UHGV virus genome: UHGV-0091505
Reading direction: 5' to 3' (one strand)
Source of the DNA: a virus
DNA length: 34,588 bases
The notes under the pieces are model-generated. The model saw only the letters and a program-made list of their open reading frames with translations. It did no database searches and was not told the origin of the DNA. This document shows, one piece after another, positions 1 to 34,588 of the stretch (positions within the stretch are counted from its first letter, which is position 1; each line of letters opens with the position of its first letter). The translations under genes and the position numbers were made by a program.

Positions 1-25
1 CCTGTTTACCTCTTTCTCAGGAAGT

Positions 26-1426
26 TTAGTCTCCAGGATTCCCGGGGCGGTTCAGACCGCAATAAAATCCTGTTCCTGTACCGTTTGTGTAAAGTGCGTG
101 ACCTTCATGCCCTTGTGAAGCAGTGATATTTTTATGGTATATTCCTCCCACTTTTTGGTTGTCTTTGACTACACCCTTTACACCAAAATCACATGTGTCA
201 AATCTCGCGTATCCTATGCATGCACTTACTCCAGTTAGCCAAATGCCAGTTATGAATCCATAGACTTCAATGTCATTAATATAGAAATCAGAAATGTCCC
301 TTTCTTCATAATAGTTCAACCATACTGGACATCCATAATCTTTCCAGTCTCCAGATGTTACATATGAATATCCAAGGGTATTACTATTAATTACAGTTGT
401 CCTGTCCCCATTATATGTAAACTTCCAATATCCCAACATTTTCACTCGAGGTGTACGAATTTCGAACACTGGATAACCCCACAACAATTGCTCAAAGGTG
501 GCATTATCAGAAATTAGAACCATGTCAGGATTTGGAATTATAATCCACCCAGATATAGTGTATTTTAGATTTCCAAACTCTATTCTCTTTGCTCCACTAT
601 TCAGAGCAGCATTAATTGCTGCCATATCAGCATCGGCATCACCATTTCCTACCGGTCCGAAATCTGCAACAGTAACTGTTTCAGCCATCTTGTCATGGAC
701 TGTCCTTGTAACAGAATTAGAATAAGGTTGCTTAACTGCAACTAAAGCATCCCCCTTCCCATCGGAAGAACTTGCTAACTGAATAAATACATCAGATGCT
801 GATCCAGATGGAGGAATAACAACAATCGCATTACCATCATTATCAAATGCTGGCATCATATTCCGCCGAACTGCTGCTGGAGGTAACTGATTTATTGGCT
901 CTGGAACGCGGAGAGTTCGGCTAAGATTAGAGGATACAATGGTATCTACATAGTTTTTTGTAGCTGCATCCTGAGGGTCGCGTGGGTCTTTCAGATTACG
1001 AATATAGTTATTCAGAGCATTGTACCAGTTAGCAATACTTGACGGCTTGCGCAGTGCCAGGCTAAACCAACTGCGAACATGCTGAATCAGCATCGTTAGC
1101 TTATCAAGCGCATCCTCATGCACCTCGGCAAAGAACTTACCCTGATTGCGCAGATCAGTTTCCTGAGTAACTGGCAGTTCTCGTAATATAGAAATCTGAT
1201 AACCGTTAGCCAATGCCTTCGACAGAATTACATTACCGCCGTTGTACCCTCCCGCACCAGTTACTGTGTAATCAGTATCAAGAGCCAGCACAGCGATATT
1301 TTCATCAAGGTCAACCACCTGAACAACCAGGTCGGATTTGTTGAAAATGCGGAAGGTATACGGAAACGATGTCGTAACGCCGTTGCCGGTGTATTCGTTG
1401 TGGTCAACTTCGGTTGAGACCGTCAT
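26..1426 (-). CDS. tail fibre / tailspike protein
   Basis: 466-aa ORF; N-terminus MTVSTEVDHNEYTGNGVTTSFPYTFRIF is the conserved phage tail-fibre N-terminal anchor motif; mid region ADFGPVGNGDADADMAAINAALNSGA resembles the start of tailspike beta-helix domains; stop TAA at 26-28. Confidence 0.75.
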   Translation of the reverse strand: MTVSTEVDHNEYTGNGVTTSFPYTFRIFNKSDLVVQVVDLDENIAVLALDTDYTVTGAGGYNGGNVILSKALANGYQISILRELPVTQETDLRNQGKFFAEVHEDALDKLTMLIQHVRSWFSLALRKPSSIANWYNALNNYIRNLKDPRDPQDAATKNYVDTIVSSNLSRTLRVPEPINQLPPAAVRRNMMPAFDNDGNAIVVIPPSGSASDVFIQLASSSDGKGDALVAVKQPYSNSVTRTVHDKMAETVTVADFGPVGNGDADADMAAINAALNSGAKRIEFGNLKYTISGWIIIPNPDMVLISDNATFEQLLWGYPVFEIRTPRVKMLGYWKFTYNGDRTTVINSNTLGYSYVTSGDWKDYGCPVWLNYYEERDISDFYINDIEVYGFITGIWLTGVSACIGYARFDTCDFGVKGVVKDNQKVGGIYHKNITASQGHEGHALYTNGTGTGFYCGLNRPGNPGD

Positions 1427-1530
1427 GTTAAATCTCCAGATAGTCGCAGCACCCGTTGCGCCGCATATCTGGTTATTCTATTACCTGAAAAACCATATAT
1501 GGATATATAGCTCATGAATACGGACAGATA

Positions 1531-1545
1531 TTACCTTTCAGGTGA
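1531..1545. promoter_or_regulatory. operator-like site TTACCTTTCAGGTGA (variant of the prophage operator motif)
   Basis: TTACC-N5-GGTGA; same variant class as a site in the cI/cro intergenic region; lies 40 bp upstream of the LexA box. Confidence 0.35.
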
Positions 1546-1582
1546 TTCGCAAAACGTGCTGGATAGCAAACAAATTATTTGC

Positions 1583-1602
1583 TACTGTATAAATATACAG
1601 TT
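1583..1602 (+). promoter_or_regulatory. LexA (SOS) box TACTGTATAAATATACAGTT
   Basis: CTGT-N8-ACAG with AT-only spacer at 1585-1600, flanked TA..TT; about 20 nt upstream of SD GGAGAAG and ATG at 1622. Confidence 0.7.
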
Positions 1603-1621
1603 ATTGCATGGAGAAGATAAG

Positions 1622-1879
1622 ATGCAGCAGTATCACTATCCACTGGAAGACGGATTTACCGAAAGGATTCACACGCCGGGAGGCGTCAGGTCACTGGTGG
1701 AGGGATCGCACTTGATGAAATTACTCCGGGATCTCGATAAGGATGGATTTAATGTCGATGGCCCACTTGCCGAACTGACTGCACTGATTAACTACGTCAC
1801 CAGCTCACAGATGTCTATGCATGATCTGCAAACACATCTCGACTATTGTGCCGAACAATTACGAAAACAAACCAGATAA
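1622..1879 (+). CDS. small SOS-controlled antirepressor-like protein (standalone paralog of the C-terminal domain of the downstream Bro-N antirepressor)
   Basis: ATG at 1622 preceded by GGAGAAG; the track start at 1514 would place the LexA box inside the ORF; translated product aligns with the last ~75 aa of the 2192-2878 protein (PGGVRSLVEGSHLMKLL..LAELTALINYV..DLQTHLDY versus PSGVLGLTENSLLMNLL..AAELTTMFCYI..DIQTHAEY). Confidence 0.55.
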   Translation: MQQYHYPLEDGFTERIHTPGGVRSLVEGSHLMKLLRDLDKDGFNVDGPLAELTALINYVTSSQMSMHDLQTHLDYCAEQLRKQTR

Positions 1880-1882
1880 GGT

Positions 1883-1925
1883 TTGCAATTACCAAGTGGA
1901 GTACTTATATTTACCTTTGCGGTAA
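1883..1925 (+). promoter_or_regulatory. sigma70-type promoter (TTGCAA-17 nt-TATATT) with operator palindrome TTACCTTTGCGGTAA abutting the -10
   Basis: -35 at 1883-1888, -10 at 1906-1911, perfect TTACC-N5-GGTAA at 1911-1925; same -10/operator juxtaposition as at the pL-like promoter. Confidence 0.45.
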
Positions 1926-2019
1926 ATTTACATCGCACTCCTCTTGTGCCATAGTAATCTGGCACTGGCAAAATCCAGTGCCGGGATTGGCGTCCTTGGT
2001 TACTACAGAGGCACATATG

Positions 2020-2036
2020 CCGCATAAGCGGTTTTT
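2020..2036 (+). terminator. weak intrinsic terminator-like hairpin (CCGC-ATAA-GCGG followed by 7 T)
   Basis: Short GC stem plus T-run in the leader between the small antirepressor paralog and the Bro-N gene; stem is only 4-5 bp. Confidence 0.3.
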
Positions 2037-2191
2037 TTATGTGTAAAGCGCACCTATTCTATGGTGGGCTGTGTGGGGGCACCGAAAGGTGCGCCGGGTC
2101 CTTTGTAGCCGGTTACGCCAACCCTGCACAGTTCACCACCAACCGATTGGCGTCGGTAGTGGTGATTAACCTAACTACAAAGGTGATCACT

Positions 2192-2878
2192 ATGACTGCT
2201 AACGTAACCCCATCTGTTTTTCATTTTGAATCAGAAGCAACCATTCGAGCCATTGTTATTGATGGAAATCCCTGGTTTGTTGCCAAAGACGTTATTAAAG
2301 CTCTTCAACTGACAAACCCGACTATGTCAATAAAATCTCTTGATGATGATGAAAGGGCTAAATTTAACTTAGGCCGTCAAGGCGAAACCAATATTATCAA
2401 CGAGTCAGGCCTCTACACACTGATCCTCCGCTGCCGCGACGCAGTGACACCAGGCACTATCCCCTACCGCTTTCGTAAATGGGTTACAGGTGAGGTACTT
2501 CCTCAGATCCGCCGCACCGGAAGTTACATTAAAAACTCGCTCTCGCAGGAAGAACGGATAAAGATGGTTGCCGACCAGGTAGCCAACGCCACGGCGTCAG
2601 CAGTGATGCAGGCGATGAAGATAGAGAACAAAACCTACAACGCCCCACTGAAGCCCGGCTACCGCAGCCTGATACATTCTCCGTCTGGTGTTCTCGGCCT
2701 GACGGAGAACTCACTGCTGATGAATCTGCTGAACCAGTTACAGGAAGACGGGCACGATGTATCTGGCGCGGCAGCGGAGCTGACCACCATGTTCTGCTAC
2801 ATCGTCGGTGTGAGCAAATGCCTGCGTGATATCCAGACACACGCGGAGTACATCAACGACAAGGCTGGGTTCTTCTGA
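2192..2878 (+). CDS. phage antirepressor, Bro-N domain family (Ant-like)
   Basis: ATG at 2192 with SD AAAGGTGA; N-terminal region FHFESEATIRAIVIDGNPWFVAKDVIKALQL..ESGLYTLILRCRD is a Bro-N/antirepressor signature; C-terminal domain is paralogous to ORF 1622-1879. Confidence 0.8.
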   Translation: MTANVTPSVFHFESEATIRAIVIDGNPWFVAKDVIKALQLTNPTMSIKSLDDDERAKFNLGRQGETNIINESGLYTLILRCRDAVTPGTIPYRFRKWVTGEVLPQIRRTGSYIKNSLSQEERIKMVADQVANATASAVMQAMKIENKTYNAPLKPGYRSLIHSPSGVLGLTENSLLMNLLNQLQEDGHDVSGAAAELTTMFCYIVGVSKCLRDIQTHAEYINDKAGFF

Positions 2879-2924
2879 CGGGCGGCGGTGGCATTCGTTA
2901 AAAACAAGGCCGCGAAAGCGGCCT

Positions 2925-2936
2925 GTGACATGTCAC
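2925..2936. repeat. perfect 12-bp palindrome GTGACATGTCAC (copy 1 of 3)
   Basis: Directly follows an 18-bp GAAA-tetraloop hairpin (AGGCCGC-GAAA-GCGGCCT, 2907-2924) downstream of the antirepressor stop. Confidence 0.6.
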
Positions 2937-2943
2937 GCTCACG

Positions 2944-3084
2944 TTATGACAAGCCTATGTACCCTGCTACACCAGATAATATCAAAATAGCTGCAACAGC
3001 AAATTCGCCATCGTCAATGATACATTTACGGTTCATAACGCCAAGTGCAACAAGCGCAAACACAACAAGAATAAAAGCAATCAT
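2944..3084 (-). CDS. small hydrophobic two-segment membrane protein (46 aa), not in the supplied ORF track
   Basis: Hand translation: MIAFILVVFALVALGVMNRKCIIDDGEFAVAAILILSGVAGYIGLS; ATG 10 nt after the stop of the upstream 824-aa gene, same strand. Confidence 0.3.
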   Translation of the reverse strand: MIAFILVVFALVALGVMNRKCIIDDGEFAVAAILILSGVAGYIGLS

Positions 3085-3093
3085 TTCTCATCC

Positions 3094-5568
3094 TTATTGC
3101 GGAGTGACATCCTGTGGTCGCCACCAGTATGTCTGGTTAAACTCTTTCTTCGAACGTTGCTCCATTTTACGCAAATAACCTGGTGAAAAATACTCCTGCA
3201 TCTGGTTAAAGATCATGTGATCGAGAGCCGCCTTTAAGTACCAGAGATTCGCACCTGGCATCAGACCTTTCCCCAGCTTAACCAGATCACCACCAGTCTG
3301 CTCATTCTTCCCTTCCACAGCATTTAACGGTATGCCCTGAGCAATCTTCACTACGTCATCAACCAGGCCAGCTACCGGGCCAAGCATCGACGCCAGCGCG
3401 CCGCTTCCGTACCTAGTGTGATCTGACAATAAAAAGTCACCGTAAAGGCCAAGACCACCACCTTTCAGTAGAGCACCAAGCCAAAATTTAGCAGCATCTT
3501 CTCCTGTCATCTCGCGAGGATTACGACCAGACGCAAGGTCGTTAAGTTGCTGCGACAAAGCGCCAAGAATGGTCGTACTGGCAATAAACGTCGCAATATA
3601 TGCCGCACGCCCACCAGCAGACGGCATACCCATAGCGCGTGACCAGTGACGCATAACCACCGAGATAGGGAACGATTTAAACAGGAAAACACTTCTCGTT
3701 AATTCACCTTTCCATGTCCCACGCTGAATACCAGAACCGGTTATCAGTTGCTCACGTGCGCCAGGTGTAATAACAGCCATATCAACTTCTTCAGTTACGG
3801 CACCGAGCAGTTTACGCATTGCCTCAAATTTCACGCGTTCAGGCTCACCAAGATGTTTAACTACTGAATCAGGGATACGCATAATGCTTTCCGGTGTTAG
3901 CATCGTATTATTACCGTTCCCCCAGTCCTCCTGTTGCGCCAGCTTCCATACACTCCAGTCTGTGTCAGTAATCCCTTTACTTTTCAGGATACGAAAATCA
4001 GAGTCATCGAGGCTACGAAGGTCTGGTGTCCGTGACACTACTTCTCCCAGGCTTCCCATCATGGTTACGCCATAGGCGCGCTTGTGCGCATCTGACCATG
4101 CTGTAAGCCCACTGGCACGCATTACCGCCGTTGCCGCCCAACGAGACACAGACGGCCCCATATTATCCATCGCCCAGCGGTTAACGCTGCCAAGTAGAGA
4201 TTCCATCGCCAGACCAGCGCGGCGCGCCCGCGCAAGCTCAGTACGGTTCGTTGGGTCCATAGCTTCAAGCTGGTTGCGGAATAACTGGTTCATTGGAAGG
4301 TTGGTCACCTTCGCAGACAGATACATGGTTCCAAGATCAGAGAACGATGACAGCAACGCGGATCCGAGTCTGCTGGCAACCAGCCAGTTGCGGATATTGT
4401 CAGACCATCGCGCGATGTGAGGATTCGCAACAGGCTGTGTCTTTCCGGAAATAAAGTTGTACAGATTCTCTGTGTTGTTCGCCAGCCGCTCGACTTTACC
4501 GGTTTTACTCGGGTTAGCTGTTGCCGTTTCTGCCTTCACCTGATCAAGAAGGGAACGGAAAACATGATCGGGGTTTGGGCCATATGTTTCCACCAGAGCA
4601 ATATCTTTACTGATCCCTTCCAGGTGACCGACCATGATTTCCCATAGAGAGCGATCGCCATAAAGTTGCTGATATTGCAGATAGGAATCTGCATCTTTGA
4701 AATGTATCTGTCGTGATGCATTACCACGGTTAGCACGTGCACCGGAAATTCGCATTCCGGTATCAGTAAGCTTATTCAGCCCACCAGTAGCGATCGTGTT
4801 ATAAGCCTCTCCAAGAAATGCAGACAACTCGACATCGTTCATCAGTTGTCCATCGGCTCGGGTATAATATTTGCGATCCAGCTTACCTATAACATCGCTA
4901 ACCCATTTATCTTTTGATACCGCCCCAACCTTTCCCATAGAATGATGTTGAGGGATCCCCCAGTTTTCGAGATAGCCAATGTCCCCACCAGCATCATTAA
5001 ACCGGCGGCGCAGTAGCTCTGTCACTTCTCTCCACGCCTTAGCACCTTTTCTTGCTTTAGCATTGCCAGTATTTTGCCCTCGCATTTCATATACCAGGTC
5101 ACGCACGCCCGCTTCATCTTCAAACAGACCAAAAAAGCGAGGATCAACTGCTTCGAATGCCTCCTGCAATTGACTCAATGCATAATCACGGGTGGCTTTT
5201 GTTCTGGATTCAACAGAGAGGAAATTCGATTTACCGTCTGCATTAAAAGCAATAGTACGGTTAAGAGCGCCAAGTTTCCCATCAGCCCCTTGATAGCTAT
5301 TGATAAATTTATCCAATCTCTGACGTGCGGCTATAGTGAGGGCCACACGACGTTTCTTTAATACCGCTTCTCGCTGTAATTCTTCAGATGCCAATTGTGC
5401 TGCACGATATAGCCGCTCTGATTCGGAAAGTTGTCTCCATGACATCGGGTCATCACGAGCAATGGAGCGCATATTTCGATAAATGCGGTCTTCAATGTTC
5501 TGTATTTCTCGCGCCGTTAACGTGCGCTGCGCCGCCTGCTGAACCGCTTGTATACATTCCTGTCTCAT
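3094..5568 (-). CDS. internal virion / ejection protein (large, gp16-like position)
   Basis: 824-aa ORF in the podovirus core-protein block between the tail tubular genes and the tail fibre; glycine-rich hydrophobic stretch near C-terminus; assignment by position and size. Confidence 0.5.
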   Translation of the reverse strand: MRQECIQAVQQAAQRTLTAREIQNIEDRIYRNMRSIARDDPMSWRQLSESERLYRAAQLASEELQREAVLKKRRVALTIAARQRLDKFINSYQGADGKLGALNRTIAFNADGKSNFLSVESRTKATRDYALSQLQEAFEAVDPRFFGLFEDEAGVRDLVYEMRGQNTGNAKARKGAKAWREVTELLRRRFNDAGGDIGYLENWGIPQHHSMGKVGAVSKDKWVSDVIGKLDRKYYTRADGQLMNDVELSAFLGEAYNTIATGGLNKLTDTGMRISGARANRGNASRQIHFKDADSYLQYQQLYGDRSLWEIMVGHLEGISKDIALVETYGPNPDHVFRSLLDQVKAETATANPSKTGKVERLANNTENLYNFISGKTQPVANPHIARWSDNIRNWLVASRLGSALLSSFSDLGTMYLSAKVTNLPMNQLFRNQLEAMDPTNRTELARARRAGLAMESLLGSVNRWAMDNMGPSVSRWAATAVMRASGLTAWSDAHKRAYGVTMMGSLGEVVSRTPDLRSLDDSDFRILKSKGITDTDWSVWKLAQQEDWGNGNNTMLTPESIMRIPDSVVKHLGEPERVKFEAMRKLLGAVTEEVDMAVITPGAREQLITGSGIQRGTWKGELTRSVFLFKSFPISVVMRHWSRAMGMPSAGGRAAYIATFIASTTILGALSQQLNDLASGRNPREMTGEDAAKFWLGALLKGGGLGLYGDFLLSDHTRYGSGALASMLGPVAGLVDDVVKIAQGIPLNAVEGKNEQTGGDLVKLGKGLMPGANLWYLKAALDHMIFNQMQEYFSPGYLRKMEQRSKKEFNQTYWWRPQDVTPQ

Positions 5569-5573
5569 TTAAT

Positions 5574-7376
5574 TTAACCTCTCAAGAAACACGCCACAGC
5601 GACATCAAACAGGCTAGAATCCTGTATTGCCTGCTCACTTTCCCTGTTCGCTTCATCCAGTACTTCACGCGCACTGCGCGATTGTGGATTACCATCATCA
5701 TCCAGCACGGTGATTATCATGTCAGGTGATTCAAGCAGCGAGTCTTCAGCTATACGCAGATCAATATCTCCTGCCGGATCTGCCATCATTTTTTGTTCTG
5801 TCTGTTGCAATATCTTACCGGGCTCAAAAGGAGCTACTTCGTCTGGCGTCCTGACCTCTGCTGTTTTATAGAATGAAACAGCCTGAGCATTAAGTTCACT
5901 TTCTGCCTGCTGTCGTCGTGCCAGTTCTGCTCGAGCTTCAAAAAACTGACCTCCAGGCTCGTGCGGCGCCAACGCGTTACGGGAAAATTCCAGGCGTTCT
6001 TGTGCCTGCCGGATTCGTTGGTCAATATCGCGAATTCTGGCCTGTTTATCTGATCGAGCACGAGACAAAGCTTTACCGCTACCAGTTGGCTCTTCTGCAA
6101 GAATTTGTGCGCGCTGTTCAGTGAGATTGTCGATAATTCGTTGGCTATTAGCGATTTCAGACTGGTAAACCTGTCTATCGCCACGCGACAAAAGCTGCGC
6201 GGCCTGTTCTTCAAGCAACCGATTTTCTATAGCGCGCGCCGTTACTCCATCATCTACAGATGACAGAGCCTCATTAACTGCCTGAGACAGCAGACTCTTG
6301 CGTCCAGGAATTTCACTGAAAGATGCAGACTCAACAATGCTGGCAACGTCTACAGGTCTCCCCTGGCTAACATCAGACATAGCTTTTCGCAGAGCCTGAA
6401 TGTGAGAATTGCGCGAAAGCACGTTGATCGGCACGCCGGGCGCAATATCAATTTCAGCATGATGAGCGGCATTCGCCGCCAGTGCAGCATCAACATCAAC
6501 TGGTGAAAAATTTGGTGCGCTTGTAGACTCGCCGCGAGAGTTCATAAATCTGCCGACACCACCAAACGCTACCCCAAGAACAGCATCAATAGCAATTGCC
6601 TGTCGATCCAACACATCATACTGGTTAGCCATTTCGCTATAGCCACCATCACGAAGAGTTTTTGCAGTAAGCCCACGCTGTGCCATACCGAACGCAATAT
6701 TTGTACCTGCGGCATAGGCAATATCTGGCGTTGCACGTACTGCTGTTGCTGCGGCGCGTCGCACTGAACTTTCACCCGTCCGCGCAAGCTGGGCCGCCAC
6801 ACCTTCCGCCAGCGCACCACCAGCACGTAACCCGAGGCTCATAGGGATCAGTGTTCCGGCACCAGCAGTAATACCCTGCACTAATCCCGCTTCCTGCGCC
6901 GTCCTGAAATCAACACCCTGAGCGGACAGGCGCTCAAATTCAGAGAATCCCTGAAGAGAGGTAACTGCGGCTGCGCCACCAATCGGCCCTGCTAATGCTG
7001 AACCGACAACAGCCTGTCCGCCCATATCGAACAACCCATAAAGAACCTGCCCGGCGGTTCCGGTTGTCGCGGCATCAGGCGTCAACCGCTTAACCTGCTG
7101 CTCTGCTAGTTTTCTCTGCTCGGCAATGTATGAAACTGAAGTATCATTGAACGAGGTGTTTTCGTTAACAAACTGAGCAATCGGGGATACGATTTTATCC
7201 ATTCCTGCCCATAGCAACTGGTCTGGCTTTGCCACCAGCCCGGAGTACAAACCAGACAATGCCGCCCCTACAGCATTGTCGAAAAAACCAACATCGCTGT
7301 TAAAGCCCGCTGGATTTGATGCTGCTTCGTCAAGCTGCTGATTCTGGTTTACTGGATTAAGGCCAAAGTAACTCAT
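5574..7376 (-). CDS. internal virion protein (Gly/Ala-rich, membrane-interacting)
   Basis: 600-aa ORF, translationally coupled to neighbours; long Gly/Ala-rich segments typical of ejection proteins. Confidence 0.5.
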   Translation of the reverse strand: MSYFGLNPVNQNQQLDEAASNPAGFNSDVGFFDNAVGAALSGLYSGLVAKPDQLLWAGMDKIVSPIAQFVNENTSFNDTSVSYIAEQRKLAEQQVKRLTPDAATTGTAGQVLYGLFDMGGQAVVGSALAGPIGGAAAVTSLQGFSEFERLSAQGVDFRTAQEAGLVQGITAGAGTLIPMSLGLRAGGALAEGVAAQLARTGESSVRRAAATAVRATPDIAYAAGTNIAFGMAQRGLTAKTLRDGGYSEMANQYDVLDRQAIAIDAVLGVAFGGVGRFMNSRGESTSAPNFSPVDVDAALAANAAHHAEIDIAPGVPINVLSRNSHIQALRKAMSDVSQGRPVDVASIVESASFSEIPGRKSLLSQAVNEALSSVDDGVTARAIENRLLEEQAAQLLSRGDRQVYQSEIANSQRIIDNLTEQRAQILAEEPTGSGKALSRARSDKQARIRDIDQRIRQAQERLEFSRNALAPHEPGGQFFEARAELARRQQAESELNAQAVSFYKTAEVRTPDEVAPFEPGKILQQTEQKMMADPAGDIDLRIAEDSLLESPDMIITVLDDDGNPQSRSAREVLDEANRESEQAIQDSSLFDVAVACFLRG

Positions 7377-9886
7377 TGCGGAATATCTCCGGAGAATCTC
7401 TGACGCTTCTGTGTCAGATCAAGAACAACAGGAGAACCATCATCTTTCAGCAGATAACCAGTACCAAGTTTCACCAGATACTGACTATCGCCGTAACTTT
7501 GCAAACCATACTGACCAGGCGGTGTTTTTATCCCGGTGCCGACAACTTGTTCATTCCAAGCCTGATTAACCTGCTTATCGAATTGCTCTGCAGACATTCC
7601 CCACGGCAAAAGGACATTCCCCATTCCGTTATAGTCATGCACGCCACCTGTAGCTACGTTAACAGCCTGTTTCCAGATATCAGTGTCAATTTCGCCTGAT
7701 ATCACGCCTTTTTTCGCCATCACACCAGCGTAATAGTCCTTTGCGATCTCGTATGCCATTGATGCCCCCTGAGCATCACCAGCAAATGCATCCTTCACCA
7801 TGTCAGAAAACTCAAGGCGAAGATCAGCATCTTTAGGCATCGGAATACCTTTCGCATCATCAGTACCTTTACGAGCCGCCGCGCCAGCAAGAATTGTCTG
7901 CGCAGCGGTTTCAGGAGACACGGAAACATCCGGATTAAACCAGTTTTTTTCTGCCAAAATACCACCAGGCTTGTCCATCAGTATCCCGGCAACGGCAGCA
8001 GATGGAGCGTTGGCACTGATCTGCTGTAGTGCTGACATATACACCTGCCCACCACCAGTGCTCTGCCTGATGGTATCGAGATATGCTGCCTGTTGGGAAA
8101 CTGGAGCATCACGAAAGAAAACACCGATCTGATTGGCCTCGTCTTTGGAAAAGAACGTCAGTGGAGTGCCATATGACTTAGCAAGGTCACTGACCTGAGC
8201 GGCACGCAAGGCAACGCTCTGTCCAAAGTTATCCTTATTGCTCATGTCGATAGGCTTTGCCTGTCCGGAGGCAAGAGAGAACTGCACAGGATCCGACTGC
8301 CGCTGCTTTATCACCTGATTTGCAGCCGAAACAACGTTGTCATAAAGAGCTGCACGAGACGCATAACCCTCCCCTGTCTCACCAGTATCCGGACGTAATT
8401 GCTCAACATATGCGGTAATGCTGCTTGTCGGCATGTTGCGGAAAGAGCCTATATACTGTCCGGCGATCTGCGTATTTCTGAACTCGGTATATCGCAGGTT
8501 TCCTTCTCTGACGCCATAAGCTGCAATAAAATCAGCCTCACCAGGTGGATTAGGAAATTCAACGCCACGCATATACGCAGCCGTCGCATCGCGAACCTGG
8601 CTGTCAATCATCGTTTTATATTCAGCCTGCTGCTGCCGACGCAGTTGATCCGCCTGTCGCATAAAACTTGCCTGCGCCTCAGGAGATGCCGCATCGAATG
8701 CTGCATTACCGGTATAGCGTTTGGTGTTGGTTGGAATTGTTGATAAACCAAGTGCTGCACTGACACCAGCAGTTAACTGCTGATCACTGTATGGCTGACT
8801 ACCGTTCTCATGATGGATAATGGCTGCACAAAGCGCCTTCAGGGTATCAGGATTTGATGCATCGAGAGGCTCATCAGCAGAAACGCCAAGTTGTTCGCAC
8901 ACTGCTTTGATATACGACATAGTGTCATTTTTATCAGTAGGCGGTGCCCAGCGATTAATTATCTCGCTGACGGTATCGATACCCTGCCGCTGATACGACA
9001 TCAGGTTACGCCCTAATGCACGAATCCCGTGCTCAGGTGTTTCGAATTTAGCAAATCGACCATCATCACCGGTCTGGCCTACCCACGGATTAGTTTTGCT
9101 GTATTCGAGATTTCCTGGGTTATTGTTGCGTATGCCACGGGCACGCTCGGAAGAGTCACTATCTGCTACAGCACGGCGAGCTCCAGCAGCAGTATCACTT
9201 AACTCGCCATTACTTTGGATGAATGCGGTCGCATTGTTTGCCGACCACTGGGACAATGCGGCATCAGCAACCTTCTCTTTAAACTCGATTTTCTTGGCCT
9301 GGATTTGCTCGTCGCTCCAGCCATGCGCAATGCCGTAATCCTCAATTTGCTGGAAAGTTTGCTTATTAGCCAATACGTATGCGGCGTTGTCGCCATACAA
9401 TGCTGCGGCATTTTTACCATTGTTCAGCAGCGTCGCCTGAAACTGGCCTTCTTCGTAGGCATTTATTTGCCCTATCTCGTGCCGCCCGGCCTGCGTAGTG
9501 AACTGAATGCGCTGCTGCTGAGCCTGCTGCATGAAAGCATTACGAGCCTGTTCATCCGGCAGCGACATAGCCAGTTGTTCGACCTGAGCATCAAACTGCT
9601 GCGTATACTCCTGACCTTTTCCAATAGCATTTTTCCCTTTCAGGTTAAGCAAACCTGTTTCAGGGTTATTCAGCAGATCGCTGCTTATCTGGCTTAAGCT
9701 AAGAGAAGCATCCTGAGCCATAGCAACATTCGCGCGCTGTTTTGCCTGCGCAATAATACCTGCATATTGCTCTGCAACATCGCCAAGTACATCACCGACA
9801 TTTGGTGTCTGAAACGATGAGAATCCCTGCGTCGAAATCCCTCTGCTCTGAACCTGACGGCCCGATGTTGTTGGTACAACTGGCAT
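7373..9886 (-). CDS. internal virion protein (gp15-like position)
   Basis: 837-aa ORF in the core-protein block; contains a conserved-looking segment GIRNNNPGNLEYSKTNPWVGQ..FAKFETPEHGIRALGRNL of unknown function. Confidence 0.5.
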   Translation of the reverse strand: MPVVPTTSGRQVQSRGISTQGFSSFQTPNVGDVLGDVAEQYAGIIAQAKQRANVAMAQDASLSLSQISSDLLNNPETGLLNLKGKNAIGKGQEYTQQFDAQVEQLAMSLPDEQARNAFMQQAQQQRIQFTTQAGRHEIGQINAYEEGQFQATLLNNGKNAAALYGDNAAYVLANKQTFQQIEDYGIAHGWSDEQIQAKKIEFKEKVADAALSQWSANNATAFIQSNGELSDTAAGARRAVADSDSSERARGIRNNNPGNLEYSKTNPWVGQTGDDGRFAKFETPEHGIRALGRNLMSYQRQGIDTVSEIINRWAPPTDKNDTMSYIKAVCEQLGVSADEPLDASNPDTLKALCAAIIHHENGSQPYSDQQLTAGVSAALGLSTIPTNTKRYTGNAAFDAASPEAQASFMRQADQLRRQQQAEYKTMIDSQVRDATAAYMRGVEFPNPPGEADFIAAYGVREGNLRYTEFRNTQIAGQYIGSFRNMPTSSITAYVEQLRPDTGETGEGYASRAALYDNVVSAANQVIKQRQSDPVQFSLASGQAKPIDMSNKDNFGQSVALRAAQVSDLAKSYGTPLTFFSKDEANQIGVFFRDAPVSQQAAYLDTIRQSTGGGQVYMSALQQISANAPSAAVAGILMDKPGGILAEKNWFNPDVSVSPETAAQTILAGAAARKGTDDAKGIPMPKDADLRLEFSDMVKDAFAGDAQGASMAYEIAKDYYAGVMAKKGVISGEIDTDIWKQAVNVATGGVHDYNGMGNVLLPWGMSAEQFDKQVNQAWNEQVVGTGIKTPPGQYGLQSYGDSQYLVKLGTGYLLKDDGSPVVLDLTQKRQRFSGDIPQ

Positions 9887-9898
9887 CTTATTATCCCC

Positions 9899-10438
9899 TT
9901 ATCGACCGGTTGGAGTGCCAACAGCAGCAGAAATCGGCGCAGCCTTCTGAGAGAACGGGCTCCACGTTCCTCCGCCCATCTGGTATGCACCGTATGCTTT
10001 TAGTGGTGCCGTTAACAAAGTGCTGGTCATCGATGATTTAGCAGCCGACTGAGCAGCAGCCCCCTGTGCCCGAGCATTCATTCCCTGAACCTGATACCCA
10101 TATGCCTCACGCTGAGCGTTATTCACTGTCGTTAACGCATCAAGAGTGCCGAACTGAGCATTATCCGCAAAAACGTCAAGAGCTGTTCCGCTACTTAATT
10201 CCGCACCGGTAGCCCCCATAGTGGCCGCCGCAGTGCCTGAGCGTTGACGCATTTCACGACGACGCTGATCCGCTTCAATATTCCCACGATTGATTGAATC
10301 CTGTGCCTGAGCTTCAGCAATTTCAGCATTCCGATCAGCTATGGCTGACTGGTATTTTGCCTGCTTGCTCTGGCTGTACATTGACGCGGCTGTGGATGCC
10401 ACTGTGACGGCAACCAATGCGATGGCTGGGTTACACAT
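9899..10438 (-). CDS. internal virion protein B-like (small Ala/Gly-rich structural protein)
   Basis: 179 aa, hydrophobic N-terminus, low complexity; position equivalent to T7 gp14. Confidence 0.4.
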   Translation of the reverse strand: MCNPAIALVAVTVASTAASMYSQSKQAKYQSAIADRNAEIAEAQAQDSINRGNIEADQRRREMRQRSGTAAATMGATGAELSSGTALDVFADNAQFGTLDALTTVNNAQREAYGYQVQGMNARAQGAAAQSAAKSSMTSTLLTAPLKAYGAYQMGGGTWSPFSQKAAPISAAVGTPTGR

Positions 10439-10902
10439 TATTTTCTCTCCATGTGAAATCTGTGGAAATTAAGACCAAGAGCACCATAAGGCGCGGCTTC
10501 TTCAAGCCTGAATCCAAGCCAGTGCAGCCATGCTTTGGCAACATGGTTTCGCTCGTCGACGTAGTTTTCCAGGCGCGGATAAACTGCCAGCATCTGCTGC
10601 AATACAGGGCGGCAGTGGCGCAGAAATGTCTTCTGATATTTTTCAATACGGCTGGTTCCGACCAGCCAGGGCGTACCATTGCCACCGATCATTGACGCCG
10701 GAGATACGCCAAACATGGTTACCAGTTCTCCGTTCGCAAATCCTGACCAGGCCATAGTCGCAGTACGCAGACCAACACGCAGCGCATCTTCGGTAGTCAT
10801 CAGTGATACCGCATACAGTTCGTCAATATCAGCCTGACGAACATCCGGCAAAATCATCTGAAGATGCTCTTCGGTTGCGGGAATAATTCGAACATCGATC
10901 AT
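10438..10902 (-). CDS. internal virion protein A-like / virion assembly protein
   Basis: 154 aa, overlapping-stop coupling with flanking genes; position equivalent to T7 gp13. Confidence 0.4.
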   Translation of the reverse strand: MIDVRIIPATEEHLQMILPDVRQADIDELYAVSLMTTEDALRVGLRTATMAWSGFANGELVTMFGVSPASMIGGNGTPWLVGTSRIEKYQKTFLRHCRPVLQQMLAVYPRLENYVDERNHVAKAWLHWLGFRLEEAAPYGALGLNFHRFHMERK

Positions 10903-13373
10903 CAGAATCCCCCAACAGTAAGGCGAGGAATAACGGCAAGAACAGACAGCGGCAACGGGTCAAGCTGACGGATTTTTACACGTCCGTTTTTGCCCCAGTT
11001 ACTGTCCAGTTTCACTTCTACTTTTCCGGTAGCGTCATCAACAGGATTATCGTAGAACTCGAATTCACGCTGTGGATATTCGTACCATTTACCGCCGGAC
11101 GTAGTCGCCCAGATGCCGCGACTGGCATTCACAACCAGAGTAACGGAGGGGATCACCTGTTTTTTGTCCAGCAGTGTTTCCTGTCCGTTAATGTTGATAT
11201 CCAGTGTTTCGAATTCAGCAGTTATTGGCAGGCCGATGTGCACTACAGCCCCCGGAGATTCCAGTGTGACGGCACCTCCGGAAACAACTTTCTGTGGCTC
11301 AACATTCGCATCAGAAAGAATGTTTACGGTCTGTCCTTCAAGATGAGACAGGCCTCCAAATGTCCGGCGCGCCATCTGCCAGTTCGTGGTGGCCACATTC
11401 CTGAGGGATGGCGGGACGTTCCTGTTAGCACGAACCACTACAGCGGTATTGCTGGTTACAGAAATAATGTCGCAACGTAATTCTTTTGACACTTCATCGC
11501 CAGTACCAGGATCAGCTCCGGTATAAGGGAACTGTAGTTGCGCACCGACATCACTACCGGTGAAGTACGCACCACCAGAAACACTGATTGTATATTCCGC
11601 ACGGTAATCCCATTCACCAGAACCACCAGTGATGGTCATCGTTCTGTCAGACGTATTTCTTCCATCATAGCTAAGGCCAGAATCAACAAAGAAAGCATCT
11701 TCATCGCTGGTAAATAAACGGCTGGACAGTCTCTCGATGTATCTCACTGTTTGCCCGTTAACGGTACGGTTAACGACGAAATACACTGCATCTTCATTGC
11801 CTTCGCTGATGCTGCATGTGCTTTCATATTTTCCGGCACTGGATTGTGGTGCCCATGCAAAAACCTGCTGATCACGCAGATAGGTCATCACCAATAATTT
11901 ACCGTCATCACGAATGCAGAATGCGCTGGAGTAAGGGACAATCGAGAAGCACCAGTCAACAATGCTGTGCTTCTGAAAAAGATGATTGGCAAGGATGGTC
12001 AGGTCGTTCCCCTGATAGCCGTCAACATCGAATGAGTAGGCCAGATCACGGACAACACTGCCTTTCTCCTGGACGAACAGAGCAATATTCGCTACGGCAA
12101 TTGGTGGGACATTACTCGAGCCATTTGATCCCTGAGAGCTGAATGCAAATGATGATGGGGTTAACACTTTGTTCTGGTCGCCGGTGATGACGTACTCACC
12201 TCCGGAAGTCAGCGCCACCAGAGAACCAACATCAATCAGGTGACGGATCTCATTAACCTGACGCCCGGCATAGGTGTAGATAATTCTGTCGTCATCCTGC
12301 GTAGGATTGCTTTTGCCAAAATCCTTATAATCCCCGGTACGGCTGGCCCAGATAGTCTGAGGGAACGCAGTCGATGCGGCGAAGTAAAGACGTTGTTGAT
12401 AATAAACAACAGTGCCAGGATAACCATTAACACTGTTCCAGGCATATTTAGCCCATTTATAGCTGGCATTATCCTCGCCCACGACCTGCGAAGGGATATA
12501 GGAAATCACCTCGGCAGTTGCAGTAGTTCCATTTGCAGCAGTGATACGGGCAATGCCAAAACCACTGTGCAGATATTCCCACTCAATGCCAGTATCATCA
12601 TCACCGGATCCGCCCCAGCCATCCCATGATGTGCCTTCTGTATGCGAAGGGCGCAAAGTACCTGTTTTGCCTGCTGTAACGGCGCGATAGTAGTTACTGT
12701 CTGCACGGCGAATATCGCCAATCGACGTACTCTTACTGGTTTCCCATACCGGCACAGAATCCACTGCAGGTTGTTCCAGATAGAACAATTTGCCTGCCTG
12801 CTCCGCGCCAAAAATAGAGGCGCTTGCCGTTAACGTAATTGTCCCGGTGCTGGCGCTGGCATAAACCGTCACTGACTCATCAATATTGATATCTTCAAAT
12901 GGCCCGTTCTTCGTTACCACATCAACCAGTTGCCAGTTGTCATGCGCATAGCGGCGCAGCTCTTTCGGCGGGTATGCCGGGTGAACCAGCGTAAGCACGT
13001 CGGCGCTTTGCGTGAATTTAATTCGGAACAGATCGGCTTCAGTATATGGCGTGGCAATTTCATAAATAACATTGCTGCTGTTCAGCACCAACGCACCATC
13101 TTTGATAACGCGCATGTACTGGTGTCCGAACTCCAGAGCATAGGTCTGAACCGTCGAGAACTGGAACGGGATCAGGCGGCATTTCCGATTTGGGTATTTG
13201 GCGGCACCGACAAAACGCGTACCAGGTCGATTCTCAACGCCGCCATACTGCCGCACGATAAAGTTATCGCACTTGCGCAATGCCACCTGGTACTTCGCCA
13301 TGTCGATACGACCGTACAACGACGGTCCAATCTCACCACCGGCAAAGCTGGGCTGGATCCAACTGATAGCCAT
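10902..13373 (-). CDS. tail tubular protein B-like (nozzle)
   Basis: 823 aa immediately after a ~200-aa gp11-like gene, matching the T7 gp11/gp12 size and order. Confidence 0.5.
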   Translation of the reverse strand: MAISWIQPSFAGGEIGPSLYGRIDMAKYQVALRKCDNFIVRQYGGVENRPGTRFVGAAKYPNRKCRLIPFQFSTVQTYALEFGHQYMRVIKDGALVLNSSNVIYEIATPYTEADLFRIKFTQSADVLTLVHPAYPPKELRRYAHDNWQLVDVVTKNGPFEDINIDESVTVYASASTGTITLTASASIFGAEQAGKLFYLEQPAVDSVPVWETSKSTSIGDIRRADSNYYRAVTAGKTGTLRPSHTEGTSWDGWGGSGDDDTGIEWEYLHSGFGIARITAANGTTATAEVISYIPSQVVGEDNASYKWAKYAWNSVNGYPGTVVYYQQRLYFAASTAFPQTIWASRTGDYKDFGKSNPTQDDDRIIYTYAGRQVNEIRHLIDVGSLVALTSGGEYVITGDQNKVLTPSSFAFSSQGSNGSSNVPPIAVANIALFVQEKGSVVRDLAYSFDVDGYQGNDLTILANHLFQKHSIVDWCFSIVPYSSAFCIRDDGKLLVMTYLRDQQVFAWAPQSSAGKYESTCSISEGNEDAVYFVVNRTVNGQTVRYIERLSSRLFTSDEDAFFVDSGLSYDGRNTSDRTMTITGGSGEWDYRAEYTISVSGGAYFTGSDVGAQLQFPYTGADPGTGDEVSKELRCDIISVTSNTAVVVRANRNVPPSLRNVATTNWQMARRTFGGLSHLEGQTVNILSDANVEPQKVVSGGAVTLESPGAVVHIGLPITAEFETLDININGQETLLDKKQVIPSVTLVVNASRGIWATTSGGKWYEYPQREFEFYDNPVDDATGKVEVKLDSNWGKNGRVKIRQLDPLPLSVLAVIPRLTVGGF

Positions 13374-13981
13374 CAGGACAACCTCGCAATGGTAAACTCG
13401 TCAACCGGTGGCTGTGGTTCCTGTGATTCATTCTGGCTATGCGAGCCAGCACTAAGAATCACGCGATTGTACATATTGAGGGCAAACGTACCGAGGTCTG
13501 CATTCCCAGTCAGCGCCATGTTAATAGCTGCCGCAAGACGCCAGGCCAACGCCTCCATAAAAATGGCATCAAACATGTTCACATCTGAAACGCGAGAGAC
13601 ATACTTGAGCCATGCCTGCGGCTGGTCTGTGTAGATCAACTTTCCTGTTCCGTTGGTGTCTGCACCAACTTCGTACTGAACGCGCATTGCTGCTGTTGGA
13701 TTGCGTACACCAGGAAGCATAATTTCAGTAATGCGCAGACAATCGGACGGGTACTGGTACGCATATTCCCAGTCAGGCGGTGGATTGCTCGTATCTGCAA
13801 GCGCCACGCGTTTGGTAGCAAAGTTCCAGTCAAAATCAGAAAGAACAGCATCACGGCAGGCCTCAAAGTGCAGCGAACATTCCCCCGCTTCCTTGCTGGC
13901 TTCCGTCAGGCTGTTAATGCTGCGGCTGTTGCCAATATTGGACAGCGCACGATTACAGATCTCTACTACAGAGGCCATCAC
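13373..13981 (-). CDS. tail tubular protein A-like (adaptor)
   Basis: 202 aa; N-terminal pattern (ICNRALSNIG....W.F) resembles T7 gp11-type adaptor proteins; position after head genes. Confidence 0.5.
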   Translation of the reverse strand: MMASVVEICNRALSNIGNSRSINSLTEASKEAGECSLHFEACRDAVLSDFDWNFATKRVALADTSNPPPDWEYAYQYPSDCLRITEIMLPGVRNPTAAMRVQYEVGADTNGTGKLIYTDQPQAWLKYVSRVSDVNMFDAIFMEALAWRLAAAINMALTGNADLGTFALNMYNRVILSAGSHSQNESQEPQPPVDEFTIARLS

Positions 13982-14301
13982 TCACCTCCGTTACCGTACA
14001 GAGTTTCAGCCGCTGATTTTTCTACATCCCTGGAAACAGGAGCGATCGCCATATCAGTGATCTGCAGATCGGCGCTGCGATTAACACCATCGTCAGTTTC
14101 TCTGGCAGACAGGCCTCGAATAACAGCCTTTGCAGTTATCATCACTTCTGTTCCGACGCCCTGAGGTTGCGCCTTCAGCTTATTCAATGTGTCGTTATTA
14201 AGAGTGATGCACAGCCCCCACGGGTATTCATCGCGAGTTCTGGTTTCTCCGCTCTCATCCTGGTAGCTGTCAGTGCCGGTTTTGAGGTTTACGAGTTCCA
14301 T
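13978..14301 (-). CDS. hypothetical virion protein
   Basis: Likely start is the ATG at 14301-14299 preceded by AGGAG (the track start at 14307 is a GTG two codons upstream). Confidence 0.45.
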   Translation of the reverse strand: MELVNLKTGTDSYQDESGETRTRDEYPWGLCITLNNDTLNKLKAQPQGVGTEVMITAKAVIRGLSARETDDGVNRSADLQITDMAIAPVSRDVEKSAAETLYGNGGE

Positions 14302-14317
14302 ATACACTCCTGCAATA

Positions 14318-14335
14318 AAGGGGCCGAAGCCCCTT
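14318..14335 (-). terminator. GC-rich hairpin with UUCG tetraloop (attenuator/terminator-like) in the head gene block
   Basis: On minus strand AAGGGGC-UUCG-GCCCCUU between the 114-aa and 109-aa genes; only a short U tract follows. Confidence 0.35.
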
Positions 14336-14351
14336 GTCTGATCCGCGAGGC

Positions 14352-14696
14352 TTACACGCCCAGTTCTTTACGCTTATCTGCGATCTTCTCGCGGAGCGTT
14401 TCGGCTTTGGCGTTATGGTGTGGCTTCTCGTTAAAGAGCAATTCGTACTCTTCACGGAGCTTATCCAGTTCACCATCATCTGACACATCGTTGATGATTT
14501 TGGTGCTGGTTGCTGCCATTGACACCTTTCCTGCAACTTTTGCTTTTGCCTGTCTGGCTGCATCGTTAACAGGTTCCAGTGCGCTACCAGGCTCACCTTC
14601 GTATTCGATTTCTGCCCCCTCCGGCCACAGAGTGTTATGGATATGAGAGAGGCGCAGAACGCGGTATCTTGGTTTCTCACCTGACATCGATATCAC
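14352..14696 (-). CDS. hypothetical head-associated protein
   Basis: 114-aa ORF, charged, between the decoration-like gene and the hairpin. Confidence 0.4.
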   Translation of the reverse strand: MISMSGEKPRYRVLRLSHIHNTLWPEGAEIEYEGEPGSALEPVNDAARQAKAKVAGKVSMAATSTKIINDVSDDGELDKLREEYELLFNEKPHHNAKAETLREKIADKRKELGV

Positions 14697-14697
14697 C

Positions 14698-15135
14698 TTA
14701 ACCAGTTACTTTTGAGCGGATCGGATACGGCGTATTGGCATCAACATCAAGACTGATACCAGCAGTGAATTCGCCATCCGTTAGTGGGCCAGTTGCGACG
14801 GAGTAGTTAACACGCAGATATCGCTGAACACCGGCAGGAACCTTTGCAGAAACAACTCGTTTACCTGCTGTCAGGGCGGTCTTTGCCAGTGCACCACTAT
14901 CATAAATAGTGGTCCATGAGCTGTTATCCTCACTCGTCTGCAACTGGATGTTTACAGTTGCATCACCGCTTGCTGCGGCGGCTGTGTTAACCAGCACCCA
15001 AAACTCAAGCGGGTAACCCACGCCGATATCACGACGTTTTCCGTCAATTGGACCGAGATCGATTACGTCAGTAGAAGCCGCGGTATTCGTAACCGCCTGA
15101 GCTTCGGAGAACATCAACAGTTTGTCGGTGATCAT
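14698..15135 (-). CDS. putative capsid decoration / cement protein
   Basis: 145-aa ORF directly downstream of the major capsid gene; beta-rich composition; assignment by position. Confidence 0.4.
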   Translation of the reverse strand: MITDKLLMFSEAQAVTNTAASTDVIDLGPIDGKRRDIGVGYPLEFWVLVNTAAAASGDATVNIQLQTSEDNSSWTTIYDSGALAKTALTAGKRVVSAKVPAGVQRYLRVNYSVATGPLTDGEFTAGISLDVDANTPYPIRSKVTG

Positions 15136-15186
15136 CTTCTTTCTCCATTAGTGGGTCTGTTACGACCCACAGGTTAATAACAGGCG

Positions 15187-16173
15187 TTACACCACGCGGG
15201 CTTCTGTTTCCAGAAGCGCATCAGTTTCACGGATTGGTACACCACGGAATGAAGTCCACCACTCGCCTTCTGTCTCTTTTACGCTGATCGCCAGAGATGT
15301 TTTCTCCAGAGATTGCAGATCAAGAGCCTGGCCTACAGTGCGGTTCATGTAGAACACCGGGCGGCCCATGCCACGATTTGGAATGCGATGCAGTGCTTTA
15401 ACCATCAATTTCGCAATATTTGCGGCAGAGGAAGGTTCTGAAAGATTGCTGACATCGATGTTTGCAATGCGAACAACATAACGCCAGTCACGCAGAGCAA
15501 GCCCGTTGTCCCATTTGTAATGGGTACGGTAGCCTTCGTACTTGCCGCCATTCGCATCTTCCAGTGTCACCTGGCCTTTATCTTCCATCTGAATGCCAGC
15601 CTTCTGCCCTTTCGGGAAGATGCCATGCACGGTGTTTTCGCCCCACACCACTAACCAGATTGAGGTGTTATCTGTACCCGTGCCACCAGCATCAATGATG
15701 TTCTGAGCATTACCTGCAGACAGGCTGGAATAGCGGGAGGACAGTCCCATAAACTGCTGAGGGTTAACGCTGGAATCACCATAAAACAGCGTCTGCGCCA
15801 TCTGCTGATTCATCGCTTCAATAAATGCGCGGTCTTCAGACAGGCGGAATTCGGCGGTATTACCGTTCAGATCAGCCAGTGACTTATCGACTTCAGCATA
15901 GGTTTCCAGCATGCCCACGGAATCGGTTACCTGCACTGTGGTTGATTTGCTTGGCTGTACGCCATAGTTCAGCAAACGCCAGGTAGCTGAAGGTAAACCA
16001 GAACGAATGGTGGTTCGGTGTCCGGTAGGAAGGTTACCTTCGACAAAAGGCATATCCTGAAGGATCGGGTTAGTTTGACCGAGAAGCTCGATAATCTTAT
16101 CGACTTTCCCGTTTGGATCGACGCGCTTACCCCAGTCAGCCAGCGTTAGCGCAGTTAAGCCTTTAACAGCCAT
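15187..16173 (-). CDS. major capsid protein
   Basis: About 328 aa following the scaffold gene; probable start is the third codon ATG (16173), which has proper spacing from GAGAGGA; size and order match T7/epsilon15-type capsid genes. Confidence 0.75.
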   Translation of the reverse strand: MAVKGLTALTLADWGKRVDPNGKVDKIIELLGQTNPILQDMPFVEGNLPTGHRTTIRSGLPSATWRLLNYGVQPSKSTTVQVTDSVGMLETYAEVDKSLADLNGNTAEFRLSEDRAFIEAMNQQMAQTLFYGDSSVNPQQFMGLSSRYSSLSAGNAQNIIDAGGTGTDNTSIWLVVWGENTVHGIFPKGQKAGIQMEDKGQVTLEDANGGKYEGYRTHYKWDNGLALRDWRYVVRIANIDVSNLSEPSSAANIAKLMVKALHRIPNRGMGRPVFYMNRTVGQALDLQSLEKTSLAISVKETEGEWWTSFRGVPIRETDALLETEARVV

Positions 16174-16187
16174 TGTCATTTCCTCTC

Positions 16188-16889
16188 TTATTTGCCATAG
16201 AGCACTTCGGCCGCACTACGCTGGCCTTCATTACCACCGGTGACCATGCCATCTTCAGACATCGCCTTTCCGATTTTCACGAACGTTTTGACCAGATCAG
16301 GGTGATTACCCAGCCCGGTGGCGTTCAGATACTCTTTGAGTTCAGGTGTCCCGAACTGGTCAAGCGCACGCTGTGCGGCGCTAAGGTTAGAAATCAACTT
16401 GTCGCCACCGATTTCTTTGTCAGCTTTTACATCCGCAGCCCACTGCTCGGTTGTTTTCTGCCAGGCTTCTGCCTGGCGCTGCTGAACACCTGCCAGAATC
16501 TTCGGGTAAGCATCAACCAGCTTTTGCGCTTGCTCGTTGGTCAGGTTAAGTTCTCGCGCCACCGGCTCGAATTCCTTCAACGCTTCTGTATCCAGCTCTA
16601 CGCCTTCGGCAGCCTGAAACTCGTACTTCTCAGGCGCCCCCTCCGGTTTATCGCCGTCCTTTTTTTCACCCTGCTTATCGCTTTCAGGCTTTTTGTCATC
16701 AGCAGGTTTATCGCCATCAGCAACAGGTTGTGTCTTATCACCTTCCTGTTGTGATGGATCACCAACTGGAGCAGGGTTATCACCTGCAGGCGCTGACGGT
16801 TCTGACGCAGCCGGAGCTGCTCCACCATCGACTGGTTGCTCATTGCAAAGACGGCGATACAGCAAACGCTCAAATAAATTCATGATCAC
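16188..16889 (-). CDS. scaffolding protein
   Basis: 233 aa, acidic Pro/Asp/Lys-rich low-complexity N-half and helical C-half, located between portal and capsid. Confidence 0.6.
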   Translation of the reverse strand: MIMNLFERLLYRRLCNEQPVDGGAAPAASEPSAPAGDNPAPVGDPSQQEGDKTQPVADGDKPADDKKPESDKQGEKKDGDKPEGAPEKYEFQAAEGVELDTEALKEFEPVARELNLTNEQAQKLVDAYPKILAGVQQRQAEAWQKTTEQWAADVKADKEIGGDKLISNLSAAQRALDQFGTPELKEYLNATGLGNHPDLVKTFVKIGKAMSEDGMVTGGNEGQRSAAEVLYGK

Positions 16890-17182
16890 TCCTGTTCACT
16901 GGCCTCTTTGGCCATCTTCAAATACTGTTCAGGGCAATGCGCCATAACGCGCTGAAACAGTTCCAGCGCCAGATTGCGTTGCCCCTCATTAAATGCCATT
17001 GCCATAGCGTCCATCGGTGAGATAGCGGAAAACACCAGGCCTTTCTCCAGCACAGACCAGACAACGCGACGCCCCTGTTCACTGCTCATGACAAAGCGAA
17101 TGTCATCAATTTCACGCTGTGCCATGTCACGTTGCTTACGGGCGTTTTCTTCTTTCAGTTGATCATCTTCGTATTCTGTCAT
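16886..17182 (-). CDS. hypothetical protein (between portal and scaffold)
   Basis: 98-aa ORF translationally coupled to the portal and scaffold genes. Confidence 0.45.
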   Translation of the reverse strand: MTEYEDDQLKEENARKQRDMAQREIDDIRFVMSSEQGRRVVWSVLEKGLVFSAISPMDAMAMAFNEGQRNLALELFQRVMAHCPEQYLKMAKEASEQE

Positions 17183-18858
17183 TGTGATTGCCCACCCTGA
17201 CCACTAACTGCATTCGCCATAGCTGACAAAACACTCGGATCAGAAGTTTTAGCTTCGCTTAGCGTCTTGGCACCCTGTGCCGCCGCCATCCCCATCGCCA
17301 TCATTTGTTGCTGCTGTTGCTGCTGTGCCCGTTGCTGGCGAGCCTGCTCAACCTGTTCCTGCGGAACAATGATGGTTGGAGACACTCCGGACATATCAGC
17401 GAATGCATCGATCGCCTGATCAACGTTGAGTTTGTCGAGAGCTTCTGGTTTCGCTTGCGCAAGTTGACCAATGAAGTTGACCGTAGACGCCAGACTGGAC
17501 AGGCCGATAGACTTCTGCGCCTGAGCCATGACGGAAATGTATTCGACCTTCAGTGGCATACCCTCCATCGCGTCAGGCGGTGGCGGCAGCATGTTTTTAC
17601 GCACCATCATCGAGAAAGCGCGGTCAATGAGAGGATTAAGACATTCGTCGTTCAGACGCTCCAGAACCGGCCCCAACATCAGAAGTTTTTCTTCTTTCAT
17701 TTCGATCACCGCTTCAACAGGCATCGAGCGGGTATTGATGTTCTGCAACATCATGAACAGATCGACAAAGTAGGCGCTGTTAATGATTTGACGAGTGTCC
17801 TGAATGTCTGCCACCAAATCTGCTGTACTGGGGTTAACCAGATAAGCAGGCCTGAAACCATCCTGACCAGTAATCTGATCGATATACGTGATGTCGCCAG
17901 GAAGAAGGGATGCGCGCTGATTCTTGAGGGAAGTCGGAGCAACCATCGGCGGATTGGTGGCTTTATCAATCAACTGTGACTTACGCTTCTGGAGAAGCTG
18001 CAATGCCTTAACAGGTCCAAGCGCCAGCATACCCGGGCATGATGATCCATAAACATCTTCGCCGTTAACTTCCCAGCGCGGAGCCATAATTGGAAACTCA
18101 TCGAATCCGGACTCACGCAACAACTTGTCGTTATCGCCACCAACCTCGTAATAAACCGATTTGAATGGCTTGTTCTTGCTATCCAGCTTCGATGTATCGC
18201 GGTCAATGTTCGGGTAAACCGAATGCATCACTTCAATCCACTTCTCGTAGGTGCCGCTTTCCCACATACTTTTTACGGATTCGCTGACGTTATTTAGCCC
18301 GAACTCCTGAACAAGCTGACGAACAGTCATAGAGAACTTGCGAAAACAGGTGTCCACACTGCCACGAGGTGAGTTAGCCAGGTAGTAACTGCCTATCGGG
18401 AATGGCATTGTGCGAATGATGTCCTCGTCATCCTCCAGCACTGCCATTGCACCAGTGCTGTATGTGCCGAGGCTTCCGTATAACTGCGGCAGCGACTGAT
18501 AGAGATTCGACTTATTGAACATATCGTTCATGCGGTTCTGCACCGCCTCAAGCCACAACTTAACAGGGCCATAATCCATCATTTCAGGATCTGGCGTAGC
18601 CAGGCGAAACCACGGACGCGCGGGGCTTGTGATGCCTGACATCATGCCGCTGGCGAGAGTGCGCGCCGCCATAGTCCCGGTCGAATCAATAATGCGTGTA
18701 TTGCGTCGATCGTTACGGTTGACCTCAGAAGTCAGAAAGCGGGAACCACGCGGGTTGATGTAATCACTCAACTCGCGCCAGTGCGGCTCGAACGACTGAC
18801 GCTCGCTTTCAAGTTGTGCGAACTGTTTGTTCAATCGCTCTTTAGTTGTTTCCGCCAT
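17179..18858 (-). CDS. portal protein
   Basis: 559 aa, position immediately after the terminase block, Gln-rich C-terminal tail; SD CGGAGTCATTGA before ATG. Confidence 0.8.
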   Translation of the reverse strand: MAETTKERLNKQFAQLESERQSFEPHWRELSDYINPRGSRFLTSEVNRNDRRNTRIIDSTGTMAARTLASGMMSGITSPARPWFRLATPDPEMMDYGPVKLWLEAVQNRMNDMFNKSNLYQSLPQLYGSLGTYSTGAMAVLEDDEDIIRTMPFPIGSYYLANSPRGSVDTCFRKFSMTVRQLVQEFGLNNVSESVKSMWESGTYEKWIEVMHSVYPNIDRDTSKLDSKNKPFKSVYYEVGGDNDKLLRESGFDEFPIMAPRWEVNGEDVYGSSCPGMLALGPVKALQLLQKRKSQLIDKATNPPMVAPTSLKNQRASLLPGDITYIDQITGQDGFRPAYLVNPSTADLVADIQDTRQIINSAYFVDLFMMLQNINTRSMPVEAVIEMKEEKLLMLGPVLERLNDECLNPLIDRAFSMMVRKNMLPPPPDAMEGMPLKVEYISVMAQAQKSIGLSSLASTVNFIGQLAQAKPEALDKLNVDQAIDAFADMSGVSPTIIVPQEQVEQARQQRAQQQQQQQMMAMGMAAAQGAKTLSEAKTSDPSVLSAMANAVSGQGGQSQ

Positions 18859-18872
18859 TTCAATGACTCCGG

Positions 18873-19079
18873 TTACTGACCAAGCAGCGTTTTACCGCTG
18901 GTATTAGCGGTTGATGTGTCGCCCTGAGAACCGGTAAGCAGCGTAGAACTACGACCAGCAGCAGCGCGACGGCGACGTGTTTCTTCGTCGCGGGCATCAA
19001 CAACTGCGGCATCCTGCTCCTGTGGTGCTGCCTGAACTTCTGGTGTTGCAGGCACTGATGGTGAGCTACCCATGCACAT
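18873..19079 (-). CDS. small hypothetical protein upstream of portal
   Basis: 68-aa polar Arg-rich ORF; its start is preceded by the same CGGAGTCATTGA sequence found before the portal ATG. Confidence 0.35.
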   Translation of the reverse strand: MCMGSSPSVPATPEVQAAPQEQDAAVVDARDEETRRRRAAAGRSSTLLTGSQGDTSTANTSGKTLLGQ

Positions 19080-19169
19080 ATCAATGACTCCGTACGCAAT
19101 TAAATTATTACCAATTTAACCATATATGATTTATTTATCGTAGATAGTTGACATTTAACGCACAAATTA

Positions 19170-19184
19170 TTACCTTTCAGGTAG
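19170..19184. promoter_or_regulatory. operator-like site TTACCTTTCAGGTAG
   Basis: TTACC-N5-GGTAG; 14/14 identical to the core of the site at 1531-1545; a TTGACA hexamer lies 16 nt upstream. Confidence 0.3.
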
Positions 19185-19506
19185 CAAAGGGTTCATTCCG
19201 GTTATTAACCTGACTGGCTTGTCGTTAAATTGAACAGGTGGAGTGAGCTTTTATTTTGAGCAGTACGGCGTATGGCACATGCGTCGTTAGCGGTCTGGTG
19301 ACGTTAAAGGGGTTACCTTTTCCCCTAGCTCAGGCAACAAACCAGGTAGCCGGAATGTGCAAGCCCCGTTCATATCGTCGGACCGAGGACTCACCACCCT
19401 GGCGATTCGGTGTGACGCCTCGGAAGAGACGAGGGTACAACGATGAGAGCATTTATGGAGCCGCGACAAAGTGTGGCGCCTTAACAGGCTAAGTGCTCTC
19501 AGCGTT

Positions 19507-19583
19507 GTGGCATTAGCTCAGTTGGACAGAGCAACCGCCTTCTAAGCGGTTGGTCGCAGGTTCGAATCCTGCATGCCACGCCA
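19507..19583 (+). tRNA. tRNA-Arg (anticodon UCU), argU-like
   Basis: 77 nt cloverleaf folded by hand: acceptor GTGGCAT/ATGCCAC, D-arm GCTC/GAGC, anticodon stem ACCGC/GCGGT with loop CTTCTAA, T-arm GCAGG-TTCGAAT-CCTGC, discriminator G and encoded CCA. Confidence 0.85.
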
Positions 19584-19785
19584 GAATCACGCCTAAGGAC
19601 CGTGATGCCAGAAGTTCCAGGGGCTTGGCGGTGATGGTTTCCCTTGAAGGACTATCACCGCCCTTTTTACAGCAGGACGCCATTGCGATGACTTCATGCT
19701 GTAAACCAGTACAGCCACGGAAGGCATAACTCATTGCTTCCAGTTCGCCCGGTTCGCCGGGCATTTTTTAAGGTGAGATTAGACT

Positions 19786-20157
19786 ATGAGTGACAAAGAC
19801 ATTGAATCTGAAATTCAGGCTAAAGGTTTAGCCGCGCCGCGCGTTACGCCAGACCATATCGAGAGCATTATTGCTCAGGAGGCATATTTCACAGCAGAAG
19901 ATGGTGTCTTTGGCGTAGCCATAAAAGCGAAACATACTGGCGAAGAGGTAAACTACCAGCCGCACGAATCACTTTCTCTGCTGACGTTCTGCGTTCTGGT
20001 GCTGCGCAACGGCTTCACCGTCACCGGAGAGAGCGCCTGTGCAAGCCCGGAAAACTTTGATGCGGAAATTGGTCGGAAGATTGCCCGGCAGAATGCTGTA
20101 AACAAAATCTGGATGCTTGAAGGTTACTTGCTGAAGCAGAAGTTAAGCGAGCAATAA
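19786..20157 (+). CDS. Gp49-like phage protein (N4 gp49 / Sf6 gp66-type, function unknown)
   Basis: 123-aa ORF with SD AAGGTGAG; C-terminal pattern GESACASPENFDAEIGRKIARQNAVNKIWMLEGY recalled as this family; opposite strand to flanking terminase and portal. Confidence 0.5.
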   Translation: MSDKDIESEIQAKGLAAPRVTPDHIESIIAQEAYFTAEDGVFGVAIKAKHTGEEVNYQPHESLSLLTFCVLVLRNGFTVTGESACASPENFDAEIGRKIARQNAVNKIWMLEGYLLKQKLSEQ

Positions 20158-20161
20158 CACC

Positions 20162-20173
20162 GTGACATGTCAC
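20162..20173. repeat. perfect 12-bp palindrome GTGACATGTCAC (copy 2 of 3)
   Basis: 5 nt after the Gp49-like stop, in the convergent gap with terL; followed by a weak hairpin and a T-rich run. Confidence 0.6.
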
Positions 20174-20247
20174 AAACAGCCAGCTCATAGGGTGGCTTTG
20201 TTTTATCCTCACCAGAGGATATCAGCAGCATTATCCCCTCCAGCGGA

Positions 20248-21723
20248 TTAAGCATAGGGATCGTAATCTGTGATGGCCTTGCCTTGCTGGTTCTGCTGCC
20301 CGGGAATTCGCAGACGCTTCGACACAGGGAAAGCAAACGTCAGCAGTAGCGCATCGCCTTTACCCGGCGAACGCCCAAGACGCTCTTTGATATCTTCCTT
20401 CGGTTCGATAACGATTTTACCGTCCACACGAACTTTGTACTCTGCCGCCGACAGGTCGTCTGCAGTTTCCTGGTCATCCAGCATGCCGCCCAGCCTCAGC
20501 CATGTCTTACATGAGTTGAACATCTCCCCACGCTTGTTAAGCATCTGCGGGTCAGTGGACGCACCGCCGAACGGAACAAGTTGCCATGTACGTCCCCAGC
20601 CATCACCGATTGACTTCAAACCGGTTCCGTAACCGAAGTCGATGAACACCGCGTCAGCCTGATACTGGTCTTCAAAGTCAGCGATACGCTTCGCCATAAT
20701 CAGATCGTCGGTAGTCTTGTTGCCAGTCCACAGCACCTTACTGTGTAGCCCCTGCCGCAGGTATATCACCGCGTCATCAACGCCTGAATATGCCGGGTCA
20801 ACACCGATTATCACCGGAGCATGCGCCACCTGCGCAGCGGTCACCACCCGTTTCATTGCCTCATCAGTAAGACCGGTAGGGATAAACTGCAATTCAGATG
20901 CATCAGGGAATATGCCGCGCACACGGATTTTAACGAAGTCGCTGTCTTCCCCGTAGTCATCAACCCATTTCTGCAACTGCTGTTTGTTAGTGCCTTCCAC
21001 CGTCCGGCTGTCAATCTGCGCAGTTTTCCAGCGGTGTTTATACTTGCGGAAACATTCACGGAATCGCCCGGTGTTACGTGTAGGGTTTCCGAACGCCACC
21101 CAGATAATCTCAGTGTCTTCGTCCGTAAGCGCACCCTCAGCAACTTCCCACACCAGATCCGCAATGTTCGACGCTTCATCGAATACCACGATGATGCGTT
21201 TGCGCTCGTTGTGTAGTCCGGCGAATGCCTCAGTGTTGTGCTCAGACCAGGGGATTGCGTCAGCTCGCCACCGCTTGTCGTGCCCAGGGTCATTGCTGTA
21301 CATCGCGGTAGCGGTACAGGTAAACCAGTCTTTCGTGATAGCAAGGTTCGACCACTTGATAATTTCCGGCCAGGTCTTCGTTCGTAGCTGGTTGTCGGTG
21401 TTGGCAGTCACCACGACCTTACAATCCTCGCAAGTGGACATGCCCCAGTTGATCAGCATTGAGATGAATGCGGATTTACCAATACCGTGACCAGAAGCGC
21501 GTGCCAGCATAAGCGGCTGATAGCGCGTCTCTGGATTCTGCAGGTGATCACGTATCTCTCGGAACGCATCAGCCTGCCACTGACGTGGGCCGGTGGCATG
21601 TGCCAGTTCAGTCCCCTCTTCCCCCCACGGGAACGCATAGAGGGCATAGCCAAGCGGATCGTGAGTGAACCCTGCAATATCCTCGATCAACTGCTCTTCA
21701 GGAGATAACGCTGTATCTGTCAC
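20248..21723 (-). CDS. terminase large subunit
   Basis: 491 aa; Walker A-like ARASGHGIGKS, ATPase plus nuclease-sized domains; directly downstream of terS with overlapping stop/start. Confidence 0.9.
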   Translation of the reverse strand: MTDTALSPEEQLIEDIAGFTHDPLGYALYAFPWGEEGTELAHATGPRQWQADAFREIRDHLQNPETRYQPLMLARASGHGIGKSAFISMLINWGMSTCEDCKVVVTANTDNQLRTKTWPEIIKWSNLAITKDWFTCTATAMYSNDPGHDKRWRADAIPWSEHNTEAFAGLHNERKRIIVVFDEASNIADLVWEVAEGALTDEDTEIIWVAFGNPTRNTGRFRECFRKYKHRWKTAQIDSRTVEGTNKQQLQKWVDDYGEDSDFVKIRVRGIFPDASELQFIPTGLTDEAMKRVVTAAQVAHAPVIIGVDPAYSGVDDAVIYLRQGLHSKVLWTGNKTTDDLIMAKRIADFEDQYQADAVFIDFGYGTGLKSIGDGWGRTWQLVPFGGASTDPQMLNKRGEMFNSCKTWLRLGGMLDDQETADDLSAAEYKVRVDGKIVIEPKEDIKERLGRSPGKGDALLLTFAFPVSKRLRIPGQQNQQGKAITDYDPYA

Positions 21724-22316
21724 TGATTACCATCCTGACGTTCTTTGAGTCGCTTCCTGGCTGCCGCTATGCGATCAGCAATTGTCACATTCACATTAAC
21801 ATCCAAGCGTTCTTTGAATGCATTGACATCGACGTGCTTGCCAATCAGTTCGAGGTTCTTCACCTTGTCAGGCCATTTAATTTTTTTGAGGATTGTCTCT
21901 ATCGAATCCTCGTTCATGTTCATGATGGTCGATGACAGATCAAAGCCACTAAGCGTAGTGCGCCAGATTTTCGGCCACTCACGGATTGGTTTAAGGCTCC
22001 CATCGTCGTTGAGGATGTCGATCACGTCCATCTGGTCGATCTCCACCAGGCGCATGAGAACGTAATCAGCACTGACACGCATTCGTTTGTTGCGCTCCTC
22101 CATCAGCTCGGCAATCCGTTTCTGAATGCGTTCATCGCGCATCATGACACTGGCTTTAACTGCCGCTGTATTTGGGGAGAATCCTGCGTTAATCGCTGCC
22201 TGAGTCTGGTTTTCAGGCGTTTTGATGTATGACTGGCAATAAGCCTCCTGCATTGCTGTGAGCGGCTTAAATTGCGTTGATTTGCGTTTATAGGTTTTAG
22301 GTTCAGCAGGCATCAT
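21720..22316 (-). CDS. terminase small subunit
   Basis: Probable start at the ATG pair 22316/22313 (MMPAEPK..); the longer track ORF extends through an operator repeat translating to TITTTVTITTVV; DNA-binding type N-terminus. Confidence 0.8.
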   Translation of the reverse strand: MMPAEPKTYKRKSTQFKPLTAMQEAYCQSYIKTPENQTQAAINAGFSPNTAAVKASVMMRDERIQKRIAELMEERNKRMRVSADYVLMRLVEIDQMDVIDILNDDGSLKPIREWPKIWRTTLSGFDLSSTIMNMNEDSIETILKKIKWPDKVKNLELIGKHVDVNAFKERLDVNVNVTIADRIAAARKRLKERQDGNQ

Positions 22317-22333
22317 AACCACCGTGGTAATAG

Positions 22334-22348
22334 TTACCGTTGTGGTAA
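22334..22348. promoter_or_regulatory. operator palindrome TTACCGTTGTGGTAA upstream of terS
   Basis: Perfect TTACC-N5-GGTAA 18 nt upstream of the terS start; preceded on the minus strand by TACTAT (-10-like). Confidence 0.4.
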
Positions 22349-22354
22349 TAGTAC

Positions 22355-22385
22355 CATGCAAAATAAAGCCGCCATAGTTGGCGGC
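22355..22385 (-). terminator. intrinsic terminator between nin-like block and terminase genes
   Basis: On minus strand GCCGCC-AACTAT-GGCGGC followed by TTTATTTTG. Confidence 0.5.
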
Positions 22386-22426
22386 AGTATTCAAAACCCA
22401 TCAAATTTATCATGCATAATCTACTC

Positions 22427-22438
22427 GTGACATGTCAC
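22427..22438. repeat. perfect 12-bp palindrome GTGACATGTCAC (copy 3 of 3)
   Basis: Overlaps the stop codon of the 112-aa gene, upstream of the terminator and terS. Confidence 0.6.
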
Positions 22439-22773
22439 ACTATTAATTTCGTTTCATGCCAGCCTTTAGTCACCCAGCATTGCGAGTCACCATTACACGG
22501 GCATGAATTCACAGGAATTCTCTCGCCGCACTTACCGCAAAGTTTTCTGCTGATCGATTTTATACGCCCGCGCACGCGTACATCATCCTGGCGGATCAGT
22601 AACGCGATATACTCACCAAATTCGTAAGGTGCACGCCCGGGGCGACGAGTGGCACAGTTACGCTCCAGCATTTCAATTTCCTGAGCATCAAGCACAATCT
22701 CCAGCTTACGTACACCGGATGCAGCTTGTCTGGCTCTCTGAGCGGCTTTGCGCTCTGCTGCTGATTTAGCCAT
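22435..22773 (-). CDS. hypothetical Cys-cluster (zinc-binding-like) protein
   Basis: 112 aa; basic N-terminus, CGKCG and CPCNGDSQC clusters; last gene before terS. Confidence 0.45.
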   Translation of the reverse strand: MAKSAAERKAAQRARQAASGVRKLEIVLDAQEIEMLERNCATRRPGRAPYEFGEYIALLIRQDDVRVRGRIKSISRKLCGKCGERIPVNSCPCNGDSQCWVTKGWHETKLIV

Positions 22774-23047
22774 TGATATTCACCTTTATCGCGAACACCT
22801 TTACCGGTTTATCACCGAAGTGCGGATGCGTGATTGTCTTGATTTCATATCCGCCATACGGAACATCAATTCTGCGGCTGGAATCGTCGCGCTTCGGATA
22901 TCCCTTTGTGATAATCAGGCGGTCATACTCCCGGAACATAATTCGCTTATTCCAGTAGTCATTACACAGGCGATACTCTTCCGTTTTCTCTCTGCGAATC
23001 ATGGCATCGAAGTATTCACCTTTGACGGCAAGTTGCAGGTTAGCCAC
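22766..23047 (-). CDS. hypothetical protein (possible ASCH/PUA-like fold)
   Basis: 93-aa ORF in the nin-like block; weak pattern similarity only. Confidence 0.4.
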   Translation of the reverse strand: MANLQLAVKGEYFDAMIRREKTEEYRLCNDYWNKRIMFREYDRLIITKGYPKRDDSSRRIDVPYGGYEIKTITHPHFGDKPVKVFAIKVNING

Positions 23048-23342
23048 GATTAACCTCCTGCGGAGTAGCCTTTACAAGCACTGGTGTAAATCCATCTTCA
23101 TTAAGGTTATGAATATAGACTTCTGTTCTCCTGCGCTCTTCAACGTTTAATATGGTTTCTGGATCATAAACCCATACTTTCATTCGAGTATTCCATGAAG
23201 AAATCGCTTCAGATTTAGTTCGTTTTTCTGGTCCTTGGGCGCCACATTTGCATGACACATAGCGCATTTTCCCTCTGATACTGAATGAGTATCCGATGTT
23301 AAGCACAGTGGAACCACAGAATGGGCAGCGATATAGATTCAT
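23040..23342 (-). CDS. Lar-family restriction alleviation-like protein
   Basis: 100 aa; MNLYRCPFCGS...CKCGAQGP...AISSWNTR matches the Lar-family Cys pattern. Confidence 0.5.
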   Translation of the reverse strand: MNLYRCPFCGSTVLNIGYSFSIRGKMRYVSCKCGAQGPEKRTKSEAISSWNTRMKVWVYDPETILNVEERRRTEVYIHNLNEDGFTPVLVKATPQEVNRG

Positions 23343-23857
23343 AAATCATCCACCTTAGGCGCAGCTGAGACAGCAACATTCCAGAACTCAGAAAACATAT
23401 TGTATGCACCAGATAGATTGGAAGTGGCATACCCTCCAAGCTCACTTCTAATCTGAACAGCTCTCATCATTTCCGGGGTTAACTCCTTCGGCACCATAAC
23501 CCAACCATCCGGAATGACCGGAGAGTTGCCATTTACATCGAAGTTTGGCTCTGCGTCCTGAACCAGGAGGATGTAACCATTCTTGGCAGTATCAAGTTCT
23601 AACGCCTCGGTGACGGTGCCGAAATAGCGATTACCTAAATCAGCATCACAAGTGCTTACATCAATGGAAACTTCCATCCCTTCGATTAATTCTGGCAAGT
23701 TGTAAGTTTGGCTTACAGGCTCTGCTTCCAGCGATGCCAGTGCAATCCGTGCCAGTTCTTCCGCTTCTTCTGCTGGCAGTACAACGCTGCTACCAGGTCC
23801 GTATGTTTCGCGCCACTGCTTGATTGTCAGCAGTCGCTCTTTGGTAATAGTGGTCAT
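23339..23857 (-). CDS. hypothetical protein
   Basis: 172-aa ORF, coupled to neighbours in the nin-like block. Confidence 0.45.
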   Translation of the reverse strand: MTTITKERLLTIKQWRETYGPGSSVVLPAEEAEELARIALASLEAEPVSQTYNLPELIEGMEVSIDVSTCDADLGNRYFGTVTEALELDTAKNGYILLVQDAEPNFDVNGNSPVIPDGWVMVPKELTPEMMRAVQIRSELGGYATSNLSGAYNMFSEFWNVAVSAAPKVDDL

Positions 23858-24093
23858 TTGTTAATCCTCAAAACTTTATGCCCGGGCGCAAAAGCACGCG
23901 TTTTGTCTTTGCTTATTCGCCAGCCATCCTTGCGCGCCTCTTTTGCACAGCCAGCCCATGACGTACCTATATACTCACCGAAGTCTGGCGACTTATATTT
24001 GCCATCTGTACACTGGAGGCAATCACAATAGAGATGCATGGTGTAACTTGCAGCGATAGCCATATCACTCTCCTTTGATGCGAATGCCAGCAA
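23854..24093 (-). CDS. hypothetical Cys-rich small protein
   Basis: 79 aa with CDCLQC cluster. Confidence 0.4.
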   Translation of the reverse strand: MLAFASKESDMAIAASYTMHLYCDCLQCTDGKYKSPDFGEYIGTSWAGCAKEARKDGWRISKDKTRAFAPGHKVLRINK

Positions 24094-24895
24094 GCCAGTT
24101 TCTGATGCCGATATATTCAGCGTTTCTGAAACCGCTTTTTACATATATAAAAGGCAAGCGAAGATTGTGACCATTGGCTGCCAGGTAGTCTTTACAACCC
24201 TGCTCGGTGAAACAGCAGGTCACGAATTCATCAATATCTTTCACAGCAACACGCCGCCATTTTTCTGGTGGCTCCCGAAAGTTTTCATGAAGTAGTTCGA
24301 GACGACGACTTTGGAGTTTATTGGCTTCATTGCCATCTTCATCAACCCAGACAATCCGGTCATAGTCATAATCAGCATCAACAACGATTTCGCGCTTTTG
24401 ATACACACAAAACATAGGATCTGACGTTATTCGATTATCCTGTGTTCGAATATTTTCACCGATGATGCTAAACGAATCTGGTGCAGATTTTGTCTGCAAC
24501 TCTTCGATACGTTCAGCCATCGCAGCACACTCTTCAAAGTTGCTTAATGCTTTTCGCTCCCATTCGGCGCATTGTTTTCCAAGCTCTGCAATCAGCTTGT
24601 CTTTGCCTTCCAGCTCAACGCGCAGCCTCCCAACCGTTAGCGCAATATCCTCGTTCTCCTGGTCGCGGCGTTTGATGTATTGCTGGTTTCTTTCCCGTTC
24701 ATCCAGTAGTGCCAGCACGGTTTCTGGTCCGGCCAGAAATTTGAAGGCGTTGAGCGCATCAATATCCACACCGTAATCTTTAAGTTCCTGTTCACTTAAC
24801 AAATCATCATCAGCTGGCAACATTAACAGGCGTTCCATTGCTGGAATTGCACGTTCCGCCGCCTCACGCAGTGCCTGGTAATTAATTTCGCTCAC
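24065..24895 (-). CDS. hypothetical protein (coiled-coil, Ea22/Ead-like flavour)
   Basis: 276 aa, central coiled-coil, Cys-containing C-terminal domain. Confidence 0.45.
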   Translation of the reverse strand: MSEINYQALREAAERAIPAMERLLMLPADDDLLSEQELKDYGVDIDALNAFKFLAGPETVLALLDERERNQQYIKRRDQENEDIALTVGRLRVELEGKDKLIAELGKQCAEWERKALSNFEECAAMAERIEELQTKSAPDSFSIIGENIRTQDNRITSDPMFCVYQKREIVVDADYDYDRIVWVDEDGNEANKLQSRRLELLHENFREPPEKWRRVAVKDIDEFVTCCFTEQGCKDYLAANGHNLRLPFIYVKSGFRNAEYIGIRNWLAGIRIKGE

Positions 24896-25512
24896 TGGTT
24901 GCCTCCTTTGCGAAGCTGGGCAGCAAAGTCAACTAACCACTCAGTCATTTCAACCTTCCCTACCAGGTCTGAACCAGGGTGCATACAGCAATCACTCTGC
25001 GCCGCTTTGAAATCCTTATACTCATATTCTTGGGCCACCAGATTTTTTGCAGCTTCTATAGCAGCATCCACGCCCTGCGCCCGTATTTCAGACAGGAAAG
25101 CATCAGTGGCTGGAGTTTCAACACGGATGCTGTCGCGCAAGATGAAAAATGCATTGAGCATTCCAGTCTCTGGCACTTCATCCTGATGCTTCTCATACGC
25201 ATCAAGAGCCTTCATCATCTCAGGTCCGAATGGTTGAGGGTGCGCAGACTTCAGCCCCGCATTCTCCGCCGCCAGCGCCGAAAACTTCTCGTGTGCCAAC
25301 TTAACAGCCGCATCAGCCTGCTTAATTGACTCAATCGCTTTCTGCTGGTCTTCGGCCAGCGCATTAGCACGCACCAGTTGCACTTCCAGTTGCGTTGCCA
25401 AATCGCTGATCAGCTTTGCCACACTGCGCATATCAACGGCACCACATTCTGCTTTCAGTTCCGAAGCCATCTCATGCCCGGCGGCAACTAACCATTTGAT
25501 ATTATTTTCCAT
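24892..25512 (-). CDS. hypothetical protein
   Basis: 206-aa ORF, helical, coupled to downstream gene. Confidence 0.45.
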   Translation of the reverse strand: MENNIKWLVAAGHEMASELKAECGAVDMRSVAKLISDLATQLEVQLVRANALAEDQQKAIESIKQADAAVKLAHEKFSALAAENAGLKSAHPQPFGPEMMKALDAYEKHQDEVPETGMLNAFFILRDSIRVETPATDAFLSEIRAQGVDAAIEAAKNLVAQEYEYKDFKAAQSDCCMHPGSDLVGKVEMTEWLVDFAAQLRKGGNQ

Positions 25513-25573
25513 CTTTACCCTCGCTTATCCACATAACTTATTGATTACATTGATAACTAAAAAGATCGTCGAT

Positions 25574-25918
25574 TCAGAACTCTTCGATGTTCCAGCCACC
25601 ACCTGCTTTCTTTGGTTTAACCGTTACCCCGATGATTCGGAACGGATACTGATCTGCGGCGACTTTGGTTTTCACCCTGGCGTCGTCGGTCCAGAAACCT
25701 TTCACTTCGTGCAGTTCCATCTCGCCGGTGGCGAGCATCACAGCAAAATCGGGCGTATAGAACGTGTTGTCAGCTAACCGCAGCTTGATACCCTCGAATC
25801 GATACCAGGCGATTTCCCCTGCACGTTTACGCAGCTCAAGGTGCTGGCAATACGCAGATTCTGTTTTGTTCATCTGGCCTGTTTTGAGTCGACCAAGAGC
25901 CTGTATCTGTTTTCTCAT
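25574..25918 (-). CDS. DUF1064-family phage protein
   Basis: 114 aa; pattern YCQHLELRKRAGEIAWYRFEGIKLRL..YTPDF..EVKGFWTDDARVKTK typical of DUF1064. Confidence 0.55.
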   Translation of the reverse strand: MRKQIQALGRLKTGQMNKTESAYCQHLELRKRAGEIAWYRFEGIKLRLADNTFYTPDFAVMLATGEMELHEVKGFWTDDARVKTKVAADQYPFRIIGVTVKPKKAGGGWNIEEF

Positions 25919-25921
25919 GAT

Positions 25922-25998
25922 TTACCCCTGAGGTAATTAAAAACCACATAAGACACTAAATCAATAGAGTTTAGAATATTTTGTTACCCAACAGGTAA
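25922..25998 (-). promoter_or_regulatory. operator-flanked promoter (minus strand TTGATT-17 nt-TTTAAT) between the P-like gene and the nin-like block
   Basis: Two perfect palindromes TTACCCCTGAGGTAA (25922-25936) and TTACCCAACAGGTAA (25984-25998) bracket a -35/-10 pair (plus-strand 25959-25964 and 25936-25941); same architecture as the pL-like promoter. Confidence 0.45.
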
Positions 25999-26035
25999 TT
26001 ATCAAGACGTAAAAAAATGCGCTATCGCGCTGGTA

Positions 26036-26836
26036 TTACTTGATAAATCCTGCCGCCTTTCCCCGCCTGTATTCCTCCATCAGCCACTGCGCCGGTGTTA
26101 TCCCCCCAAGGGTGGCGGCGTTAGGCATGCACCCGAAACTTCGCCCTGGTGGATGGTAAACGTCTCTCCCTGTGTTCGGAGGCGTACTCATGGGTTCTGG
26201 CTTTGCCTGTATGCTGATCACCGGATCGGGTATCTGCTGTCCGGAAGCCACCTTTTTCGCCCAATCATCGAGCAGCCTGCGCGCGTGTTTCTCAACCTCA
26301 ATCTCGCTAAGCTGGCGCTGATACATTGCACGGCGGGTATCACATACGACCCAGTACATAACCGGATGTCGCCACGGGAATCTTTCGGGACCACCAGGAT
26401 ATAAACTTTTTTCCTTGCTGTACCGGTGAAACTCCGCCATCACATCGTCAATGGTGACGCCAAGAACCATCTTGCTGTCTTTACACCACTTGATAAATTG
26501 CCCTGGCGACGGCCAGAACGGAGATTCACTGGCGCGGGCGTGGCGCATACCAGCAGAAACCTGTTCACGGGTTCGGATCCCCCCTTCGGCAAACGCAGCA
26601 ATCCACTGCTGTTTTGCAGCAACTTCCTGCTCTGGCGTCTTCAGGTTGGTTACCACTGCCGCCGGAAACAGTTGTTTCAGCTGTTTGAAAAGGGCATCAA
26701 CAAGCCTCTCTGCTGACATGTTCACCACATTATCATTGTTGACGTATTGATGCTCATAACCTGACATGCGAGAAAGGGCTTCTCCGTCACGGTTTTGTAT
26801 CGCGGTAAAAACGTTGTTCACAAGAAATCCTCCCAT
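26036..26836 (-). CDS. replication protein P-like helicase loader
   Basis: Segment QQWIAAFAEGGIRTREQVSAGMRHARASESPFWPSPGQFIKWC aligns with lambda P (RRQWVLAFRENGITTMEQVNAGMRVARRQNRPFLPSPGQFVAWC); start codon choice uncertain (overlaps O-like gene by 19 nt). Confidence 0.85.
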   Translation of the reverse strand: MGGFLVNNVFTAIQNRDGEALSRMSGYEHQYVNNDNVVNMSAERLVDALFKQLKQLFPAAVVTNLKTPEQEVAAKQQWIAAFAEGGIRTREQVSAGMRHARASESPFWPSPGQFIKWCKDSKMVLGVTIDDVMAEFHRYSKEKSLYPGGPERFPWRHPVMYWVVCDTRRAMYQRQLSEIEVEKHARRLLDDWAKKVASGQQIPDPVISIQAKPEPMSTPPNTGRDVYHPPGRSFGCMPNAATLGGITPAQWLMEEYRRGKAAGFIK

Positions 26837-27633
26837 GCTTCAGGGCTGTTCCAGTGCGGAACATTGTTATCAGGTAATGTTGATTGCTTCTGTCTGCTAA
26901 TCTGCAGCCGCCTTGCCAGCTTCTGCTCCCACTGTGCCTGATGGTATGCCTTACCCTCAGCCATCCAGTAAATTCTGAACTCTGCAAGTTCCTGTGCCGT
27001 TGGCAGACTGTCCAGGTAGATTCCCTGCAATGAGCTTTTCCGAAGAAAGTCATCTGATGGCTGCCATTGTTCATGCATGACAAATTTGCCTAATTGCCCT
27101 GGCCCACCAGGAGGAACAAAGTTATTCATCACGGCGTTGTTTGCGCCTGGGTCATGAGGCACAGAATCTCCGCTTTTTGTCCTGCTCTCCCTCTCTTGGT
27201 TAAATGACTGGTTATATGACTGGTTCTGGATCCCGTTTTTGGGATCATTCAACATCCCGTTTTTGGGATCATTCAACATCCCGTTTTTGGGTATATTCCC
27301 GTTTTCGGGAACATTACCGTTTTCGGGTTCATTACGTCCTTCTAGGTTGCCTTTAATGTTCCCTTTTTTGGTTATATTAAGAGAGAAAACCCGCACTCTT
27401 TTCGTCGCTCCCTTTCTCTCTCCGGTATCTGAAATAAGCCCCATTTTCATGAGCGATATAAGCCCGGCCTGCACGGTTTTTTTATTCAGGCAAGTGTCTT
27501 TAACGAGGCGTTCTATGCTGGGGTAGCAGAGGTTATATTCATCGGCTCTGTCAGCCATCGAGAGCAGTATGAGCTTTAATGACGAGCTACCTGGATCTGT
27601 CTCCCAGGCCCAATCTGTTGCATGTCTGCTCAT
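26818..27633 (-). CDS. replication initiator, O-like (HTH N-terminal domain, iteron-containing)
   Basis: 271 aa; N-terminal winged-HTH-like region; internal DNA iterons encode the NG-rich repeat PENGNVPENGNIPKNGMLNDPKNGMLNDPKNG; followed by P-like gene. Confidence 0.75.
   Translation of the reverse strand: MSRHATDWAWETDPGSSSLKLILLSMADRADEYNLCYPSIERLVKDTCLNKKTVQAGLISLMKMGLISDTGERKGATKRVRVFSLNITKKGNIKGNLEGRNEPENGNVPENGNIPKNGMLNDPKNGMLNDPKNGIQNQSYNQSFNQERESRTKSGDSVPHDPGANNAVMNNFVPPGGPGQLGKFVMHEQWQPSDDFLRKSSLQGIYLDSLPTAQELAEFRIYWMAEGKAYHQAQWEQKLARRLQISRQKQSTLPDNNVPHWNSPEAWEDFL
27231..27330. repeat. replication origin iterons (about five direct repeats, core CCCGTTTT(T/C)GGG) inside the O-like gene
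   Basis: Two perfect 24-bp units TCCCGTTTTTGGGATCATTCAACA then three shortened variants; AT-rich stretch follows. Confidence 0.7.
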
Positions 27634-27648
27634 GATTAATCTCCGCTA

Positions 27649-27849
27649 TCAGCTTGAATGTTGTGGGGAGGAATTAATCATGATCTGCTTAATCTCTGCC
27701 CTGATGCGACGGTTTGATTCCATGGTGCACTCAACACAGTGTCCGTTGTAAACCCAGCGTTCACTGTCATGTCCGTGCTTACATGGTTTTCCGGTGTAGT
27801 AGCGTTTAAGTCCGCGCTTTGCGGCATCAATACGTGTAATGATTTCCAT
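27649..27849 (-). CDS. small Cys/His-cluster protein in cII-equivalent position
   Basis: Start taken at ATG 27849 (MEIITRIDAAKRGLKRYYTGKPCKHGH..CVEC), SD AGG; the track ORF has a hydrophobic 21-aa extension. Confidence 0.45.
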   Translation of the reverse strand: MEIITRIDAAKRGLKRYYTGKPCKHGHDSERWVYNGHCVECTMESNRRIRAEIKQIMINSSPQHSS

Positions 27850-27929
27850 GGTAAGACCTGTTATTAGTATTGGGATTACGGTTATTTTGTGCTGACACAA
27901 AAAAAAGATCAACCATATTTGGTTTTTTA

Positions 27930-27944
27930 TTACCTTTGAGGTGC
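27930..27944. promoter_or_regulatory. operator-like site TTACCTTTGAGGTGC in the cro-cII intergenic region
   Basis: Variant of the TTACC-N5-GGTAA motif, next to the post-cro hairpin. Confidence 0.3.
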
Positions 27945-27978
27945 GAATAGATATGAAAAGACCGCCGGATGACGGTCT
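27945..27978 (-). terminator. tR1-like hairpin terminator after cro
   Basis: Minus-strand AGACCG..CGGTCT stem followed by TTTCATATCTATT. Confidence 0.4.
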
Positions 27979-27999
27979 ACAGAGGGTTGTGGCTGGATA

Positions 28000-28230
28000 T
28001 CATGAGTAGAAGAAGTATGCCAGTTCTGCTTTTGAGCGCAGCCATTGTCTTGTTTTACAGGCTTTAAAAAGCCCATTCATCAATACCTTACCTGGCATTT
28101 TGCGCTTACCTGTTAAGTGAGTCTGGATATAGTGACTCGTCGTTCCGGCTTCCTGTGCGAAGGCTTCACGCTCATCCGGAGTAAGTGCAAGCCAGTGCTT
28201 TTTGAAATCGAAATGTCCGTTATCGCTCAT
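28000..28230 (-). CDS. Cro-like HTH regulator
   Basis: 76 aa, divergent from the repressor gene across an operator-rich region; HTH-like segment EAGTTSHYIQTHLTGKRKMP. Confidence 0.6.
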   Translation of the reverse strand: MSDNGHFDFKKHWLALTPDEREAFAQEAGTTSHYIQTHLTGKRKMPGKVLMNGLFKACKTRQWLRSKAELAYFFYS

Positions 28231-28266
28231 AGCTATTGCCTGATATTTATTTCAGATAATAAATAT

Positions 28267-28329
28267 TCACCCATAAGGTAACAAAAATCAAGGATAGTTA
28301 CCTATGGGGTGCATTTACCTGTTGGGTAA
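28267..28329. promoter_or_regulatory. OR-like operator region (three sites) with divergent promoters
   Basis: TCACCCATAAGGTAA (28267-28281), TTACCTATGGGGTGC (28298-28312) and perfect TTACCTGTTGGGTAA (28315-28329) between cro-like and repressor genes. Confidence 0.5.
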
Positions 28330-28384
28330 TATTGCTTTAAATTGAATCATCTACTGATTCATATATGAGGCGATTTTCCAGAAA

Positions 28385-28969
28385 ATGAAAAGTATCCAGG
28401 ACGTCCGCAGGCAAAATCTCAACGACTTGATCGACCGTGAATTCAATGGTGTTCAGACGCGGATGGCAGAAAAACTTGGAACTCAGGCAAATCTGGTAAA
28501 CCGCTGGGCTCTTGGCAAGAAGGTTATCGGCGACCAGGTTGCGCGAAAAATTGAAGCTGCCGCCAATAAACCCCGTAACTGGCTTGATATCGATCGCTCG
28601 CTTTCTCAGGAAGGTTTTCAGCCTGTCGGACCAAGCGACATTGGTCAACTGGCGGCTCACAACCTGGAACGCTGGATGAGCGAAAGCCGCGACCTTTCAA
28701 CACAGGGAAAACTTCACCGCGCATCCGGCGTCGCCCAGGTGACAATCAGCCGCCTGTTAAACAATGAGGTCAGCGTTTCCATTTCCACCCTGGAGAATGT
28801 TGCATCCGCATTCGGGCGTCACGGCTATGAATTACTGATTCACCCGCACGACCCTGCGACCATCAACTATGACCGCTCGCGCTACGCATTGTTACCCGAA
28901 ACCGAGAAAGCAAAGATCGAAAGTTACATTGAATTTGTCATCAACCAGAACGAAAAAAACAAACAATAA
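28385..28969 (+). CDS. prophage repressor, dual-HTH type without S24 peptidase domain
   Basis: 194 aa; two HTH-like segments (QTRMAEKLGTQANLVNRWALGKK and HRASGVAQVTISRLLNNE); no Ser-Lys autocleavage motif recognisable; divergent from cro, same strand as the early-left operon. Confidence 0.7.
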   Translation: MKSIQDVRRQNLNDLIDREFNGVQTRMAEKLGTQANLVNRWALGKKVIGDQVARKIEAAANKPRNWLDIDRSLSQEGFQPVGPSDIGQLAAHNLERWMSESRDLSTQGKLHRASGVAQVTISRLLNNEVSVSISTLENVASAFGRHGYELLIHPHDPATINYDRSRYALLPETEKAKIESYIEFVINQNEKNKQ

Positions 28970-28989
28970 AATCATACTTTTCAGTAAGT

Positions 28990-29015
28990 AAGCCGCCTTC
29001 TGGCGGCTTTTTTAT
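28990..29015 (+). terminator. intrinsic terminator after repressor gene
   Basis: AAGCCGCC-TTCT-GGCGGCTT followed by TTTTTTATT. Confidence 0.65.
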
Positions 29016-29026
29016 TGCCTGTTCGA

Positions 29027-29103
29027 TTACCTGTCGGGTAATTTTTTTAACTCATATCTATTGACATCAAACCAAATACGAATAATCATTACCTCAACGG
29101 TAA
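29027..29103 (+). promoter_or_regulatory. pL-like promoter (TTGACA-16 nt-TAATCA) flanked by two operator palindromes
   Basis: TTACCTGTCGGGTAA (29027-29041), -35 29061-29066, -10 29083-29088, TTACCTCAACGGTAA (29089-29103). Confidence 0.55.
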
Positions 29104-29122
29104 CAAACCGAGGTAACAAGTT

Positions 29123-29275
29123 ATGCAGTGGAAAATCATCAACGGTTGGTACTGCGTTACTGCATGCGGATTCATGAGCTGGAAGTTCCGCACCTTACAG
29201 GAAGGTATTAAGTGGGCTTTCGTCAGCAAAGAAGCTCGCGATGTGGCCAACGATAACGAGATATGGGAGGGCTGA
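29123..29275 (+). CDS. small hypothetical protein (50 aa), not in the supplied ORF track
   Basis: ATG 29123 preceded by GAGGT; MQWKIINGWYCVTACGFMSWKFRTLQEGIKWAFVSKEARDVANDNEIWEG; stop 2 nt before the next gene. Confidence 0.3.
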   Translation: MQWKIINGWYCVTACGFMSWKFRTLQEGIKWAFVSKEARDVANDNEIWEG

Positions 29276-29277
29276 TA

Positions 29278-29577
29278 ATGAACGTTAATCAGCAGAAAAA
29301 TCTTCAAAAAATCATGCTGGCATTCGACAAGGACTACCGCCTGTCAGAACAGCTATATGACCGACAAGTTGAACTGATCGAAAGCATCCGGCTTCATCAA
29401 CTGGCCTCAACTTTTGACGCTGTAACAGGCAAAGGAGTTCGCCAGGAAGTGCTGGAGGCAGCTAAAGACAGCCCTGAGTTCGAAGAACTGATGGATGCCT
29501 ACCGGCGCGAGGCAATGGCAATTATCGCCCGCTGGGATCTGGCGGATCGGATTGATGGGCAGAGGGAAGCGGCATGA
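29278..29577 (+). CDS. hypothetical early protein
   Basis: About 100 aa from ATG 29278 (MNVNQQ..), coupled to the exonuclease gene. Confidence 0.5.
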   Translation: MNVNQQKNLQKIMLAFDKDYRLSEQLYDRQVELIESIRLHQLASTFDAVTGKGVRQEVLEAAKDSPEFEELMDAYRREAMAIIARWDLADRIDGQREAA

Positions 29578-30395
29578 AACCGGGAATTTATTTCGACATC
29601 AGCAACGAAGACTACCACGCCGGTGACGGCGTGAGTAAGTCGCAACTGGACATGGTTGCCAAGAATCCGGCGCTTCTTAAATGGGTTCAGGCAGCACCAG
29701 AAGACGAAGAGAAAAAGTCTGCACTGGATATGGGAACCGCATTGCACTGTCTGCTTCTGGAGCCTGGAGAATTCGACAAACGCTTCATTGTTTCACCGAA
29801 GTTCGATCGTCGGACGAAACAAGGTAAAGCTGACGAAGAAGCATTTCTTCGTGATGTAGCGGATATGGGGATTACGGTACTTGATGCCGAGCAGTGGCGG
29901 AAACTGGAGCTGATGCGTGATAGCGCAATGGCTCACCCGGCGGCACGCTGGATGCTGGAAGCACCTGGTTACTGCGAAGCATCAATGTACTGGAATGATG
30001 AAGAGACTGGTGAGTTGTGCCGCATTCGTCCAGACAAATGGCTGAACGAGCACAACGTGATCGTCGACGTGAAAAAGGTTGCAGATATGGACCGTTTTGC
30101 ACGCCACATCGAGGAATTCCGCTACCACGTGCAGGACGCAATGTACCGCGAAGGAGCGATGAGGGTTACTGGTCAGTCGCATGGTTTTTTCTTTCTTGCC
30201 GTGAGCGAAAGCATTGATTGTGGTCGGTATCCGGTACGCGTGTTCGAGCTGGATGCGCCGGATGTCGATGCCGGGCACGCTCTGTTCCGCCGGGATCTGA
30301 ATACCTATCACGAATGCCGCATCAATGATGAATGGGGCGGCGTGGAAATTATTAAACGCCCTGACTGGGCACGTAAACAGGATATGTACGTATGA
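29574..30395 (+). CDS. PD-(D/E)XK family exonuclease (RecE/YqaJ-like recombination exonuclease)
   Basis: 273 aa; motifs RIRPD and IVDVKK consistent with a PD-(D/E)XK active site; followed by an overlapping annealing-protein gene. Confidence 0.7.
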   Translation: MKPGIYFDISNEDYHAGDGVSKSQLDMVAKNPALLKWVQAAPEDEEKKSALDMGTALHCLLLEPGEFDKRFIVSPKFDRRTKQGKADEEAFLRDVADMGITVLDAEQWRKLELMRDSAMAHPAARWMLEAPGYCEASMYWNDEETGELCRIRPDKWLNEHNVIVDVKKVADMDRFARHIEEFRYHVQDAMYREGAMRVTGQSHGFFFLAVSESIDCGRYPVRVFELDAPDVDAGHALFRRDLNTYHECRINDEWGGVEIIKRPDWARKQDMYV

Positions 30396-31273
30396 GCAAT
30401 GATATCGCAATCACATCACAACCAGGCGCAACTGTAGGTACTGCTGCGGCAATCTTCAGCCCGGAGGGCATGAATCAACTGGTGCGTTTCGCGGAGTTGA
30501 TGTCACAAAGCAAAGCGACTGTACCGAAACATCTTGAAGGCAAACCTTCCGATTGTCTGGCGGTGACCATGCAGGCGGCACAATGGGGAATGAACCCTTT
30601 CGCCGTGGCGCAGAAAACGCATGTGGTAAACGGAACGTTAGGCTACGAAGCACAGTTGGTAAACGCGGTCGTATCCTCTTCCAGCCTGCTAGCGACACGC
30701 CTGAATTATCGCTGGAGCGGTGACTGGTCGAATGTTAACGGCAAAACAGATAAATCACCGAATCTGACGGTAACTGTGTCAGCAGTTCTTAAAGGAGAAG
30801 CAGAACCCCGTGAGCTTACCATCAGTATGGCGCAAGCCGGAGTGCGTAACTCTCCATTGTGGGAGCAGGATCCGCGCCAGCAGCTTGCCTATCTTTGCAC
30901 GAAACGATGGGCTCGCCTGCACGCTCCTGATGTACTTCTCGGTGTTTACACCCCTGACGAATTACAGGAAACGGCACCGCGCGTTGAGCGAGACATTACT
31001 CCGCAAACAACTACGGCTGCGGGAATGAATAGTCTGATCAACGCTAAAACAGTGAAAAAGCCTGATGAGCAAACGCGTAAAGCGGATAGCCGTGATCCAG
31101 AAGAAATGCTGATGGCCTTTACCAGCGCAGCGATGAATTACAGCACTGTCTCCGAACTGGATAAGGCTTACAAATACATTGCACAAAAACTTTCAGATGA
31201 TGACGAACTGCTGGCAAAAGCCACCGACGTTTACAGCGTTCGTCGGGAAGAATTAAACGAAACATCTATGTAA
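30392..31273 (+). CDS. RecT/Red-beta-type single-strand annealing protein (putative)
   Basis: 293 aa; start overlaps exonuclease stop (ATGA); exo-plus-annealase gene pair. Confidence 0.6.
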   Translation: MSNDIAITSQPGATVGTAAAIFSPEGMNQLVRFAELMSQSKATVPKHLEGKPSDCLAVTMQAAQWGMNPFAVAQKTHVVNGTLGYEAQLVNAVVSSSSLLATRLNYRWSGDWSNVNGKTDKSPNLTVTVSAVLKGEAEPRELTISMAQAGVRNSPLWEQDPRQQLAYLCTKRWARLHAPDVLLGVYTPDELQETAPRVERDITPQTTTAAGMNSLINAKTVKKPDEQTRKADSRDPEEMLMAFTSAAMNYSTVSELDKAYKYIAQKLSDDDELLAKATDVYSVRREELNETSM

Positions 31274-31322
31274 CCACCACCGCGGCGCCACGCGCGCCGC
31301 ACTGCAACCAAGAGAGGTATTT

Positions 31323-31571
31323 ATGAAAGGTGCATTAGGTAAGAAGGAACTCCTGGCGGTGGTGCCACTGTCATGGAGCACTATCGACCGTATGGAGCGC
31401 GCAGGGGAATTTCCTAAACGCTGGTATATCACTGACAAACGCTGCGCATGGAACCGTGACGAAGTTGAGCGTTGGCTTGATGAACGTCAGGCAGCAAGCC
31501 CGGCAGAGTTCCAGGGTAAAAAACCTCCTGTTCAGCAACGTGTATATCGTCCTGTGAGCAACGCTGCATGA
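31323..31571 (+). CDS. AlpA-family DNA-binding protein (excisionase/regulator-like)
   Basis: 82 aa; LLAVVPLSWSTIDRMERAGEFPKRWYITDKRCAWNRDEVERWL matches the AlpA-type winged-helix pattern. Confidence 0.6.
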   Translation: MKGALGKKELLAVVPLSWSTIDRMERAGEFPKRWYITDKRCAWNRDEVERWLDERQAASPAEFQGKKPPVQQRVYRPVSNAA

Positions 31572-31680
31572 GTGTGCTGCTAAGGCACTGGAGCAAATGG
31601 TCAGGATGGTACTTATTCCTGGCCTCTGTTTCAGCATGGCTTTATCTGCTGGCATTAATTTTCAGAGAGGGTTGGATTAA

Positions 31681-31980
31681 GTGAGAAAGTTAAGCCGACT
31701 TGAAAAATATCACATGAACAAGGTTTCAATGCGCAGTCCGTCAAAGATTGTCGCCGTTACTCCTGCGGCGATAGAGATCGAAAAACGCGCGATTGAAAGA
31801 GAGAAAAAAGGGCAGTTCCGCATTGCCGCCCACCTTTGGCTTCAGTGTATGGATGTTGCTTCTGGTGATGTTGAGCGTGCAAGGATCGCGGTTCGCAGGG
31901 ACCAATGTATCACAAAAGGTAACGGCCTTCGCCGTGGAGACTATAGCGGTATAGGATGTTGTGGGGTGGTTTATGACTAA
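31681..31980 (+). CDS. PerC/ANR-like small regulator (tentative)
   Basis: 99 aa with GTG start (alternative ATG at 31714); segment KKGQFRIAAHLWLQCM resembles the PerC/ANR core motif; weak. Confidence 0.35.
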   Translation: MRKLSRLEKYHMNKVSMRSPSKIVAVTPAAIEIEKRAIEREKKGQFRIAAHLWLQCMDVASGDVERARIAVRRDQCITKGNGLRRGDYSGIGCCGVVYD

Positions 31981-32623
31981 GAAATACACACTAATCTATG
32001 CAGATCCACCTTGGGTATACCGGGACAAAGCCGCGGATGGTAATCGCGGTGCTGGTTTTAAATATCCGGTTATGAGTGTGCTGGATATCTGCCGCCTTCC
32101 TGTGTGGGATTTGGCCGATGAAAACTGTCTGTTGGCCATGTGGTGGGTGCCAACACAACCACTCGAAGCACTAAAGGTTGTTGAAGCCTGGGGATTTCGT
32201 CTGATGACGATGAAGGGCTTCACGTGGATAAAATGTGGTAGTCGACAACCAGATAAACTGGTTATGGGTATGGGACACATGACTCGCGCCAATAGTGAAG
32301 ATTGCCTGTTTGCAGTAAAGGGAAAACTACCTCCACGCATTAATGCAGGGATCGTTCAGTCATTTACCGCACCGCGGCTTGAGCATTCAAGAAAACCAGA
32401 TGTCGTTCGTGAAAAACTTGTGCAATTGTTAGGCGATGTTTCTCGCATTGAACTGTTCGCCCGCCAGACGTCTCATGGCTTCGATGTTTGGGGTAATCAG
32501 TGCGAAGACCCGGCAGTGCAACTACACCCTGGATACGCGTTGGATATTGGCGGATTAACAAATGCATTCAGCAATGCTCCGGTGTCACCAATAGACAACC
32601 AGGGGCGGGAGCGTGCAGCATGA
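31973..32623 (+). CDS. MT-A70 family N6-adenine DNA methyltransferase
   Basis: Start ATG 31973 ([14 protein letters not shown]); DPPW catalytic motif; stop overlaps phosphatase start. Confidence 0.8.
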
Positions 32624-33279
32624 ACCTATATCAACGCATCAATGGCGCTGACTGGTGCAATATCTTCGTCGTCGGCGATCTGCATGGGTGCTACACGCTG
32701 CTGATGAACGAACTCGACAAAGTTTCATTCGACCCGGCGCGCGATTTACTTATTTCCGTTGGTGACCTTGTTGACCGCGGCGCTGAAAACGTCGAATGCC
32801 TGGATTTGATTACTATGCCGTGGTTCCGAGCTGTTCGTGGCAACCATGAGCAGATGATGCTGGATGCACTGGTCAACGGCGGAAGTTTCGGACATTGGAT
32901 GTCAAACGGCGGTGGATGGTGGCACCAACTTGATTCTGAGCAGGATGTGCAACTCAAATACCTTCTGCCAAAGATTACCAACCTCCCGATGATTATCGAA
33001 CTGGTTACCGGCAATAAGAAGGTCGTCATCTGTCACGCAGACTACCCGCACAACGAATACGCATTCGATAAGCCAGTACCAGAAGAAATGGTGATATGGA
33101 ATCGTGAGCGGGTTAGCGACGCGCAGGACGGTATTGTCTCGGAGATAACCGGTGCCGATTTGTTCATCTTCGGTCATACGCCAGCACATCACCCACTGGT
33201 GTATGCAAACCAGATGTACATCGACACCGGCGCAGTGTTCTGCGGAAATCTGACGCTTACCAAAGTCCAGGAAGGATAG
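32620..33279 (+). CDS. serine/threonine protein phosphatase (lambda PPase-like metallophosphatase)
   Basis: Motifs GDLHGC, GDLVDRG, GNHE and long stretches matching lambda phosphatase ([47 protein letters not shown]). Confidence 0.9.
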
Positions 33280-33281
33280 AA

Positions 33282-34538
33282 TTATTTATTACTGTCTTCC
33301 ATCCACCTCTCAAACTTCGACGGGGAGAACGGAATCAGATCCGTATGCTCCCCGTCAATCCAGGAATCAATCATATCGGCCCACTGCTGCAACATGTAGG
33401 CGCGCTGTCTTGCGTATTCCGCTTTGTTATATACGGCGCGCACACCTTTCTGCTCATGTGCCAGAGCCTTTTCAATCCAGTCTGAAGGATAACCAGCCTC
33501 ATGCAACAACGTACTGGCTGTACGGCGCATATCGTGTACGGTGAAGTCCTGAATATGCTCACCATCTTCATTTATTATTTTCACCGTTCTGTCGATCAGA
33601 GAGTTCAGCGCGGCATTAGATAATGGCTTCCGGAAATTGTAACGACCAGGAACCAGATATTCACTTCCACCAGCGCACATCTGTAACCCGACCAATATAT
33701 CCTGTGCCTGTTTAGGCAGGTAAATAACGTGCGCCCGGCTTCCCTTCATGCGGTCTGAAGGAATTGTCCATGTCCATTTTTTAAAATCTATTTCATCCCA
33801 CGTTGCATTGGTGAACTCGCCTTTACGAACCATAGTGATAAGCACAAGCTTTAAAGCCATTTTCATAGTGCCCATAGCACCAATGGCATCCAGCGTGCGG
33901 AAGAACAGGCCAATTTCTTCTGGTGTCAGTGTTCGCTCTCGTGGTTTAAATATGGCGATAGACGAAGGTTTAATGTCAGCCGCAGGATTAAACAAACCAT
34001 GACCACGGTCATTGGCGTGACGGTATACGCTGCTGATGATCTCCCTGGCCTGTACTGCTGTTGCACGGCCACCGCGTTCGACAATCCGGTCACACAAATC
34101 ACGAACCATCGATGTGGTAATTTCAGCCATCATTTTGTTGCCAAGAACCGGAAGTATGTCACGGTCAATCACCGCCTGCTTCATTGCGCGGGTACTATCA
34201 GCCAGGATGACGTGTTTCATATAACTGTCGGTATGTACCGCAAACGTCTCGGCACCACGAATCTTTTTGATACCGTCACGTTTAGCCGCAGCCGGTGACA
34301 GACCTGCTTTAAGCAGCTTCTTTGCAGCTATCAGTTCTTCTCGCGCTTCTGACAGGCTGATACCGTCACGCCCATACTGCCCTATTACCAGCGTTTCGCG
34401 GCGACCGTTGATACGGTAGTCGTAGCGAAACGAGACCGTGCCTGACGTGAGCACAGCTACATACAGCCCGTCACGATCGGAGACCTTGTACAGTTTGTCC
34501 TGCGGCTTGAGGTTTTTTAATTTTGTATCGGTAAGCAC
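33282..34538 (-). CDS. tyrosine integrase (P4-type with N-terminal arm-binding domain)
   Basis: 418 aa; GTG start; N-terminal DUF4102-type arm-binding domain (LTDTKLKNLKPQDKLYKVSDRDGLYVAV); catalytic-domain residues HDMRRT...Y near C-terminus. Confidence 0.9.
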   Translation of the reverse strand: MLTDTKLKNLKPQDKLYKVSDRDGLYVAVLTSGTVSFRYDYRINGRRETLVIGQYGRDGISLSEAREELIAAKKLLKAGLSPAAAKRDGIKKIRGAETFAVHTDSYMKHVILADSTRAMKQAVIDRDILPVLGNKMMAEITTSMVRDLCDRIVERGGRATAVQAREIISSVYRHANDRGHGLFNPAADIKPSSIAIFKPRERTLTPEEIGLFFRTLDAIGAMGTMKMALKLVLITMVRKGEFTNATWDEIDFKKWTWTIPSDRMKGSRAHVIYLPKQAQDILVGLQMCAGGSEYLVPGRYNFRKPLSNAALNSLIDRTVKIINEDGEHIQDFTVHDMRRTASTLLHEAGYPSDWIEKALAHEQKGVRAVYNKAEYARQRAYMLQQWADMIDSWIDGEHTDLIPFSPSKFERWMEDSNK

Positions 34539-34588
34539 AATTCACCCGTATAGAAACAATTTTCATGACGGTATGAGAGTATACCTTT

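What the first reader, a model, noticed from the sequence alone, without database searches (positions are those of the whole stretch)
2944..3084. Unlisted 46-aa two-transmembrane ORF between the last internal virion gene and the antirepressor insertion
A tightly coupled small ORF with two hydrophobic segments follows the 824-aa gene on the same strand. Holins and superinfection-exclusion peptides have this form, and in T7-like phages a holin sits near the tail fibre gene. It is below the ORF-track length cut-off and would be missed by routine annotation.
Basis: seen in the sequence. Interest (0 to 1): 0.4.

Follow-up and report, generated by a model that had tools for sequence, protein, structure and literature searches.

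The report
Small phage membrane protein, swappable cassette
The 46-codon ORF is a real, already-annotated but uncharacterised gene for a tiny inner-membrane hairpin protein in an epsilon15/phiV10-like prophage. It is one of several unrelated envelope-protein cassettes that related phages swap at this spot, and it is very unlikely to be the holin.

Summary
It starts 9 nt after the stop of the 824-aa internal-virion gene, behind an AAGGA ribosome-binding site, and a rho-independent terminator follows it. It is a real gene: pN/pS is about 0.34 across 17 variants, and AlphaFold2 predicts a helical hairpin (pLDDT 92).

It is not "unlisted". It equals PhiV10p21 ("putative integral membrane protein"), SPN1S_0020, RefSeq WP_000559990.1 and PHROG 7892. 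All are of unknown function.

The holin reading fails. The protein has no charged C-terminal tail and no holin-family hit. Relatives carry a separate holin-endolysin-spanin cassette beyond the tailspike. Functional relatives lack the gene.

The new point is that the position right after this gene is a variable cargo slot. In 80 near-identical phages it holds at least five unrelated low-GC cassettes: 2-TM peptides, a multi-TM protein and lipoproteins. The slot is bounded on one side by the stop/SD and on the other by a conserved palindrome, GTGACATGTCAC, plus the terminator.

My best guess, untested, is a dispensable late-expressed inner-membrane accessory protein that works like a superinfection-exclusion or DNA-entry blocker. 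Interest is low to moderate.

The parts
2944..3084 (-). CDS for the 46-aa two-helix membrane protein (family: PhiV10p21 / SPN1S_0020 / WP_000559990.1 / phrog_7892)
   Evidence: ORF listing. phrog_7892 match over the full length, E 4.7e-32. Annotated homologues. pN/pS 0.34 pooled across variants. AlphaFold2 hairpin, pLDDT 92.3.
3028..3081 (-). Codons 2-19: first hydrophobic helix (IAFILVVFALVALGVMNR)
   Evidence: AlphaFold2 helix 2-19. Kyte-Doolittle 19-residue mean 2.29.
3013..3027 (-). Codons 20-24: short turn (KCIID). It lies within the most conserved stretch of the family, M-N-R-K-G/C-I-I-x-D-G-E-F.
   Evidence: Alignment A1: I23, D25 and E27 invariant; N18, R19, K20, I22, G26 and F28 at least 90% conserved. 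AlphaFold2 turn 20-24.
2950..3012 (-). Codons 25-45: second helix, with a small-residue face (S37, G38, A40, G41, G44) in the conserved motif SGVAGYIG
   Evidence: AlphaFold2 helix 25-45. Conservation. Kyte-Doolittle 19-residue mean 2.06.
3085..3096 (-). Junction TAAGGATGAGAA: the stop codon of the 824-aa gene overlapping an AAGGA Shine-Dalgarno, 6 nt before the ATG. This is the left edge of the cargo slot.
   Evidence: Sequence. The TAAGGA junction is kept in 26 of 27 intact copies; the exception reads TAGTGAGGCTAAAATG. It is also kept in front of the B, D and E cassettes, while cassette C follows TAAAAGGAG.
3094..5568 (-). 824-aa internal-virion / ejection-type protein (epsilon15 gp17 / PhiV10p20 homologue). 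It is the last large gene of the structural operon.
   Evidence: phrog_684 'virion structural protein', E 0. Annotation in relatives.
2925..2936 (.). 12-bp perfect palindrome GTGACATGTCAC: the right edge of the cargo slot, abutting the terminator
   Evidence: Three exact copies in the window. Present at this position in 78 of 85 loci whatever the cargo, including epsilon15.
2897..2924 (-). Rho-independent terminator of the structural operon (AGGCCGC-TTTC-GCGGCCT followed by TGTTTTTAAC)
   Evidence: Terminator scan. An equivalent terminator is annotated in phiV10 and epsilon15.
2039..2878 (+). Convergent Bro-N/Ant antirepressor gene; neighbour, not part of the cassette
   Evidence: phrog_130 'anti-repressor Ant', E 2.4e-57.

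Best explanation
The window is an epsilon15/phiV10-like (Uetakevirus) prophage or phage.

Shown:
- The ORF is a real gene and the last cistron of the long structural operon. It is translationally coupled to the 824-aa ejection-type protein and lies just upstream of the operon terminator.
- It encodes a 46-residue helical hairpin with almost no extramembrane mass. The hairpin has a 5-residue charged turn (R19, K20 / D24, D25, E27) and a small-residue face on helix 2.
- It is not part of the conserved virion or lysis machinery. It occupies a cargo slot directly after the ejection-protein gene, bounded by the stop/SD junction on one side and by the palindrome GTGACATGTCAC plus the terminator on the other.
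- In phages with 99-100% identical flanks, that slot holds unrelated, low-GC cassettes. All of them encode envelope-targeted proteins: other small 2-TM peptides, a multi-TM protein, lipoproteins and a secreted protein.

Inferred:
- The protein inserts into the inner membrane, most likely N-out/C-out with the RK turn on the cytoplasmic face.
- It is made late in the lytic cycle together with the ejection proteins.
- It acts by packing its glycine/alanine-rich helix against a membrane partner. The most likely effect is to interfere with the inner-membrane step of DNA delivery by incoming phage of the same kind. That would be an exclusion or 'conduit-immunity' role, working like P22 SieA, T4 Imm or HK97 gp15, but the protein is not a member of those families.
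For: Real gene:
- pN/pS is 0.19-0.48 against the informative diverged copies and 0.34 pooled. One copy (L079) is saturated at synonymous sites (pS 0.91) but has pN of only 0.21.
- The SD is conserved.
- The antisense ORF is interrupted in several relatives.
- The terminator sits after this ORF, not after the 824-aa gene.

Hairpin: AlphaFold2 pLDDT 92.3, helices 2-19 and 25-45; hydropathy.

Fixed position: the gene is always directly after the gp17-type gene, in E. coli, Salmonella, Citrobacter and Morganella. It also holds that position in a distant phage whose gp17 homologue is only 25% identical over about 200 aa, while the small protein remains recognisably conserved (profile E 1.7e-06, shared NRKG-I and GVAGY-G motifs).

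Cargo slot:
- In 80 IMG/VR loci with 94-99% identical gp17, the slot holds B1+B in 36, this family in 25, lipoprotein D in 11, C+E in 7 and E in 1.
- The last 900 nt of gp17 are 99-100% identical between loci with different cargo.
- Slot GC is 0.38-0.43 against 0.49 in the flank.
- Other genera carry lipoproteins, secreted proteins or other 2-TM peptides there.

Dispensable:
- Only 54 of the 461 E. coli complete genomes that match the flanks carry the ORF.
- 4 of 25 copies are frameshifted.
- Phage isolates (phiv142-3, ZX5, epsilon15) lack it.

Exclusion analogy: P22 has the same module order (ejection genes 7/20/16, then the membrane protein SieA, then the ant region, then tailspike, then O-antigen conversion). 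[quoted passage not shown]
Against: - There are no functional data for this family anywhere in the searched literature.
- No sigma70-like promoter precedes the ORF, and the 9-nt coupling leaves no room for one outside the gp17 coding sequence.
- The epsilon15 record annotates repressor operators in front of the structural operons. The gene is therefore probably silent in lysogens, whereas classical exclusion genes such as P22 sieA have their own promoter and are prophage-expressed.
- There is no sequence similarity to SieA (E 19).
- There are no hits in Pfam, PADLOC or NCBIfam.
- A 46-aa hairpin has nothing protruding into the periplasm that could contact a conduit.
- The 'envelope cargo' pattern fits other roles equally well, such as lysis timing or modulation of host transporters.
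Confidence: 0.4

Rival explanations
1. Lysis-related peptide: a holin, antiholin or lysis-timing modulator that accumulates in the inner membrane late in infection.
For: It is a late-operon gene for a two-TM small membrane protein. One alternative occupant of the slot (B, 98 aa) has a sub-threshold match to Phage_holin_5_2 (E 0.027, 15 bits against a cut-off of 29). Another slot occupant, a 92-aa protein in L087 and L097, has two TM segments plus a charged C-terminal tail, which is holin-like architecture.
Against: No charged C-terminal domain; the last charged residue is E27 of 46. No holin-family hit. At 46 aa it is shorter than typical holins (my own knowledge). Relatives have a complete separate cassette of 3-TM protein, DUF754 holin, endolysin and Rz/Rz1 beyond the tailspike. 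The gene is absent or frameshifted in many otherwise near-identical phages.
Confidence: 0.12
2. Ejection or assembly accessory: a small hydrophobic partner of the 824-aa protein, acting either as a chaperone in the producer cell or as a virion-packaged component of the DNA-delivery channel.
For: Translational coupling to gp17 at a fixed 9-10 nt in nearly all copies. In 68 of 80 close relatives and in epsilon15, the first ORF after gp17 is some small hydrophobic peptide: A, B1, C or gp18. Two distant relatives in other bacterial classes also have an unrelated 2-TM ORF there (L102, L103).
Against: These peptides are not homologous to each other (hhalign probability 0.3% for A versus the epsilon15 gp18 family). 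In 12 of 80 loci a lipoprotein follows gp17 directly, with no small peptide. Cargo type does not co-vary with gp17, whose 3' ends are 99-100% identical across types. Several distant relatives have nothing comparable. The low GC suggests foreign cargo.
Confidence: 0.15
3. Other envelope-acting accessory function unrelated to phage entry, for example modulating a host membrane protein or acting as a membrane-depolarising toxin or abortive-infection element.
For: The same cassette evidence applies. The family is more conserved than its neighbour across distant phages, which suggests a conserved host target.
Against: No match to PADLOC defence models. No partner gene or antisense RNA is evident. 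Apparent late-only expression argues against a lysogen-benefit gene.
Confidence: 0.2
4. Chance ORF: a non-coding spacer between the 824-aa gene and its terminator.
For: It is very short and has no domain hit.
Against: The reading frame is intact across E. coli, Salmonella, Citrobacter, Hafnia and Morganella with pN/pS of 0.34 and synonymous saturation in one pair. The SD is conserved. AlphaFold2 is confident. It is the only one of 121 comparable ORFs in the window with two hydrophobic segments.
Confidence: 0.03

Closest known systems
PhiV10p21 (YP_512275.1, 'putative integral membrane protein'), SPN1S_0020, WP_000559990.1; PHROG 7892
   Same: Same family (83-98% identical), same length, and same position after the gp17-type gene and before the terminator.
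   Different: Nothing substantive. The window copy has A32 where most copies have V. None of these entries has an assigned function.
epsilon15 gp18 (NP_848226.1, 64 aa; PHROG 29212)
   Same: Same slot: it overlaps the gp17 stop (ATGA), has two hydrophobic segments, and is followed by the same palindrome and a terminator. It is also narrow in distribution and well conserved within Enterobacteriaceae.
   Different: No detectable homology (hhalign probability 0.3%). It is 18 residues longer and has a different loop motif (KKGWLGE).
P22 SieA (inner-membrane superinfection-exclusion protein)
   Same: A membrane protein encoded immediately after the last ejection-protein gene and before the ant region and tailspike. 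[quoted passage not shown]
   Different: SieA is 162-164 aa with three TM segments. It is on the opposite strand with its own promoter and is expressed from the prophage. There is no sequence similarity (E 19).
Class II holins / pinholins (e.g. phage 21 S21) and the T7 gp17.5-type holin
   Same: Small phage-encoded membrane proteins expressed late; class II holins have two TM segments (my own knowledge).
   Different: No charged C-terminal tail, no dual-start motif, not adjacent to an endolysin gene, and no family hit. A separate holin is already present in relatives.
Morons / accessory cassettes in phage late operons (e.g. HK97 gp15, lambda lom/bor, phi80/N15 cor)
   Same: Present or absent between otherwise identical phages, deviating GC content, envelope-targeted products, dispensable. 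Cor is a receptor-blocking exclusion protein (PMC11436027).
   Different: Classical morons carry their own promoter and terminator (my own knowledge). Here the cassettes borrow the operon's SD and terminator, and no promoter was found.

Membership tests
PHROG 7892 / PhiV10p21 family | Full-length sequence match to the family profile | tested here: met
   E 4.7e-32, residues 1-46 against profile positions 1-46. 83-98% identity to annotated phage copies.
Holins (class II / pinholin type) | One or more TM segments in a small late protein | tested here: met
   Two hydrophobic helices.
Holins (class II / pinholin type) | Hydrophilic, highly charged C-terminal cytoplasmic domain | tested here: not met
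   The protein ends ...GVAGYIGLS. There is no charged residue after E27, and this holds across the family apart from a single terminal K in one member.
Holins (class II / pinholin type) | Gene located in a lysis cassette next to the endolysin or spanin genes | tested here: not met
   The neighbours are the gp17-type gene and ant. In phiV10 and epsilon15 the holin-endolysin-Rz cassette lies beyond the tailspike and O-antigen genes.
Holins (class II / pinholin type) | Match to a curated holin family | tested here: not met
   No Pfam or NCBIfam hit at E up to 1. Its PHROG family has 'unknown function'.
Holins (class II / pinholin type) | Membrane permeabilisation or lethality on expression; required for lysis | not testable with these tools
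   Needs an expression and complementation experiment. Absence of the gene from plaque-forming relatives argues against a requirement.
Inner-membrane superinfection-exclusion proteins (P22 SieA, T4 Imm, HK97 gp15 type) | Inner-membrane location | tested here: inconclusive
   Predicted only: a two-helix hairpin with no signal peptide or lipobox.
Inner-membrane superinfection-exclusion proteins (P22 SieA, T4 Imm, HK97 gp15 type) | Expressed when exclusion is needed (prophage or early), usually from its own promoter | tested here: not met
   No sigma70-like site upstream on the coding strand. The ORF is coupled at 9 nt to a late gene. Repressor operators are annotated ahead of the epsilon15 structural operons. 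Synonymous-site conservation at the gp17 3' end gave no clear sign of an embedded element.
Inner-membrane superinfection-exclusion proteins (P22 SieA, T4 Imm, HK97 gp15 type) | Sequence homology to a characterised exclusion protein | tested here: not met
   Against P22 SieA, E 19. No Pfam or PADLOC hit. T4 Imm and HK97 gp15 were not compared directly.
Inner-membrane superinfection-exclusion proteins (P22 SieA, T4 Imm, HK97 gp15 type) | Blocks DNA entry of the superinfecting phage | not testable with these tools
   Needs plating-efficiency, K+ efflux or DNA-uptake assays.
Moron-type accessory cassette | Variable presence between otherwise near-identical phage genomes | tested here: met
   Five cargo types behind gp17 3' ends that are 99-100% identical. 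54 of 461 E. coli genomes carry this one.
Moron-type accessory cassette | Base composition different from the flanks | tested here: met
   ORF GC 0.39 against 0.49 for the flanking gene and 0.495 for the window.
Moron-type accessory cassette | Own promoter and terminator (an autonomous transcription unit) | tested here: not met
   A terminator is present but it is the operon's. No promoter was found. All cassettes reuse the flank's SD.

The most novel reading that the evidence does not exclude
The position after the last ejection-protein gene of Uetakeviruses may be a dedicated cassette-exchange site. It would be bounded on the left by the stop/SD junction and on the right by the conserved 12-bp palindrome GTGACATGTCAC. 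It would hold a library of non-homologous envelope proteins (2-TM peptides, lipoproteins, secreted proteins), each blocking a different step or competitor during phage entry. In effect this would be an exclusion or defence hotspot embedded in, and expressed with, a structural operon. The palindrome would serve as the recombination anchor or as a control element for the adjacent terminator. On this reading the 46-aa hairpin would be one of the smallest exclusion proteins known.
Probability: 0.15. Interest if true: 0.55.

Novelty: new member of a known kind. Interest (0 to 1): 0.27.

Why it matters
The ORF by itself is an ordinary, already catalogued hypothetical protein. What could matter is the context: a well-delimited slot in a common family of E. 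coli and Salmonella prophages. About 8% of complete E. coli genomes match its flanks. The slot collects unrelated small envelope proteins. If these are exclusion factors, the slot is a ready-made panel of candidates for studying how podophage DNA-delivery conduits are blocked at the inner membrane. It would also be relevant to the phiV10/SPN1S-type phages used as reporters and biocontrol agents. If they are not exclusion factors, the finding remains a minor annotation note.

Tried and rejected
- Remote homology for the 46-aa protein. Pfam, NCBIfam and PADLOC gave nothing. A profile search of 1.8 billion representative proteins gave only 5 hits, all the same family. Foldseek of the AlphaFold2 model against viral structures gave only the family itself; the other hits are generic helical hairpins at E above 1.
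- Homology between the different small peptides in the slot. hhalign of family A against the epsilon15 gp18 family gave probability 0.3%, so this was rejected.
- Function of the neighbouring cargo proteins B, B1, C, D, E and X. Each has a PHROG of unknown function or none, there were no meaningful PDB sequence hits, and one sub-threshold holin_5_2 match was not accepted.
- An internal promoter. The consensus scan found none upstream on the coding strand. Synonymous-site diversity over the last 45 codons of gp17 is somewhat low (0.12-0.16 against a mean of 0.21, window sd 0.056), but equally low values occur elsewhere in the gene, so this is inconclusive.
- The antisense 96-aa ORF (2888..3178, + strand) as the real gene. 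It is interrupted by stop codons in phiV10, L079, L087 and L093, so it was rejected.
- Literature. There is no mention of PhiV10p21, SPN1S_0020, WP_000559990 or phrog_7892, and nothing on epsilon15 gp18.
- TM segments in the 824-aa protein as a putative partner. None reach standard hydropathy thresholds, so I make no such claim.

Full report
**What the window is.** A 700-bp stretch around the finding matches Escherichia phage phiV10 at 98% and Salmonella phage SPN1S at 84%. Both belong to the genus Uetakevirus, the epsilon15-like temperate podophages. The genes upstream of the finding on the minus strand are homologues of epsilon15 gp15, gp16 and gp17:
- 7373..9886, 837 aa, with lytic-transglycosylase-type matches;
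- 5574..7376, 600 aa;
- 3094..5568, 824 aa, phrog_684 'virion structural protein'.

Downstream lie a convergent Bro-N/Ant antirepressor (2039..2878, + strand), a second short ant-related ORF (1514..1879, + strand) and the tailspike gene (26..1426, minus strand).

**Checking the observation.**
- The junction with the 824-aa gene reads TAAGGATGAGAAATG. That is a 9-nt gap, with an AAGGA Shine-Dalgarno overlapping the upstream stop codon and sitting 6 nt before the ATG.
- Twenty nucleotides after the ORF's stop lies a textbook intrinsic terminator, AGGCCGC-TTTC-GCGGCCT followed by TGTTTTT (minus strand 2924..2907). The operon terminator was therefore placed after this ORF, not after the 824-aa gene.
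- The two hydrophobic segments have Kyte-Doolittle 19-residue means of 2.29 and 2.06. All five charged residues sit between them.
- Of 121 ATG-ORFs of 40-70 aa in all six frames of the window, this is the only one with two such segments.

**Is it a real gene?** Yes, on four lines of evidence.
- Conservation. Forty-two clusters of homologues (72-96% identical) occur in E. coli, Salmonella, Citrobacter and Hafnia. An exhaustive profile search added only five more distant members. A species-level genome scan added Morganella.
- Selection. Across 17 distinct intact proteins, pN/pS is 0.19-0.48 against the informative diverged copies of the window's ORF and 0.34 pooled. The most telling pair (L079) has 31 of 34 synonymous sites changed but pN of only 0.21. 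The neighbouring 824-aa gene is much more constrained, with omega of 0.01-0.15, so this peptide is under moderate purifying selection.
- Frame and signals. The SD is retained in nearly all copies. The overlapping antisense ORF (2888..3178, + strand) is broken by stop codons in phiV10 and three other relatives.
- Structure. AlphaFold2, run with the family alignment, predicts a helix-turn-helix hairpin with helices 2-19 and 25-45 and a mean pLDDT of 92.3.

The best-conserved residues are the turn region M-N-R-K-G/C-I-I-x-D-G-E-F and the C-terminal SGVAGYxG, which forms a small-residue face on helix 2.

**It is not unlisted.** The ORF carries these existing labels:
- PhiV10p21, 'putative integral membrane protein; two predicted transmembrane helices';
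- SPN1S_0020;
- 'putative (integral) membrane protein' in SPC32H/N, SPN9TCW and 65FD/66FD;
- WP_000559990.1, 'hypothetical protein', in PGAP-annotated E. coli chromosomes;
- its own PHROG, 7892, of unknown function.

No paper in the searchable library mentions any of these identifiers. The papers I opened on related phages say nothing about it.

**The holin reading fails.**
- The protein ends inside helix 2 and has no charged C-terminal tail.
- It hits no holin family.
- Relatives already carry a complete lysis cassette several kilobases away, beyond the tailspike and the O-antigen-conversion genes. In phiV10 this is p27 (a 3-TM protein), p28 (a DUF754 holin) and p29 (endolysin). In epsilon15 it is gp23, holin, endolysin and Rz/Rz1. 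The window stops at the tailspike gene and so does not reach that cassette.
- Isolated phages of the same genus lack the ORF altogether.

**The locus is a cargo slot.**

I fetched 80 IMG/VR loci whose gp17 homologue is 94-99% identical to the window's and read what follows the stop codon. The occupants are:

| Cargo | Description | Loci |
|---|---|---|
| B1 + B | 57-aa 2-TM ORF (GTG, or TTG in some relatives) at the same start position, followed by a 98-aa multi-TM protein (phrog_3075) | 36 (one without a recognisable B1) |
| A | This 46-aa family. Four copies are frameshifted; one is followed by an extra secreted protein (X) | 25 |
| D | 137-aa lipoprotein, lipobox LISAC (phrog_8691) | 11 |
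| C + E | 41-aa hydrophobic ORF plus a 126-aa lipoprotein, lipobox LVGC (phrog_3716) | 7 |
| E alone | The same 126-aa lipoprotein | 1 |

Further observations on the slot:
- epsilon15 itself carries gp18, an unrelated 64-aa two-TM protein, in the same place. It overlaps the gp17 stop codon. hhalign finds no relationship between its family and this one (probability 0.3%).
- The last 900 nt of gp17 are 99-100% identical between loci with different cargo.
- The cargo is AT-rich: GC 0.38-0.43, against 0.49 for the flank.
- The left boundary is the stop/SD junction.
- The right boundary is a perfect 12-bp palindrome, GTGACATGTCAC, followed by the terminator. The stop codons of several cassettes lie inside the palindrome.
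- Only 54 of the 461 complete E. coli genomes that match the flanks carry the 46-aa ORF.

In a one-genome-per-species scan, the same position holds:
- this family, in Citrobacter braakii and Morganella;
- B1 with B, in Klebsiella, and B1 with a 92-aa 2-TM protein, in Kluyvera;
- a secreted protein, in C. werkmanii and Pseudoxanthomonas;
- lipoproteins, in Pectobacterium and Pantoea;
- unrelated 2-TM ORFs, in two distant relatives;
- nothing comparable, in several distant relatives.

In a very divergent phage (L087), the gp17 homologue shares only 25% identity over about 200 residues, yet the small protein is still clearly recognisable (profile E 1.7e-06, with the NRKG-I and GVAGY-G motifs kept) and is still the last gene before the terminator.

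**What this implies.**
- The ORF is dispensable, exchanged horizontally, and does not co-vary with its own gp17. That argues against an obligatory chaperone or channel subunit for gp17.
- Every occupant of the slot is targeted to the envelope, which points to a function at the cell surface or membranes.
- The nearest worked example is P22. Its annotated map shows ejection genes 7/20/16, then sieA, then the mnt/arc/ant region, then tailspike, then gtrABC, then att/int. This is the same module order as in Uetakeviruses. [quoted passage not shown]
- I therefore favour an exclusion-like role at the inner membrane, with the glycine/alanine face of helix 2 packing against a partner helix. This step is inference only.

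**What weighs against the exclusion reading.**
- sieA is on the opposite strand, has its own promoter and is expressed from the prophage.
- Here there is no promoter-like site and the gene is coupled to a late gene.
- The epsilon15 record annotates repressor operators ahead of the structural operons. Expression is thus probably confined to the lytic cycle.
- A test for an embedded element, using synonymous-site conservation at the gp17 3' end, was inconclusive.
- There is no similarity to SieA.

A lysis-timing role, another host-directed membrane function, or a non-essential ejection accessory all remain open.

**Verdict.** The claim that annotation would miss it is wrong. As a gene it is an ordinary, already catalogued hypothetical. 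The slot and its palindrome boundary are the only moderately interesting aspects.

Noticed in passing
window 2925-2936, 20162-20173 and 22427-22438 (plus a 1-mismatch copy at 17119-17130); epsilon15 L005 7518-7529, L089 2142-2153, L114 about 3113-3124: The perfect 12-bp palindrome GTGACATGTCAC occurs three times exactly in the window, where about 0.002 copies are expected. The three positions are conserved in epsilon15. The first overlaps the TGA stop of a 112-aa 'transcriptional regulator' (phrog_536; epsilon15 gp49), about 25-30 nt before a terminator upstream of terS. The second lies just after terL. The third is at the end of the structural operon, abutting its terminator. It differs from the annotated epsilon15 repressor operator (TTACC-N5-GGTAA). 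It could be a termination or antitermination control site, or a module-junction recombination anchor.
   Followed up: partly
L003 (phiv142-3), minus strand directly after the gp17 homologue; same in L007, L096, L097: A 57-58-aa two-TM ORF, 'B1' (MFLIILSVIISGVLLFIDRYKYFLNPQTQAICWFIFVVQGVVLVASLIEGRPLIFTG), starts with GTG or TTG at exactly the position where the 46-aa ORF starts. It is not annotated in phiv142-3, where a longer overlapping CDS was called instead. It is conserved in Klebsiella and Kluyvera prophages.
   Followed up: partly
L087 5668-5946; L097 about 282 nt after the gp17 stop: A 92-aa protein has two TM segments and a highly charged C-terminal tail (...SLWLKRKKLEEKKRIADLEK). This is holin-like architecture. 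It sits in the same slot in two unrelated hosts, next to family A in one locus and next to B1 in the other.
   Followed up: no
L050; L052 and two identical loci: Frameshifted copies of the 46-aa gene. One is truncated after codon 19, and three have an altered C-terminus from residue 41. This fits a dispensable gene that decays in some prophages.
   Followed up: partly
window 26-1426 (minus strand): The tailspike ORF is only 466 aa, against 875 aa in phiV10 and 1070 aa in epsilon15. Its N-terminal 220-280 residues match the conserved head-binding part. The ORF stops 25 nt from the window edge, so it may be a short or truncated receptor-binding module.
   Followed up: no
window 1514-1879 (+) and 2039-2878 (+): There are two antirepressor-related genes in tandem. 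The 121-aa ORF and the C-terminal 80 residues of the 279-aa Bro-N protein hit the same PHROGs (450, 15539). The C-terminal domain is therefore duplicated; epsilon15 and SPN1S have a single short gp19-type gene here.
   Followed up: no
L006 and six identical loci, first ORF after gp17: The 41-aa ORF 'C' (MMVQITFIVLICAAFLCYSYILIKMGFNWNLCCVQRHGSAL) is followed, in another frame, by a second hydrophobic stretch (AAWFGFVVFGIVLFGRIIK). It may be a frameshifted 2-TM peptide of about 58 aa.
   Followed up: no

Follow-up and report, generated by a model that had tools for sequence, protein, structure and literature searches.

A conserved structured RNA fused to a tRNA-Arg gene in Uetakevirus-like phages, and its possible role as an antiterminator leader of an Acb4-family gene

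Which functions are encoded by a short plus-strand cassette that lies between the portal and large terminase genes of a phage and opposes its late operon, and what occupies the long stretch ahead of its first gene? The question arises from the virus genome UHGV-0091505, whose whole analysed stretch of 34,588 nucleotides is referred to here as the window. The cassette comprises a tRNA-Arg(UCU) and a PF13876 gene and is flanked by minus-strand late genes: portal (17179–18858, PF12236) and a gp3-like gene (18873–19079) on one side, and terL (20248–21723) followed by terS (from 21720) on the other. Neither the tRNA nor the Acb4-type gene is new; the novelty lies in the leader RNA that precedes them.

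The cassette and its two genes

The first-pass annotation had correctly oriented the tRNA and the gene against the flanking late operon, but it regarded them as an unusual insertion splitting terL from portal. This second view is contradicted by the relatives, as the same cassette is present in phiV10, typing phages 9 and 10, SPN1S and Klebsiella and Enterobacter relatives with an identical layout, and in a reduced form in epsilon15. The segment 18860–20250 is 96% identical to phiV10 and the typing phages, with unchanged gene order and orientation, and at least two of three core motifs of the RNA element described below were found upstream in 55 of 59 loci fetched by the T1–T2 spacer motif alone. 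Because of these conserved features, the cassette is best described, from sequence comparison, as an ancestral and standard accessory unit of phiV10/epsilon15-like phages (Uetakevirus) and not as an insertion. It is a single early transcription unit opposing the late operon. In epsilon15, one block has been deleted that covers most of the RNA element, the tRNA and the first terminator (T1), while the second terminator (T2) and an intact Acb4-like gene are retained. Existing records mark the PF13876 gene (phiV10p03 in phiV10) and the tRNA-Arg (typing phages 9 and 10), while opposite the tRNA the phiV10 record has p04, an 83-aa ORF call on the antisense strand. The 245-nt RNA is unmarked in all the annotated records examined (phiV10, the typing phages and other Uetakeviruses).

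ARAGORN finds one tRNA only in the window, tRNA-Arg with anticodon UCU and an encoded CCA end (19507–19583, plus strand). It scores 73.3 bits against Rfam RF00005, whose gathering score is 29, and was rightly described as well formed. A20 (in the D-loop AGUUGGACA) and C35, the identity elements for ArgRS, are both present by sequence reading. AGA and AGG account for 9.7 per 1000 codons in the phage ORFs, or 16% of their arginine codons, against a textbook average of about 3–3.5 per 1000 in E. coli, which makes a codon-supply role for the tRNA plausible. These codons are nearly absent from the capsid, scaffold, portal and terL genes. The tRNA is an optional companion of the RNA element, with 9 of 84 clusters carrying it and 75 of 84 lacking it.

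The 123-aa gene (19786–20157, plus strand) is preceded by the Shine–Dalgarno sequence AAGGTGAG at 19770–19777. Its earlier assignment to the Gp49 family agrees with the match to PF13876 (Phage_gp49_66; E=2.3e-35, 121 bits versus a cut-off of 27, profile positions 1–82), while the match to the solved structure of SPO1 Acb4 (PDB 9e4w) is weak, with E=0.006 over residues 66–108 only. PF13876 has been defined as the Acb4 family, sponges for 3′3′-cGAMP and cUA, an activity documented for SPO1 Acb4 and for a set of homologues (bioRxiv 10.1101/2024.12.30.630793). By family membership, the product is thus a predicted Acb4-type anti-CBASS sponge and a candidate binder of cyclic dinucleotides. The position of this gene behaves as a slot for interchangeable cargo: the Acb4 family occupies it in 17 clusters, and Tad2-like and Acb2/Tad1-like sponge genes are found in others. 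PADLOC returned no defence-system match for the cargo proteins. Downstream of the gene, a 12-bp palindrome (GTGACATGTCAC, 20161–20172) and a weak two-way terminator consisting of a hairpin and a T-run (about 20177–20203, dG about -10 kcal/mol), both noticed in the first pass, sit between the converging acb4-like gene and terL. The phiV10 annotation has a terminator at the same place as this hairpin.

The structured RNA upstream of the tRNA

Comparative sequence evidence indicates that the interval 19265–19506 encodes a conserved RNA of an undescribed family, with a pseudoknot and four covarying helices. Its core (19265–19434, plus strand), defined by alignment, pair counts and a covariance model, contains helices P1 (19266–19270/19282–19286), P2 (19290–19297/19343–19350), P3 (19386–19389/19397–19400) and P4 (19418–19422/19430–19434), as well as a supported pseudoknot, PK2 (19392–19395/19409–19412). 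An additional pairing, PK1 (19275–19280/19355–19360), is considered a possible pseudoknot only, since its sequence is almost invariant and covariation is absent. In a separate set of metagenome sequences, retrieved by way of the P3/PK2 motif, both strands of PK1 (GCACAU/AUGUGC) are exact in 98 of 115 sequences, with 10 unscorable, and the few that vary lose the pairing or turn it into a wobble. The core is followed by a long terminal stem with a variable tip, D3 (ACAACG...CGUUGU, 19435–19508, from the MFE fold). The tRNA starts exactly where the conserved RNA ends, and the last two pairs of D3 use nucleotides 1–2 of the tRNA. In 43 of 51 clusters, the two ends of the element pair with each other to form a stem no shorter than 12 bp, whose sequence differs between clusters.

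The fold is supported by an alignment of 82 distinct sequences, in which 98.1% of the helix cells are paired and 13 pairs have changed on both sides. None of 500 shuffles did as well, and slid controls were only 25–46% paired. The G–U pairs, which are abundant in the alignment, become mismatches when read on the opposite strand, so the element reads on the plus strand. The fold z-score is -3.5, and the covariance model (R1) matches the window once, with 137 bits and E=1e-41. Searches of Rfam 15 with 19265–19506 gave no overlap except the tRNA at E≤10, and the element in six diverse loci gave no match at E≤0.5. Likewise, no description of the element was found in the literature on put-like RNAs, the P1 ban leader or the phiV10 tRNA.

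Other identities were considered for this stretch and rejected. The roughly 250 bp upstream of the tRNA had been judged non-coding-looking, and this holds: the 78-aa plus-strand ORF and the 60- and 83-aa minus-strand ORFs have no Pfam match, and the relatives show 1-nt indels together with compensatory changes. The further proposal of a tRNA remnant fails, given the conserved structured RNA and the single tRNA called by ARAGORN and Rfam; T-arm-like pieces are confined to the variable D3 tips of some relatives. An RfaH ops site was discarded as well, as the ops-like GGTAGC within the invariant GGUAGCCGGAAUGUGC reaches about 8 of 12 positions by eye and fails at the C3 position.

A boxA site of the nut/rrn type, accessible to NusB/NusE, was looked for as well. 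The 3′ strand of D3, to be compared with the consensus GCUCUUUA(ACAA), is UGCUCUCAG in the window and UGCUCUUUC in many of the relatives, and is base-paired in the stem. In two clusters, L185 and L238, an exact GCTCTTTAACAA replaces D3.

Matches to the element occur in 2154 of 5426 complete E. coli genomes (range about 27–40%), and it is carried, once per phage, by three unrelated phage types: Uetakeviruses, P1 and lambdoid/Stx phages. In P1 it lies between trnI and ban, and in the lambdoid/Stx phages just after cI. In mEp460, the copy comes after the terminator of cI and after operators of the form TTGC-N7-GCAA, matching the ones in the cI–cro interval. P1-type copies have neither D3 nor a terminator before ban, while the D6-type copy keeps a D3-like stem, again with no terminator detected downstream. 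The 5′ end of the element is 11 nt past a tRNA in both P1 and D6. No partner protein gene conserved across the three phage types was found.

Promoter, terminators and possible function

The candidate sigma-70 promoter of the cassette combines the TTGACA hexamer reported in the first pass (19148–19153) with TACCTT (19171–19176) at a spacing of 17 nt. It is sub-consensus and scores under the threshold of a consensus scan, but the same arrangement is found upstream of the element in SPN1S, epsilon15 and three further loci (L146, L149 and L181). The operator-like site noted earlier, the palindrome TTACCTTTCAGGTAG (19170–19184), overlaps the -10 hexamer. It belongs to a TTACC-N5-GGTAR motif with 25 strand-matches in the window, at 14 positions of which about 10 are near-palindromic, against 1.8 matches expected by chance; sites are clustered in the divergent HTH-regulator region at 28267–28329, and the epsilon15 record labels the homologous site 'repressor'. 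Expression in lysogeny is unlikely because this repressor operator overlaps the promoter. Consequently, of the proposal that the tRNA serves rare-codon decoding in lysogeny or lytic growth, the codon supply itself stays plausible and its lysogenic part does not. A weaker alternative promoter, TTGAAC-16-TATTTT (19230–19257, plus strand, 8/12), was the best upstream match of a promoter scoring script and is not significant alone; its start would fall at the 5′ end of the element.

Two strong plus-strand terminators, absent from the first-pass annotation, separate the tRNA from the acb4-like gene. T1 (19627–19668, dG -22 kcal/mol) has a 14-bp stem and T5, and its stem sequences vary among relatives yet still pair. 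T2 (19747–19769) is GCCCGG-UUCG-CCGGGC plus T6, with a stem that covaries (GCCCGG/CCGGGC versus GCCCAC/GTGGGC). Between them, a conserved spacer (TTTACA...CGCCATTGCGATGAC...GCTGTAAACC, then a hairpin GGAAG...CUUCC; 19664–19746, plus strand) is about 75–82% identical in the Salmonella, Klebsiella and Enterobacter relatives and epsilon15. A leader peptide in this spacer (MTSCCKP...) was rejected, as frame, stop and downstream sequence are unconserved across 22 variants. The promoter scan detected no consensus promoter between T1 and the gene, and T2 and the gene are too close together for any promoter to fit, the ribosome-binding site immediately following the T-run of T2. The T2–TAAGGTGA junction is preserved ahead of unrelated cargo ORFs. 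More generally, in 58 of 66 contexts the stretch from the core to the first co-oriented ORF contains one or more strong same-strand terminators (dG ≤ -15). Strong hairpins in this interval number 74 on the same strand versus 12 on the opposite one, and the ORF behind the terminators has little or no space for its own promoter in most contexts.

The reading preferred here, to which we give a probability of about 40%, is that the element may be a cis-acting antiterminator leader, analogous to HK022 put, that gates read-through into anti-defence genes. The unit would be silent in the lysogen and fire upon infection or induction. An RNase P cut at 19506/19507 would release the tRNA, and the freed tRNA would help to decode the AGA-rich early and tail genes of the phage. 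The leader RNA would act in cis on its own transcribing RNA polymerase, as put RNA does, so that only transcripts from the cassette promoter would pass T1 and T2; the sponge would thereby be expressed and would sequester the cyclic dinucleotides with which CBASS signals. In N-less lambdoid/Stx phages, this RNA would take the role of nutL/N or putL downstream of PL.

The distribution of terminators and the conserved junction between T2 and the Shine–Dalgarno sequence count for antitermination. A leader role is favoured by the position in mEp460 after the cI terminator and operators, together with the absence of an arginine-rich N-like motif from the first downstream ORF; no consensus promoter was found ahead of this first leftward ORF. 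Transcription through the element is suggested by the qRT-PCR primers of a study on E. coli K1, which run from the start of the element into a small RNA, sRNA-17 (PMC7719688). Cleavage at the tRNA end is compatible with the antiterminator model, because put activity is independent of the RNA staying tethered to the transcript.

Several observations count against it. Epsilon15 keeps T2 and an intact gene without most of the element, the tRNA and T1. The 3′ end of sRNA-17 was published at the first terminator (PMC7719688), so termination does happen there. Processive antitermination would, moreover, ignore the weak terminator behind the gene and carry transcription on into terL in the antisense direction, and the cassette promoter is sub-consensus. 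Read-through is not the whole story either, considering the P1-type copies without D3 or a terminator and the D6-type copy without a detected one. A stronger claim is tentative and somewhat doubtful: that the RNA, of 170–245 nt, represents a new class of self-sufficient processive antiterminator unrelated to put and possibly cue-responsive, which would license promoter-specific early expression of swappable Acb4, Tad2-like and Acb2/Tad1-like genes in Uetakeviruses and drive the leftward early operon of N-less lambdoid/Stx phages, having gone unnoticed in P1 between trnI and ban.

The main rival to the antiterminator leader, possible although on balance unlikely, is a processed stable RNA with a trans-acting role, directed at a target belonging to the host or to a defence system, for instance as a decoy or within a ribonucleoprotein. 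It would be cut from a small-RNA operon by tRNA-type processing, with T1 ending the operon and the sponge gene expressed through leaky read-through or an unrecognised promoter after T1. The element is always co-transcribed with small RNAs, tRNA-Arg here and sRNA-17 in mEp460, and the P1 ban operon holds trnI, tRNA-Asn, tRNA-Thr and a DicF-like region. Its borders coincide with RNA-processing sites, which a released RNA fits equally well: the 3′ end is the 5′ end of the tRNA here and lies no more than about 4 nt from the 5′ end of sRNA-17, as implied by full-length primers and a RACE-derived length of 193 nt, and in P1 and D6 the 5′ end follows a tRNA 3′ end at the 11-nt distance given above. 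P1 copies without a downstream terminator, the joint loss of element, tRNA and T1 in epsilon15, and invariant loops and pseudoknots like those of ribozymes or protein-bound RNAs also agree with it. CRISPRi of the P1 flanking genes tciA, trnI and ban, with targets that exclude the element, found them non-essential in the laboratory. However, a terminator directly follows the element in no context, the three phage types share no conserved partner protein gene, and both the promoter-less ORFs behind strong terminators and leftward-operon expression in N-less lambdoid phages would be left unexplained.

The remaining readings fare worse. That the cassette is cargo supplying a rare-codon tRNA behind an inert leader or decayed tRNA, as the first-pass annotation had it, draws on the well-formed tRNA, the share of AGR codons and the T-arm-like fragments in some D3 tips, but it is improbable: there is no second tRNA by ARAGORN or Rfam, 245 nt are conserved with compensatory changes in three unrelated phage types, most clusters lack an adjacent tRNA-Arg, and the layout is common to the Uetakevirus relatives examined, so that its remnant and insertion parts are already contradicted. 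A riboswitch-like leader, through which an infection-made small molecule or host factor, conceivably an immune nucleotide, would switch read-through into the sponge genes, would suit the aptamer-like, highly conserved and pseudoknotted core, the downstream terminators and the three families of cyclic-nucleotide sponges in the slot. It is quite improbable, since the first terminator lies about 120 nt past the element with a whole tRNA between, so that an overlapping expression platform is missing, unrelated genes also stand behind this RNA (ban in P1, the leftward genes in lambdoid phages), and Rfam riboswitches give no match even at E≤10. Finally, a role as DNA, either as a promoter with an ArcA site (assumed upstream of sRNA-17 in E. 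coli K1) or as another protein-binding site, is very improbable despite the use of exactly this stretch as 'PsRNA-17' and the reported ArcA control (PMC7719688), as the GTTA-N-GTTA repeat falls within a portion that is unconserved outside the E. coli variants, compensatory changes, G–U pairs and strand asymmetry are unexpected for a DNA element, and the qRT-PCR amplicon of that study begins within the element.

The element has no Rfam family although it is carried by P1, which is among the most closely annotated phages, and by Shiga-toxin phages. Should it prove to be a put-like antiterminator, it would provide a second and far more widespread case of an RNA that reprograms RNA polymerase by itself, and it would explain the early leftward operon of N-less lambdoid phages, including Stx2 phages. 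Regardless of how it works, the element points to a position where anti-defence genes are exchanged and is therefore a practical flag for new counter-defence proteins; the slot includes several cargo families of no known function.

Comparison with known systems

SPO1 Acb4 (PDB 9E4W), the founder of PF13876, shares its family with the window protein (E=2e-35), while the direct similarity between the two is low. Phage-borne rare-codon tRNAs are likewise known from P1 (trnI, trnT and tRNA-Asn), and the ileZ-argN-argO genes of Stx phages are a further example. The present cassette resembles these in that a rare-codon tRNA is carried in an early or accessory operon, with elevated use of the cognate codons; it differs in the exact, base-for-base fusion of its tRNA to the 3′ end of a conserved structured RNA. 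ROOL and GOLLD are large structured prophage RNAs of unknown function, often found beside tRNA genes. The present element is likewise prophage-borne, highly structured and adjoining tRNA genes, but it is much smaller, occurs in Enterobacterales, has no Rfam match and takes a leader position before terminators and ORFs.

The small RNA sRNA-17 of E. coli K1 RS218, from an mEp460-like prophage, belongs to the same transcript and strand as the element in the only paper that touches on it, whose authors treated the element as a promoter (PMC7719688). Placed through the published primers at 4237–4430 of locus L003, downstream of the element, sRNA-17 begins at the CGUUGUGG with which the element finishes; in the window, this position is taken by the tRNA. 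It is thus a downstream module distinct from the element, and the window lacks it.

The closest functional parallel is put of HK022. As with put, the element is found in N-less lambdoid phages, downstream of an early promoter and before terminators to be read through, and no phage protein is common to its various hosts; this position is seen in the mEp460 and Stx2-type contexts, between early promoter and terminators and with N absent. An unidentified put-like RNA has been proposed for an N-less relative (PMC12315714). Homology to put was rejected, which counts against the antiterminator reading: model R1 gave no match in the whole HK022 genome (best E=3.9), and the architectures differ. While put is about 70 nt long with two stem-loops and is found at both PL and PR, the element spans 170–245 nt, with four helices, a pseudoknot and a long terminal stem, and occurs a single time in each phage.

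A known cassette and its tRNA

The window is a phiV10-like prophage. Over positions 18860-20250 it shares 96% identity and its gene order with Escherichia phage phiV10 and the O157 typing phages 9 and 10 (genus Uetakevirus). It also encodes an integrase, replication genes resembling lambda P and DnaT, an HTH regulator and a C4/isrK immunity RNA pair of the P1 type. At 1962-2143, the beginning of a Bro-N antirepressor ORF (2039-2878) and the stretch immediately ahead of it carry this pair, an isrK-like RNA scoring 63.8 bits and a C4 antisense RNA scoring 79.5 bits; it represents a P1-type immI module in a podophage and is also found in mEp460 and Stx2c phages.

The genes terS, terL, a 68-aa gp3-like gene and portal lie on the minus strand. 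The opposite-strand cassette, regarded by the first-pass annotation as an unusual insertion, is commonplace: it lies between terL and gp3 in phiV10, the typing phages, SPN1S, Klebsiella ST512-KPC3phi13.3, Enterobacter Tyrion and Salmonella PAT1, and in shortened form in epsilon15. Its TTGACA hexamer, palindrome and weak terminal hairpin were recovered where that annotation had placed them; it had overlooked two strong intrinsic terminators, T1 (19627-19668, +) and T2 (19747-19769, +), that separate the tRNA from the gene. The initial finding is correct yet ordinary, a known cassette whose gene family is now known, and the interesting part of the cassette is the one least noticed.

ARAGORN calls a single tRNA, the expected tRNA-Arg(TCT), at 19507-19583 (+), with an Rfam score of 73 bits; the CCA end is part of the gene, and A20 and C35 are both present in the sequence. 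In 37 window ORFs, AGA and AGG account for 16% of the Arg codons and for 9.7 per 1000 codons overall, the latter roughly three times the textbook E. coli average. These codons are nearly absent from capsid, scaffold, portal and terL, and many occur in early and tail/injection genes. Codon supply by the tRNA is plausible; the most abundant proteins would not need it. The tRNA is an optional part, since it adjoins the RNA element described below in only 9 of 84 element clusters, always starting three bases into GTTGTGG, the motif that closes the element. In the phiV10 record the tRNA carries no annotation and an antisense 83-aa ORF, phiV10p04 (window 19513-19764, -), is called instead; this ORF and mEp460_037, a hypothetical protein deposited on the strand opposite the structured RNA, are probably mis-annotations.

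A conserved structured RNA ahead of the tRNA

The element directly 5' of the tRNA (245 nt, 19265-19506, +) is, with high confidence, a real and undescribed RNA. An alignment of 82 representatives (263 copies, 84 clusters at 94% identity) supports four nested helices, P1 to P4, and one pseudoknot, PK2. Standard pairs fill 98.1% of cells, and double-sided changes occur at 13 of 31 pairs (152 cells), including pairs 48-74 in helix P1 (A-U in 46 sequences, G-C in 32), 197-209 in P3 (C-G in 67, G-C in 13), 231-242 in P4 (C-G in 61, G-C in 13) and 202-222 in PK2 (C-G in 77, A-U in 4). This pairing level was reached by none of 500 shuffles, and sliding partners gave 25-46% paired. Because G-U pairs are frequent, the fold exists only on the plus strand. 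A second pseudoknot between GCACAU in the helix P1 loop and AUGUGC is possible; both sides are invariant, also in an independent metagenome sample.

At its 3' end the element forms a long stem, D3, with a conserved base (ACAAC.../...GUUGU) and a tip of 73 to 382 nt; in 43 of 51 clusters its two ends are complementary along 12 bp or more, with differing sequences. In two clusters (L185 and L238), a short hairpin and an exact rrn-type boxA (GCTCTTTAACAA) replace D3 just after P4, and in many other copies the D3 3' strand reads UGCUCUUU, which is boxA-like. The D3 tips of SPN1S and locus L084 carry T-arm-like pieces (e.g. CTGGTTCAATTCCAG, GGTCCGTTCGATTCGGAC), suggestive of inserted tRNA fragments.

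Phages with no relation to this group carry the element too: its identity is 83% in lambdoid phages (mEp460, cdtI, 2H10, Ayreon, Stx2c and Stx2a phages), and its first 165 nt show 84-96% identity in P1, P7, D6 and SJ46. By blastn, 2154 of 5426 complete E. coli genomes contain matches, near full length in 1472; among the matches listed, no annotated feature covers the element itself, the only features being the adjacent tRNA-Arg and one CRISPR array. This array, in E. coli 2012C-4502 (H165), contains 33 nt identical to part of helices P1 and P2 (window 19281-19313). An exact 19-mer occurs in genomes of Kosakonia, Citrobacter, Klebsiella, Enterobacter, Kluyvera, Buttiauxella, Phytobacter and Erwinia dacicola. 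No Rfam match to the element was found in the window (E<=10) or in six diverse loci (E<=0.5), and a covariance model of the core (19265-19434) has a single window match (137 bits, E=1e-41).

Furthermore, the Uetakevirus Tyrion (L127 ~2972-3360) bears, where the window has tRNA-Arg, a module (GTGAATGCGCAGG..., with the terminator GGTACCAG...CTGGTACC) of the type of sRNA-17, an RNA published from an mEp460-like E. coli K1 prophage; the element and its 3' module therefore move between podophages and lambdoid phages.

Control, transcription and the gene behind the terminators

The site TTACCTTTCAGGTAG overlaps the promoter-like TTGACA-17-TACCTT. A window search for TTACC-N5-GGTAR yields 25 strand-matches over 14 positions, with around 10 near-palindromic sites, against 1.8 matches expected. 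The TTACC-N5-GGTAA palindromes (1531-1545, 1911-1925, 19170-19184, 22316-22348, 25922-25998, 28267-28329 and 29027-29103) are always intergenic or regulatory, including the antirepressor region; two lie just upstream of terS and at least two, with a third seen by eye, in the divergent region beside the HTH regulator. Together they resemble a regulon with scattered operators, as known for P1 C1. The curated epsilon15 record labels the homologous site as a repressor site, so that, with the operator overlap, the cassette is repressor-controlled, which argues against the expression in lysogeny that had been envisaged.

Transcription of the element is indicated by published work on sRNA-17. From the primers of Song et al. 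(PMC7719688), this 193-nt RNA maps to mEp460 4237-4430, on the same strand as the element, from CGTTGTGG, the element's end, to an intrinsic terminator. Their 'promoter' fragment is, by primer placement, the element itself, and since their qRT-PCR amplicon runs from its first bases into sRNA-17, the element is transcribed. The RNA end on the sRNA-17 side, as implied by their primers and the length derived from RACE, falls within ~4 nt of the RNase P cut expected in the window.

The 123-aa ORF at 19786-20157, noted earlier as Gp49-like, indeed matches PF13876 (E=2e-35), the N4 gp49/Sf6 gp66 family, whose founder, SPO1 Acb4, sequesters CBASS cyclic dinucleotides as a tetrameric sponge (bioRxiv 10.1101/2024.12.30.630793); its match to the solved Acb4 9e4w is weak (E=0.006). 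The position behind T2 is a counter-defence slot: a Tad2-like gene occupies it in ST512-KPC3phi13.3 and locus L235, an Acb2/Tad1-hairpin protein in L216, and several families without Pfam match in further relatives. The junction GCCCGG-TTCG-CCGGGC-A-T7-AAGGTGA-N5-8-ATG is conserved in front of the exchanged ORFs. Phage D6 has a Tad2-like gene behind the element but lacks the T1-T2 leader.

No promoter was found between T1 and the gene; the T-run of T2 ends at 19769 and abuts the Shine-Dalgarno sequence (19770-77; ATG at 19786), leaving no room for one. Across Uetakeviruses the T1-T2 spacer (19664-19746) is conserved as TTTACA...CGCCATTGCGATGAC...GCTGTAAACC followed by a GGAAG/CUUCC hairpin, with no conserved ORF; an unusual promoter or a site for protein binding might lie there. 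Among loci fetched solely through the spacer motif, 55 of 59 have at least two of three element-core motifs upstream. At least one strong same-strand terminator hairpin (dG <= -15) separates the core from the first ORF in 58 of the 66 contexts with a recognisable first ORF, and such hairpins number 74 on the same strand versus 12 on the opposite one.

A candidate antiterminator leader

The best reading, to which we give a probability of about 0.4, is that the element is a cis-acting antiterminator leader, through which ORFs without their own promoter would be expressed past strong terminators. It is preferred because promoter-less ORFs sit behind such terminators, because no phage protein is common to the carriers, and because the element has a PL-leader position in N-less lambdoid phages. 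In mEp460 it follows the cI terminator and two TTGC-N7-GCAA palindromes resembling those between cI and cro, which is the PL/OL position; the first leftward ORF of mEp460 has no arginine-rich motif, and the Stx2a example lacks an annotated N gene.

Three observations speak against antitermination. sRNA-17 shows termination at the first terminator. Epsilon15 (L275 2560-2745, -) retains T2 and its Acb4-like gene p50 and has lost the element: only helix P1 and half of P2 are left (35 bits), joined to the T1 tail by a deletion that took the remainder of the element, the T1 stem and any tRNA. Finally, P1-type copies have neither D3 nor a terminator before ban. In P1 itself the core lies between trnI and ban in the C1-controlled ban operon, unannotated among 535 features. 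This is an RNA-rich early operon, with three tRNAs and, immediately behind Pban, a DicF-like region that has a terminator of its own (L276 769-870, 832-860); CRISPRi knock-downs of tciA, trnI and ban were scored non-essential (PMC10695390).

The main rival, a processed, trans-acting RNA from a small-RNA operon, seems to us somewhat less likely than the antiterminator leader. A sensing leader, a purely DNA-level role and an inert leader are less likely still.

The antiterminator leader would have its counterpart in put, the cis-acting antiterminator RNA of HK022, in which the core covariance model found nothing. The put RNA is active without staying tethered to the transcript, and RNase P cleavage is therefore compatible with an antiterminator leader. 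Moreover, a put-like RNA has been postulated for an N-less relative in a 2025 paper (PMC12315714).

What the first reader, a model, noticed from the sequence alone, without database searches (positions are those of the whole stretch)
22334..29103. Distributed operator network: TTACC-N5-GGTAA palindromes at pL, pR, a post-P promoter and terS
Seven perfect 15-bp palindromes (1911, 22334, 25922, 25984, 28315, 29027, 29089) and five close variants (1531, 19170, 27930, 28267, 28298) share the half-site TTACC. At three promoters the palindrome abuts the -10 hexamer. Sites outside the immunity region imply the repressor, or a second regulator with the same specificity, directly gates late and accessory modules, analogous in concept to dispersed stoperators in some actinophages. 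Sites outside intergenic regions were not exhaustively scanned.
Basis: seen in the sequence. Interest (0 to 1): 0.75.

Follow-up and report, generated by a model that had tools for sequence, protein, structure and literature searches.

The report
Prophage repressor operators at many promoters
The repeated TTACC-N5-GGTAA palindromes are real and almost certainly the binding sites of this common E. coli prophage's repressor, placed at nearly every promoter it must silence, but the same dispersed site set is already annotated in the related Salmonella phage epsilon15.

Summary
Observation confirmed. The window holds 7 perfect and 4 one-mismatch TTACC-N5-GGTAA palindromes (0 and 0.5 expected), all within the 7.5% of the window that is non-coding. 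An unbiased palindrome count ranks this motif first.

The window is a phiV10/epsilon15-type (Uetakevirus) prophage. It carries an SPC32H-type repressor (Rep), a small antirepressor (Ant) and a LexA box in front of ant. The motif sits at matching positions in phages of E. coli, Salmonella, Enterobacter and Klebsiella, as conserved half-sites inside otherwise diverged intergenic DNA.

- Four sites start on the last T of a -10 hexamer: pL, the post-replication promoter, terS, and a Bro-N/Ant module.
- At pL and the post-replication promoter, a pair of sites 62 bp apart flanks the promoter in all six genomes (63 bp in one pair).

P1's dispersed C1 operators are a closer analogue.

The authors' own epsilon15 GenBank record already marks seven such sites as repressor-binding, including those before terS, the head genes and the tail fibre. 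This is therefore already known. The immunity region occurs in about 10% of complete E. coli genomes.

Side observations: two further palindrome families, and an IsrK/C4-controlled second antirepressor.

The parts
28385..28969 (+). Rep, the prophage repressor (194 aa). It has an N-terminal Cro/YdaS-like HTH and a C-terminal HTH_3-fold domain.
   Evidence: phmmer against the PDB matches 5d50_A (SPC32H Repressor) at E 4e-42 over residues 1-190. It is 100% identical to the phiV10, ZX5 and PAS61 repressors. Pfam finds HTH_3 and YdaS-like domains and no S24 peptidase.
28000..28230 (-). Cro-like small HTH protein, divergent from rep.
   Evidence: Matches phrog_35 'transcriptional repressor' at E 5.6e-13. 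It aligns only weakly with the Rep HTH and has a different predicted recognition helix.
28267..28281 (.). Operator at pR (TCACCCATAAGGTAA). The imperfect TCACC half-site is conserved in relatives.
   Evidence: It lies in the spacer and -35 region of the minus-strand promoter TTGTTA-17-TATTAT at 28284..28256. The TCACC variant recurs in epsilon15 at 33388, SPC32H at 34437, phiV10 at 32775 and Tyrion at 35028.
28298..28312 (.). Middle operator of the rep/cro intergenic trio (TTACCTATGGGGTGC, two mismatches).
   Evidence: It lies 17 bp from 28315. The homologous site is perfect in epsilon15 (33358), SPC32H (34407) and Klebsiella phage BUCT711 (6419 or 6402).
28315..28329 (.). Rep-proximal operator of the trio (perfect).
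   Evidence: Syntenic with epsilon15 33341 and phiV10 32727.
29027..29041 (.). pL upstream operator ('A'), 20 bp upstream of the -35.
   Evidence: It follows the rep terminator at 28990-29009.
29061..29089 (+). pL promoter, TTGACA-17-AATCAT.
   Evidence: Best promoter-like match in the region, 10 of 12 positions. The CTATTGAC block is invariant in six genomes.
29089..29103 (.). pL downstream operator ('B'). It begins on the last T of the -10 and lies 62 bp centre-to-centre from A.
   Evidence: The spacing is 62 bp in five genomes and 63 bp in BUCT711.
25984..25998 (.). Post-replication promoter, upstream operator (A).
   Evidence: It follows a conserved GC hairpin plus T7 run. It is homologous to the epsilon15 site 35906-35922, which is annotated 'repressor'.
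25936..25964 (-). Post-replication promoter (inferred): TTGATT-17-TTTAAT, with the same 28-nt geometry as pL.
   Evidence: The CTATTGA block and its distance to the operator are conserved in six genomes. The -10 is weak (no A at -11) and no transcription start data exist.
25922..25936 (.). Post-replication promoter, downstream operator (B). It abuts the -10, lies 3 nt before the ATG of the DUF1064 gene, and is 62 bp from A.
22334..22348 (.). terS operator 1. It begins on the last T of an extended -10, TGgTACTAT (minus strand, 22356..22348).
   Evidence: TGnTACTAT is conserved in all five aligned genomes. It is homologous to the epsilon15 site 12-27, annotated 'repressor'.
22316..22330 (.). terS operator 2 (TAACCACCGTGGTAA), 18 bp from operator 1. 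It overlaps the terS ribosome-binding site; the ATG is at 22313.
22368..22385 (-). Intrinsic terminator immediately upstream of the terS promoter and operators.
27930..27944 (.). Weak operator (two mismatches) just downstream of the cro-like gene's terminator (27959-27978, minus strand).
   Evidence: One-mismatch sites lie at the same place in phiV10 (33112), Tyrion (35365) and BUCT711 (6032).
19170..19184 (.). Operator overlapping the -10 position of a plus-strand promoter (TTGACA at 19148-19153). That promoter points at tRNA-Arg and a gp49/66-family gene, away from the head genes.
   Evidence: the ATGTCAA block is invariant. tRNA-Arg(TCT) is at 19507-19583. Phage_gp49_66 is at 19786-20157. 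It is homologous to the epsilon15 site 2931-2947, annotated 'repressor'.
1531..1545 (.). Operator in the divergent tail-fibre/ant intergenic region, 15 bp upstream of the inferred ant -35 (TGGATA, 1560-1565).
   Evidence: The site is perfect in epsilon15 (19896, annotated 'repressor'), SPC32H, Tyrion and BUCT711.
1585..1600 (.). LexA box CTGTATAAATATACAG in the ant promoter.
   Evidence: Conserved in six genomes.
1622..1879 (+). Ant, the small antirepressor (85 aa).
   Evidence: Matches 5d50_E 'Anti-repressor protein' at E 2.1e-46.
1883..1911 (+). Promoter TTGCAA-17-TATATT of the second antirepressor module.
1911..1925 (.). Operator beginning on the last T of that -10.
   Evidence: Perfect in phiV10, Tyrion and BUCT711. 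Absent from epsilon15 and SPC32H, which lack the module.
1962..2143 (+). IsrK-like sRNA (1962-2038, with terminator) and C4-like antisense RNA (2057-2143).
   Evidence: Rfam RF01394 at 63.8 bits and RF01695 at 79.5 bits, both above the gathering threshold.
2192..2878 (+). Bro-N protein with a C-terminal SPC32H-Ant-like domain (a second antirepressor).
   Evidence: Pfam Bro-N. phrog_130 Ant and phrog_450. The C-terminal domain is 40% identical to the small Ant, E 1e-15.
34581..34588 (.). First 8 bases (ATACCTTT) of a further conserved site upstream of int, cut off by the end of the window.
   Evidence: Complete sites lie at the same place in phiV10 (26870 TTACCTTAAAGGTAT), epsilon15 (26882), SPC32H (26960) and Tyrion (28568).

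Best explanation
The TTACC-N5-GGTAA palindromes are the operators of the prophage's SPC32H-type repressor, Rep (28385-28969).

**Layout (read from the sequence).** The genome is organised as insulated transcription units, and several of them begin with an intrinsic terminator followed by a promoter. Rep operators sit on or beside essentially every promoter that must be silent in the lysogen:
- the pR/rep switch (three sites)
- pL (a pair)
- a second early promoter after the replication genes (a pair)
- the promoter at the start of the late operon, before terS (two adjacent sites)
- the promoter of an IsrK/C4-controlled Bro-N/Ant antirepressor
- a promoter pointing at tRNA-Arg and a gp49/66-family gene
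- the ant/tail-fibre intergenic region
- the region upstream of int

**How repression would work (inferred).** At four promoters the operator starts on the last base of the -10 hexamer and so covers the transcription start. Bound Rep would then exclude RNA polymerase. At pL and the post-replication promoter, a second operator 62 bp upstream (about six helical turns, so on the same face) flanks the promoter. Rep is described as a tetramer with two DNA-reading units, so one tetramer probably bridges both sites.

**Induction (inferred from SPC32H).** LexA cleavage would derepress the small Ant, which disassembles Rep and frees all units at once. That includes the second, Rep-repressed antirepressor, which would reinforce the switch.

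**Shown versus inferred.** Shown here: the motif statistics, site placement, conservation, and the homology of Rep and Ant. Inferred: actual Rep binding, the promoters themselves (no transcription start data), tetramer bridging, and the feed-forward loop.
For: **Enrichment and placement.**
- 7 perfect and 11 sites with at most one mismatch, against 0 and 0.49 expected.
- All 11 lie in the 7.5% non-coding DNA.
- The motif is the top-ranked palindrome in an unbiased count.

**The repressor system.**
- Rep matches 5d50_A at E 4e-42, and Ant matches 5d50_E at E 2e-46.
- A LexA box lies in front of ant.
- Rep is described as binding palindromic DNA as a tetramer, with one tetramer sufficient for repression (PMC9638917, citing Kim et al. 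2016).
- The identical Rep protein, overexpressed in phage ZX5, cut endolysin and holin transcripts by about 99.97-99.99% and abolished free phage (PMC9782041; identity shown).

**Conservation.**
- The same motif is 10- to 40-fold over expectation at matching positions in epsilon15, phiV10, SPC32H, Tyrion and Klebsiella phage BUCT711.
- Alignments show invariant half-sites with variable N5 spacers and flanks, and conserved spacings of 62, 17-18 and 30-31 bp.
- The epsilon15 GenBank record marks seven homologous sites as 'protein_bind: repressor'.

**Promoter geometry.**

**Link between protein domain and half-site.**
- The Rep N-terminal domain is better conserved than the C-terminal domain (52% against 37% identity to SPC32H), and the NLVNRW segment is invariant.
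- A distant Pseudomonas phage cI shares only the N-terminal domain and is flanked by four TTACC-N4-GGTAA sites, against 0.06 expected. The half-site therefore tracks the domain.
Against: - The three primary papers (Kropinski 2007; Kim & Ryu 2013; Kim 2016) are not in the held library, so I cannot say which sites have been tested.
- The promoter calls are consensus matches. The scan found no more promoter-like sites than shuffled sequence gives (8 found, 10.1 expected).
- The inferred -10 elements at the post-replication promoter and at the 19148 promoter are weak.
- Sites 1531, 19170 and 27930 are imperfect. At the head and tail-fibre positions, the operator lies 45-60 bp upstream of the putative late-strand promoter core rather than on it.
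- A 62-bp loop is tight. Two separately bound Rep units are equally compatible with the data.
- The cro-like protein could share some of the sites.
Confidence: 0.85

Rival explanations
1. The dispersed sites are bound mainly or additionally by a second regulator, such as the cro-like protein (28000-28230). It would use them during lytic growth to turn promoters down, as lambda Cro shares CI's operators.
For: The cro-like protein is a small HTH protein in a 'transcriptional repressor' PHROG family. It is divergent from rep, with three operators between the two genes. It aligns weakly with the Rep HTH (E 0.004).
Against: Its predicted recognition helix (TSHYIQTHL) differs from Rep's NLVNRW segment. 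The half-site tracks the Rep N-terminal domain, even in a distant Pseudomonas phage. The epsilon15 authors assigned the sites to the repressor.
Confidence: 0.25
2. The sites outside the immunity region are stoperator-like roadblocks. They would stop elongating RNA polymerase rather than block initiation.
For: Operators 25922 and 22316 lie downstream of the inferred transcription starts, immediately before the first start codon. Several sites follow terminators, where read-through would need to be stopped.
Against: - The sites are symmetric. Stoperators are asymmetric 13-mers whose orientation matters (PMC9283540).
- There are only about 13 sites in 7 clusters.
- None lies within the 16-kb late operon (3094-19079) or inside any other multi-gene unit.
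- Every cluster is next to a conserved promoter-like element.
Confidence: 0.1
3. The palindrome is not a transcription-factor site. It would instead be the target of a DNA methyltransferase or restriction system, a host factor, or a packaging signal near terS.
For: Bipartite motifs with a fixed spacer resemble restriction-modification targets. The phage encodes an adenine methyltransferase. Two copies sit at the terS start.
Against: - Every site with at most one mismatch is intergenic and at promoter-like elements. A modification target should scatter through coding DNA.
- The motif is conserved across phages with different methyltransferase sets.
- The terS copies are the same motif as those flanking rep.
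Confidence: 0.02

Closest known systems
Repressor-binding sites annotated in Salmonella phage epsilon15 (GenBank AY150271 / NC_004775; Kropinski et al. 2007)
   Same: The motif is the same (TTACC-N5-GGTAA within 16-17-bp features). The repressor is homologous. The dispersed positions match: before terS, before the head genes, between ant and the tail fibre, at pL, and after the replication gene.
   Different: - The epsilon15 record marks 7 sites. It omits the rep/cro trio, the second member of the post-replication pair, and the lysis and int sites, although the motif is present at each.
- epsilon15 has a third pL site and lacks the Bro-N/Ant module with its operator.
- The phiV10-type records carry no operator annotation at all.
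SPC32H Rep/Ant/LexA antirepression switch (Kim & Ryu 2013; Kim et al. 2016; PDB 5D50, 5D4Z)
   Same: Rep and Ant are homologous. A LexA box precedes ant. The operator motif and site layout match.
   Different: The window's Rep is only 42% identical overall. The window also has a second antirepressor, Bro-N fused to an Ant-like domain, behind IsrK-like and C4-like RNAs and a Rep operator. SPC32H lacks this.
Phage P1 C1 repressor with 22 dispersed operators, and the P1 immI region (c4 antisense RNA, icd, ant)
   Same: One primary repressor controls many scattered promoters. These include a second immunity module that combines a C4 antisense RNA with an antirepressor (PMC8546580; C4 match). This is the closest functional analogue.
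   Different: P1 operators are asymmetric 17-mers (ATTGCTCTAATAAATTT). C1 is unrelated to Rep. P1 uses Coi and Lxc rather than a LexA-controlled Ant.
Stoperators of cluster A mycobacteriophages (L5, Bxb1)
   Same: Repressor sites are distributed beyond the immunity region.
   Different: Stoperators are asymmetric 13-mers bound by a monomer. There are more than 20 of them, they depend on orientation, they lie in short gaps within operons, and they act on elongation (PMC9283540). Here the sites are symmetric and few, lie beside promoters, and are absent from within operons.
Lambda CI with its OL and OR operators
   Same: Three adjacent operators lie between divergent repressor and cro-like genes, with further operators at pL.
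   Different: Rep has no S24 autocleavage domain and is induced through an antirepressor. The operators extend to late and accessory promoters. The units appear to be insulated by terminators with their own promoters, rather than linked by antitermination (this last point is inferred).

Membership tests
Uetakevirus (epsilon15/SPC32H-type) Rep operator regulon | A Rep homologue encoded divergently from a small cro-like gene | tested here: met
   Matches 5d50_A at E 4e-42. It is 100% identical to phiV10 p40 and 42% identical to epsilon15 gp38. The cro-like gene is at 28000-28230.
Uetakevirus (epsilon15/SPC32H-type) Rep operator regulon | A 15-bp palindrome TTACC-N5-GGTAA, strongly over-represented | tested here: met
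   for the window. for five relatives.
Uetakevirus (epsilon15/SPC32H-type) Rep operator regulon | Sites at the same map positions as those annotated 'repressor' in epsilon15 | tested here: met
   Annotation. Alignments A1-A5 place window sites 22334, 19170, 1531, 29027, 29089 and 25984 opposite six of the seven annotated epsilon15 sites. The seventh (32479-32494, a third pL site) has no counterpart in the window.
Uetakevirus (epsilon15/SPC32H-type) Rep operator regulon | A small Ant antirepressor under a LexA box | tested here: met
   Matches 5d50_E at E 2.1e-46. CTGTATAAATATACAG lies at 1585-1600.
Uetakevirus (epsilon15/SPC32H-type) Rep operator regulon | Rep physically binds the palindromes as a tetramer | not testable with these tools
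   Only second-hand evidence is available: PMC9638917 summarising Kim et al. 2016. The primary papers are not held.
Cluster A mycobacteriophage stoperators | An asymmetric site bound by a monomer, with function dependent on orientation | tested here: not met
   The sites are perfect palindromes. Rep is a homologue of a tetrameric repressor. The family definition comes from PMC9283540.
Cluster A mycobacteriophage stoperators | More than 20 sites in short intergenic gaps inside operons, away from promoters | tested here: not met
   There are 13 sites in 7 clusters. None lies within 3094-19079 or inside other multi-gene units. All lie beside promoter-like elements.
Cluster A mycobacteriophage stoperators | Blocks transcription elongation | not testable with these tools
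   This needs in vitro or in vivo transcription assays.
P1-type C1 regulon and immI | A C1-family repressor with the asymmetric 17-bp operator ATTGCTCTAATAAATTT | tested here: not met
   The motif is different and symmetric. Rep's Pfam matches are HTH_3 and YdaS-like only. The P1 definition comes from PMC8546580.
P1-type C1 regulon and immI | A C4 antisense RNA upstream of an antirepressor gene, transcribed from a promoter controlled by the primary repressor | tested here: inconclusive
   A C4 RNA match (79.5 bits) and a downstream Bro-N/Ant gene are present, with a Rep-type operator on the upstream promoter. No icd-like gene was looked for, and regulation is untested.
Lambda-type CI switch | RecA-stimulated autocleavage through an S24 peptidase domain | tested here: not met
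   Rep has no Peptidase_S24 match.

The most novel reading that the evidence does not exclude
Uetakeviruses may run a single-tier lysogeny circuit. In this reading every transcription unit, including the late operon, is a terminator-operator-promoter cassette gated directly by Rep. A Rep tetramer would clamp 62-bp operator pairs around the promoter. Timing after induction would be set by a second, so far unassigned regulator that reads the AACCATATATGGTT palindromes lying beside the Rep operators at the lysis, head, tail-fibre and post-cro promoters.
Probability: 0.25. Interest if true: 0.45.

Novelty: already known. Interest (0 to 1): 0.2.

Why it matters
This immunity region sits in about one in ten complete E. 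coli genomes. The same Rep/Ant system is a structural model for antirepressor-driven induction. Knowing that Rep's operators cover essentially all promoters explains how one protein keeps the whole prophage silent without a lambda-style cascade. That coverage includes the late operon, a tRNA unit and a second antirepressor.

The result also gives a ready site list for ChIP or reporter work. As a discovery it adds little, because the dispersed sites were already annotated in epsilon15. The increments here are a fuller site list, the conserved 62-bp pair geometry, and Rep control of the IsrK/C4-Bro-N/Ant module.

Tried and rejected
**Literature.** I tried to read Kropinski et al. 2007 (PubMed 17825342, PMC2698709), Kim & Ryu 2013 (PMC3807360) and Kim et al. 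2016 (PMC4983836 and its DOI). None is held. A full-text search for a degenerate consensus string I recalled from memory found nothing. Prior knowledge therefore rests on the epsilon15 GenBank annotation and on secondary citations.

**Chance.** Rejected.

**Methylation, restriction-modification or packaging target.** Rejected. All good sites are intergenic and at promoter-like elements, and the motif is conserved across phages with different methyltransferases.

**Stoperator membership.** Rejected, because the symmetry and distribution features are not met.

**Cro-like protein with the same specificity.** The pairwise comparison is weak and the predicted recognition helix differs. This stays open.

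**Promoter scans as independent evidence.** Not usable, because the number of promoter-like hits does not exceed shuffles. I relied on cross-genome conservation of the -35 and -10 blocks instead.

**The second palindrome (AACCATATATGGTT).** By eye it does not fit the IHF, CRP or DnaA-box consensus sequences. It is absent from the rep/cro intergenic region, so it is not a classical Cro operator.

**Technical note.** Loci fetched by accession were mostly not exported to the Python sandbox, so cross-genome scans were done with the DNA search and DNA alignment.

Full report
**1.

Dinucleotide-preserving shuffles give none. With one mismatch there are 11 sites against 0.49 expected.

It lies 18 bp from 22334.
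At that stringency the window has 34 hits against about 15 expected, and 20 of the 23 two-mismatch hits are in genes. Sequence alone does not carry those two.
- I built a gene map from the ORF list and from annotated relatives. Under it, 7.5% of the window is non-coding.
- All 11 sites with at most one mismatch fall in that 7.5%. The sites form 7 clusters. Even counting clusters rather than sites, the chance of this is about 1e-8 (my arithmetic on the figures).
- An unbiased count of every 5-N(0-10)-5 palindrome puts this motif first in the window (7 observed, about 0.08 expected) and first in phage SPC32H (10 observed, about 0.09 expected).

**2. What the window is**

The region is about 97% identical to phiV10-type Uetakevirus podophages such as PAS61, phiv142-3, phiV10 and ZX5. 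Late genes run on the minus strand from terS (ATG at 22313) to the tail fibre (26-1426). The rep gene (28385-28969, plus strand) is divergent from a cro-like gene (28000-28230). The integrase gene int is at 33282-34538.

| Element | Evidence |
|---|---|
| Rep | Homologue of the crystallised SPC32H repressor, 5d50_A, E 4e-42 |
| Ant (85-aa ORF, 1622-1879) | Homologue of the SPC32H antirepressor, 5d50_E, E 2e-46 |
| LexA box | Near-consensus CTGTATAAATATACAG at 1585-1600, just upstream of ant, conserved in six genomes |

Rep has no S24 autocleavage domain. The immunity system is therefore the SPC32H type: LexA controls Ant, and Ant inactivates Rep.

The window's Rep is identical to that of phage ZX5. 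Overexpressing Rep in ZX5 abolished free phage and cut holin and endolysin transcripts by more than 99.9% (PMC9782041).

**3. The same motif sits at the same places across the genus**

| Phage | Sites with at most one mismatch |
|---|---|
| epsilon15 | 15 |
| phiV10 | 14 |
| SPC32H | 18 |
| Enterobacter phage Tyrion | 15 |
| Klebsiella phage BUCT711 | 13 |

Expectation in each genome is 0.4-0.8.

Alignments of five intergenic regions (A1-A5) show the classic footprint. The TTACC and GGTAA half-sites are invariant, while the N5 spacer and much of the flanks differ.

Spacings are conserved as well:

- 62 bp centre-to-centre for the pL pair (63 bp in BUCT711).
- 62 bp for the post-replication pair in all six genomes.
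- 17 bp plus 30-31 bp in the rep/cro trio.
- 18 bp at terS.

The pR-proximal site keeps an imperfect TCACC half-site in every genome. That looks like tuned affinity rather than decay.

**4. Where the sites sit relative to promoters**

- **pL.** TTGACA-17-AATCAT at 29061-29089 is the best promoter match in the region. Operator 29089 begins on the last T of the -10. Operator 29027 lies 20 bp upstream of the -35, just after the rep terminator.
- **Post-replication promoter.** The region 25922-25998 copies the pL geometry exactly on the minus strand: hairpin plus T7 run, operator A, conserved CTATTGA -35, 17-nt spacer, TTTAAT, then operator B, ending 3 nt before the ATG of a DUF1064 gene.
- **terS.** A terminator (22385-22368) is followed by a conserved extended -10, TGgTACTAT (22356-22348). 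Its last T opens operator 22348-22334. The second operator reaches the terS ribosome-binding site.
- **Site 1911.** It opens on the last T of TTGCAA-17-TATATT at 1883-1911.
- **pR.** Minus strand, 28284-28256, with operator 28267 in its spacer and -35 region.
- **Site 19170.** It overlaps the -10 position of a conserved plus-strand TTGACA at 19148. That promoter points away from the head genes, towards tRNA-Arg(TCT) at 19507-19583 and a Phage_gp49_66 gene at 19786-20157.
- **Site 1531.** It lies 15 bp upstream of the inferred ant -35.

These promoter assignments rest on conservation. The consensus scan alone finds no more hits than shuffled sequence, and no transcription start data exist.

**5. 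Link between Rep and the motif**

- Three sites lie between rep and cro, and two lie just downstream of rep.
- The Rep N-terminal domain is the better conserved part (52% against 37% identity to SPC32H Rep), with an invariant NLVNRW segment in the predicted recognition helix.
- A distant Pseudomonas phage cI shares only this N-terminal domain, at 39% identity. It is flanked by four TTACC-N4-GGTAA palindromes, against 0.06 expected. The half-site is the same and the spacer is one base shorter, as expected if the domain reads TTACC and the oligomerisation domain sets the spacing.
- Rep is reported to bind palindromic DNA as a tetramer whose DNA-binding pairs come from different dimers, with one tetramer sufficient for repression (PMC9638917 summarising Kim et al. 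2016).
- That fits one tetramer bridging each 62-bp pair, which is about 5.9 helical turns and so places both sites on the same face. This step is inference.

**6. Prior knowledge**

The epsilon15 GenBank and RefSeq records carry seven 'protein_bind: repressor, lysogeny' features:

- before terS (12-27)
- before the head genes (2931-2947)
- between ant and the tail fibre (19895-19911)
- three at pL
- one after the replication gene (35906-35922)

These are the homologues of window sites 22334, 19170, 1531, 29027, 29089 and 25984. The third epsilon15 pL site (32479-32494) has no counterpart in the window.

The dispersed-operator idea is therefore already on record for the type phage of the genus. 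I could not read the papers to see how much was tested. The phiV10-type records carry no such annotation. The epsilon15 record omits the rep/cro trio, the second post-replication site, and the lysis and int sites, all of which the motif scan finds.

**7. Comparison with known systems**

- **Stoperators.** Membership fails. Stoperators are asymmetric, orientation-dependent 13-mers, number more than 20, and lie inside operons (PMC9283540). Here the sites are symmetric, number about 13 in 7 clusters, lie beside promoters, and are absent from the 16-kb late operon.
- **P1.** This is a closer functional analogue. P1's C1 repressor has 22 dispersed operators (PMC8546580), and its immI region couples a C4 antisense RNA to an antirepressor.
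- **A P1-immI-like module in the window.** The promoter and operator at 1883-1925 are followed by an IsrK-like sRNA (1962-2038) and a C4-like RNA (2057-2143), both above Rfam gathering scores. Next comes a Bro-N protein (2192-2878) whose C-terminal domain is 40% identical to the small Ant.
- **Inferred feed-forward loop.** Rep probably represses a second antirepressor, so that once LexA-controlled Ant lifts repression the switch reinforces itself.

**8. Verdict**

The mechanism is ordinary operator-promoter occlusion by a known repressor family. Novelty is low: the feature is already annotated in epsilon15, and the immunity region is present in 540 of 5426 complete E. coli genomes.

Two further palindrome families and a fully conserved non-coding block were seen in passing. 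They are the more open questions.

Noticed in passing
window 1491-1504, 19118-19131, 27911-27924, 1870-1883 (weaker), half-site at 25942-25951; L003 (phiV10) 24736-24749; L005 (Tyrion) 26452, 34215, 35385, 37308: A second palindrome family, AACCATATATGGTT.
- Counts: 4 sites with at most two mismatches in the window against 0.09 expected; Tyrion 5 against 0.13; SPC32H 3 against 0.09.
- It is perfect in the lysis promoter region of phiV10 and Tyrion.
- It always lies 24-57 bp from a Rep operator on the lytic-strand side.
- Its position relative to the -35 and -10 varies, and it is absent from the rep/cro intergenic region.
- It may be the site of a second regulator. It is not annotated in epsilon15.
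   Followed up: partly
window 2925-2936, 20162-20173, 22427-22438; L004 (SPC32H) 2145, 19634, 38629 (and 26696 with one mismatch): There are three perfect copies of the 12-bp palindrome GTGACATGTCAC, against about 0.03 expected. Each sits beside an intrinsic terminator at the end of a transcription unit or module boundary. The same sequence lies at equivalent places in SPC32H. Function unknown.
   Followed up: partly
window 1883-2878: A P1-immI-like or Gifsy-1-like module. It consists of a Rep-operated promoter, an IsrK-like sRNA (1962-2038), a C4-like antisense RNA (2057-2143), and a Bro-N protein with a C-terminal domain homologous to the small SPC32H-type Ant (40% identity). This is a second antirepressor under combined Rep and RNA control.
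   Followed up: partly
window 19087-19143 (minus strand, upstream of the gp3-like gene at 18873-19079): A block of about 57 bp of non-coding DNA is essentially invariant across phages of E. coli, Salmonella, Enterobacter and Klebsiella, although the surrounding sequence diverges (alignment A3). It has no Rfam match. It may be the late head-gene promoter and leader.
   Followed up: no
window 34581-34588 (end of the window): The window ends inside another conserved operator-like site upstream of int. ATACCTTT is the start of ATACCTTTAAGGTAA, which is complete in phiV10, epsilon15, SPC32H and Tyrion. A further conserved site before the lysis genes lies outside the window.
   Followed up: partly
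window 21720-22394 (minus strand); L003 41-715; L001 20221-20895: The terS gene of phiV10 and PAS61 is annotated from an upstream TTG (224 aa), which swallows both operators and the promoter. The ATG at 22313 matches the epsilon15 start and is conserved, so those annotated starts are probably too long.
   Followed up: partly
L008 (Pseudomonas phage PseuP_224) 2422, 2461, 3297, 3323: A distant cI shares only Rep's N-terminal domain. It is flanked by four TTACC-N4-GGTAA palindromes: the same half-site with a spacer one base shorter.
   Followed up: partly
window 19699-19714: A second CTGT-N8-ACAG match (CTGTAAACCAGTACAG) lies between tRNA-Arg and the gp49/66-family gene. It departs from the AT-rich centre of the LexA consensus and may be chance (3 matches in the window, 0.71 expected).
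   Followed up: no

What the first reader, a model, noticed from the sequence alone, without database searches (positions are those of the whole stretch)
25922..25998. Repressor-type promoter between replication gene P and the nin-like/late block, with no Q or lysis cassette in the window
After the P-like gene there is a short hairpin plus T-run, then a minus-strand promoter (TTGATT-17-TTTAAT) bracketed by two perfect operator palindromes. Another palindrome and a terminator precede terS (22334-22385). Lambda-type phages normally place a Q antiterminator and lysis genes between replication and terminase; none is recognisable here, so late expression may be gated directly by operator occupancy plus terminator readthrough.
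Basis: partly seen in the sequence, partly recalled or inferred. Interest (0 to 1): 0.6.

Follow-up and report, generated by a model that had tools for sequence, protein, structure and literature searches.

The report
Repressor-controlled internal promoter of ε15-like prophage
The site is a real promoter flanked by two binding sites for the prophage's own repressor, but it is a standard, already annotated feature of ε15/phiV10-type phages, whose lysis genes simply lie elsewhere in the genome.

Summary
After the P-like gene come a short hairpin plus T7 (26030-26011), then two perfect TTACC-N5-GGTAA palindromes (25984-25998, 25922-25936). They bracket TTGATT-17-TTTAAT on the minus strand.

The window is a phiV10/ε15-type (Uetakevirus) prophage, not a lambda-type phage. 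The palindrome is the operator of its repressor, a homologue of the SPC32H Rep (PDB 5D50). It occurs 11 times against 0.5 expected. All copies are intergenic: at OR, at PL, here, before terS, and before other late units.

The 77-bp module has the same geometry as PL, with operator centres 62 bp apart. It is length-invariant in six phages from four host genera.

The ε15 RefSeq record already annotates the homologous upstream site as a repressor-binding site. No Q-like protein is found by profile search. In the relatives the lysis cassette sits after the tailspike, next to attP, which here is beyond the left window edge.

So the promoter reading is supported, and the surprise at the missing Q and lysis genes comes from the wrong reference phage. 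Direct operator gating of late units is plausible but already implied by the public annotation.

Side observations: a conserved CATATRTGGTT box shared with −35-less late promoters, and hypervariable operator cores.

The parts
26036..26836 (-). Lambda-P-like helicase loader gene, the last gene of the cro-O-P unit
   Evidence: Pfam Phage_lambda_P 1.5e-56; PHROG 109
26011..26030 (-). Weak intrinsic terminator: GCGC-GATA-GCGC, then A and T7
   Evidence: -8.4 kcal/mol, z -2.95; the stem is only 4 bp. Stem and T-run are invariant in 6 genomes. Annotated as a putative terminator in phiV10 at 35038-35057.
25984..25998 (.). Upstream Rep operator, TTACCTGTTGGGTAA on the minus strand; identical to the OR site at 28315-28329
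   Evidence: Homologous to ε15 35906-35922, annotated 'protein_bind repressor'.
25959..25964 (-). -35 hexamer TTGATT, within the conserved CTATTGA also present at PL
25942..25952 (-). CTTATGTGGTT box in the promoter spacer, shared with late-unit promoters
25936..25941 (-). -10 hexamer TTTAAT; its last T is the first T of the downstream operator, as at PL
25922..25936 (.). Downstream Rep operator, TTACCTCAGGGGTAA on the minus strand. It overlaps the end of the -10, the predicted transcription start and the Shine-Dalgarno sequence.
25574..25918 (-). First gene served by the promoter: DUF1064 / Holliday-junction-resolvase-like protein
   Evidence: Pfam DUF1064 3.7e-07; PHROG 190 7e-43
28385..28969 (+). 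Rep, the prophage repressor (two HTH domains)
   Evidence: PDB 5D50_A (SPC32H repressor) E 4e-42 over the full length; Pfam HTH_3
28267..28329 (.). OR: three operators between cro and rep (28267-28281, 28298-28312, 28315-28329)
29027..29103 (+). PL module: operator, TTGACA-17-AATCAT, operator. 77 bp, the same geometry as the finding.
   Evidence: 47 of 77 identical in ungapped register
28000..28230 (-). cro-like gene
   Evidence: PHROG 35 5.6e-13
27930..27944 (.). Weak operator (2 mismatches) after the cro terminator (27978-27959), before the 66-aa/O/P unit
   Evidence: Sites with 1 mismatch at the same place in phiV10, Tyrion and BUCT711.
22316..22348 (.). Two adjacent operators immediately upstream of the terS ATG (about 22314)
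   Evidence: ε15 site 12-27 is annotated as a repressor site.
22368..22385 (-). Strong terminator between the 112-aa ORF and terS
22435..22773 (-). 112-aa Cys-rich ORF (ε15 gp49 / phiV10 p55, PHROG 536 'transcriptional regulator'); candidate late regulator
19170..19184 (.). Operator before the gp3/portal unit
   Evidence: ε15 site 2931-2947 is annotated.
1531..1545 (.). Operator in the tailspike/ant divergent region
   Evidence: ε15 site 19895-19911 is annotated.
1911..1925 (.). Operator between ant and the Bro-N antirepressor gene
1583..1879 (+). LexA box TACTGTATAAATATACAGT (1583-1601) and ant (1622-1879), the small antirepressor
   Evidence: PDB 5D50_E anti-repressor E 2e-46.

Best explanation
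The 117-bp gap between the P-like gene and the DUF1064 gene holds an internal early (delayed-early) sigma-70 promoter of a phiV10/ε15-type prophage. The promoter is controlled by the phage's own repressor, Rep.

A weak terminator (a 4-bp GC stem plus T7) ends or attenuates the cro-O-P transcript. TTGATT-17-TTTAAT then restarts transcription of the nin-like block: resolvase, Ea22-like, Lar-like, and so on up to the 112-aa ORF in front of terS.

Two Rep operators bracket the promoter. One lies 19 bp upstream of the -35. The other overlaps the last base of the -10, the start site and the ribosome-binding site. In the lysogen, Rep occupies both and keeps RNA polymerase off.

Rep is a tetramer with two DNA-binding dimer units. 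The operators are 62 bp (about 6 helical turns) apart, exactly as at PL. One tetramer probably bridges both sites and loops the promoter; this step is inferred.

Induction works through the LexA-controlled small antirepressor Ant, which takes Rep tetramers apart. That frees this promoter together with PL, PR and the operator-bearing late units.

What is shown: sequence anatomy, operator identity with OR and PL, conservation, and homology of Rep and Ant. What is inferred: Rep binding at this site, the start site near 25928, the looping, and the partial termination.
For: - Motif enrichment and strictly intergenic placement.
- The same 15-mer occurs here and at OR (25984-25998 and 28315-28329), and operators flank PL.
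- The 77-bp module has identical internal distances at PL and here: 19 bp from operator to -35, a 17-bp spacer, a 1-bp overlap of the -10 with the operator, and 47 of 77 identical bases.
- In six phages from Escherichia, Salmonella, Enterobacter and Klebsiella the module is always 77 bp. All 20 half-site bases are invariant, no core base is invariant, and the TATTGA of the -35 and the ATCATG at the gene start are conserved. The pair spacing is 62 bp in all six.
- In 74 population copies the half-sites, -35, spacer and -10 are essentially invariant.
- Rep is a homologue of the SPC32H Rep and Ant of the SPC32H Ant, and ant has a perfect LexA box.
- Rep binds DNA as a tetramer whose DNA-binding dimer pairs come from different dimers, and Ant disrupts the tetramer (PMC9638917, summarising Kim et al. 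2016).
- ε15 RefSeq annotates the homologous upstream operator as a repressor-binding site.
- Distant Rep relatives (L130, L131) also place operator(s) over a promoter at the junction between replication genes and the next gene, with different geometry.
Against: - There are no binding, footprint or transcript data for this site in any accessible source.
- The hexamers match only 9 of 12 positions, and such matches are as common as in shuffled sequence.
- The terminator stem is only 4 bp, so much PR transcription may read through. The local promoter could then be a minor contributor.
- A 62-bp loop is tight, and whether a Rep tetramer can span it is unknown.
- Cro probably binds the same sites, so occupancy is not only a lysogeny signal.
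- A clean covariation test between repressor specificity and operator sequence was not possible, because every relative found keeps TTACC/GGTAA.
Confidence: 0.8

Rival explanations
1. The operator pair is only a roadblock. There is no local promoter, and Rep bound at the two sites merely stops residual PR transcripts that pass the weak terminator, in the manner of mycobacteriophage L5 stoperators.
For: The terminator is weak. Operators sit right after terminators at several junctions. The promoter hexamers are statistically unremarkable.
Against: The geometry is identical to PL, which must be a promoter. The CTATTGA of the -35 and the fixed 17-bp spacer are conserved across four host genera, while flanking bases vary. 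The sites are palindromic and exclusively intergenic, unlike stoperators.
Confidence: 0.08
2. The sites serve mainly the lytic regulator. Cro, or another early protein, binds the same operators to shut off, or from upstream positions to activate, this and the late promoters. Under this reading the operators time lytic development rather than only maintain lysogeny.
For: A Cro-like gene lies next to OR. At the -35-less late promoters the single operator lies upstream of the core promoter. Its distance to the conserved CATATRTGGTT box falls into classes of 23, 44-47 and 56 bp, about one helical turn apart, in all genomes. That pattern is typical of face-of-helix-dependent regulation.
Against: There is no evidence on what Cro binds. 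At this promoter one operator overlaps the -10 and the start site, which is a repressing position. This rival is compatible with the main explanation rather than exclusive of it.
Confidence: 0.25
3. Late expression is really gated by an unrecognised antiterminator or activator, not by operator occupancy. The 112-aa Cys-rich protein (22435-22773) would act at the promoter-like GTGACA-18-CATGAT (22438-22409, overlapping the palindrome GTGACATGTCAC) and carry polymerase through the terminator at 22385-22368 into terS. Alternatively it would activate the CATATRTGGTT-box promoters.
For: A promoter-like site followed by a strong terminator lies directly before terS. The ORF is highly conserved (701 homologues, CxxC...CxC) and usually sits as the last gene of an early operon in unrelated phages. 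The palindrome is conserved in ε15 and SPC32H.
Against: There is no Pfam hit, including to the Q families, and no PDB sequence hit. The AlphaFold model was too poor to compare (pLDDT 60). In about a fifth of homoimmune contigs (15 of 66) a different sequence precedes the terS control region. The box is absent near the ZF40 homologue.
Confidence: 0.18
4. The palindromes are chance features of an AT-rich spacer.
For: None beyond the short arm length (5 bp).
Against: 11 sites against 0.49 expected, and 13-15 sites against fewer than 1 expected in relatives. Half-sites and spacing are invariant across genera.
Confidence: 0.01

Closest known systems
Repressor-binding sites annotated in Salmonella phage ε15 (RefSeq NC_004775; Kropinski et al. 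2007, Virology 369:234, not readable here)
   Same: Same ATTACC-N5-GGTAAT motif. Sites are annotated before terS, before gp3, before the tail fibre, at PL, and at 35906-35922, which aligns with the upstream operator of this finding.
   Different: The record annotates only the upstream site of the pair. It does not annotate the three OR sites, the site before the lysis cassette, or any promoter. All sites are predictions. In ε15 the downstream gene is a RuvC-type resolvase rather than DUF1064.
Rep-Ant-LexA switch of Salmonella phage SPC32H (PDB 5D50/5D4Z; Kim & Ryu 2013; Kim et al. 2016)
   Same: Rep (E 4e-42) and Ant (E 2e-46) are homologues, a LexA box precedes ant, and SPC32H has the same operator set and the same 62-bp pair.
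   Different: Rep is about 42% identical. What those papers say about this particular promoter could not be read here.
Lambda PL/PR operators with cooperative CI binding and looping (own knowledge)
   Same: Palindromic operators overlap early promoters, and a multimeric repressor may bridge separated sites.
   Different: Lambda confines CI operators to OL and OR and reaches later genes through N and Q antitermination. Here the operators are spread over about a dozen intergenic sites, and no N or Q is recognisable.
Phage P1 C1 repressor with many dispersed operators (own knowledge)
   Same: One repressor directly controls many unlinked transcription units, including late-function genes.
   Different: P1 operators are asymmetric 17-mers, C1 is unrelated, and P1 late genes additionally need the Lpa activator.
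Mycobacteriophage L5 gp71 stoperators (own knowledge)
   Same: Many repressor sites are spread over the genome.
   Different: Stoperators are asymmetric, orientation-dependent, often lie within transcribed regions and block elongation. Here the sites are palindromic, strictly intergenic and placed over or upstream of promoters.

Membership tests
Uetakevirus (ε15/phiV10/SPC32H) Rep operator set | 15-bp palindrome TTACC-N5-GGTAA | tested here: met
   Two perfect copies at 25922-25936 and 25984-25998
Uetakevirus (ε15/phiV10/SPC32H) Rep operator set | The same motif is clustered in the rep/cro intergenic region and at PL of the same genome | tested here: met
   28267-28329 (three sites) and 29027/29089
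Uetakevirus (ε15/phiV10/SPC32H) Rep operator set | A cognate two-domain Rep and a small LexA-controlled Ant are encoded | tested here: met
   PDB 5D50_A E 4e-42 and 5D50_E E 2e-46; LexA box 1583-1601
Uetakevirus (ε15/phiV10/SPC32H) Rep operator set | Positional homology with the annotated ε15 site between the replication gene and the resolvase gene | tested here: met
   Alignment A2; the module is 77 bp in all six genomes
Uetakevirus (ε15/phiV10/SPC32H) Rep operator set | Rep protein binds the site | not testable with these tools
   Needs EMSA, footprinting or ChIP
Sigma-70 promoter | -35 and -10 hexamers with a 16-18 bp spacer | tested here: met
   TTGATT (4 of 6), 17 bp, TTTAAT (5 of 6). Not significant alone. 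Conserved with a fixed spacer.
Sigma-70 promoter | A mapped transcription start | not testable with these tools
   No transcript data found
Intrinsic terminator | GC-rich hairpin followed by a U-run | tested here: met
   A 4-bp GC stem plus U7; weak (-8.4 kcal/mol, z -2.95); invariant in relatives
Lambda-type Q antitermination of late genes | A Q-family protein encoded upstream of the late operon | tested here: not met
   No Q-family hit (Pfam at E up to 0.01, PHROGs at E up to 0.001 or 0.0001) in 30 ORFs
Lambda-type Q antitermination of late genes | A constitutive promoter followed closely by a terminator in front of the late genes | tested here: inconclusive
   GTGACA-18-CATGAT (22438-22409) followed by terminator 22385-22368; no function shown
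L5-type stoperators | Asymmetric sites, one orientation relative to transcription, located within transcription units | tested here: not met
   Palindromic; 11 of 11 intergenic
Structured RNA element | Match to an Rfam family in the intergenic region | tested here: not met
   No match at 25919-26035 at E up to 1

The most novel reading that the evidence does not exclude
ε15-type phages may run their whole programme without N- or Q-type antitermination. In this reading, one tetrameric repressor holds about a dozen promoter-proximal operators. The delayed and late promoters form a distinct class, marked by a conserved CATATRTGGTT box at about -30 to -20. The box is followed after 7 nt by a -10-like hexamer, and there is no -35.

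In these promoters the single upstream operator sits at helically phased distances from the box (23, 44-47 and 56 bp). That would imply a still unidentified activator of the box. Candidates are the 112-aa PHROG-536 protein, the PerC-like protein, the 66-aa zinc protein, or Cro acting from the operator, in a manner comparable to the T4 MotA box or phi29 p4.

The promoter of this finding would be a hybrid that carries both a -35 and the box.
Probability: 0.25. Interest if true: 0.55.

Novelty: already known. Interest (0 to 1): 0.22.

Why it matters
The result shows how a common family of serotype-converting prophages of E. coli, Salmonella, Klebsiella and Enterobacter keeps almost every transcription unit silent. 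One repressor does this, and one SOS-controlled antirepressor releases them all. For annotation, it warns against judging such prophages by the lambda gene order.

The finding itself adds no new principle. The follow-up leads could repay a transcript-mapping experiment in a genetically easy system. These leads are the late-promoter box, the helical phasing of operators, and the hypervariable operator cores.

Tried and rejected
- **Key papers not held.** Kropinski 2007, Kim & Ryu 2013 and Kim 2016 could not be read. What they say about this promoter is unknown. I relied on the ε15 RefSeq features and on a secondary summary in PMC9638917.
- **Other papers uninformative.** The ZX5 paper, whose phage has an identical Rep, and a phiV10 paper contain nothing on operators or transcripts.
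- **Covariation test failed for lack of divergence.** All Uetakeviruses, down to 42% Rep identity, keep TTACC/GGTAA. A first scan of viral contigs returned only identical Reps. Divergent representatives gave two loci: L131 still uses TTACC/GGTAA, and L130 has mixed TNACC/GGTCA sites at OR but TTACC..GGTAA at the junction.
- **Structure of the 112-aa ORF.** The model had pLDDT 60, so no fold search was run.
- **Left flank.** No near-full match in complete E. coli genomes. Placement of the lysis cassette is therefore inferred from five relatives.
- **Alternative promoter TTGATA-16-CAAAAT (26005-25978).** Rejected, because its -35 is not conserved in relatives.
- **Plus-strand AAGACA-16-TAGAAT (25950-25977).** Not conserved outside the E. 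coli group, and not pursued.
- **Rfam.** Nothing relevant.
- **Link between the CATATRTGGTT box and the 112-aa protein.** Not supported in ZF40.

Full report
**What is in the sequence.** Read on the minus strand, the P-like gene stops at 26036 and is followed by these elements:
- a hairpin, GCGC-GATA-GCGC (26030-26019), then A and T7 (26018-26011);
- an upstream palindrome, TTACCTGTTGGGTAA (25998-25984);
- a -35, TTGATT (25964-25959), a 17-nt spacer, and a -10, TTTAAT (25941-25936);
- a downstream palindrome, TTACCTCAGGGGTAA (25936-25922);
- the ATG of a DUF1064 / resolvase-like gene at 25918.

**Is it more than chance?** TTACC-N5-GGTAA with at most one mismatch occurs 11 times in the window against 0.49 expected, and no shuffle of 100 reaches 11. 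All 11 copies fall in the 6.5% of the window that is non-coding. The promoter hexamers match only 9 of 12 positions. A consensus scan finds no excess of such sites (8 against 10.8 in shuffles), so the promoter call depends on comparative evidence.

**What the window is.** The region 22000-29000 is 97-98% identical to Escherichia phages PAS61, phiv142-3 and phiV10. The window is therefore a phiV10/ε15-type (Uetakevirus) podovirus prophage lying in reverse orientation:
- int at 33282-34538;
- an early-left operon on the plus strand (RecE/RecT-like, AlpA-like, PerC-like, methylase, phosphatase);
- rep at 28385-28969;
- cro, a 66-aa protein, O-like and P-like genes on the minus strand;
- a nin-like block, then terS/terL, virion genes and the tailspike (26-1426).

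**Whose operator it is.**
- The motif forms a three-site cluster between cro and rep (28267-28329).
- It flanks a strong plus-strand promoter, TTGACA-17-AATCAT, just downstream of the rep terminator, which is PL (29027-29103).
- The upstream operator of the finding is the same 15-mer as the OR site at 28315-28329.
- Rep is a full-length homologue of the SPC32H repressor (PDB 5D50_A, E 4e-42).
- The small ORF at 1622-1879 is a homologue of the SPC32H antirepressor (5D50_E, E 2e-46). A perfect LexA box, TACTGTATAAATATACAGT, precedes it.
- According to PMC9638917, which summarises Kim et al. 2016, Rep binds DNA as a tetramer whose DNA-binding dimer pairs come from different dimers. Ant breaks the tetramer.

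**Geometry and conservation.** PL and the present module are both exactly 77 bp from the first to the last operator base. Both have 19 bp between the upstream operator and the -35, a 17-bp spacer, and a 1-bp overlap of the -10 with the downstream operator. They share 47 of 77 bases in ungapped register, including TCTATTGA at the -35. Operator centres are 62 bp apart, close to six helical turns.

The same pair, with the same spacing, lies between the last replication gene and the next gene in five relatives:
- phiV10 (35070/35132);
- ε15 (35907/35969);
- SPC32H (35972/36034);
- Enterobacter phage Tyrion (37265/37327);
- Klebsiella phage BUCT711 (4210/4272).

In the six-way alignment the terminator stem and T-run are invariant. 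So are all 20 half-site bases, the TTGA of the -35 and the ATCATG at the gene start. No operator core base is invariant, and there are no indels within the 77 bp. The gene served differs: DUF1064 in four genomes, a RuvC-type resolvase in ε15 and Tyrion. The control module is therefore conserved independently of its cargo.

In 74 aligned population copies from IMG/VR contigs with an identical Rep, the half-sites, -35, spacer and -10 are essentially invariant. The spacing is 62 bp in 152 of 155 operator pairs.

Two distant Rep relatives also place operator(s) over a promoter at this junction, with different layouts.

**Mechanism.** The best-supported reading has five steps.
1. The weak terminator attenuates the cro-O-P transcript. 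Its stem is only 4 bp, at -8.4 kcal/mol.
2. The promoter restarts transcription of the nin-like block.
3. In the lysogen, Rep occupies both operators. The downstream operator covers the end of the -10 and the predicted start near 25928.
4. One tetramer probably bridges the pair.
5. SOS-induced Ant releases this promoter together with PL and PR.

Binding, start site, looping and terminator efficiency are all inferred.

**The missing Q and lysis cassette.** Thirty ORFs were scanned with Pfam and PHROGs, and none matches a Q or N family or a lysis protein. This is normal for the group. In phiV10, ε15, SPC32H, Tyrion and BUCT711 the holin-endolysin-spanin cassette follows the tailspike and O-antigen-modification genes, next to attP and int. 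That position is beyond the left window edge. No near-identical left flank was found in complete E. coli genomes to show this directly.

**Direct gating of late genes.** Operators also lie immediately before several other units:
- terS (22348-22316, after a strong terminator at 22385-22368);
- the gp3/portal unit (19170-19184);
- the tailspike/ant divergent region (1531-1545);
- the Bro-N antirepressor gene (1911-1925).

In phiV10 and ε15, operators also precede the lysis cassette and int.

It is not new, however. The ε15 RefSeq record carries 'protein_bind, repressor, lysogeny' features at 12-27, 2931-2947, 19895-19911, 32479-32632 (three sites) and 35906-35922. The last of these aligns with the upstream operator of this finding.

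**A possible positive late regulator.** The 112-aa ORF at 22435-22773 (ε15 gp49 / phiV10 p55, PHROG 536) is strongly conserved, with 701 homologues and a CxxC...CxC motif. It has no Pfam or PDB match, and its model was too poor to use. Its stop codon lies within the palindrome GTGACATGTCAC (22438-22427). That palindrome overlaps a promoter-like GTGACA-18-CATGAT, followed by the terminator and then terS. In unrelated phages its homologues tend to be the last gene of an early operon. In about a fifth of homoimmune contigs (15 of 66), a different sequence precedes the terS control region. A Q-like or activator role is therefore possible but unsupported.

**Things seen on the way.**
1. *A second conserved element.* CATATRTGGTT is enriched (5 against 0.70 expected in the window, 6 against 0.92 in Tyrion). 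It lies in the spacer of this promoter, and before the post-cro unit, the gp3/portal unit, the tailspike and, in relatives, the lysis cassette.
   - In the late units it is followed after 7 nt by TAATAG, TAATAA or TATAAT, and there is no -35.
   - The distance from operator start to box start falls into classes of 23, 44-47 and 56 bp in all genomes. These are steps of about one helical turn.
2. *Hypervariable operator cores.* In otherwise near-identical population copies, the N5 core of the upstream operator has a mean entropy of 1.10 bit. The last 412 nt of the P gene have 0.04 bit, and third codon positions downstream have 0.37 bit.
3. *Other features.* A tRNA-Arg(TCT) lies at 19507-19583, and iteron-like repeats lie inside the O-like gene at 27197-27335.

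**Verdict.** It was framed against the wrong phage type. The feature is a conserved and publicly annotated property of ε15-like phages, so novelty is low. The late-promoter box and the operator phasing are the only leads here that might go beyond what is known.

Noticed in passing
window 25942-25952, 19118-19128, 1491-1501, 27914-27924; phiV10 L001 3308, 20921, 24739; ε15 L002 2988, 24751: A conserved CATATRTGGTT box sits in operator-bearing intergenic regions (5 hits against 0.70 expected). In late units it is followed after 7 nt by a -10-like hexamer, with no -35. The distance from operator to box falls into classes of 23, 44-47 and 56 bp in all genomes, about one helical turn apart.
   Followed up: partly
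window 25989-25993 and 25927-25931; loci L010-L089: In 74 population copies with an identical Rep, the 5-bp cores of the two operators are hypervariable (mean 1.10 and 0.50 bit). The half-sites, the promoter and the adjacent P gene (0.04 bit) are nearly invariant. The upstream PL operator core behaves likewise.
   Followed up: partly
window 1583-1879: A perfect LexA box (TACTGTATAAATATACAGT) lies 20 nt upstream of an 85-aa homologue of the SPC32H antirepressor. The longer ORF listed from 1514 is probably not the real start.
   Followed up: yes
window 1870-1925 and 2039-2878: A second, Bro-N-type antirepressor gene lies downstream of ant, with a perfect Rep operator (1911-1925) in front of it. 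A box-like CTTATCTGGTT (1870-1880, minus strand) lies 45 bp from that operator and points antisense through ant.
   Followed up: no
window 22409-22438: The palindrome GTGACATGTCAC contains the stop codon of the 112-aa ORF and overlaps the -35 of a promoter-like site. A strong terminator follows before terS. The arrangement is conserved in ε15 and SPC32H.
   Followed up: partly
window 22350-22362: TGGTACTAT, an extended -10-like element without a -35, lies between the terminator T-run and the terS operators. It is conserved as TGTTACTAT in ε15 and SPC32H, and is a candidate terS promoter overlapped by the operators.
   Followed up: no
window 27197-27335: Tandem repeats of 12, 24 and 18 bp lie inside the O-like replication initiator gene. 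They encode the repeated NGMLNDPK peptide and are probably origin iterons.
   Followed up: no
window 19507-19583 (+): A tRNA-Arg (anticodon TCT) lies between terL and the portal unit. It overlaps the start of the mechanical ORF 19513-19764 (PHROG 4647). SPC32H has a tRNA-Arg at the same place.
   Followed up: no
window 26-1426: The tailspike ORF is only 466 aa. Its C-terminal part has no close match in 5,426 complete E. coli genomes, and only the N-terminal head-binding part is conserved.
   Followed up: no
window 27649-27849 and 31681-31980: Two further small candidate regulators are present: a 66-aa Cys-rich protein after cro (PHROG 1081) and a PerC-family activator in the PL operon.
   Followed up: no

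What the first reader, a model, noticed from the sequence alone, without database searches (positions are those of the whole stretch)
28385..28969. Main repressor appears non-cleavable (dual HTH, no peptidase domain)
The 194-aa protein has two HTH-like segments and a C-terminus with no recognisable LexA/CI-type Ser-Lys autoproteolysis module. Combined with the LexA box at 1585-1600 this supports antirepressor-mediated rather than RecA-mediated induction.
Basis: partly seen in the sequence, partly recalled or inferred. Interest (0 to 1): 0.55.

Follow-up and report, generated by a model that had tools for sequence, protein, structure and literature searches.

The report
Known non-cleavable phage repressor with antirepressor

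Summary

- **The gene.** ORF 28385-28969 (+, 194 aa) is real. It is 100% identical to phiV10 gp40 and to the tested vB_EcoP_ZX5 ORF21 repressor. It aligns end to end (42% identity, E=4e-42) with the Salmonella phage SPC32H repressor Rep, solved in PDB 5D50/5D4Z.
- **Domains.** It has two HTH-like segments and a 45-residue C-terminal tail. There is no Peptidase_S24 match even at E<=10 (LexA control: 1.1e-36), no Ala-Gly or Cys-Gly, and no cysteine.
- **The partner.** ORF 1622-1879 is 87% identical to SPC32H Ant (PDB 5D50_E). A near-consensus LexA box (1583-1602) precedes it and is conserved in seven phages from four host genera.
- **Published mechanism.** The SPC32H work shows that Ant, made when LexA is inactivated, disassembles Rep tetramers.

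Two corrections apply. The second HTH-like domain is a dimerisation domain in the solved homologue. Induction also still depends on RecA, through LexA.

Additions from this work:
- Rep-operator-like TTACC-N5-GGTAA palindromes flank rep and sit upstream of ant.
- The Bro-N protein carries a second Ant-like domain, behind an isrK/C4 RNA leader.
- This immunity region occurs in about 10% of complete E. coli genomes.

The parts
28385..28969 (+). rep: 194-aa non-cleavable prophage repressor. By alignment to SPC32H Rep, roughly: N-terminal HTH DNA-binding domain aa 1-70, linker 71-88, middle HTH-like dimerisation domain aa 89-150, C-terminal tetramerisation/Ant-binding domain aa 151-190.
   Evidence: domain roles from PMC9986798
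28990..29009 (+). terminator-like hairpin plus T-run just after rep, which makes rep a separate transcription unit
   Evidence: the same position is annotated as a terminator in phiV10
28267..28329 (.). rep/cro intergenic operator cluster (OR-like). TTACC-N5-GGTAA palindromes at 28267-28281 (1 mismatch), 28298-28312 (2 mismatches) and 28315-28329 (perfect). They overlap a minus-strand promoter-like site (28284-28256) that points at the cro-like gene.
   Evidence: three equivalent sites in SPC32H and epsilon15
29027..29103 (.). operator pair downstream of rep (OL-like): perfect palindromes at 29027-29041 and 29089-29103. They bracket a strong promoter-like site (TTGACA-17-AATCAT, 29061-29089, + strand) that points into the recombination/excision operon.
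   Evidence: equivalent sites are annotated 'repressor binding; lysogeny' in epsilon15
28000..28230 (-). cro-like small regulator (76 aa), transcribed divergently from rep
   Evidence: phrog_35 transcriptional repressor, E=5.6e-13; synteny with phiV10 p41 and epsilon15 gp39
1622..1879 (+). ant: 85-aa antirepressor, 87% identical to SPC32H Ant
   Evidence: (PDB 5D50_E, E=2e-46)
1583..1602 (.). LexA (SOS) box TACTGTATAAATATACAGTT, in front of ant. It overlaps a putative -10 (TACTGT) that lies 17 nt after a conserved TGGATA.
   Evidence: The promoter assignment is my inference from the conserved spacing.
1531..1545 (.). Rep-operator-like palindrome TTACCTTTCAGGTGA upstream of the ant promoter
   Evidence: conserved in all seven phages; the homologous epsilon15 site 19895-19911 is annotated as repressor binding
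1911..1925 (.). perfect Rep-operator-like palindrome TTACCTTTGCGGTAA between two promoter-like sites at the start of the isrK/C4 leader
1962..2038 (+). isrK-type Hfq-binding sRNA element ending in a terminator hairpin
   Evidence: Rfam RF01394, 63.8 bits (gathering 50); terminator-like site 2019-2032
2057..2143 (+). C4-type antisense RNA element (P1/P7 immI type)
   Evidence: Rfam RF01695, 79.5 bits (gathering 45)
2192..2878 (+). second antirepressor candidate (228 aa from the ATG at 2192): Bro-N domain fused to a C-terminal Ant-like domain (aa ~145-226)
   Evidence: Pfam Bro-N 7.2e-20; tblastn Ant versus window, 40% identity over 78 aa, E=9e-14; phrog_450 E=4e-36; 81% identical to ZX5 ORF4 'anti-repressor'
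25922..25998 (.). two further perfect TTACC-N5-GGTAA palindromes (25922-25936 and 25984-25998) after the replication genes
   Evidence: equivalent pair in epsilon15 (35907, 35969) and SPC32H (35972, 36034)
22316..22348 (.). two palindromes (22316-22330 with 1 mismatch, 22334-22348 perfect) at the head of the terminase/late operon
   Evidence: equivalent to epsilon15 sites 12-27 and 30-44, upstream of the small terminase subunit

Best explanation
ORF 28385-28969 is the lysogeny repressor (Rep) of a phiV10/epsilon15-type (Uetakevirus) prophage. Its N-terminal HTH domain most likely binds TTACC-N5-GGTAA operators. These flank rep on both sides and also occur in front of ant, in front of the Bro-N gene, at the head of the late operon and in the region after the replication genes. 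Binding is as a tetramer, held together by the middle HTH-like dimerisation domain and the short C-terminal tetramerisation domain. Rep has no S24 self-cleavage module and is not itself the target of RecA. Host LexA instead holds the ant promoter shut through the SOS box at 1583-1602. DNA damage makes LexA cleave itself with RecA's help, and the 85-aa Ant is then made. Ant binds the Rep C-terminal domain, breaks the tetramer into dimers and releases Rep from DNA, which starts lytic growth. Shown here: the homology of both proteins to the solved complex, the absence of S24, the LexA box and its conservation, and the operator distribution. Shown by others on relatives: that Rep represses, that the phage is induced by mitomycin C, and that Ant binds Rep and disassembles the tetramer. 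Inferred for this phage: that Rep is not cleaved, that this Ant binds this Rep, and that the palindromes are the Rep operators.
For: Identity: the protein is 100% identical to phiV10 gp40, ZX5 ORF21 and 11 other phage records. Overexpression of ZX5 ORF21 abolished free phage and cut lysis-gene transcripts by >99.9% (PMC9782041). Homology to the solved system: Rep matches 5D50_A at E=4e-42 over aa 1-190, and Ant matches 5D50_E at E=2e-46; BLASTP gives 42% and 87% identity. No cleavage module: S24 is absent at E<=10 with a LexA positive control at 1.1e-36; there is no AG/CG dipeptide and no cysteine. No S24 or ImmA-type peptidase appears in the phiV10 annotation or in the window ORFs that were scanned. 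The C-terminal domain keeps an invariant I-x-YD-x3-Y-x2-LP-x2-EK-x-KI-x5-F-x3-QN pattern across six Reps. Wiring: the LexA box, a conserved TGGATA and an upstream Rep-type palindrome are conserved in seven phages from four host genera. Rep and Ant co-occur in 35 of the 37 phage records that carry Rep. The synteny matches SPC32H, with ant between the tailspike and virion genes and rep divergent from a cro-like gene. Operators: TTACC-N5-GGTAA occurs 11 times against 0.49 expected here and 18 times against 0.65 expected in SPC32H. The same sites are annotated as repressor-binding in epsilon15. Physiology: ZX5, with the identical Rep, rises from 1e7 to 1e9 PFU/ml with mitomycin C. A repressor with no S24 module therefore needs an indirect SOS route. 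Mechanism in the relative: PMC7380047, PMC9638917, PMC9986798.
Against: No experiment on this exact Rep has tested cleavage or Ant binding. Its Ant-binding domain is only 48% identical to that of SPC32H, and the middle domain only 34%. The one experimental paper on an identical Rep attributes antirepression to the Bro-N protein and never mentions LexA or the small Ant. The primary SPC32H papers (Kim & Ryu 2013; Kim et al. 2016) were not readable here. Their content therefore rests on secondary citations and on my recollection of the abstracts. The role of the Rep-type site upstream of ant is unknown. My single-sequence structure model was too poor to add anything.
Confidence: 0.9

Rival explanations
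1. The SOS-independent Bro-N::Ant fusion (2192-2878), controlled by the isrK/C4 RNA leader and a Rep operator, is the main or an equal inactivator of Rep. The small Ant would be secondary.
For: The fusion's C-terminal 80 residues are homologous to Ant (E=9e-14; phrog_450 at 4e-36). Overexpressing the 81%-identical ZX5 ORF4 lowered prophage counts about 1000-fold and repressor transcripts by 75%. ZX5 lysogens release 1e7 PFU/ml spontaneously.
Against: SPC32H, epsilon15 and BUCT554 lack this gene, yet they keep Rep, Ant and the LexA box. In phiV10 the fusion is split by a frameshift inside the Ant-like domain. It has no LexA box of its own, so it cannot explain mitomycin induction directly. The overexpression result does not show binding to Rep.
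Confidence: 0.12
2. Rep is inactivated by proteolysis after all. This would be RecA-stimulated self-cleavage at a cryptic site, or cleavage by a dedicated ImmA/IrrE-type metalloprotease or a host protease.
For: Some XRE-type repressors without S24, such as ImmR and DdrO, are cut by partner metalloproteases (established knowledge; DdrO/IrrE in PMC6868357, listed).
Against: There is no S24 domain and no AG/CG site. No M78/ImmA-like or S24 gene appears in the phiV10 annotation or in the 25 window ORFs scanned; the only protease is the head-maturation one. In the solved homologue, inactivation is described as reversible disassembly by Ant.
Confidence: 0.03
3. The 194-aa protein is not the master repressor. 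It would be an accessory regulator, with immunity set by another gene such as the 76-aa cro-like protein.
For: NCBI pipelines name it only 'helix-turn-helix domain-containing protein', and one record calls it a VapI antidote. No NCBIfam model names it.
Against: Overexpression of the identical protein blocks lytic growth. The orthologue in SPC32H is the characterised repressor. The gene sits between two operator clusters in a lambda-like layout.
Confidence: 0.03

Closest known systems
Salmonella phage SPC32H Rep/Ant/LexA switch (Kim & Ryu 2013, J Virol; Kim et al. 2016, PNAS; PDB 5D4Z, 5D50)
   Same: Same genus (Uetakevirus) and same gene order. Rep aligns over its full length, with the same arrangement of N-terminal DNA-binding domain, middle dimerisation domain and C-terminal tetramerisation/Ant-binding domain. 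Ant is 87% identical. The LexA box sits at the same place in front of ant, and the operator half-sites are the same TTACC/GGTAA.
   Different: Rep is only 42% identical (NDD 54%, MDD 34%, CAD 48%). Operator spacers are G+C-containing here and almost pure A/T in SPC32H. This phage adds a Bro-N::Ant fusion with an isrK/C4 leader, which SPC32H lacks.
phiV10 gp40 / vB_EcoP_ZX5 ORF21 repressor (PMC9782041)
   Same: The protein is 100% identical. The phiV10 record already notes 'two helix-turn-helix motifs' and similarity to the epsilon15 repressor. Repressor activity was shown by overexpression, and the phage is induced by mitomycin C.
   Different: Nothing differs in the protein. In those records the small Ant is annotated 'hypothetical protein', and the ZX5 paper does not mention LexA or the small Ant.
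epsilon15 gp38 repressor and its annotated binding sites
   Same: It is 42% identical over the full length. The RefSeq record cites HHpred 5d50_A for it and marks ATTACC-N5-GGTAAT sites as repressor binding, at positions equivalent to those in the window.
   Different: The host is Salmonella, the operator spacers are A/T-rich, and there is no Bro-N::Ant gene.
Coliphage 186 CI/Tum and Gifsy/Fels-2 LexA-controlled antirepressors
   Same: The logic is the same: a repressor that RecA does not cleave, and a small antirepressor whose promoter is shut by LexA (PMC7380047).
   Different: Ant matched no Pfam or NCBIfam family at the thresholds used and hit only phrog_450, phrog_15539 and phrog_1760. 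No direct comparison with a Tum sequence was made. Phage type and repressor fold also differ. This is an analogue, not a family member.
Lambda CI / LexA S24 self-cleaving repressors
   Same: The immunity-region layout is lambda-like: rep between two operator clusters, a divergent cro-like gene, and SOS-dependent induction.
   Different: There is no S24 domain, no Ala-Gly site and no Ser/Lys dyad context. Oligomerisation uses a short beta-strand/helix tetramerisation domain that has been compared with p53's (PMC9986798).
P1/P7 immI (c4-icd-ant) and Gifsy-1 isrK-orf45-anrP
   Same: The leader of the Bro-N::Ant gene matches the Rfam C4 and isrK models above their gathering scores and is followed by an antirepressor-like gene. 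This is the arrangement of the Gifsy-1 locus.
   Different: The antirepressor's C-terminal domain here is of the SPC32H Ant type. The small upstream ORF runs in frame into the Bro-N gene in this window. No function has been tested.

Membership tests
SPC32H-type non-cleavable Rep | Full-length sequence homology to SPC32H Rep (PDB 5D50_A) | tested here: met
   phmmer E=4e-42 over aa 1-190 of 194; BLASTP 42% identity, E=2e-53
SPC32H-type non-cleavable Rep | Three-part architecture: N-terminal HTH DNA-binding domain, middle HTH-like dimerisation domain, short C-terminal tetramerisation/Ant-binding domain | tested here: met
   Met at the sequence level only. There are two HTH hits, a gap-free alignment through the middle and C-terminal domains, and invariant C-terminal residues in six homologues. 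Domain roles are taken from PMC9986798. My own structure model was unusable (pLDDT 45).
SPC32H-type non-cleavable Rep | Cognate small Ant gene in the same phage | tested here: met
   ORF 1622-1879 is 87% identical to SPC32H Ant and matches 5D50_E at E=2e-46. The position between tail fibre and virion genes is the same.
SPC32H-type non-cleavable Rep | LexA box overlapping the ant promoter | tested here: met
   The box is at 1583-1602 and is conserved in seven phages. LexA binding itself cannot be tested here.
SPC32H-type non-cleavable Rep | Rep stays intact during SOS; Ant binds Rep and releases it from DNA | not testable with these tools
   This needs a Western blot, pull-down or EMSA. It is reported for SPC32H.
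LexA/CI-type self-cleaving repressor (Peptidase S24) | S24 catalytic domain with Ser/Lys dyad | tested here: not met
   No hit at E<=10, while the LexA control scored 1.1e-36 in the same scan. Only about 45 residues follow the second HTH.
LexA/CI-type self-cleaving repressor (Peptidase S24) | Ala-Gly or Cys-Gly cleavage site in the linker | tested here: not met
   Neither dipeptide occurs in the protein.
ImmR/ImmA-type (XRE repressor cut by a partner M78 metalloprotease) | Metalloprotease gene next to or near the repressor gene | tested here: not met
   The neighbours are a cro-like gene and small ORFs of unknown function. No such family appears in the ORFs scanned or in the phiV10 annotation.
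186 Tum / Gifsy antirepressor family | Sequence homology of the antirepressor to Tum | not tested
   No Tum sequence was compared directly. Ant hit only phrog_450, phrog_15539 and phrog_1760 and no Pfam or NCBIfam family. The resemblance is one of circuit logic.
P1 immI / Gifsy-1 isrK-type RNA-controlled antirepressor locus | C4 and isrK RNA elements upstream of an antirepressor gene | tested here: met
   C4 scores 79.5 bits (gathering 45) and isrK 63.8 bits (gathering 50), directly upstream of the Bro-N::Ant gene.

The most novel reading that the evidence does not exclude
This phage, like most E. coli members of the group, may run a two-input antirepression circuit on one non-cleavable repressor. 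The first input is the LexA-gated small Ant. The second is a Bro-N protein whose C-terminal domain is a diverged copy of Ant (40% identical). That gene is gated by a Rep operator and an isrK/C4 antisense-RNA leader of the P1 immI / Gifsy-1 type. If both dock on the same Rep C-terminal domain, the second input would allow SOS-independent or superinfection-triggered induction. Ant is far more conserved than Rep (87% versus 42%), which would further suggest cross-induction between heteroimmune relatives, as in Gifsy phages.
Probability: 0.35. Interest if true: 0.4.

Novelty: already known. Interest (0 to 1): 0.15.

Why it matters
The finding itself adds little, because the switch is published and solved structurally in a phage of the same genus. 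Its practical value lies in annotation. This immunity region occurs in 539 of 5426 complete E. coli genomes. There the repressor is named only 'helix-turn-helix domain-containing protein' and the antirepressor 'hypothetical protein'. No NCBIfam model names either protein. The one experimental paper on the identical repressor overlooked the LexA-controlled Ant. Recognising the SPC32H-type wiring tells anyone engineering phiV10-type reporter or therapeutic phages which genes to delete to lock or unlock lysogeny.

Tried and rejected
- **Structure prediction.** A single-sequence run gave pLDDT 45 and pTM 0.22. I discarded it and ran no fold search, since the solved homologue makes one unnecessary.
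- **Primary papers.** Kim & Ryu 2013, Kim et al. 2016 and Kropinski et al. 2007 are not held in the library. I used secondary citations instead.
- **Large protein-database searches.** I skipped them deliberately. The phage, PDB and E. coli collections already answered the question.
- **Other CTGT-N8-ACAG matches.** The sites at 15157 and 19699 have G+C-containing spacers (GC-rich at 15157) and lie away from any regulatory gene. With 0.71 matches expected by chance, I treat them as chance.
- **Longer ant ORF.** The 121-aa ORF from 1514 would contain the LexA box and the operator. I rejected it in favour of 1622, because the homologues and the crystallised protein start there and the upstream DNA is conserved as regulatory motifs.
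- **Start of the Bro-N gene.** The mechanical ORF starts at 2039, inside the RNA leader. The ATG at 2192 has a ribosome-binding site and matches the ZX5 and phiV10 starts.
- **NCBIfam.** It gave only sub-threshold hits.

Full report
**What the window is.** The 2 kb around the finding is 97-98% identical to Escherichia phage phiV10, vB_EcoP_PAS61, the O157 typing phages 9 and 10, phiv142-3, vB_EcoP_ZX5 and others, all in the genus Uetakevirus (epsilon15-like podophages). The window runs from the tail-fibre gene through the virion, terminase, replication and immunity genes to the integrase. It therefore covers most of one prophage of this type.

**Checking the observation.**
- Pfam gives HTH_3 (E=1.2e-9, two stretches, best at aa 106-147) and a weaker Cro/YdaS-type HTH at aa 21-61.
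- PHROG repressor families cover the N-terminal 76 residues and residues 92-152 separately. 'Two HTH-like segments' is therefore correct.
- No Peptidase_S24 match appears even at E<=10, for the whole protein or for its last 59 residues. E. coli LexA, placed in the same scan as a positive control, scores 1.1e-36.
- Only about 45 residues follow the second HTH, against an S24 profile of 116 positions.
- The protein contains no Ala-Gly or Cys-Gly dipeptide and no cysteine.
- The LexA box is real. CTGTATAAATATACAG lies at 1585-1600, within TACTGTATAAATATACAGTT, and ends about 20 nt before the ATG at 1622.

**What the protein is.**
- It is 100% identical to phiV10 gp40, ZX5 ORF21 and the equivalent protein in 11 more phage records.
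- It is 75-78% identical to the Enterobacter phage proteins (Tyrion, BUCT554) and about 42-45% identical to those of Klebsiella phages, epsilon15, SPN1S and SPC32H.
- Against the PDB it matches SPC32H 'Repressor' 5D50_A at E=4e-42 over aa 1-190, and the C-terminal fragment 5D4Z_A at E=4e-20.
- The phiV10 record already notes 'two helix-turn-helix motifs ... similar to putative repressor epsilon15p38'. The epsilon15 record cites HHpred 5d50_A for its copy.
- According to PMC9986798, SPC32H Rep has three parts: an N-terminal DNA-binding domain, a middle dimerisation domain (MDD), and a C-terminal domain (CAD or 'TetDloop'). The C-terminal domain both tetramerises Rep and binds the antirepressor.
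- Identity to SPC32H Rep by domain is 54% (N-terminal), 17% (linker), 34% (middle) and 48% (C-terminal).
- Across six homologues the recognition-helix stretch NLVNRW is invariant. So is a C-terminal pattern, I-x-YD-x3-Y-x2-LP-x2-EK-x-KI-x5-F-x3-QN.

**The partner.**
- ORF 1622-1879 (85 aa) is 87% identical to SPC32H Ant and matches chain 5D50_E, 'Anti-repressor protein', at E=2e-46.
- It lies between the tail-fibre gene and the last virion gene, as in SPC32H.
- Ant homologues are present in 35 phage records, essentially the same set that carries Rep. In most of them Ant is annotated only as 'hypothetical protein'.
- I aligned the 130 nt upstream of ant from the window, phiV10, Tyrion, BUCT554, Klebsiella phage BUCT711, epsilon15 and SPC32H. 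Three blocks are conserved: an ATTACC-N5-GGTRA palindrome, a TGGATA hexamer, and the LexA box 17 nt after that hexamer. A GGAG ribosome-binding site and the ATG follow.
- I read TGGATA-17-TACTGT as the ant promoter, with the LexA box over its -10. This is an inference.

**Published mechanism in the relative.**
- PMC9638917 summarises that Rep binds DNA as a tetramer and the dimer binds only weakly. The paired DNA-binding domains are proposed to come from different dimers of the tetramer. [quoted passage not shown]
- From my own memory of the Kim & Ryu abstract, which I could not read here, SPC32H Rep is not cleaved during SOS. A single base change in the LexA box gives constitutive Ant in the sibling phage SPC32N.
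- For the identical E. coli Rep, PMC9782041 shows that overexpression abolishes free phage and reduces endolysin and holin transcripts by more than 99.9%. It also shows that mitomycin C raises the titre from 1e7 to 1e9 PFU/ml.
- A repressor without a cleavage module in an SOS-inducible phage needs exactly the indirect route that the conserved LexA-gated ant provides.

**Operators.**
- TTACC-N5-GGTAA (up to one mismatch) occurs 11 times in the window against 0.49 expected; none of 100 shuffles reached 11.
- In SPC32H it occurs 18 times against 0.65 expected.
- The sites sit where operators should be:

| Location | Sites (window coordinates) | Notes |
|---|---|---|
| rep/cro intergenic region | 28267, 28298 (two mismatches), 28315 | overlap a minus-strand promoter-like site |
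| just downstream of the rep terminator | 29027, 29089 | bracket a TTGACA-17-AATCAT promoter-like site |
| upstream of ant | 1531 | conserved in all seven phages |
| head of the Bro-N leader | 1911 | between two promoter-like sites |
| after the replication genes | 25922, 25984 | equivalent pairs in epsilon15 and SPC32H |
| head of the terminase operon | 22316, 22334 | equivalent to epsilon15 sites 12-27 and 30-44 |
| within the virion-gene region | 19170 | one mismatch; role not examined |

- The epsilon15 RefSeq record marks the homologous ATTACC-N5-GGTAAT sites as 'repressor; lysogeny' binding sites. This too is already annotated in the family.
- The layout is lambda-like: OR, then rep, a terminator, and OL with a PL-like promoter.

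**Other routes to inactivating Rep.** No S24 or ImmA/IrrE-type peptidase appears among the 25 window ORFs I scanned with Pfam. None appears in the full phiV10 annotation either, where the only protease is the head-maturation enzyme.

**The Bro-N gene.**
- A tblastn search with Ant against the window finds a second copy at 2630-2863: 40% identity over 78 aa, E=9e-14. This is the C-terminal third of the Bro-N protein.
- PHROG 450, the Ant family, matches aa 145-226 of that protein at E=4e-36.
- The likely start is the ATG at 2192, which has a ribosome-binding site and gives a 228-aa protein.
- This protein is 81% identical to ZX5 ORF4, the 'anti-repressor'. Overexpressing ORF4 lowered prophage counts from 1e9 to 1e6.
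- The leader of the gene matches two Rfam models above their gathering scores: isrK (1962-2038, 63.8 bits) and C4 antisense RNA (2057-2143, 79.5 bits). There is also a sub-threshold match to the C4 target family.
- This is the arrangement of the Gifsy-1 isrK-orf45-anrP locus (PMC4825925). From established knowledge, it is also that of P1 immI.
- SPC32H, epsilon15 and BUCT554 lack the gene. In phiV10 it is split by a frameshift inside the Ant-like domain. It is therefore an accessory module, not the core switch.

**Prevalence.** The 892-bp immunity cassette (operators, rep, terminator, operators) is present at 95% identity or more in 539 of 5426 complete E. coli genomes. The best match is strain ML35 at 99.9%.

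**Verdict.** Three corrections apply:
1. The second HTH-like segment is a dimerisation domain in the solved relative.
2. RecA is still needed, acting through LexA rather than on the repressor.
3. The Bro-N gene has its own RNA-based control and is not behind the LexA box.

The system is already known, from the identical protein in the literature and a solved orthologous complex. The only modestly new points are the Ant-like domain on the Bro-N protein, its isrK/C4 leader, and the contrast between G+C-containing operator spacers here and A/T-rich ones in the Salmonella phages.

Noticed in passing
window 2192-2878 (Ant-like part 2630-2863): The Bro-N protein ends in a domain homologous to the small antirepressor Ant (40% identity over 78 aa, E=9e-14; phrog_450 at 4e-36). 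The prophage therefore encodes two Ant-domain proteins. The copy in phiV10 is split by a frameshift, and Salmonella relatives lack the gene.
   Followed up: partly
window 1949-2143: Rfam isrK sRNA (1962-2038) and C4 antisense RNA (2057-2143) lie in tandem in the leader of the Bro-N::Ant gene, as in Gifsy-1 isrK-orf45-anrP and P1 immI. A perfect Rep-type palindrome at 1911-1925 sits at the leader's promoter. In this window the small upstream ORF (from 2039) runs in frame into the Bro-N gene with no stop codon.
   Followed up: partly
window operators versus L002 (SPC32H) and L005 (epsilon15): The Rep N-terminal domains are only 54% identical between the phiV10 type and the epsilon15/SPC32H type. 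Even so, the operator half-sites (TTACC/GGTAA) and the recognition-helix core NLVNRW are the same. What differs is the 5-bp spacer, which is G+C-containing here and almost pure A/T in the Salmonella phages, and the first residues of the helix (TQA versus RSQ). Whether the two types are heteroimmune is unclear.
   Followed up: no
window 1622-1879 versus 28385-28969: Ant is far more conserved than its target. Against SPC32H, Ant is 87% identical, whereas Rep is 42% identical overall and 48% in the Ant-binding domain. This hints at an extra constraint on Ant or at cross-induction between related prophages.
   Followed up: no
window 19507-19580: A tRNA gene (Rfam tRNA, 73.3 bits) lies between the terminase and portal regions. 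SPC32H carries a tRNA-Arg at the corresponding place.
   Followed up: no
window 22316-22348, 25922-25998, 19170-19184: Rep-type palindromes also precede the terminase operon and lie after the replication genes, with a further one-mismatch site at 19170 in the virion-gene region. This suggests that Rep directly represses several promoters across the genome and not only the immunity region. The equivalent sites are annotated in epsilon15.
   Followed up: partly
public annotation of relatives: No NCBIfam model names Rep or Ant. In hundreds of E. coli genomes they are labelled 'helix-turn-helix domain-containing protein' and 'hypothetical protein', and one phage record calls Rep a 'VapI antidote'. 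The ZX5 paper on the identical repressor does not mention LexA or the small Ant.
   Followed up: yes
window 27959-27978 (- strand): A terminator-like hairpin sits about 20 nt after the cro-like gene and ahead of the replication genes. The rightward early operon may therefore need read-through or antitermination.
   Followed up: no

Follow-up and report, generated by a model that had tools for sequence, protein, structure and literature searches.

A PerC-domain gene beside an MT-A70 adenine methyltransferase gene in the early-left region of a Uetakevirus prophage

MT-A70 adenine methyltransferases usually need partners (PMC10810198). The only characterized relative of the enzyme described here, M.EcoPA8orf6770P of the Stx2a phage PA8, is nearly inactive as a DNA methylase alone and requires PNB-2, the product of the gene just upstream. 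Together the two are reported to form a 16S rRNA methylase, and the C-terminal ~27-30 residues of the methylase are proposed to bind PNB-2; in the lysogen the enzyme changes Shiga-toxin prophage induction, raising spontaneous induction as well as virulence (PMC10810198). For M.EcoGV-type enzymes the listed activity is GATC methylation (PMC6602927). For both PA8 and M.EcoGV, the methylase gene is found towards the integrase end of a temperate phage genome, its start overlapped by a small gene upstream. The upstream gene of PA8 encodes a wHTH protein; the pair is preceded by a terminator, and its promoter is reported to be active approaching stationary phase.

PerC of EPEC, Pch of EHEC and the ANR proteins (e.g. 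Aar) share a domain and are stand-alone regulators, encoded beside AraC-type genes or on islands. They act with no methylase involved, their targets being H-NS and AraC-type proteins; Aar binds H-NS, and Pch lifts the silencing that H-NS imposes (PMC4764244, PMC5570504). A conserved face with the pattern A-x3-E-x7-A-x3-W is the signature of the ANR family (PMC4983702). The mechanism and the origin of PerC, Pch and ANR proteins are still poorly understood. PerC-domain genes also occur directly ahead of, and overlapping, N6-adenine methylase genes in early operons, as in SfV orf40-dam, ST64B Sb43-Sb44 and YfdN-YfdM of the K-12 prophage CPS-53; a literature search for a link between PerC and MT-A70 returned only matches to 'percent'.

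The window analyzed here is the whole 34,588-nucleotide stretch UHGV-0091505, a phiV10/epsilon15-type (Uetakevirus) prophage. Three plus-strand ORFs account for positions 31681-33279 exactly, the start codon of the first and the stop codon of the last marking the two ends. The three-gene set proposed in the initial annotation, a PerC/ANR-like regulator, an MT-A70 methyltransferase and a lambda-type phosphatase, is confirmed by profile matches to all three families. As annotation the trio is ordinary and already on record, the same genes being named in the genome of a published phage and in phiV10-type prophages known from E. coli. E. coli phage vB_EcoP_PAS61 (OQ921333) is 99.1% identical over window positions 31200-33400, and its record lists an adenine DNA methyltransferase, a serine/threonine phosphatase NinI and, for the PerC-like gene, a hypothetical protein. 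At 99-100% identity and under the same names, the three genes are found in PAS61 and ~143 complete E. coli genomes; the trio is present in ~3% of such genomes. With phiV10 (NC_007804) the window phage has in common the AlpA, membrane protein, PerC and methylase genes and the convergent integrase. Rfam and tRNA scans gave no match within 31681-33279. The features of the region are as follows.

28385-28969, plus strand: prophage repressor with two HTH domains, in the same orientation as the early-left operon ('putative repressor' in PAS61 and phiV10; weak NCBIfam HTH-family matches)
28990-29009, plus strand: intrinsic terminator 3' of the repressor gene (8-bp GC-rich stem, then a T run; the same element is annotated in phiV10)
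29027-29103, plus strand: pL-like promoter with flanking operator-like palindromes (motif search; conserved layout)
29123-31273, plus strand: promoter-proximal operon genes, namely two small ORFs (phrog_898, phrog_856) and the exonuclease and RecT genes of the next two lines, with 4-nt overlaps
29574-30395, plus strand: RecE-like PD-(D/E)XK exonuclease (profile match)
30392-31273, plus strand: RecT (profile match)
31323-31571, plus strand: AlpA-family excisionase/regulator (Pfam Phage_AlpA, 24.2 bits against a cut-off of 21; phrog_66)
31568-31684, plus strand: 38-aa membrane protein (phrog_17484, E=5e-27)
31681 (GTG)-31980, plus strand: PerC-family protein, 99 aa (Pfam PerC PF06069, phrog_868)
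31973 (ATG)-32623, plus strand: MT-A70 (beta-class) N6-adenine methyltransferase, 216 aa (Pfam PF05063, DPPW motif)
32620 (ATG)-33279, plus strand: lambda-PP/NinI-type Mn-dependent protein phosphatase, 219 aa (phmmer against 1G5B; profile matches)
32626-33298, no strand assigned: 673-bp replacement cassette holding the phosphatase gene from codon 3 and the last ~6 integrase codons, with a 203-bp DUF1382 segment in its place in phiV10
33282-34538, minus strand: P4-type tyrosine integrase, convergent with the operon (ORF and profile matches)

This stretch is best explained as lying at the promoter-distal end of an early-left operon that is under repressor control in a Uetakevirus temperate phage. 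The expectation of an operator-controlled pL-like operon was borne out: the repressor gene and its terminator are followed by a promoter with a -35 TTGACA at 29061, a 17-nt spacer and a -10 AATCAT ending at 29089, flanked by two candidate operators of the form TTACC-N5-GGTAA (29027-29041 and 29089-29103) that lie 62 nt apart. A pattern with a 6-nt spacer had no match, whereas the 5-nt spacer fits; 11 palindromes were observed against 0.49 expected. The same promoter/operator layout and 62-nt spacing are found in phiV10, SPN1S and Tyrion. Nine overlapping genes follow the promoter, the three of interest overlapping by 8 nt (PerC-like/methylase) and 4 nt (methylase/phosphatase), and we found neither an internal promoter nor an internal terminator among them. 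The trio had been placed upstream of the integrase, which proved wrong: the integrase is on the minus strand and convergent with the operon, and the trio is therefore not upstream of it in the transcriptional sense. The integrase and phosphatase stop codons are 2 bp apart, and a search between the two genes for a terminator or a sib-like structure found none.

Because the operon lies behind a conserved operator-flanked promoter, it is predicted to be silent in lysogens, so an action of the trio in the lysogen is not supported. Neither hallmark of a moron was found: promoter-like or terminator-like sites flank none of the three genes, and their G+C content, 0.49-0.51 against 0.495 for the window, does not deviate. 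Comparing the methylomes of a lysogen and a cured strain, as proposed in the initial annotation, would be uninformative, because the operon is predicted to be repressed in lysogens and the likely GATC specificity would be masked by host Dam. Since the closest characterized homologues of the methylase are reported to be GATC-specific or a 16S rRNA methylase, a dam+ lysogen is predicted to reveal no additional motif even with an active enzyme.

The assignment of the first gene to the PerC family, which the initial annotation had called weak, turned out to be firm. A search with PerC and ANR profiles gave a family match for this small protein, PF06069 scoring 30.1 bits against a gathering cut-off of 22.6 (residues 35-80 on profile positions 5-50 of 90), and phrog_868 matches over its full length (E=6e-62). 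It is 40% identical (24/60, E=2e-10 by BLASTP) to the founding member, PerC of EPEC E2348/69 plasmid pMAR2, with an hhalign probability of 95.6%. The motifs E-x2-G-x-[FY]-R-x-A-A-x2-W, E-R, R-x2-C-I and Y-S are shared by the window protein and the EPEC, EHEC and ANR proteins, and the ANR model falls on the same residues. That model, NCBIfam NF033650, gives E=3.4e-5 but 23.6 bits, below its cut-off of 32. EPEC PerC itself scores 18.2 on it, and the PerC and ANR families therefore appear related; 'ANR-like' is also a defensible label at the sequence level. Residues A37, E41, A49 and W53, which make up the ANR signature on the face of helices 1-2, are invariant or nearly so among 27 homologues.

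The structure model of the PerC-like protein, of moderate confidence (pLDDT 74), has an N-terminal helix, a three-helix core (residues 28-77) and a C-terminal beta-hairpin. Neither profile searches nor the model revealed an HTH or other recognizable nucleic-acid-binding domain. Comparison of the model with PDB folds gave nothing below E=3, with weak MIT/TPR-like helical bundles as the only matches, and a sequence search of the PDB returned no match. When the sequence databases were searched with a mixed PerC alignment, close relatives dominated and distant members were not found. The protein differs from EPEC PerC in having an extra N-terminal helix (L-x-K-Y-H) and in lacking the C-terminal 25 residues. 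RefSeq places the start of the gene later, giving 83-88 aa versus 99 aa. Unlike the known PerC, Pch and ANR genes, it is an early gene kept across a phage genus beside a methylase, and no cognate AraC/XylS-type activator was detected among the eight neighbouring gene products scanned.

The second gene, whose ORF opens at GTG 31961, encodes a protein that matches Pfam MT-A70 over the full profile (1-172/172) with 78.8 bits. It carries YADPPW at residues 9-14 (DPPW 11-14), aligned to the same motif in MTA1 and METTL3. PADLOC returned a generic type II methylase match for it and nothing for the PerC-like protein or the phosphatase. Identity to M.EcoPA8orf6770P is 83-84% over residues 1-187 and 75% overall, the C-terminal tails diverging after residue 187. 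The gene arrangement resembles that of PA8, but the small upstream proteins are unrelated: the PerC-like protein gave no alignment with PNB-2 (phrog_1680) at E<=100. The window pair also lies inside a repressed early operon, unlike the PA8 pair.

Each of the nine Uetakevirus genomes compared (the window and eight others, from E. coli, Salmonella, Enterobacter and Klebsiella hosts) has both the PerC-like and the MT-A70 gene, always in one order, and 36/36 phage records with the PerC-like gene are of this Uetakevirus kind. In the window, the end of the PerC-like gene overlaps the methylase start by 8 nt (ATGACTAA, 31973-31980). SPN1S, Tyrion, epsilon15, BUCT554, BUCT711 and 65FD have one or two genes between them, encoding a DUF1317 protein, a wHTH protein or a DndB-like DGQHR protein. 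All three genes had been described as cargo. That description fits the phosphatase, which lies on a replacement cassette; it does not fit the PerC-like and methylase genes, which are not cargo given their conservation in 9/9 genomes.

The pairing recurs outside the genus. In an hhalign comparison, phrog_1324/YfdN, a family of wHTH+PerC-domain proteins, proved homologous in its C-terminal half to the core of the PerC-like protein (probability 98.2%, E=6e-14, 65 columns); homology of this family to PNB-2 was sought and none was found. Partners of the phrog_1324 type have an N-terminal winged-helix domain and a Y-L-[AS]-G-x-[FY]-V-G tail, and their genes follow a replication gene in the right-hand early operon. 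The window protein lacks the winged-helix domain, its core being preceded by only ~30 residues that gave no HTH match, and its C-terminal end resembles the tail in outline only. Among IMG/VR loci retrieved by the partner, a methylase lies downstream in 79/80 (70 abutting, 9 within ~700 nt); among those retrieved by the methylase, 58/80 have an adjoining partner (57 abutting and one in-frame fusion). Two loci have 76-aa partners that consist of the PerC domain without the wHTH and also abut the methylase (L099, L146), and in another a Uetakevirus-type PerC gene abuts a methylase of the other clade (L157). For the wHTH gene that abuts the methylase in Tyrion, the homology is to the N-terminal half of phrog_1324 (probability 83%, E=9e-6), a sign of domain fission or fusion.

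Among named phages the PerC-domain gene persists beside methylases of differing families, and the pairing spans three such families: Pfam Dam (PF05869) in SfV, SfII, mEp460, ST64B, Lys8385Vzw and phiSTEC1575-Stx2k, D12 (PF02086) in F1055, and MT-A70 in the IMG/VR loci. The tail of the partner does not co-vary with the methylase family, the same tail being found with MT-A70, Dam and D12, and this speaks against a tight fold-specific complex. One and the same replication gene lies upstream of 120/122 phrog_1324-methylase pairs; much of the synteny therefore reflects inheritance within one phage backbone, and the pairing effectively represents two independent lineages.

Taken together, the gene context suggests to us that the PerC-like protein and the methylase form a single functional module. 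The two most likely work together, because the pair is kept throughout the genus and recurs in unrelated lambdoid phages. The trio, translationally coupled, would be made only after infection or prophage induction. Early in lytic development, the PerC-like protein would gate adenine methylation or direct it, as a small adaptor or regulator; we do not expect it to regulate host virulence in the way of PerC or Pch. Methylation may fall on Dam-like GATC sites in the DNA of phage or host; 16S rRNA, reported for the Stx-phage orthologue, is another possible target. We assign a probability of roughly 0.55 to this reading as a whole, that is, a repressed early operon in which the PerC-like protein works with the methylase and the phosphatase alone is cargo.

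A competing explanation, which we regard as less likely, is that the three proteins function independently and are neighbours through backbone synteny. The PerC-like protein would then be an early anti-silencing or anti-activator factor that binds H-NS/StpA or AraC-type proteins, as Pch and Aar do, the methylase would be a stand-alone Dam-like orphan protecting replicating phage DNA from GATC-directed or other restriction, and the phosphatase would be separate cargo. The 40% identity to EPEC PerC over 60 residues, the retained ANR signature and the HTH-free helical bundle with its weak MIT/TPR-like resemblance all agree with such a role, as do the known effects of Pch and Aar on H-NS. The genes that intervene between the pair in other Uetakeviruses, the GATC listing of M.EcoGV-type enzymes and the type II match in PADLOC are likewise consistent with it. 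However, independence leaves unexplained both the adjacency of PerC-domain genes to adenine methylases of three families on an unrelated backbone (79/80 loci) and the in-frame PerC-domain/methylase fusion. It also sits poorly with the purified Stx-phage orthologue, which alone has almost no DNA methylase activity (PMC10810198).

It is improbable that the trio consists of three independent cargo genes that change the lysogen, the PerC-like protein cross-regulating host genes and the orphan methylase altering the host epigenome. The family assignments on which this proposal was built are right, and the Stx-phage orthologue, with its effects on induction and virulence, is reportedly transcribed from its own stationary-phase promoter. 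Here, by contrast, a conserved operator-flanked promoter stands ahead of genes among which no promoter-like or terminator-like site lies, conservation of the PerC-like and methylase genes is genus-wide, unlike that of variable cargo, and the G+C content is that of the rest of the phage. A strict PNB-2-type holoenzyme, in which the PerC-like protein is an RNA-targeting subunit that makes the MT-A70 protein a 16S rRNA methylase tuning prophage induction as in PA8, is very unlikely: the nearly shared catalytic core, the overlapping upstream gene and the general need of MT-A70 enzymes for partners would suit it, but the PerC-like protein has neither sequence similarity to PNB-2 nor a recognizable nucleic-acid-binding domain, and the C-terminal ~30 residues of the methylase, the proposed PNB-2 holder, differ.

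If the PerC-like protein does play the partner role, many 'orphan' phage methylases and genes annotated 'transcriptional activator' will need re-reading. We further suggest, as a tentative extension, that PerC-domain proteins may be dedicated companions (regulators or targeting subunits) of phage N6-adenine methyltransferases, that the window pair may be a two-part methylation system tuning early lytic development or induction, and that PerC, Pch and ANR proteins may be descendants that lost the methylase. The occurrence of the pairing in two phage lineages and with three methylase families offers a concrete, testable origin and function for this group.

The third gene, whose ORF opens at GTG 32500, encodes a close relative of the lambda phosphatase 1G5B (E=9e-100 by phmmer; 145/217 identical, 67%, in a gapless alignment), and it gave strong but sub-threshold matches to the PrpA/PrpB models. 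The GDxHG, GDxVDRG and GNHE motifs are kept, as are nine of nine residues (D20, H22, D49, R53, R73, N75, H76, H139 and H186) that correspond to what we take to be the metal-binding and catalytic set of the 1G5B structure. Lambda NinI belongs to the right-hand delayed-early operon, where its gene lies in the nin region, whereas the window phosphatase is the last gene of the left operon and abuts the integrase. All other phage homologues belong to the right-hand early operon: those of phi80 and HK225 lie in the nin region (after ninE), and that of BUCT711 beside the replication gene. The three genes had been said to be dispensable for phage growth in model systems, and this holds for ninI, which is non-essential in lambda (PMC10695390). 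The literature on phage phosphatases yielded no biological role for the lambda type. Most probably, this Mn-dependent Ser/Thr/Tyr enzyme would dephosphorylate host proteins or proteins modified by rival phages during takeover.

The phosphatase is the only real cargo of the trio, carried on a precise cassette that replaces a small DUF1382 gene; phiV10 and most relatives have this 64-aa gene at the place of the phosphatase. A search for a donor found none, the matches above 95% identity lying only beside this integrase. The cassette is present at >=95% identity in 146 E. coli records, and its next-best DNA matches, at ~78-79% identity, are phi80-type ninI genes (phi80, HK225). In strain WWCOL-236 the prophage adjoins guaA.

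The window contains most of a phiV10/epsilon15-type podovirus prophage of the genus Uetakevirus. Over positions 31200-33400 it is 99.1% identical to phage vB_EcoP_PAS61, whose annotation there names a methyltransferase as well as a 'serine/threonine protein phosphatase NinI'. The complete three-gene stretch is present in 143 of 5426 complete E. coli genomes, in one of which guaA adjoins the prophage, and RefSeq names its products PerC family transcriptional regulator, MT-A70 family methyltransferase and serine/threonine protein phosphatase. All three genes are thus known and annotated already, and the annotation level holds nothing new. The three genes proposed in the initial annotation were confirmed as plus-strand open reading frames; together they fill the interval 31681-33279 exactly, its ends being the start codon of the first gene and the stop codon of the last, with overlaps of 8 nt and then 4 nt between the genes. 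Their placement upstream of the integrase was incorrect, as the integrase gene lies on the minus strand and is convergent with the phosphatase gene, the two stop codons being 2 bp apart.

Features of the early operon and its control region (window coordinates)
28385-28969, repressor gene, upstream of the operon
28990-29009, strong terminator, after the repressor gene
29061-29089, promoter TTGACA-17-AATCAT, between the palindrome copies at 29027 and 29089
31681 (GTG)-31980, plus strand, ORF 1, PerC-like gene, 99 aa, matching Pfam PerC and PHROG 868
31973 (ATG)-32623, plus strand, ORF 2, MT-A70 methylase gene, 216 aa, whole MT-A70 profile, DPPW motif
32620 (ATG)-33279, plus strand, ORF 3, phosphatase gene, 219 aa, gapless alignment to lambda protein phosphatase 1G5B
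33282-34538, minus strand, integrase gene, convergent with the phosphatase gene
1531, 1911, 19170, 22316, 22334, 25922, 25984, 28267, 28315, 29027 and 29089, copies of the palindrome TTACC-N5-GGTAA

The three genes belong to a nine-gene operon (29123-33279) whose members overlap by 4-8 nt, with a single gap of 49 nt. On the operon strand between these positions we found no promoter-like site and no convincing terminator; one weak match falls inside the methylase coding sequence. The window has 11 copies of the palindrome TTACC-N5-GGTAA (0.49 expected), eight of them intergenic, and a copy also lies at position 9382 of locus L001. Pairs of copies 62 nt apart flank promoters at 29027/29089 and 25922/25984; the layout at 29027/29089 recurs in phiV10, SPN1S and Tyrion, with differences in the central 5 nt. 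Further copies lie in the divergent repressor promoter region, before the anti-repressor gene and before the integrase; those ahead of the isrK/C4/ant region and of the integrase are single, and the window end cuts through the latter. This distribution suggests that one repressor may govern several promoters genome-wide. The earlier proposal of an operator-controlled, pL-like operon is well supported by the position of the promoter between palindromes and by conservation in phiV10, SPN1S and Tyrion. Under such control the three genes should be silent in the lysogen and made after infection or induction.

The window was compared with eight Uetakeviruses (PAS61, phiV10, epsilon15, SPN1S, 65FD, Tyrion, BUCT554 and BUCT711), the set spanning four host genera. 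All nine carry the PerC-like and MT-A70 genes in the same order and the same operon: AlpA, a small membrane protein (where annotated), the PerC-like gene, zero to two small genes, the methylase, one variable gene and the convergent integrase. The PerC-like gene is found in 36 phage records, all of them phages or prophages whose hosts fall into four enterobacterial genera, and those that were examined all belong to Uetakevirus; every enterobacterial record returned by a capsid-protein search carries the gene too. The slot between methylase and integrase is occupied by the phosphatase in the window, by DUF1382 in phiV10 and by a 'transacetylase repressor' in epsilon15; the other genomes have small unknowns there. 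The view of all three genes as cargo thus suits the phosphatase, which sits in a variable slot, but not the PerC-like gene and methylase, which are present in nine of nine.

Relative to phiV10, a 673-bp cassette stands in place of 203 bp. Its left breakpoint (32625/32626) falls right after a common ATGAAC, the pair of codons with which both genes open; its right breakpoint (about 33298/33299) falls within the last six integrase codons. Accordingly exchanged as well are the last ~6 integrase codons (33282-33298), which read ...ERWMEDSNK in the window and ...EKWMAGE in phiV10; the remainder of the integrase is 98.5% identical. At >95% identity the cassette occurs in 146 E. coli records, in this context only, and its next relatives are ninI of phi80 and HK225 (~78% DNA identity). 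Neither a promoter or terminator of its own nor a G+C deviation was found in the cassette. The phosphatase is an in-operon cassette swap and not a classical moron. The Klebsiella phage BUCT711 has a NinI-like phosphatase (L007 3501-4163) in the right-hand early operon beside the replication gene, so the phosphatase entered Uetakevirus at least twice, at different places. The window phosphatase aligns with lambda protein phosphatase 1G5B at 145 of 217 identical residues (E=9e-100) and retains all nine metal-binding and catalytic residues; as an enzyme it is clearly identified. Lambda ninI is dispensable (PMC10695390), and our literature search found no published account of a role for this phosphatase family in phage biology. 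Host proteins, or proteins phosphorylated by a rival phage, are only a reasonable guess as its target during takeover.

The family assignments of the initial annotation stand, and its description of the PerC match as weak was too cautious. In the profile search that it had proposed, the protein scored 30.1 bits against Pfam PerC (gathering cut-off 22.6); it also matches PHROG 868 ('transcriptional activator') over its full length (E=6e-62) and, across 60 residues, shares 40% identity with the PerC protein of EPEC E2348/69 (E=2e-10). Residues A37, G44, A49, W53, E65, R66, R73, C76 and Y98 are invariant in this protein, PerC and a third subfamily. The NCBIfam ANR model matches the same residues as PerC, below its cut-off (E=3e-5), and matches EPEC PerC as well. 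The ANR signature A-x3-E-x7-A-x3-W (PMC4983702) is also found in the protein. The two families are therefore related, and the label 'PerC/ANR-like' is fair. In the AlphaFold model (pLDDT 74), a three-helix core is preceded by a helix at the N-terminus and followed by a hairpin at the C-terminus; the model contains no helix-turn-helix, and a fold search with it returned no significant match. The predicted structure suggests a module that binds proteins and not DNA.

Homologues are conserved across all 99 residues, including the N-terminal L-x-K-Y-H helix, and this extends to those of Salmonella, Citrobacter and Klebsiella. The GTG at 31681 has a Shine-Dalgarno-like AGAGGG and a 4-nt overlap with the preceding stop. 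RefSeq models begin later (31714/31729 vs 31681), at 88 aa in phiV10 and 83 aa in E. coli genomes. Given the full-length conservation, the GTG start is right, and the shorter models are probably truncated. In protein P0087, a natural variant, the PerC-like protein retains its C-terminal two-thirds, fused behind the N-terminal part of the 38-aa membrane ORF, probably through a deletion joining the two genes.

The methylase scores 78.8 bits against the MT-A70 profile and aligns to solved structures including Tetrahymena MTA1 and human METTL3. Many Stx2a phages encode, near the integrase, a methylase 83-84% identical to it over residues 1-187, although the C-terminal tails differ. The methylase of Stx2a phage PA8 has almost no activity alone. 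It binds PNB-2, which is encoded immediately upstream, at a ratio of 1:1, and the resulting complex prefers 16S rRNA; the intact gene leads to more spontaneous induction and more virulence (PMC10810198). M.EcoGV, a close homologue of the window enzyme, is listed as GATC-specific after over-expression (PMC6602927). With either GATC specificity or a 16S rRNA target, no new DNA motif is expected in a dam+ lysogen, so that lack of a lysogen-specific motif, once offered as a refutation, would not be decisive. The PerC-like protein is unrelated to PNB-2. In SPN1S (L005 3560-4555), a DndB-like DGQHR protein (Pfam DndB, E=1e-42) lies directly upstream of the MT-A70 methylase and overlaps its start; as a different type of methylase neighbour, it may merit study.

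We inspected the gene just upstream of the methylase in a first set of 80 viral contigs encoding methylase relatives. In L082, a locus from a lambdoid-type phage, a 146-aa winged-helix plus PerC-domain protein abuts an MT-A70 gene whose product is 44% identical to the window methylase. This protein belongs to the family phrog_1324, whose C-terminal half and the PerC-like protein of Uetakeviruses are homologous (hhalign probability 98.2%, E=6e-14). Across 80 loci of the L082 methylase clade, a PerC-domain ORF ends -4 to +12 nt from the methylase start in 57, is fused in frame in one, lies further upstream in seven and is lacking in 15. Conversely, among 80 phrog_1324 loci the methylase is directly downstream in 70, ~700 nt away in nine and absent in one; the partner almost never occurs without the methylase (79/80), while the methylase can occur without the partner. 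The partners share 22-60% identity and their methylases at least 75%. PerC-domain-only partners (76 aa) abut the methylase too, and in the viral contig L157 a Uetakevirus-type PerC protein abuts the other methylase clade. The small wHTH gene abutting the Tyrion methylase is homologous to the N-terminal half of phrog_1324 (probability 83%, E=9e-6), indicating that the two halves are split in Uetakeviruses and fused elsewhere. In the viral contig L110 (2057-3160), a wHTH plus PerC-domain partner and an MT-A70 methylase read as one 367-aa ORF, which could reflect either a genuine fusion or an error in sequencing.

Seven named phages have, in this order, a replication protein, a PerC-domain protein, an adenine methylase, a LexA-like gene (5/7) and RusA. 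Six of them, SfV, SfII, mEp460, ST64B, Lys8385Vzw and phiSTEC1575-Stx2k, have a methylase of Pfam Dam (PF05869), and F1055 has one of D12 (PF02086); notes in the ST64B record tie its pair to YfdN and YfdM of E. coli K-12 CPS-53. RefSeq calls the products of SfV dam (L254 2292-2945) and ST64B sb44 (L256 1983-2876) 'phosphoadenosine phosphosulfate reductase', yet both match PF05869 (E about 1e-45), and the name looks like an annotation error.

We consider it probable (0.55-0.65) that the PerC-like protein and the methylase are functionally linked. The protein, small and helical, would then serve as an adaptor or regulator, gating or directing the adenine methylation that is made early once the phage has infected a cell or been induced. 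That it is a physical partner of the methylase is a tentative proposal, and that it regulates methylase expression or activity a slightly more doubtful one. The partner's conserved tail is the same whatever the methylase family. This counts against a tight complex specific to the fold, and a link through regulation or at the level of the process fits it as well. By analogy with Pch (PMC4764244) and Aar (PMC5570504), for which anti-silencing action on H-NS has been shown, the PerC-like protein might instead be an independent anti-silencing factor and the methylase a stand-alone Dam-like enzyme; we regard this main alternative as possible rather than probable. Most Uetakeviruses outside the phiV10 group have one or two genes between the PerC-like gene and the methylase, and 120 of 122 phrog_1324-methylase pairs share the upstream replication gene, so that most counts reflect descent within one backbone and the lineages are effectively two. 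A PerC-domain gene stands directly before an N6-adenine methylase gene in two unrelated phage backbones and has been kept despite exchange of the methylase family. Our literature search, clouded by 'percent' matches and incomplete in coverage, found no report of the pairing. As far as we have checked, this variant of the theme 'MT-A70 enzyme plus small upstream partner' has not been reported, and it is open to direct test.

Elsewhere in the window, isrK/C4/ant (1962-2878) gives this podovirus an RNA-controlled anti-repressor module of the P1/Gifsy type, with the plus-strand IsrK Hfq-binding RNA (1962-2038; Rfam, 63.8 bits) and C4 antisense RNA (2057-2143; Rfam, 79.5 bits) at the start of the plus-strand anti-repressor (Ant) gene (2039-2878). 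Positions 1514-1879 are occupied by another such ORF, small and Ant-C-terminal-like. The plus-strand tRNA-Arg gene (anticodon TCT) at 19507-19583 lies amid a mostly minus-strand late region. The RecE-like exonuclease and RecT (29574-31273) are encoded by two overlapping ORFs in the window and PAS61, and phiV10 (L002 4314-6074) is annotated with a single RecE-RecT fusion protein.
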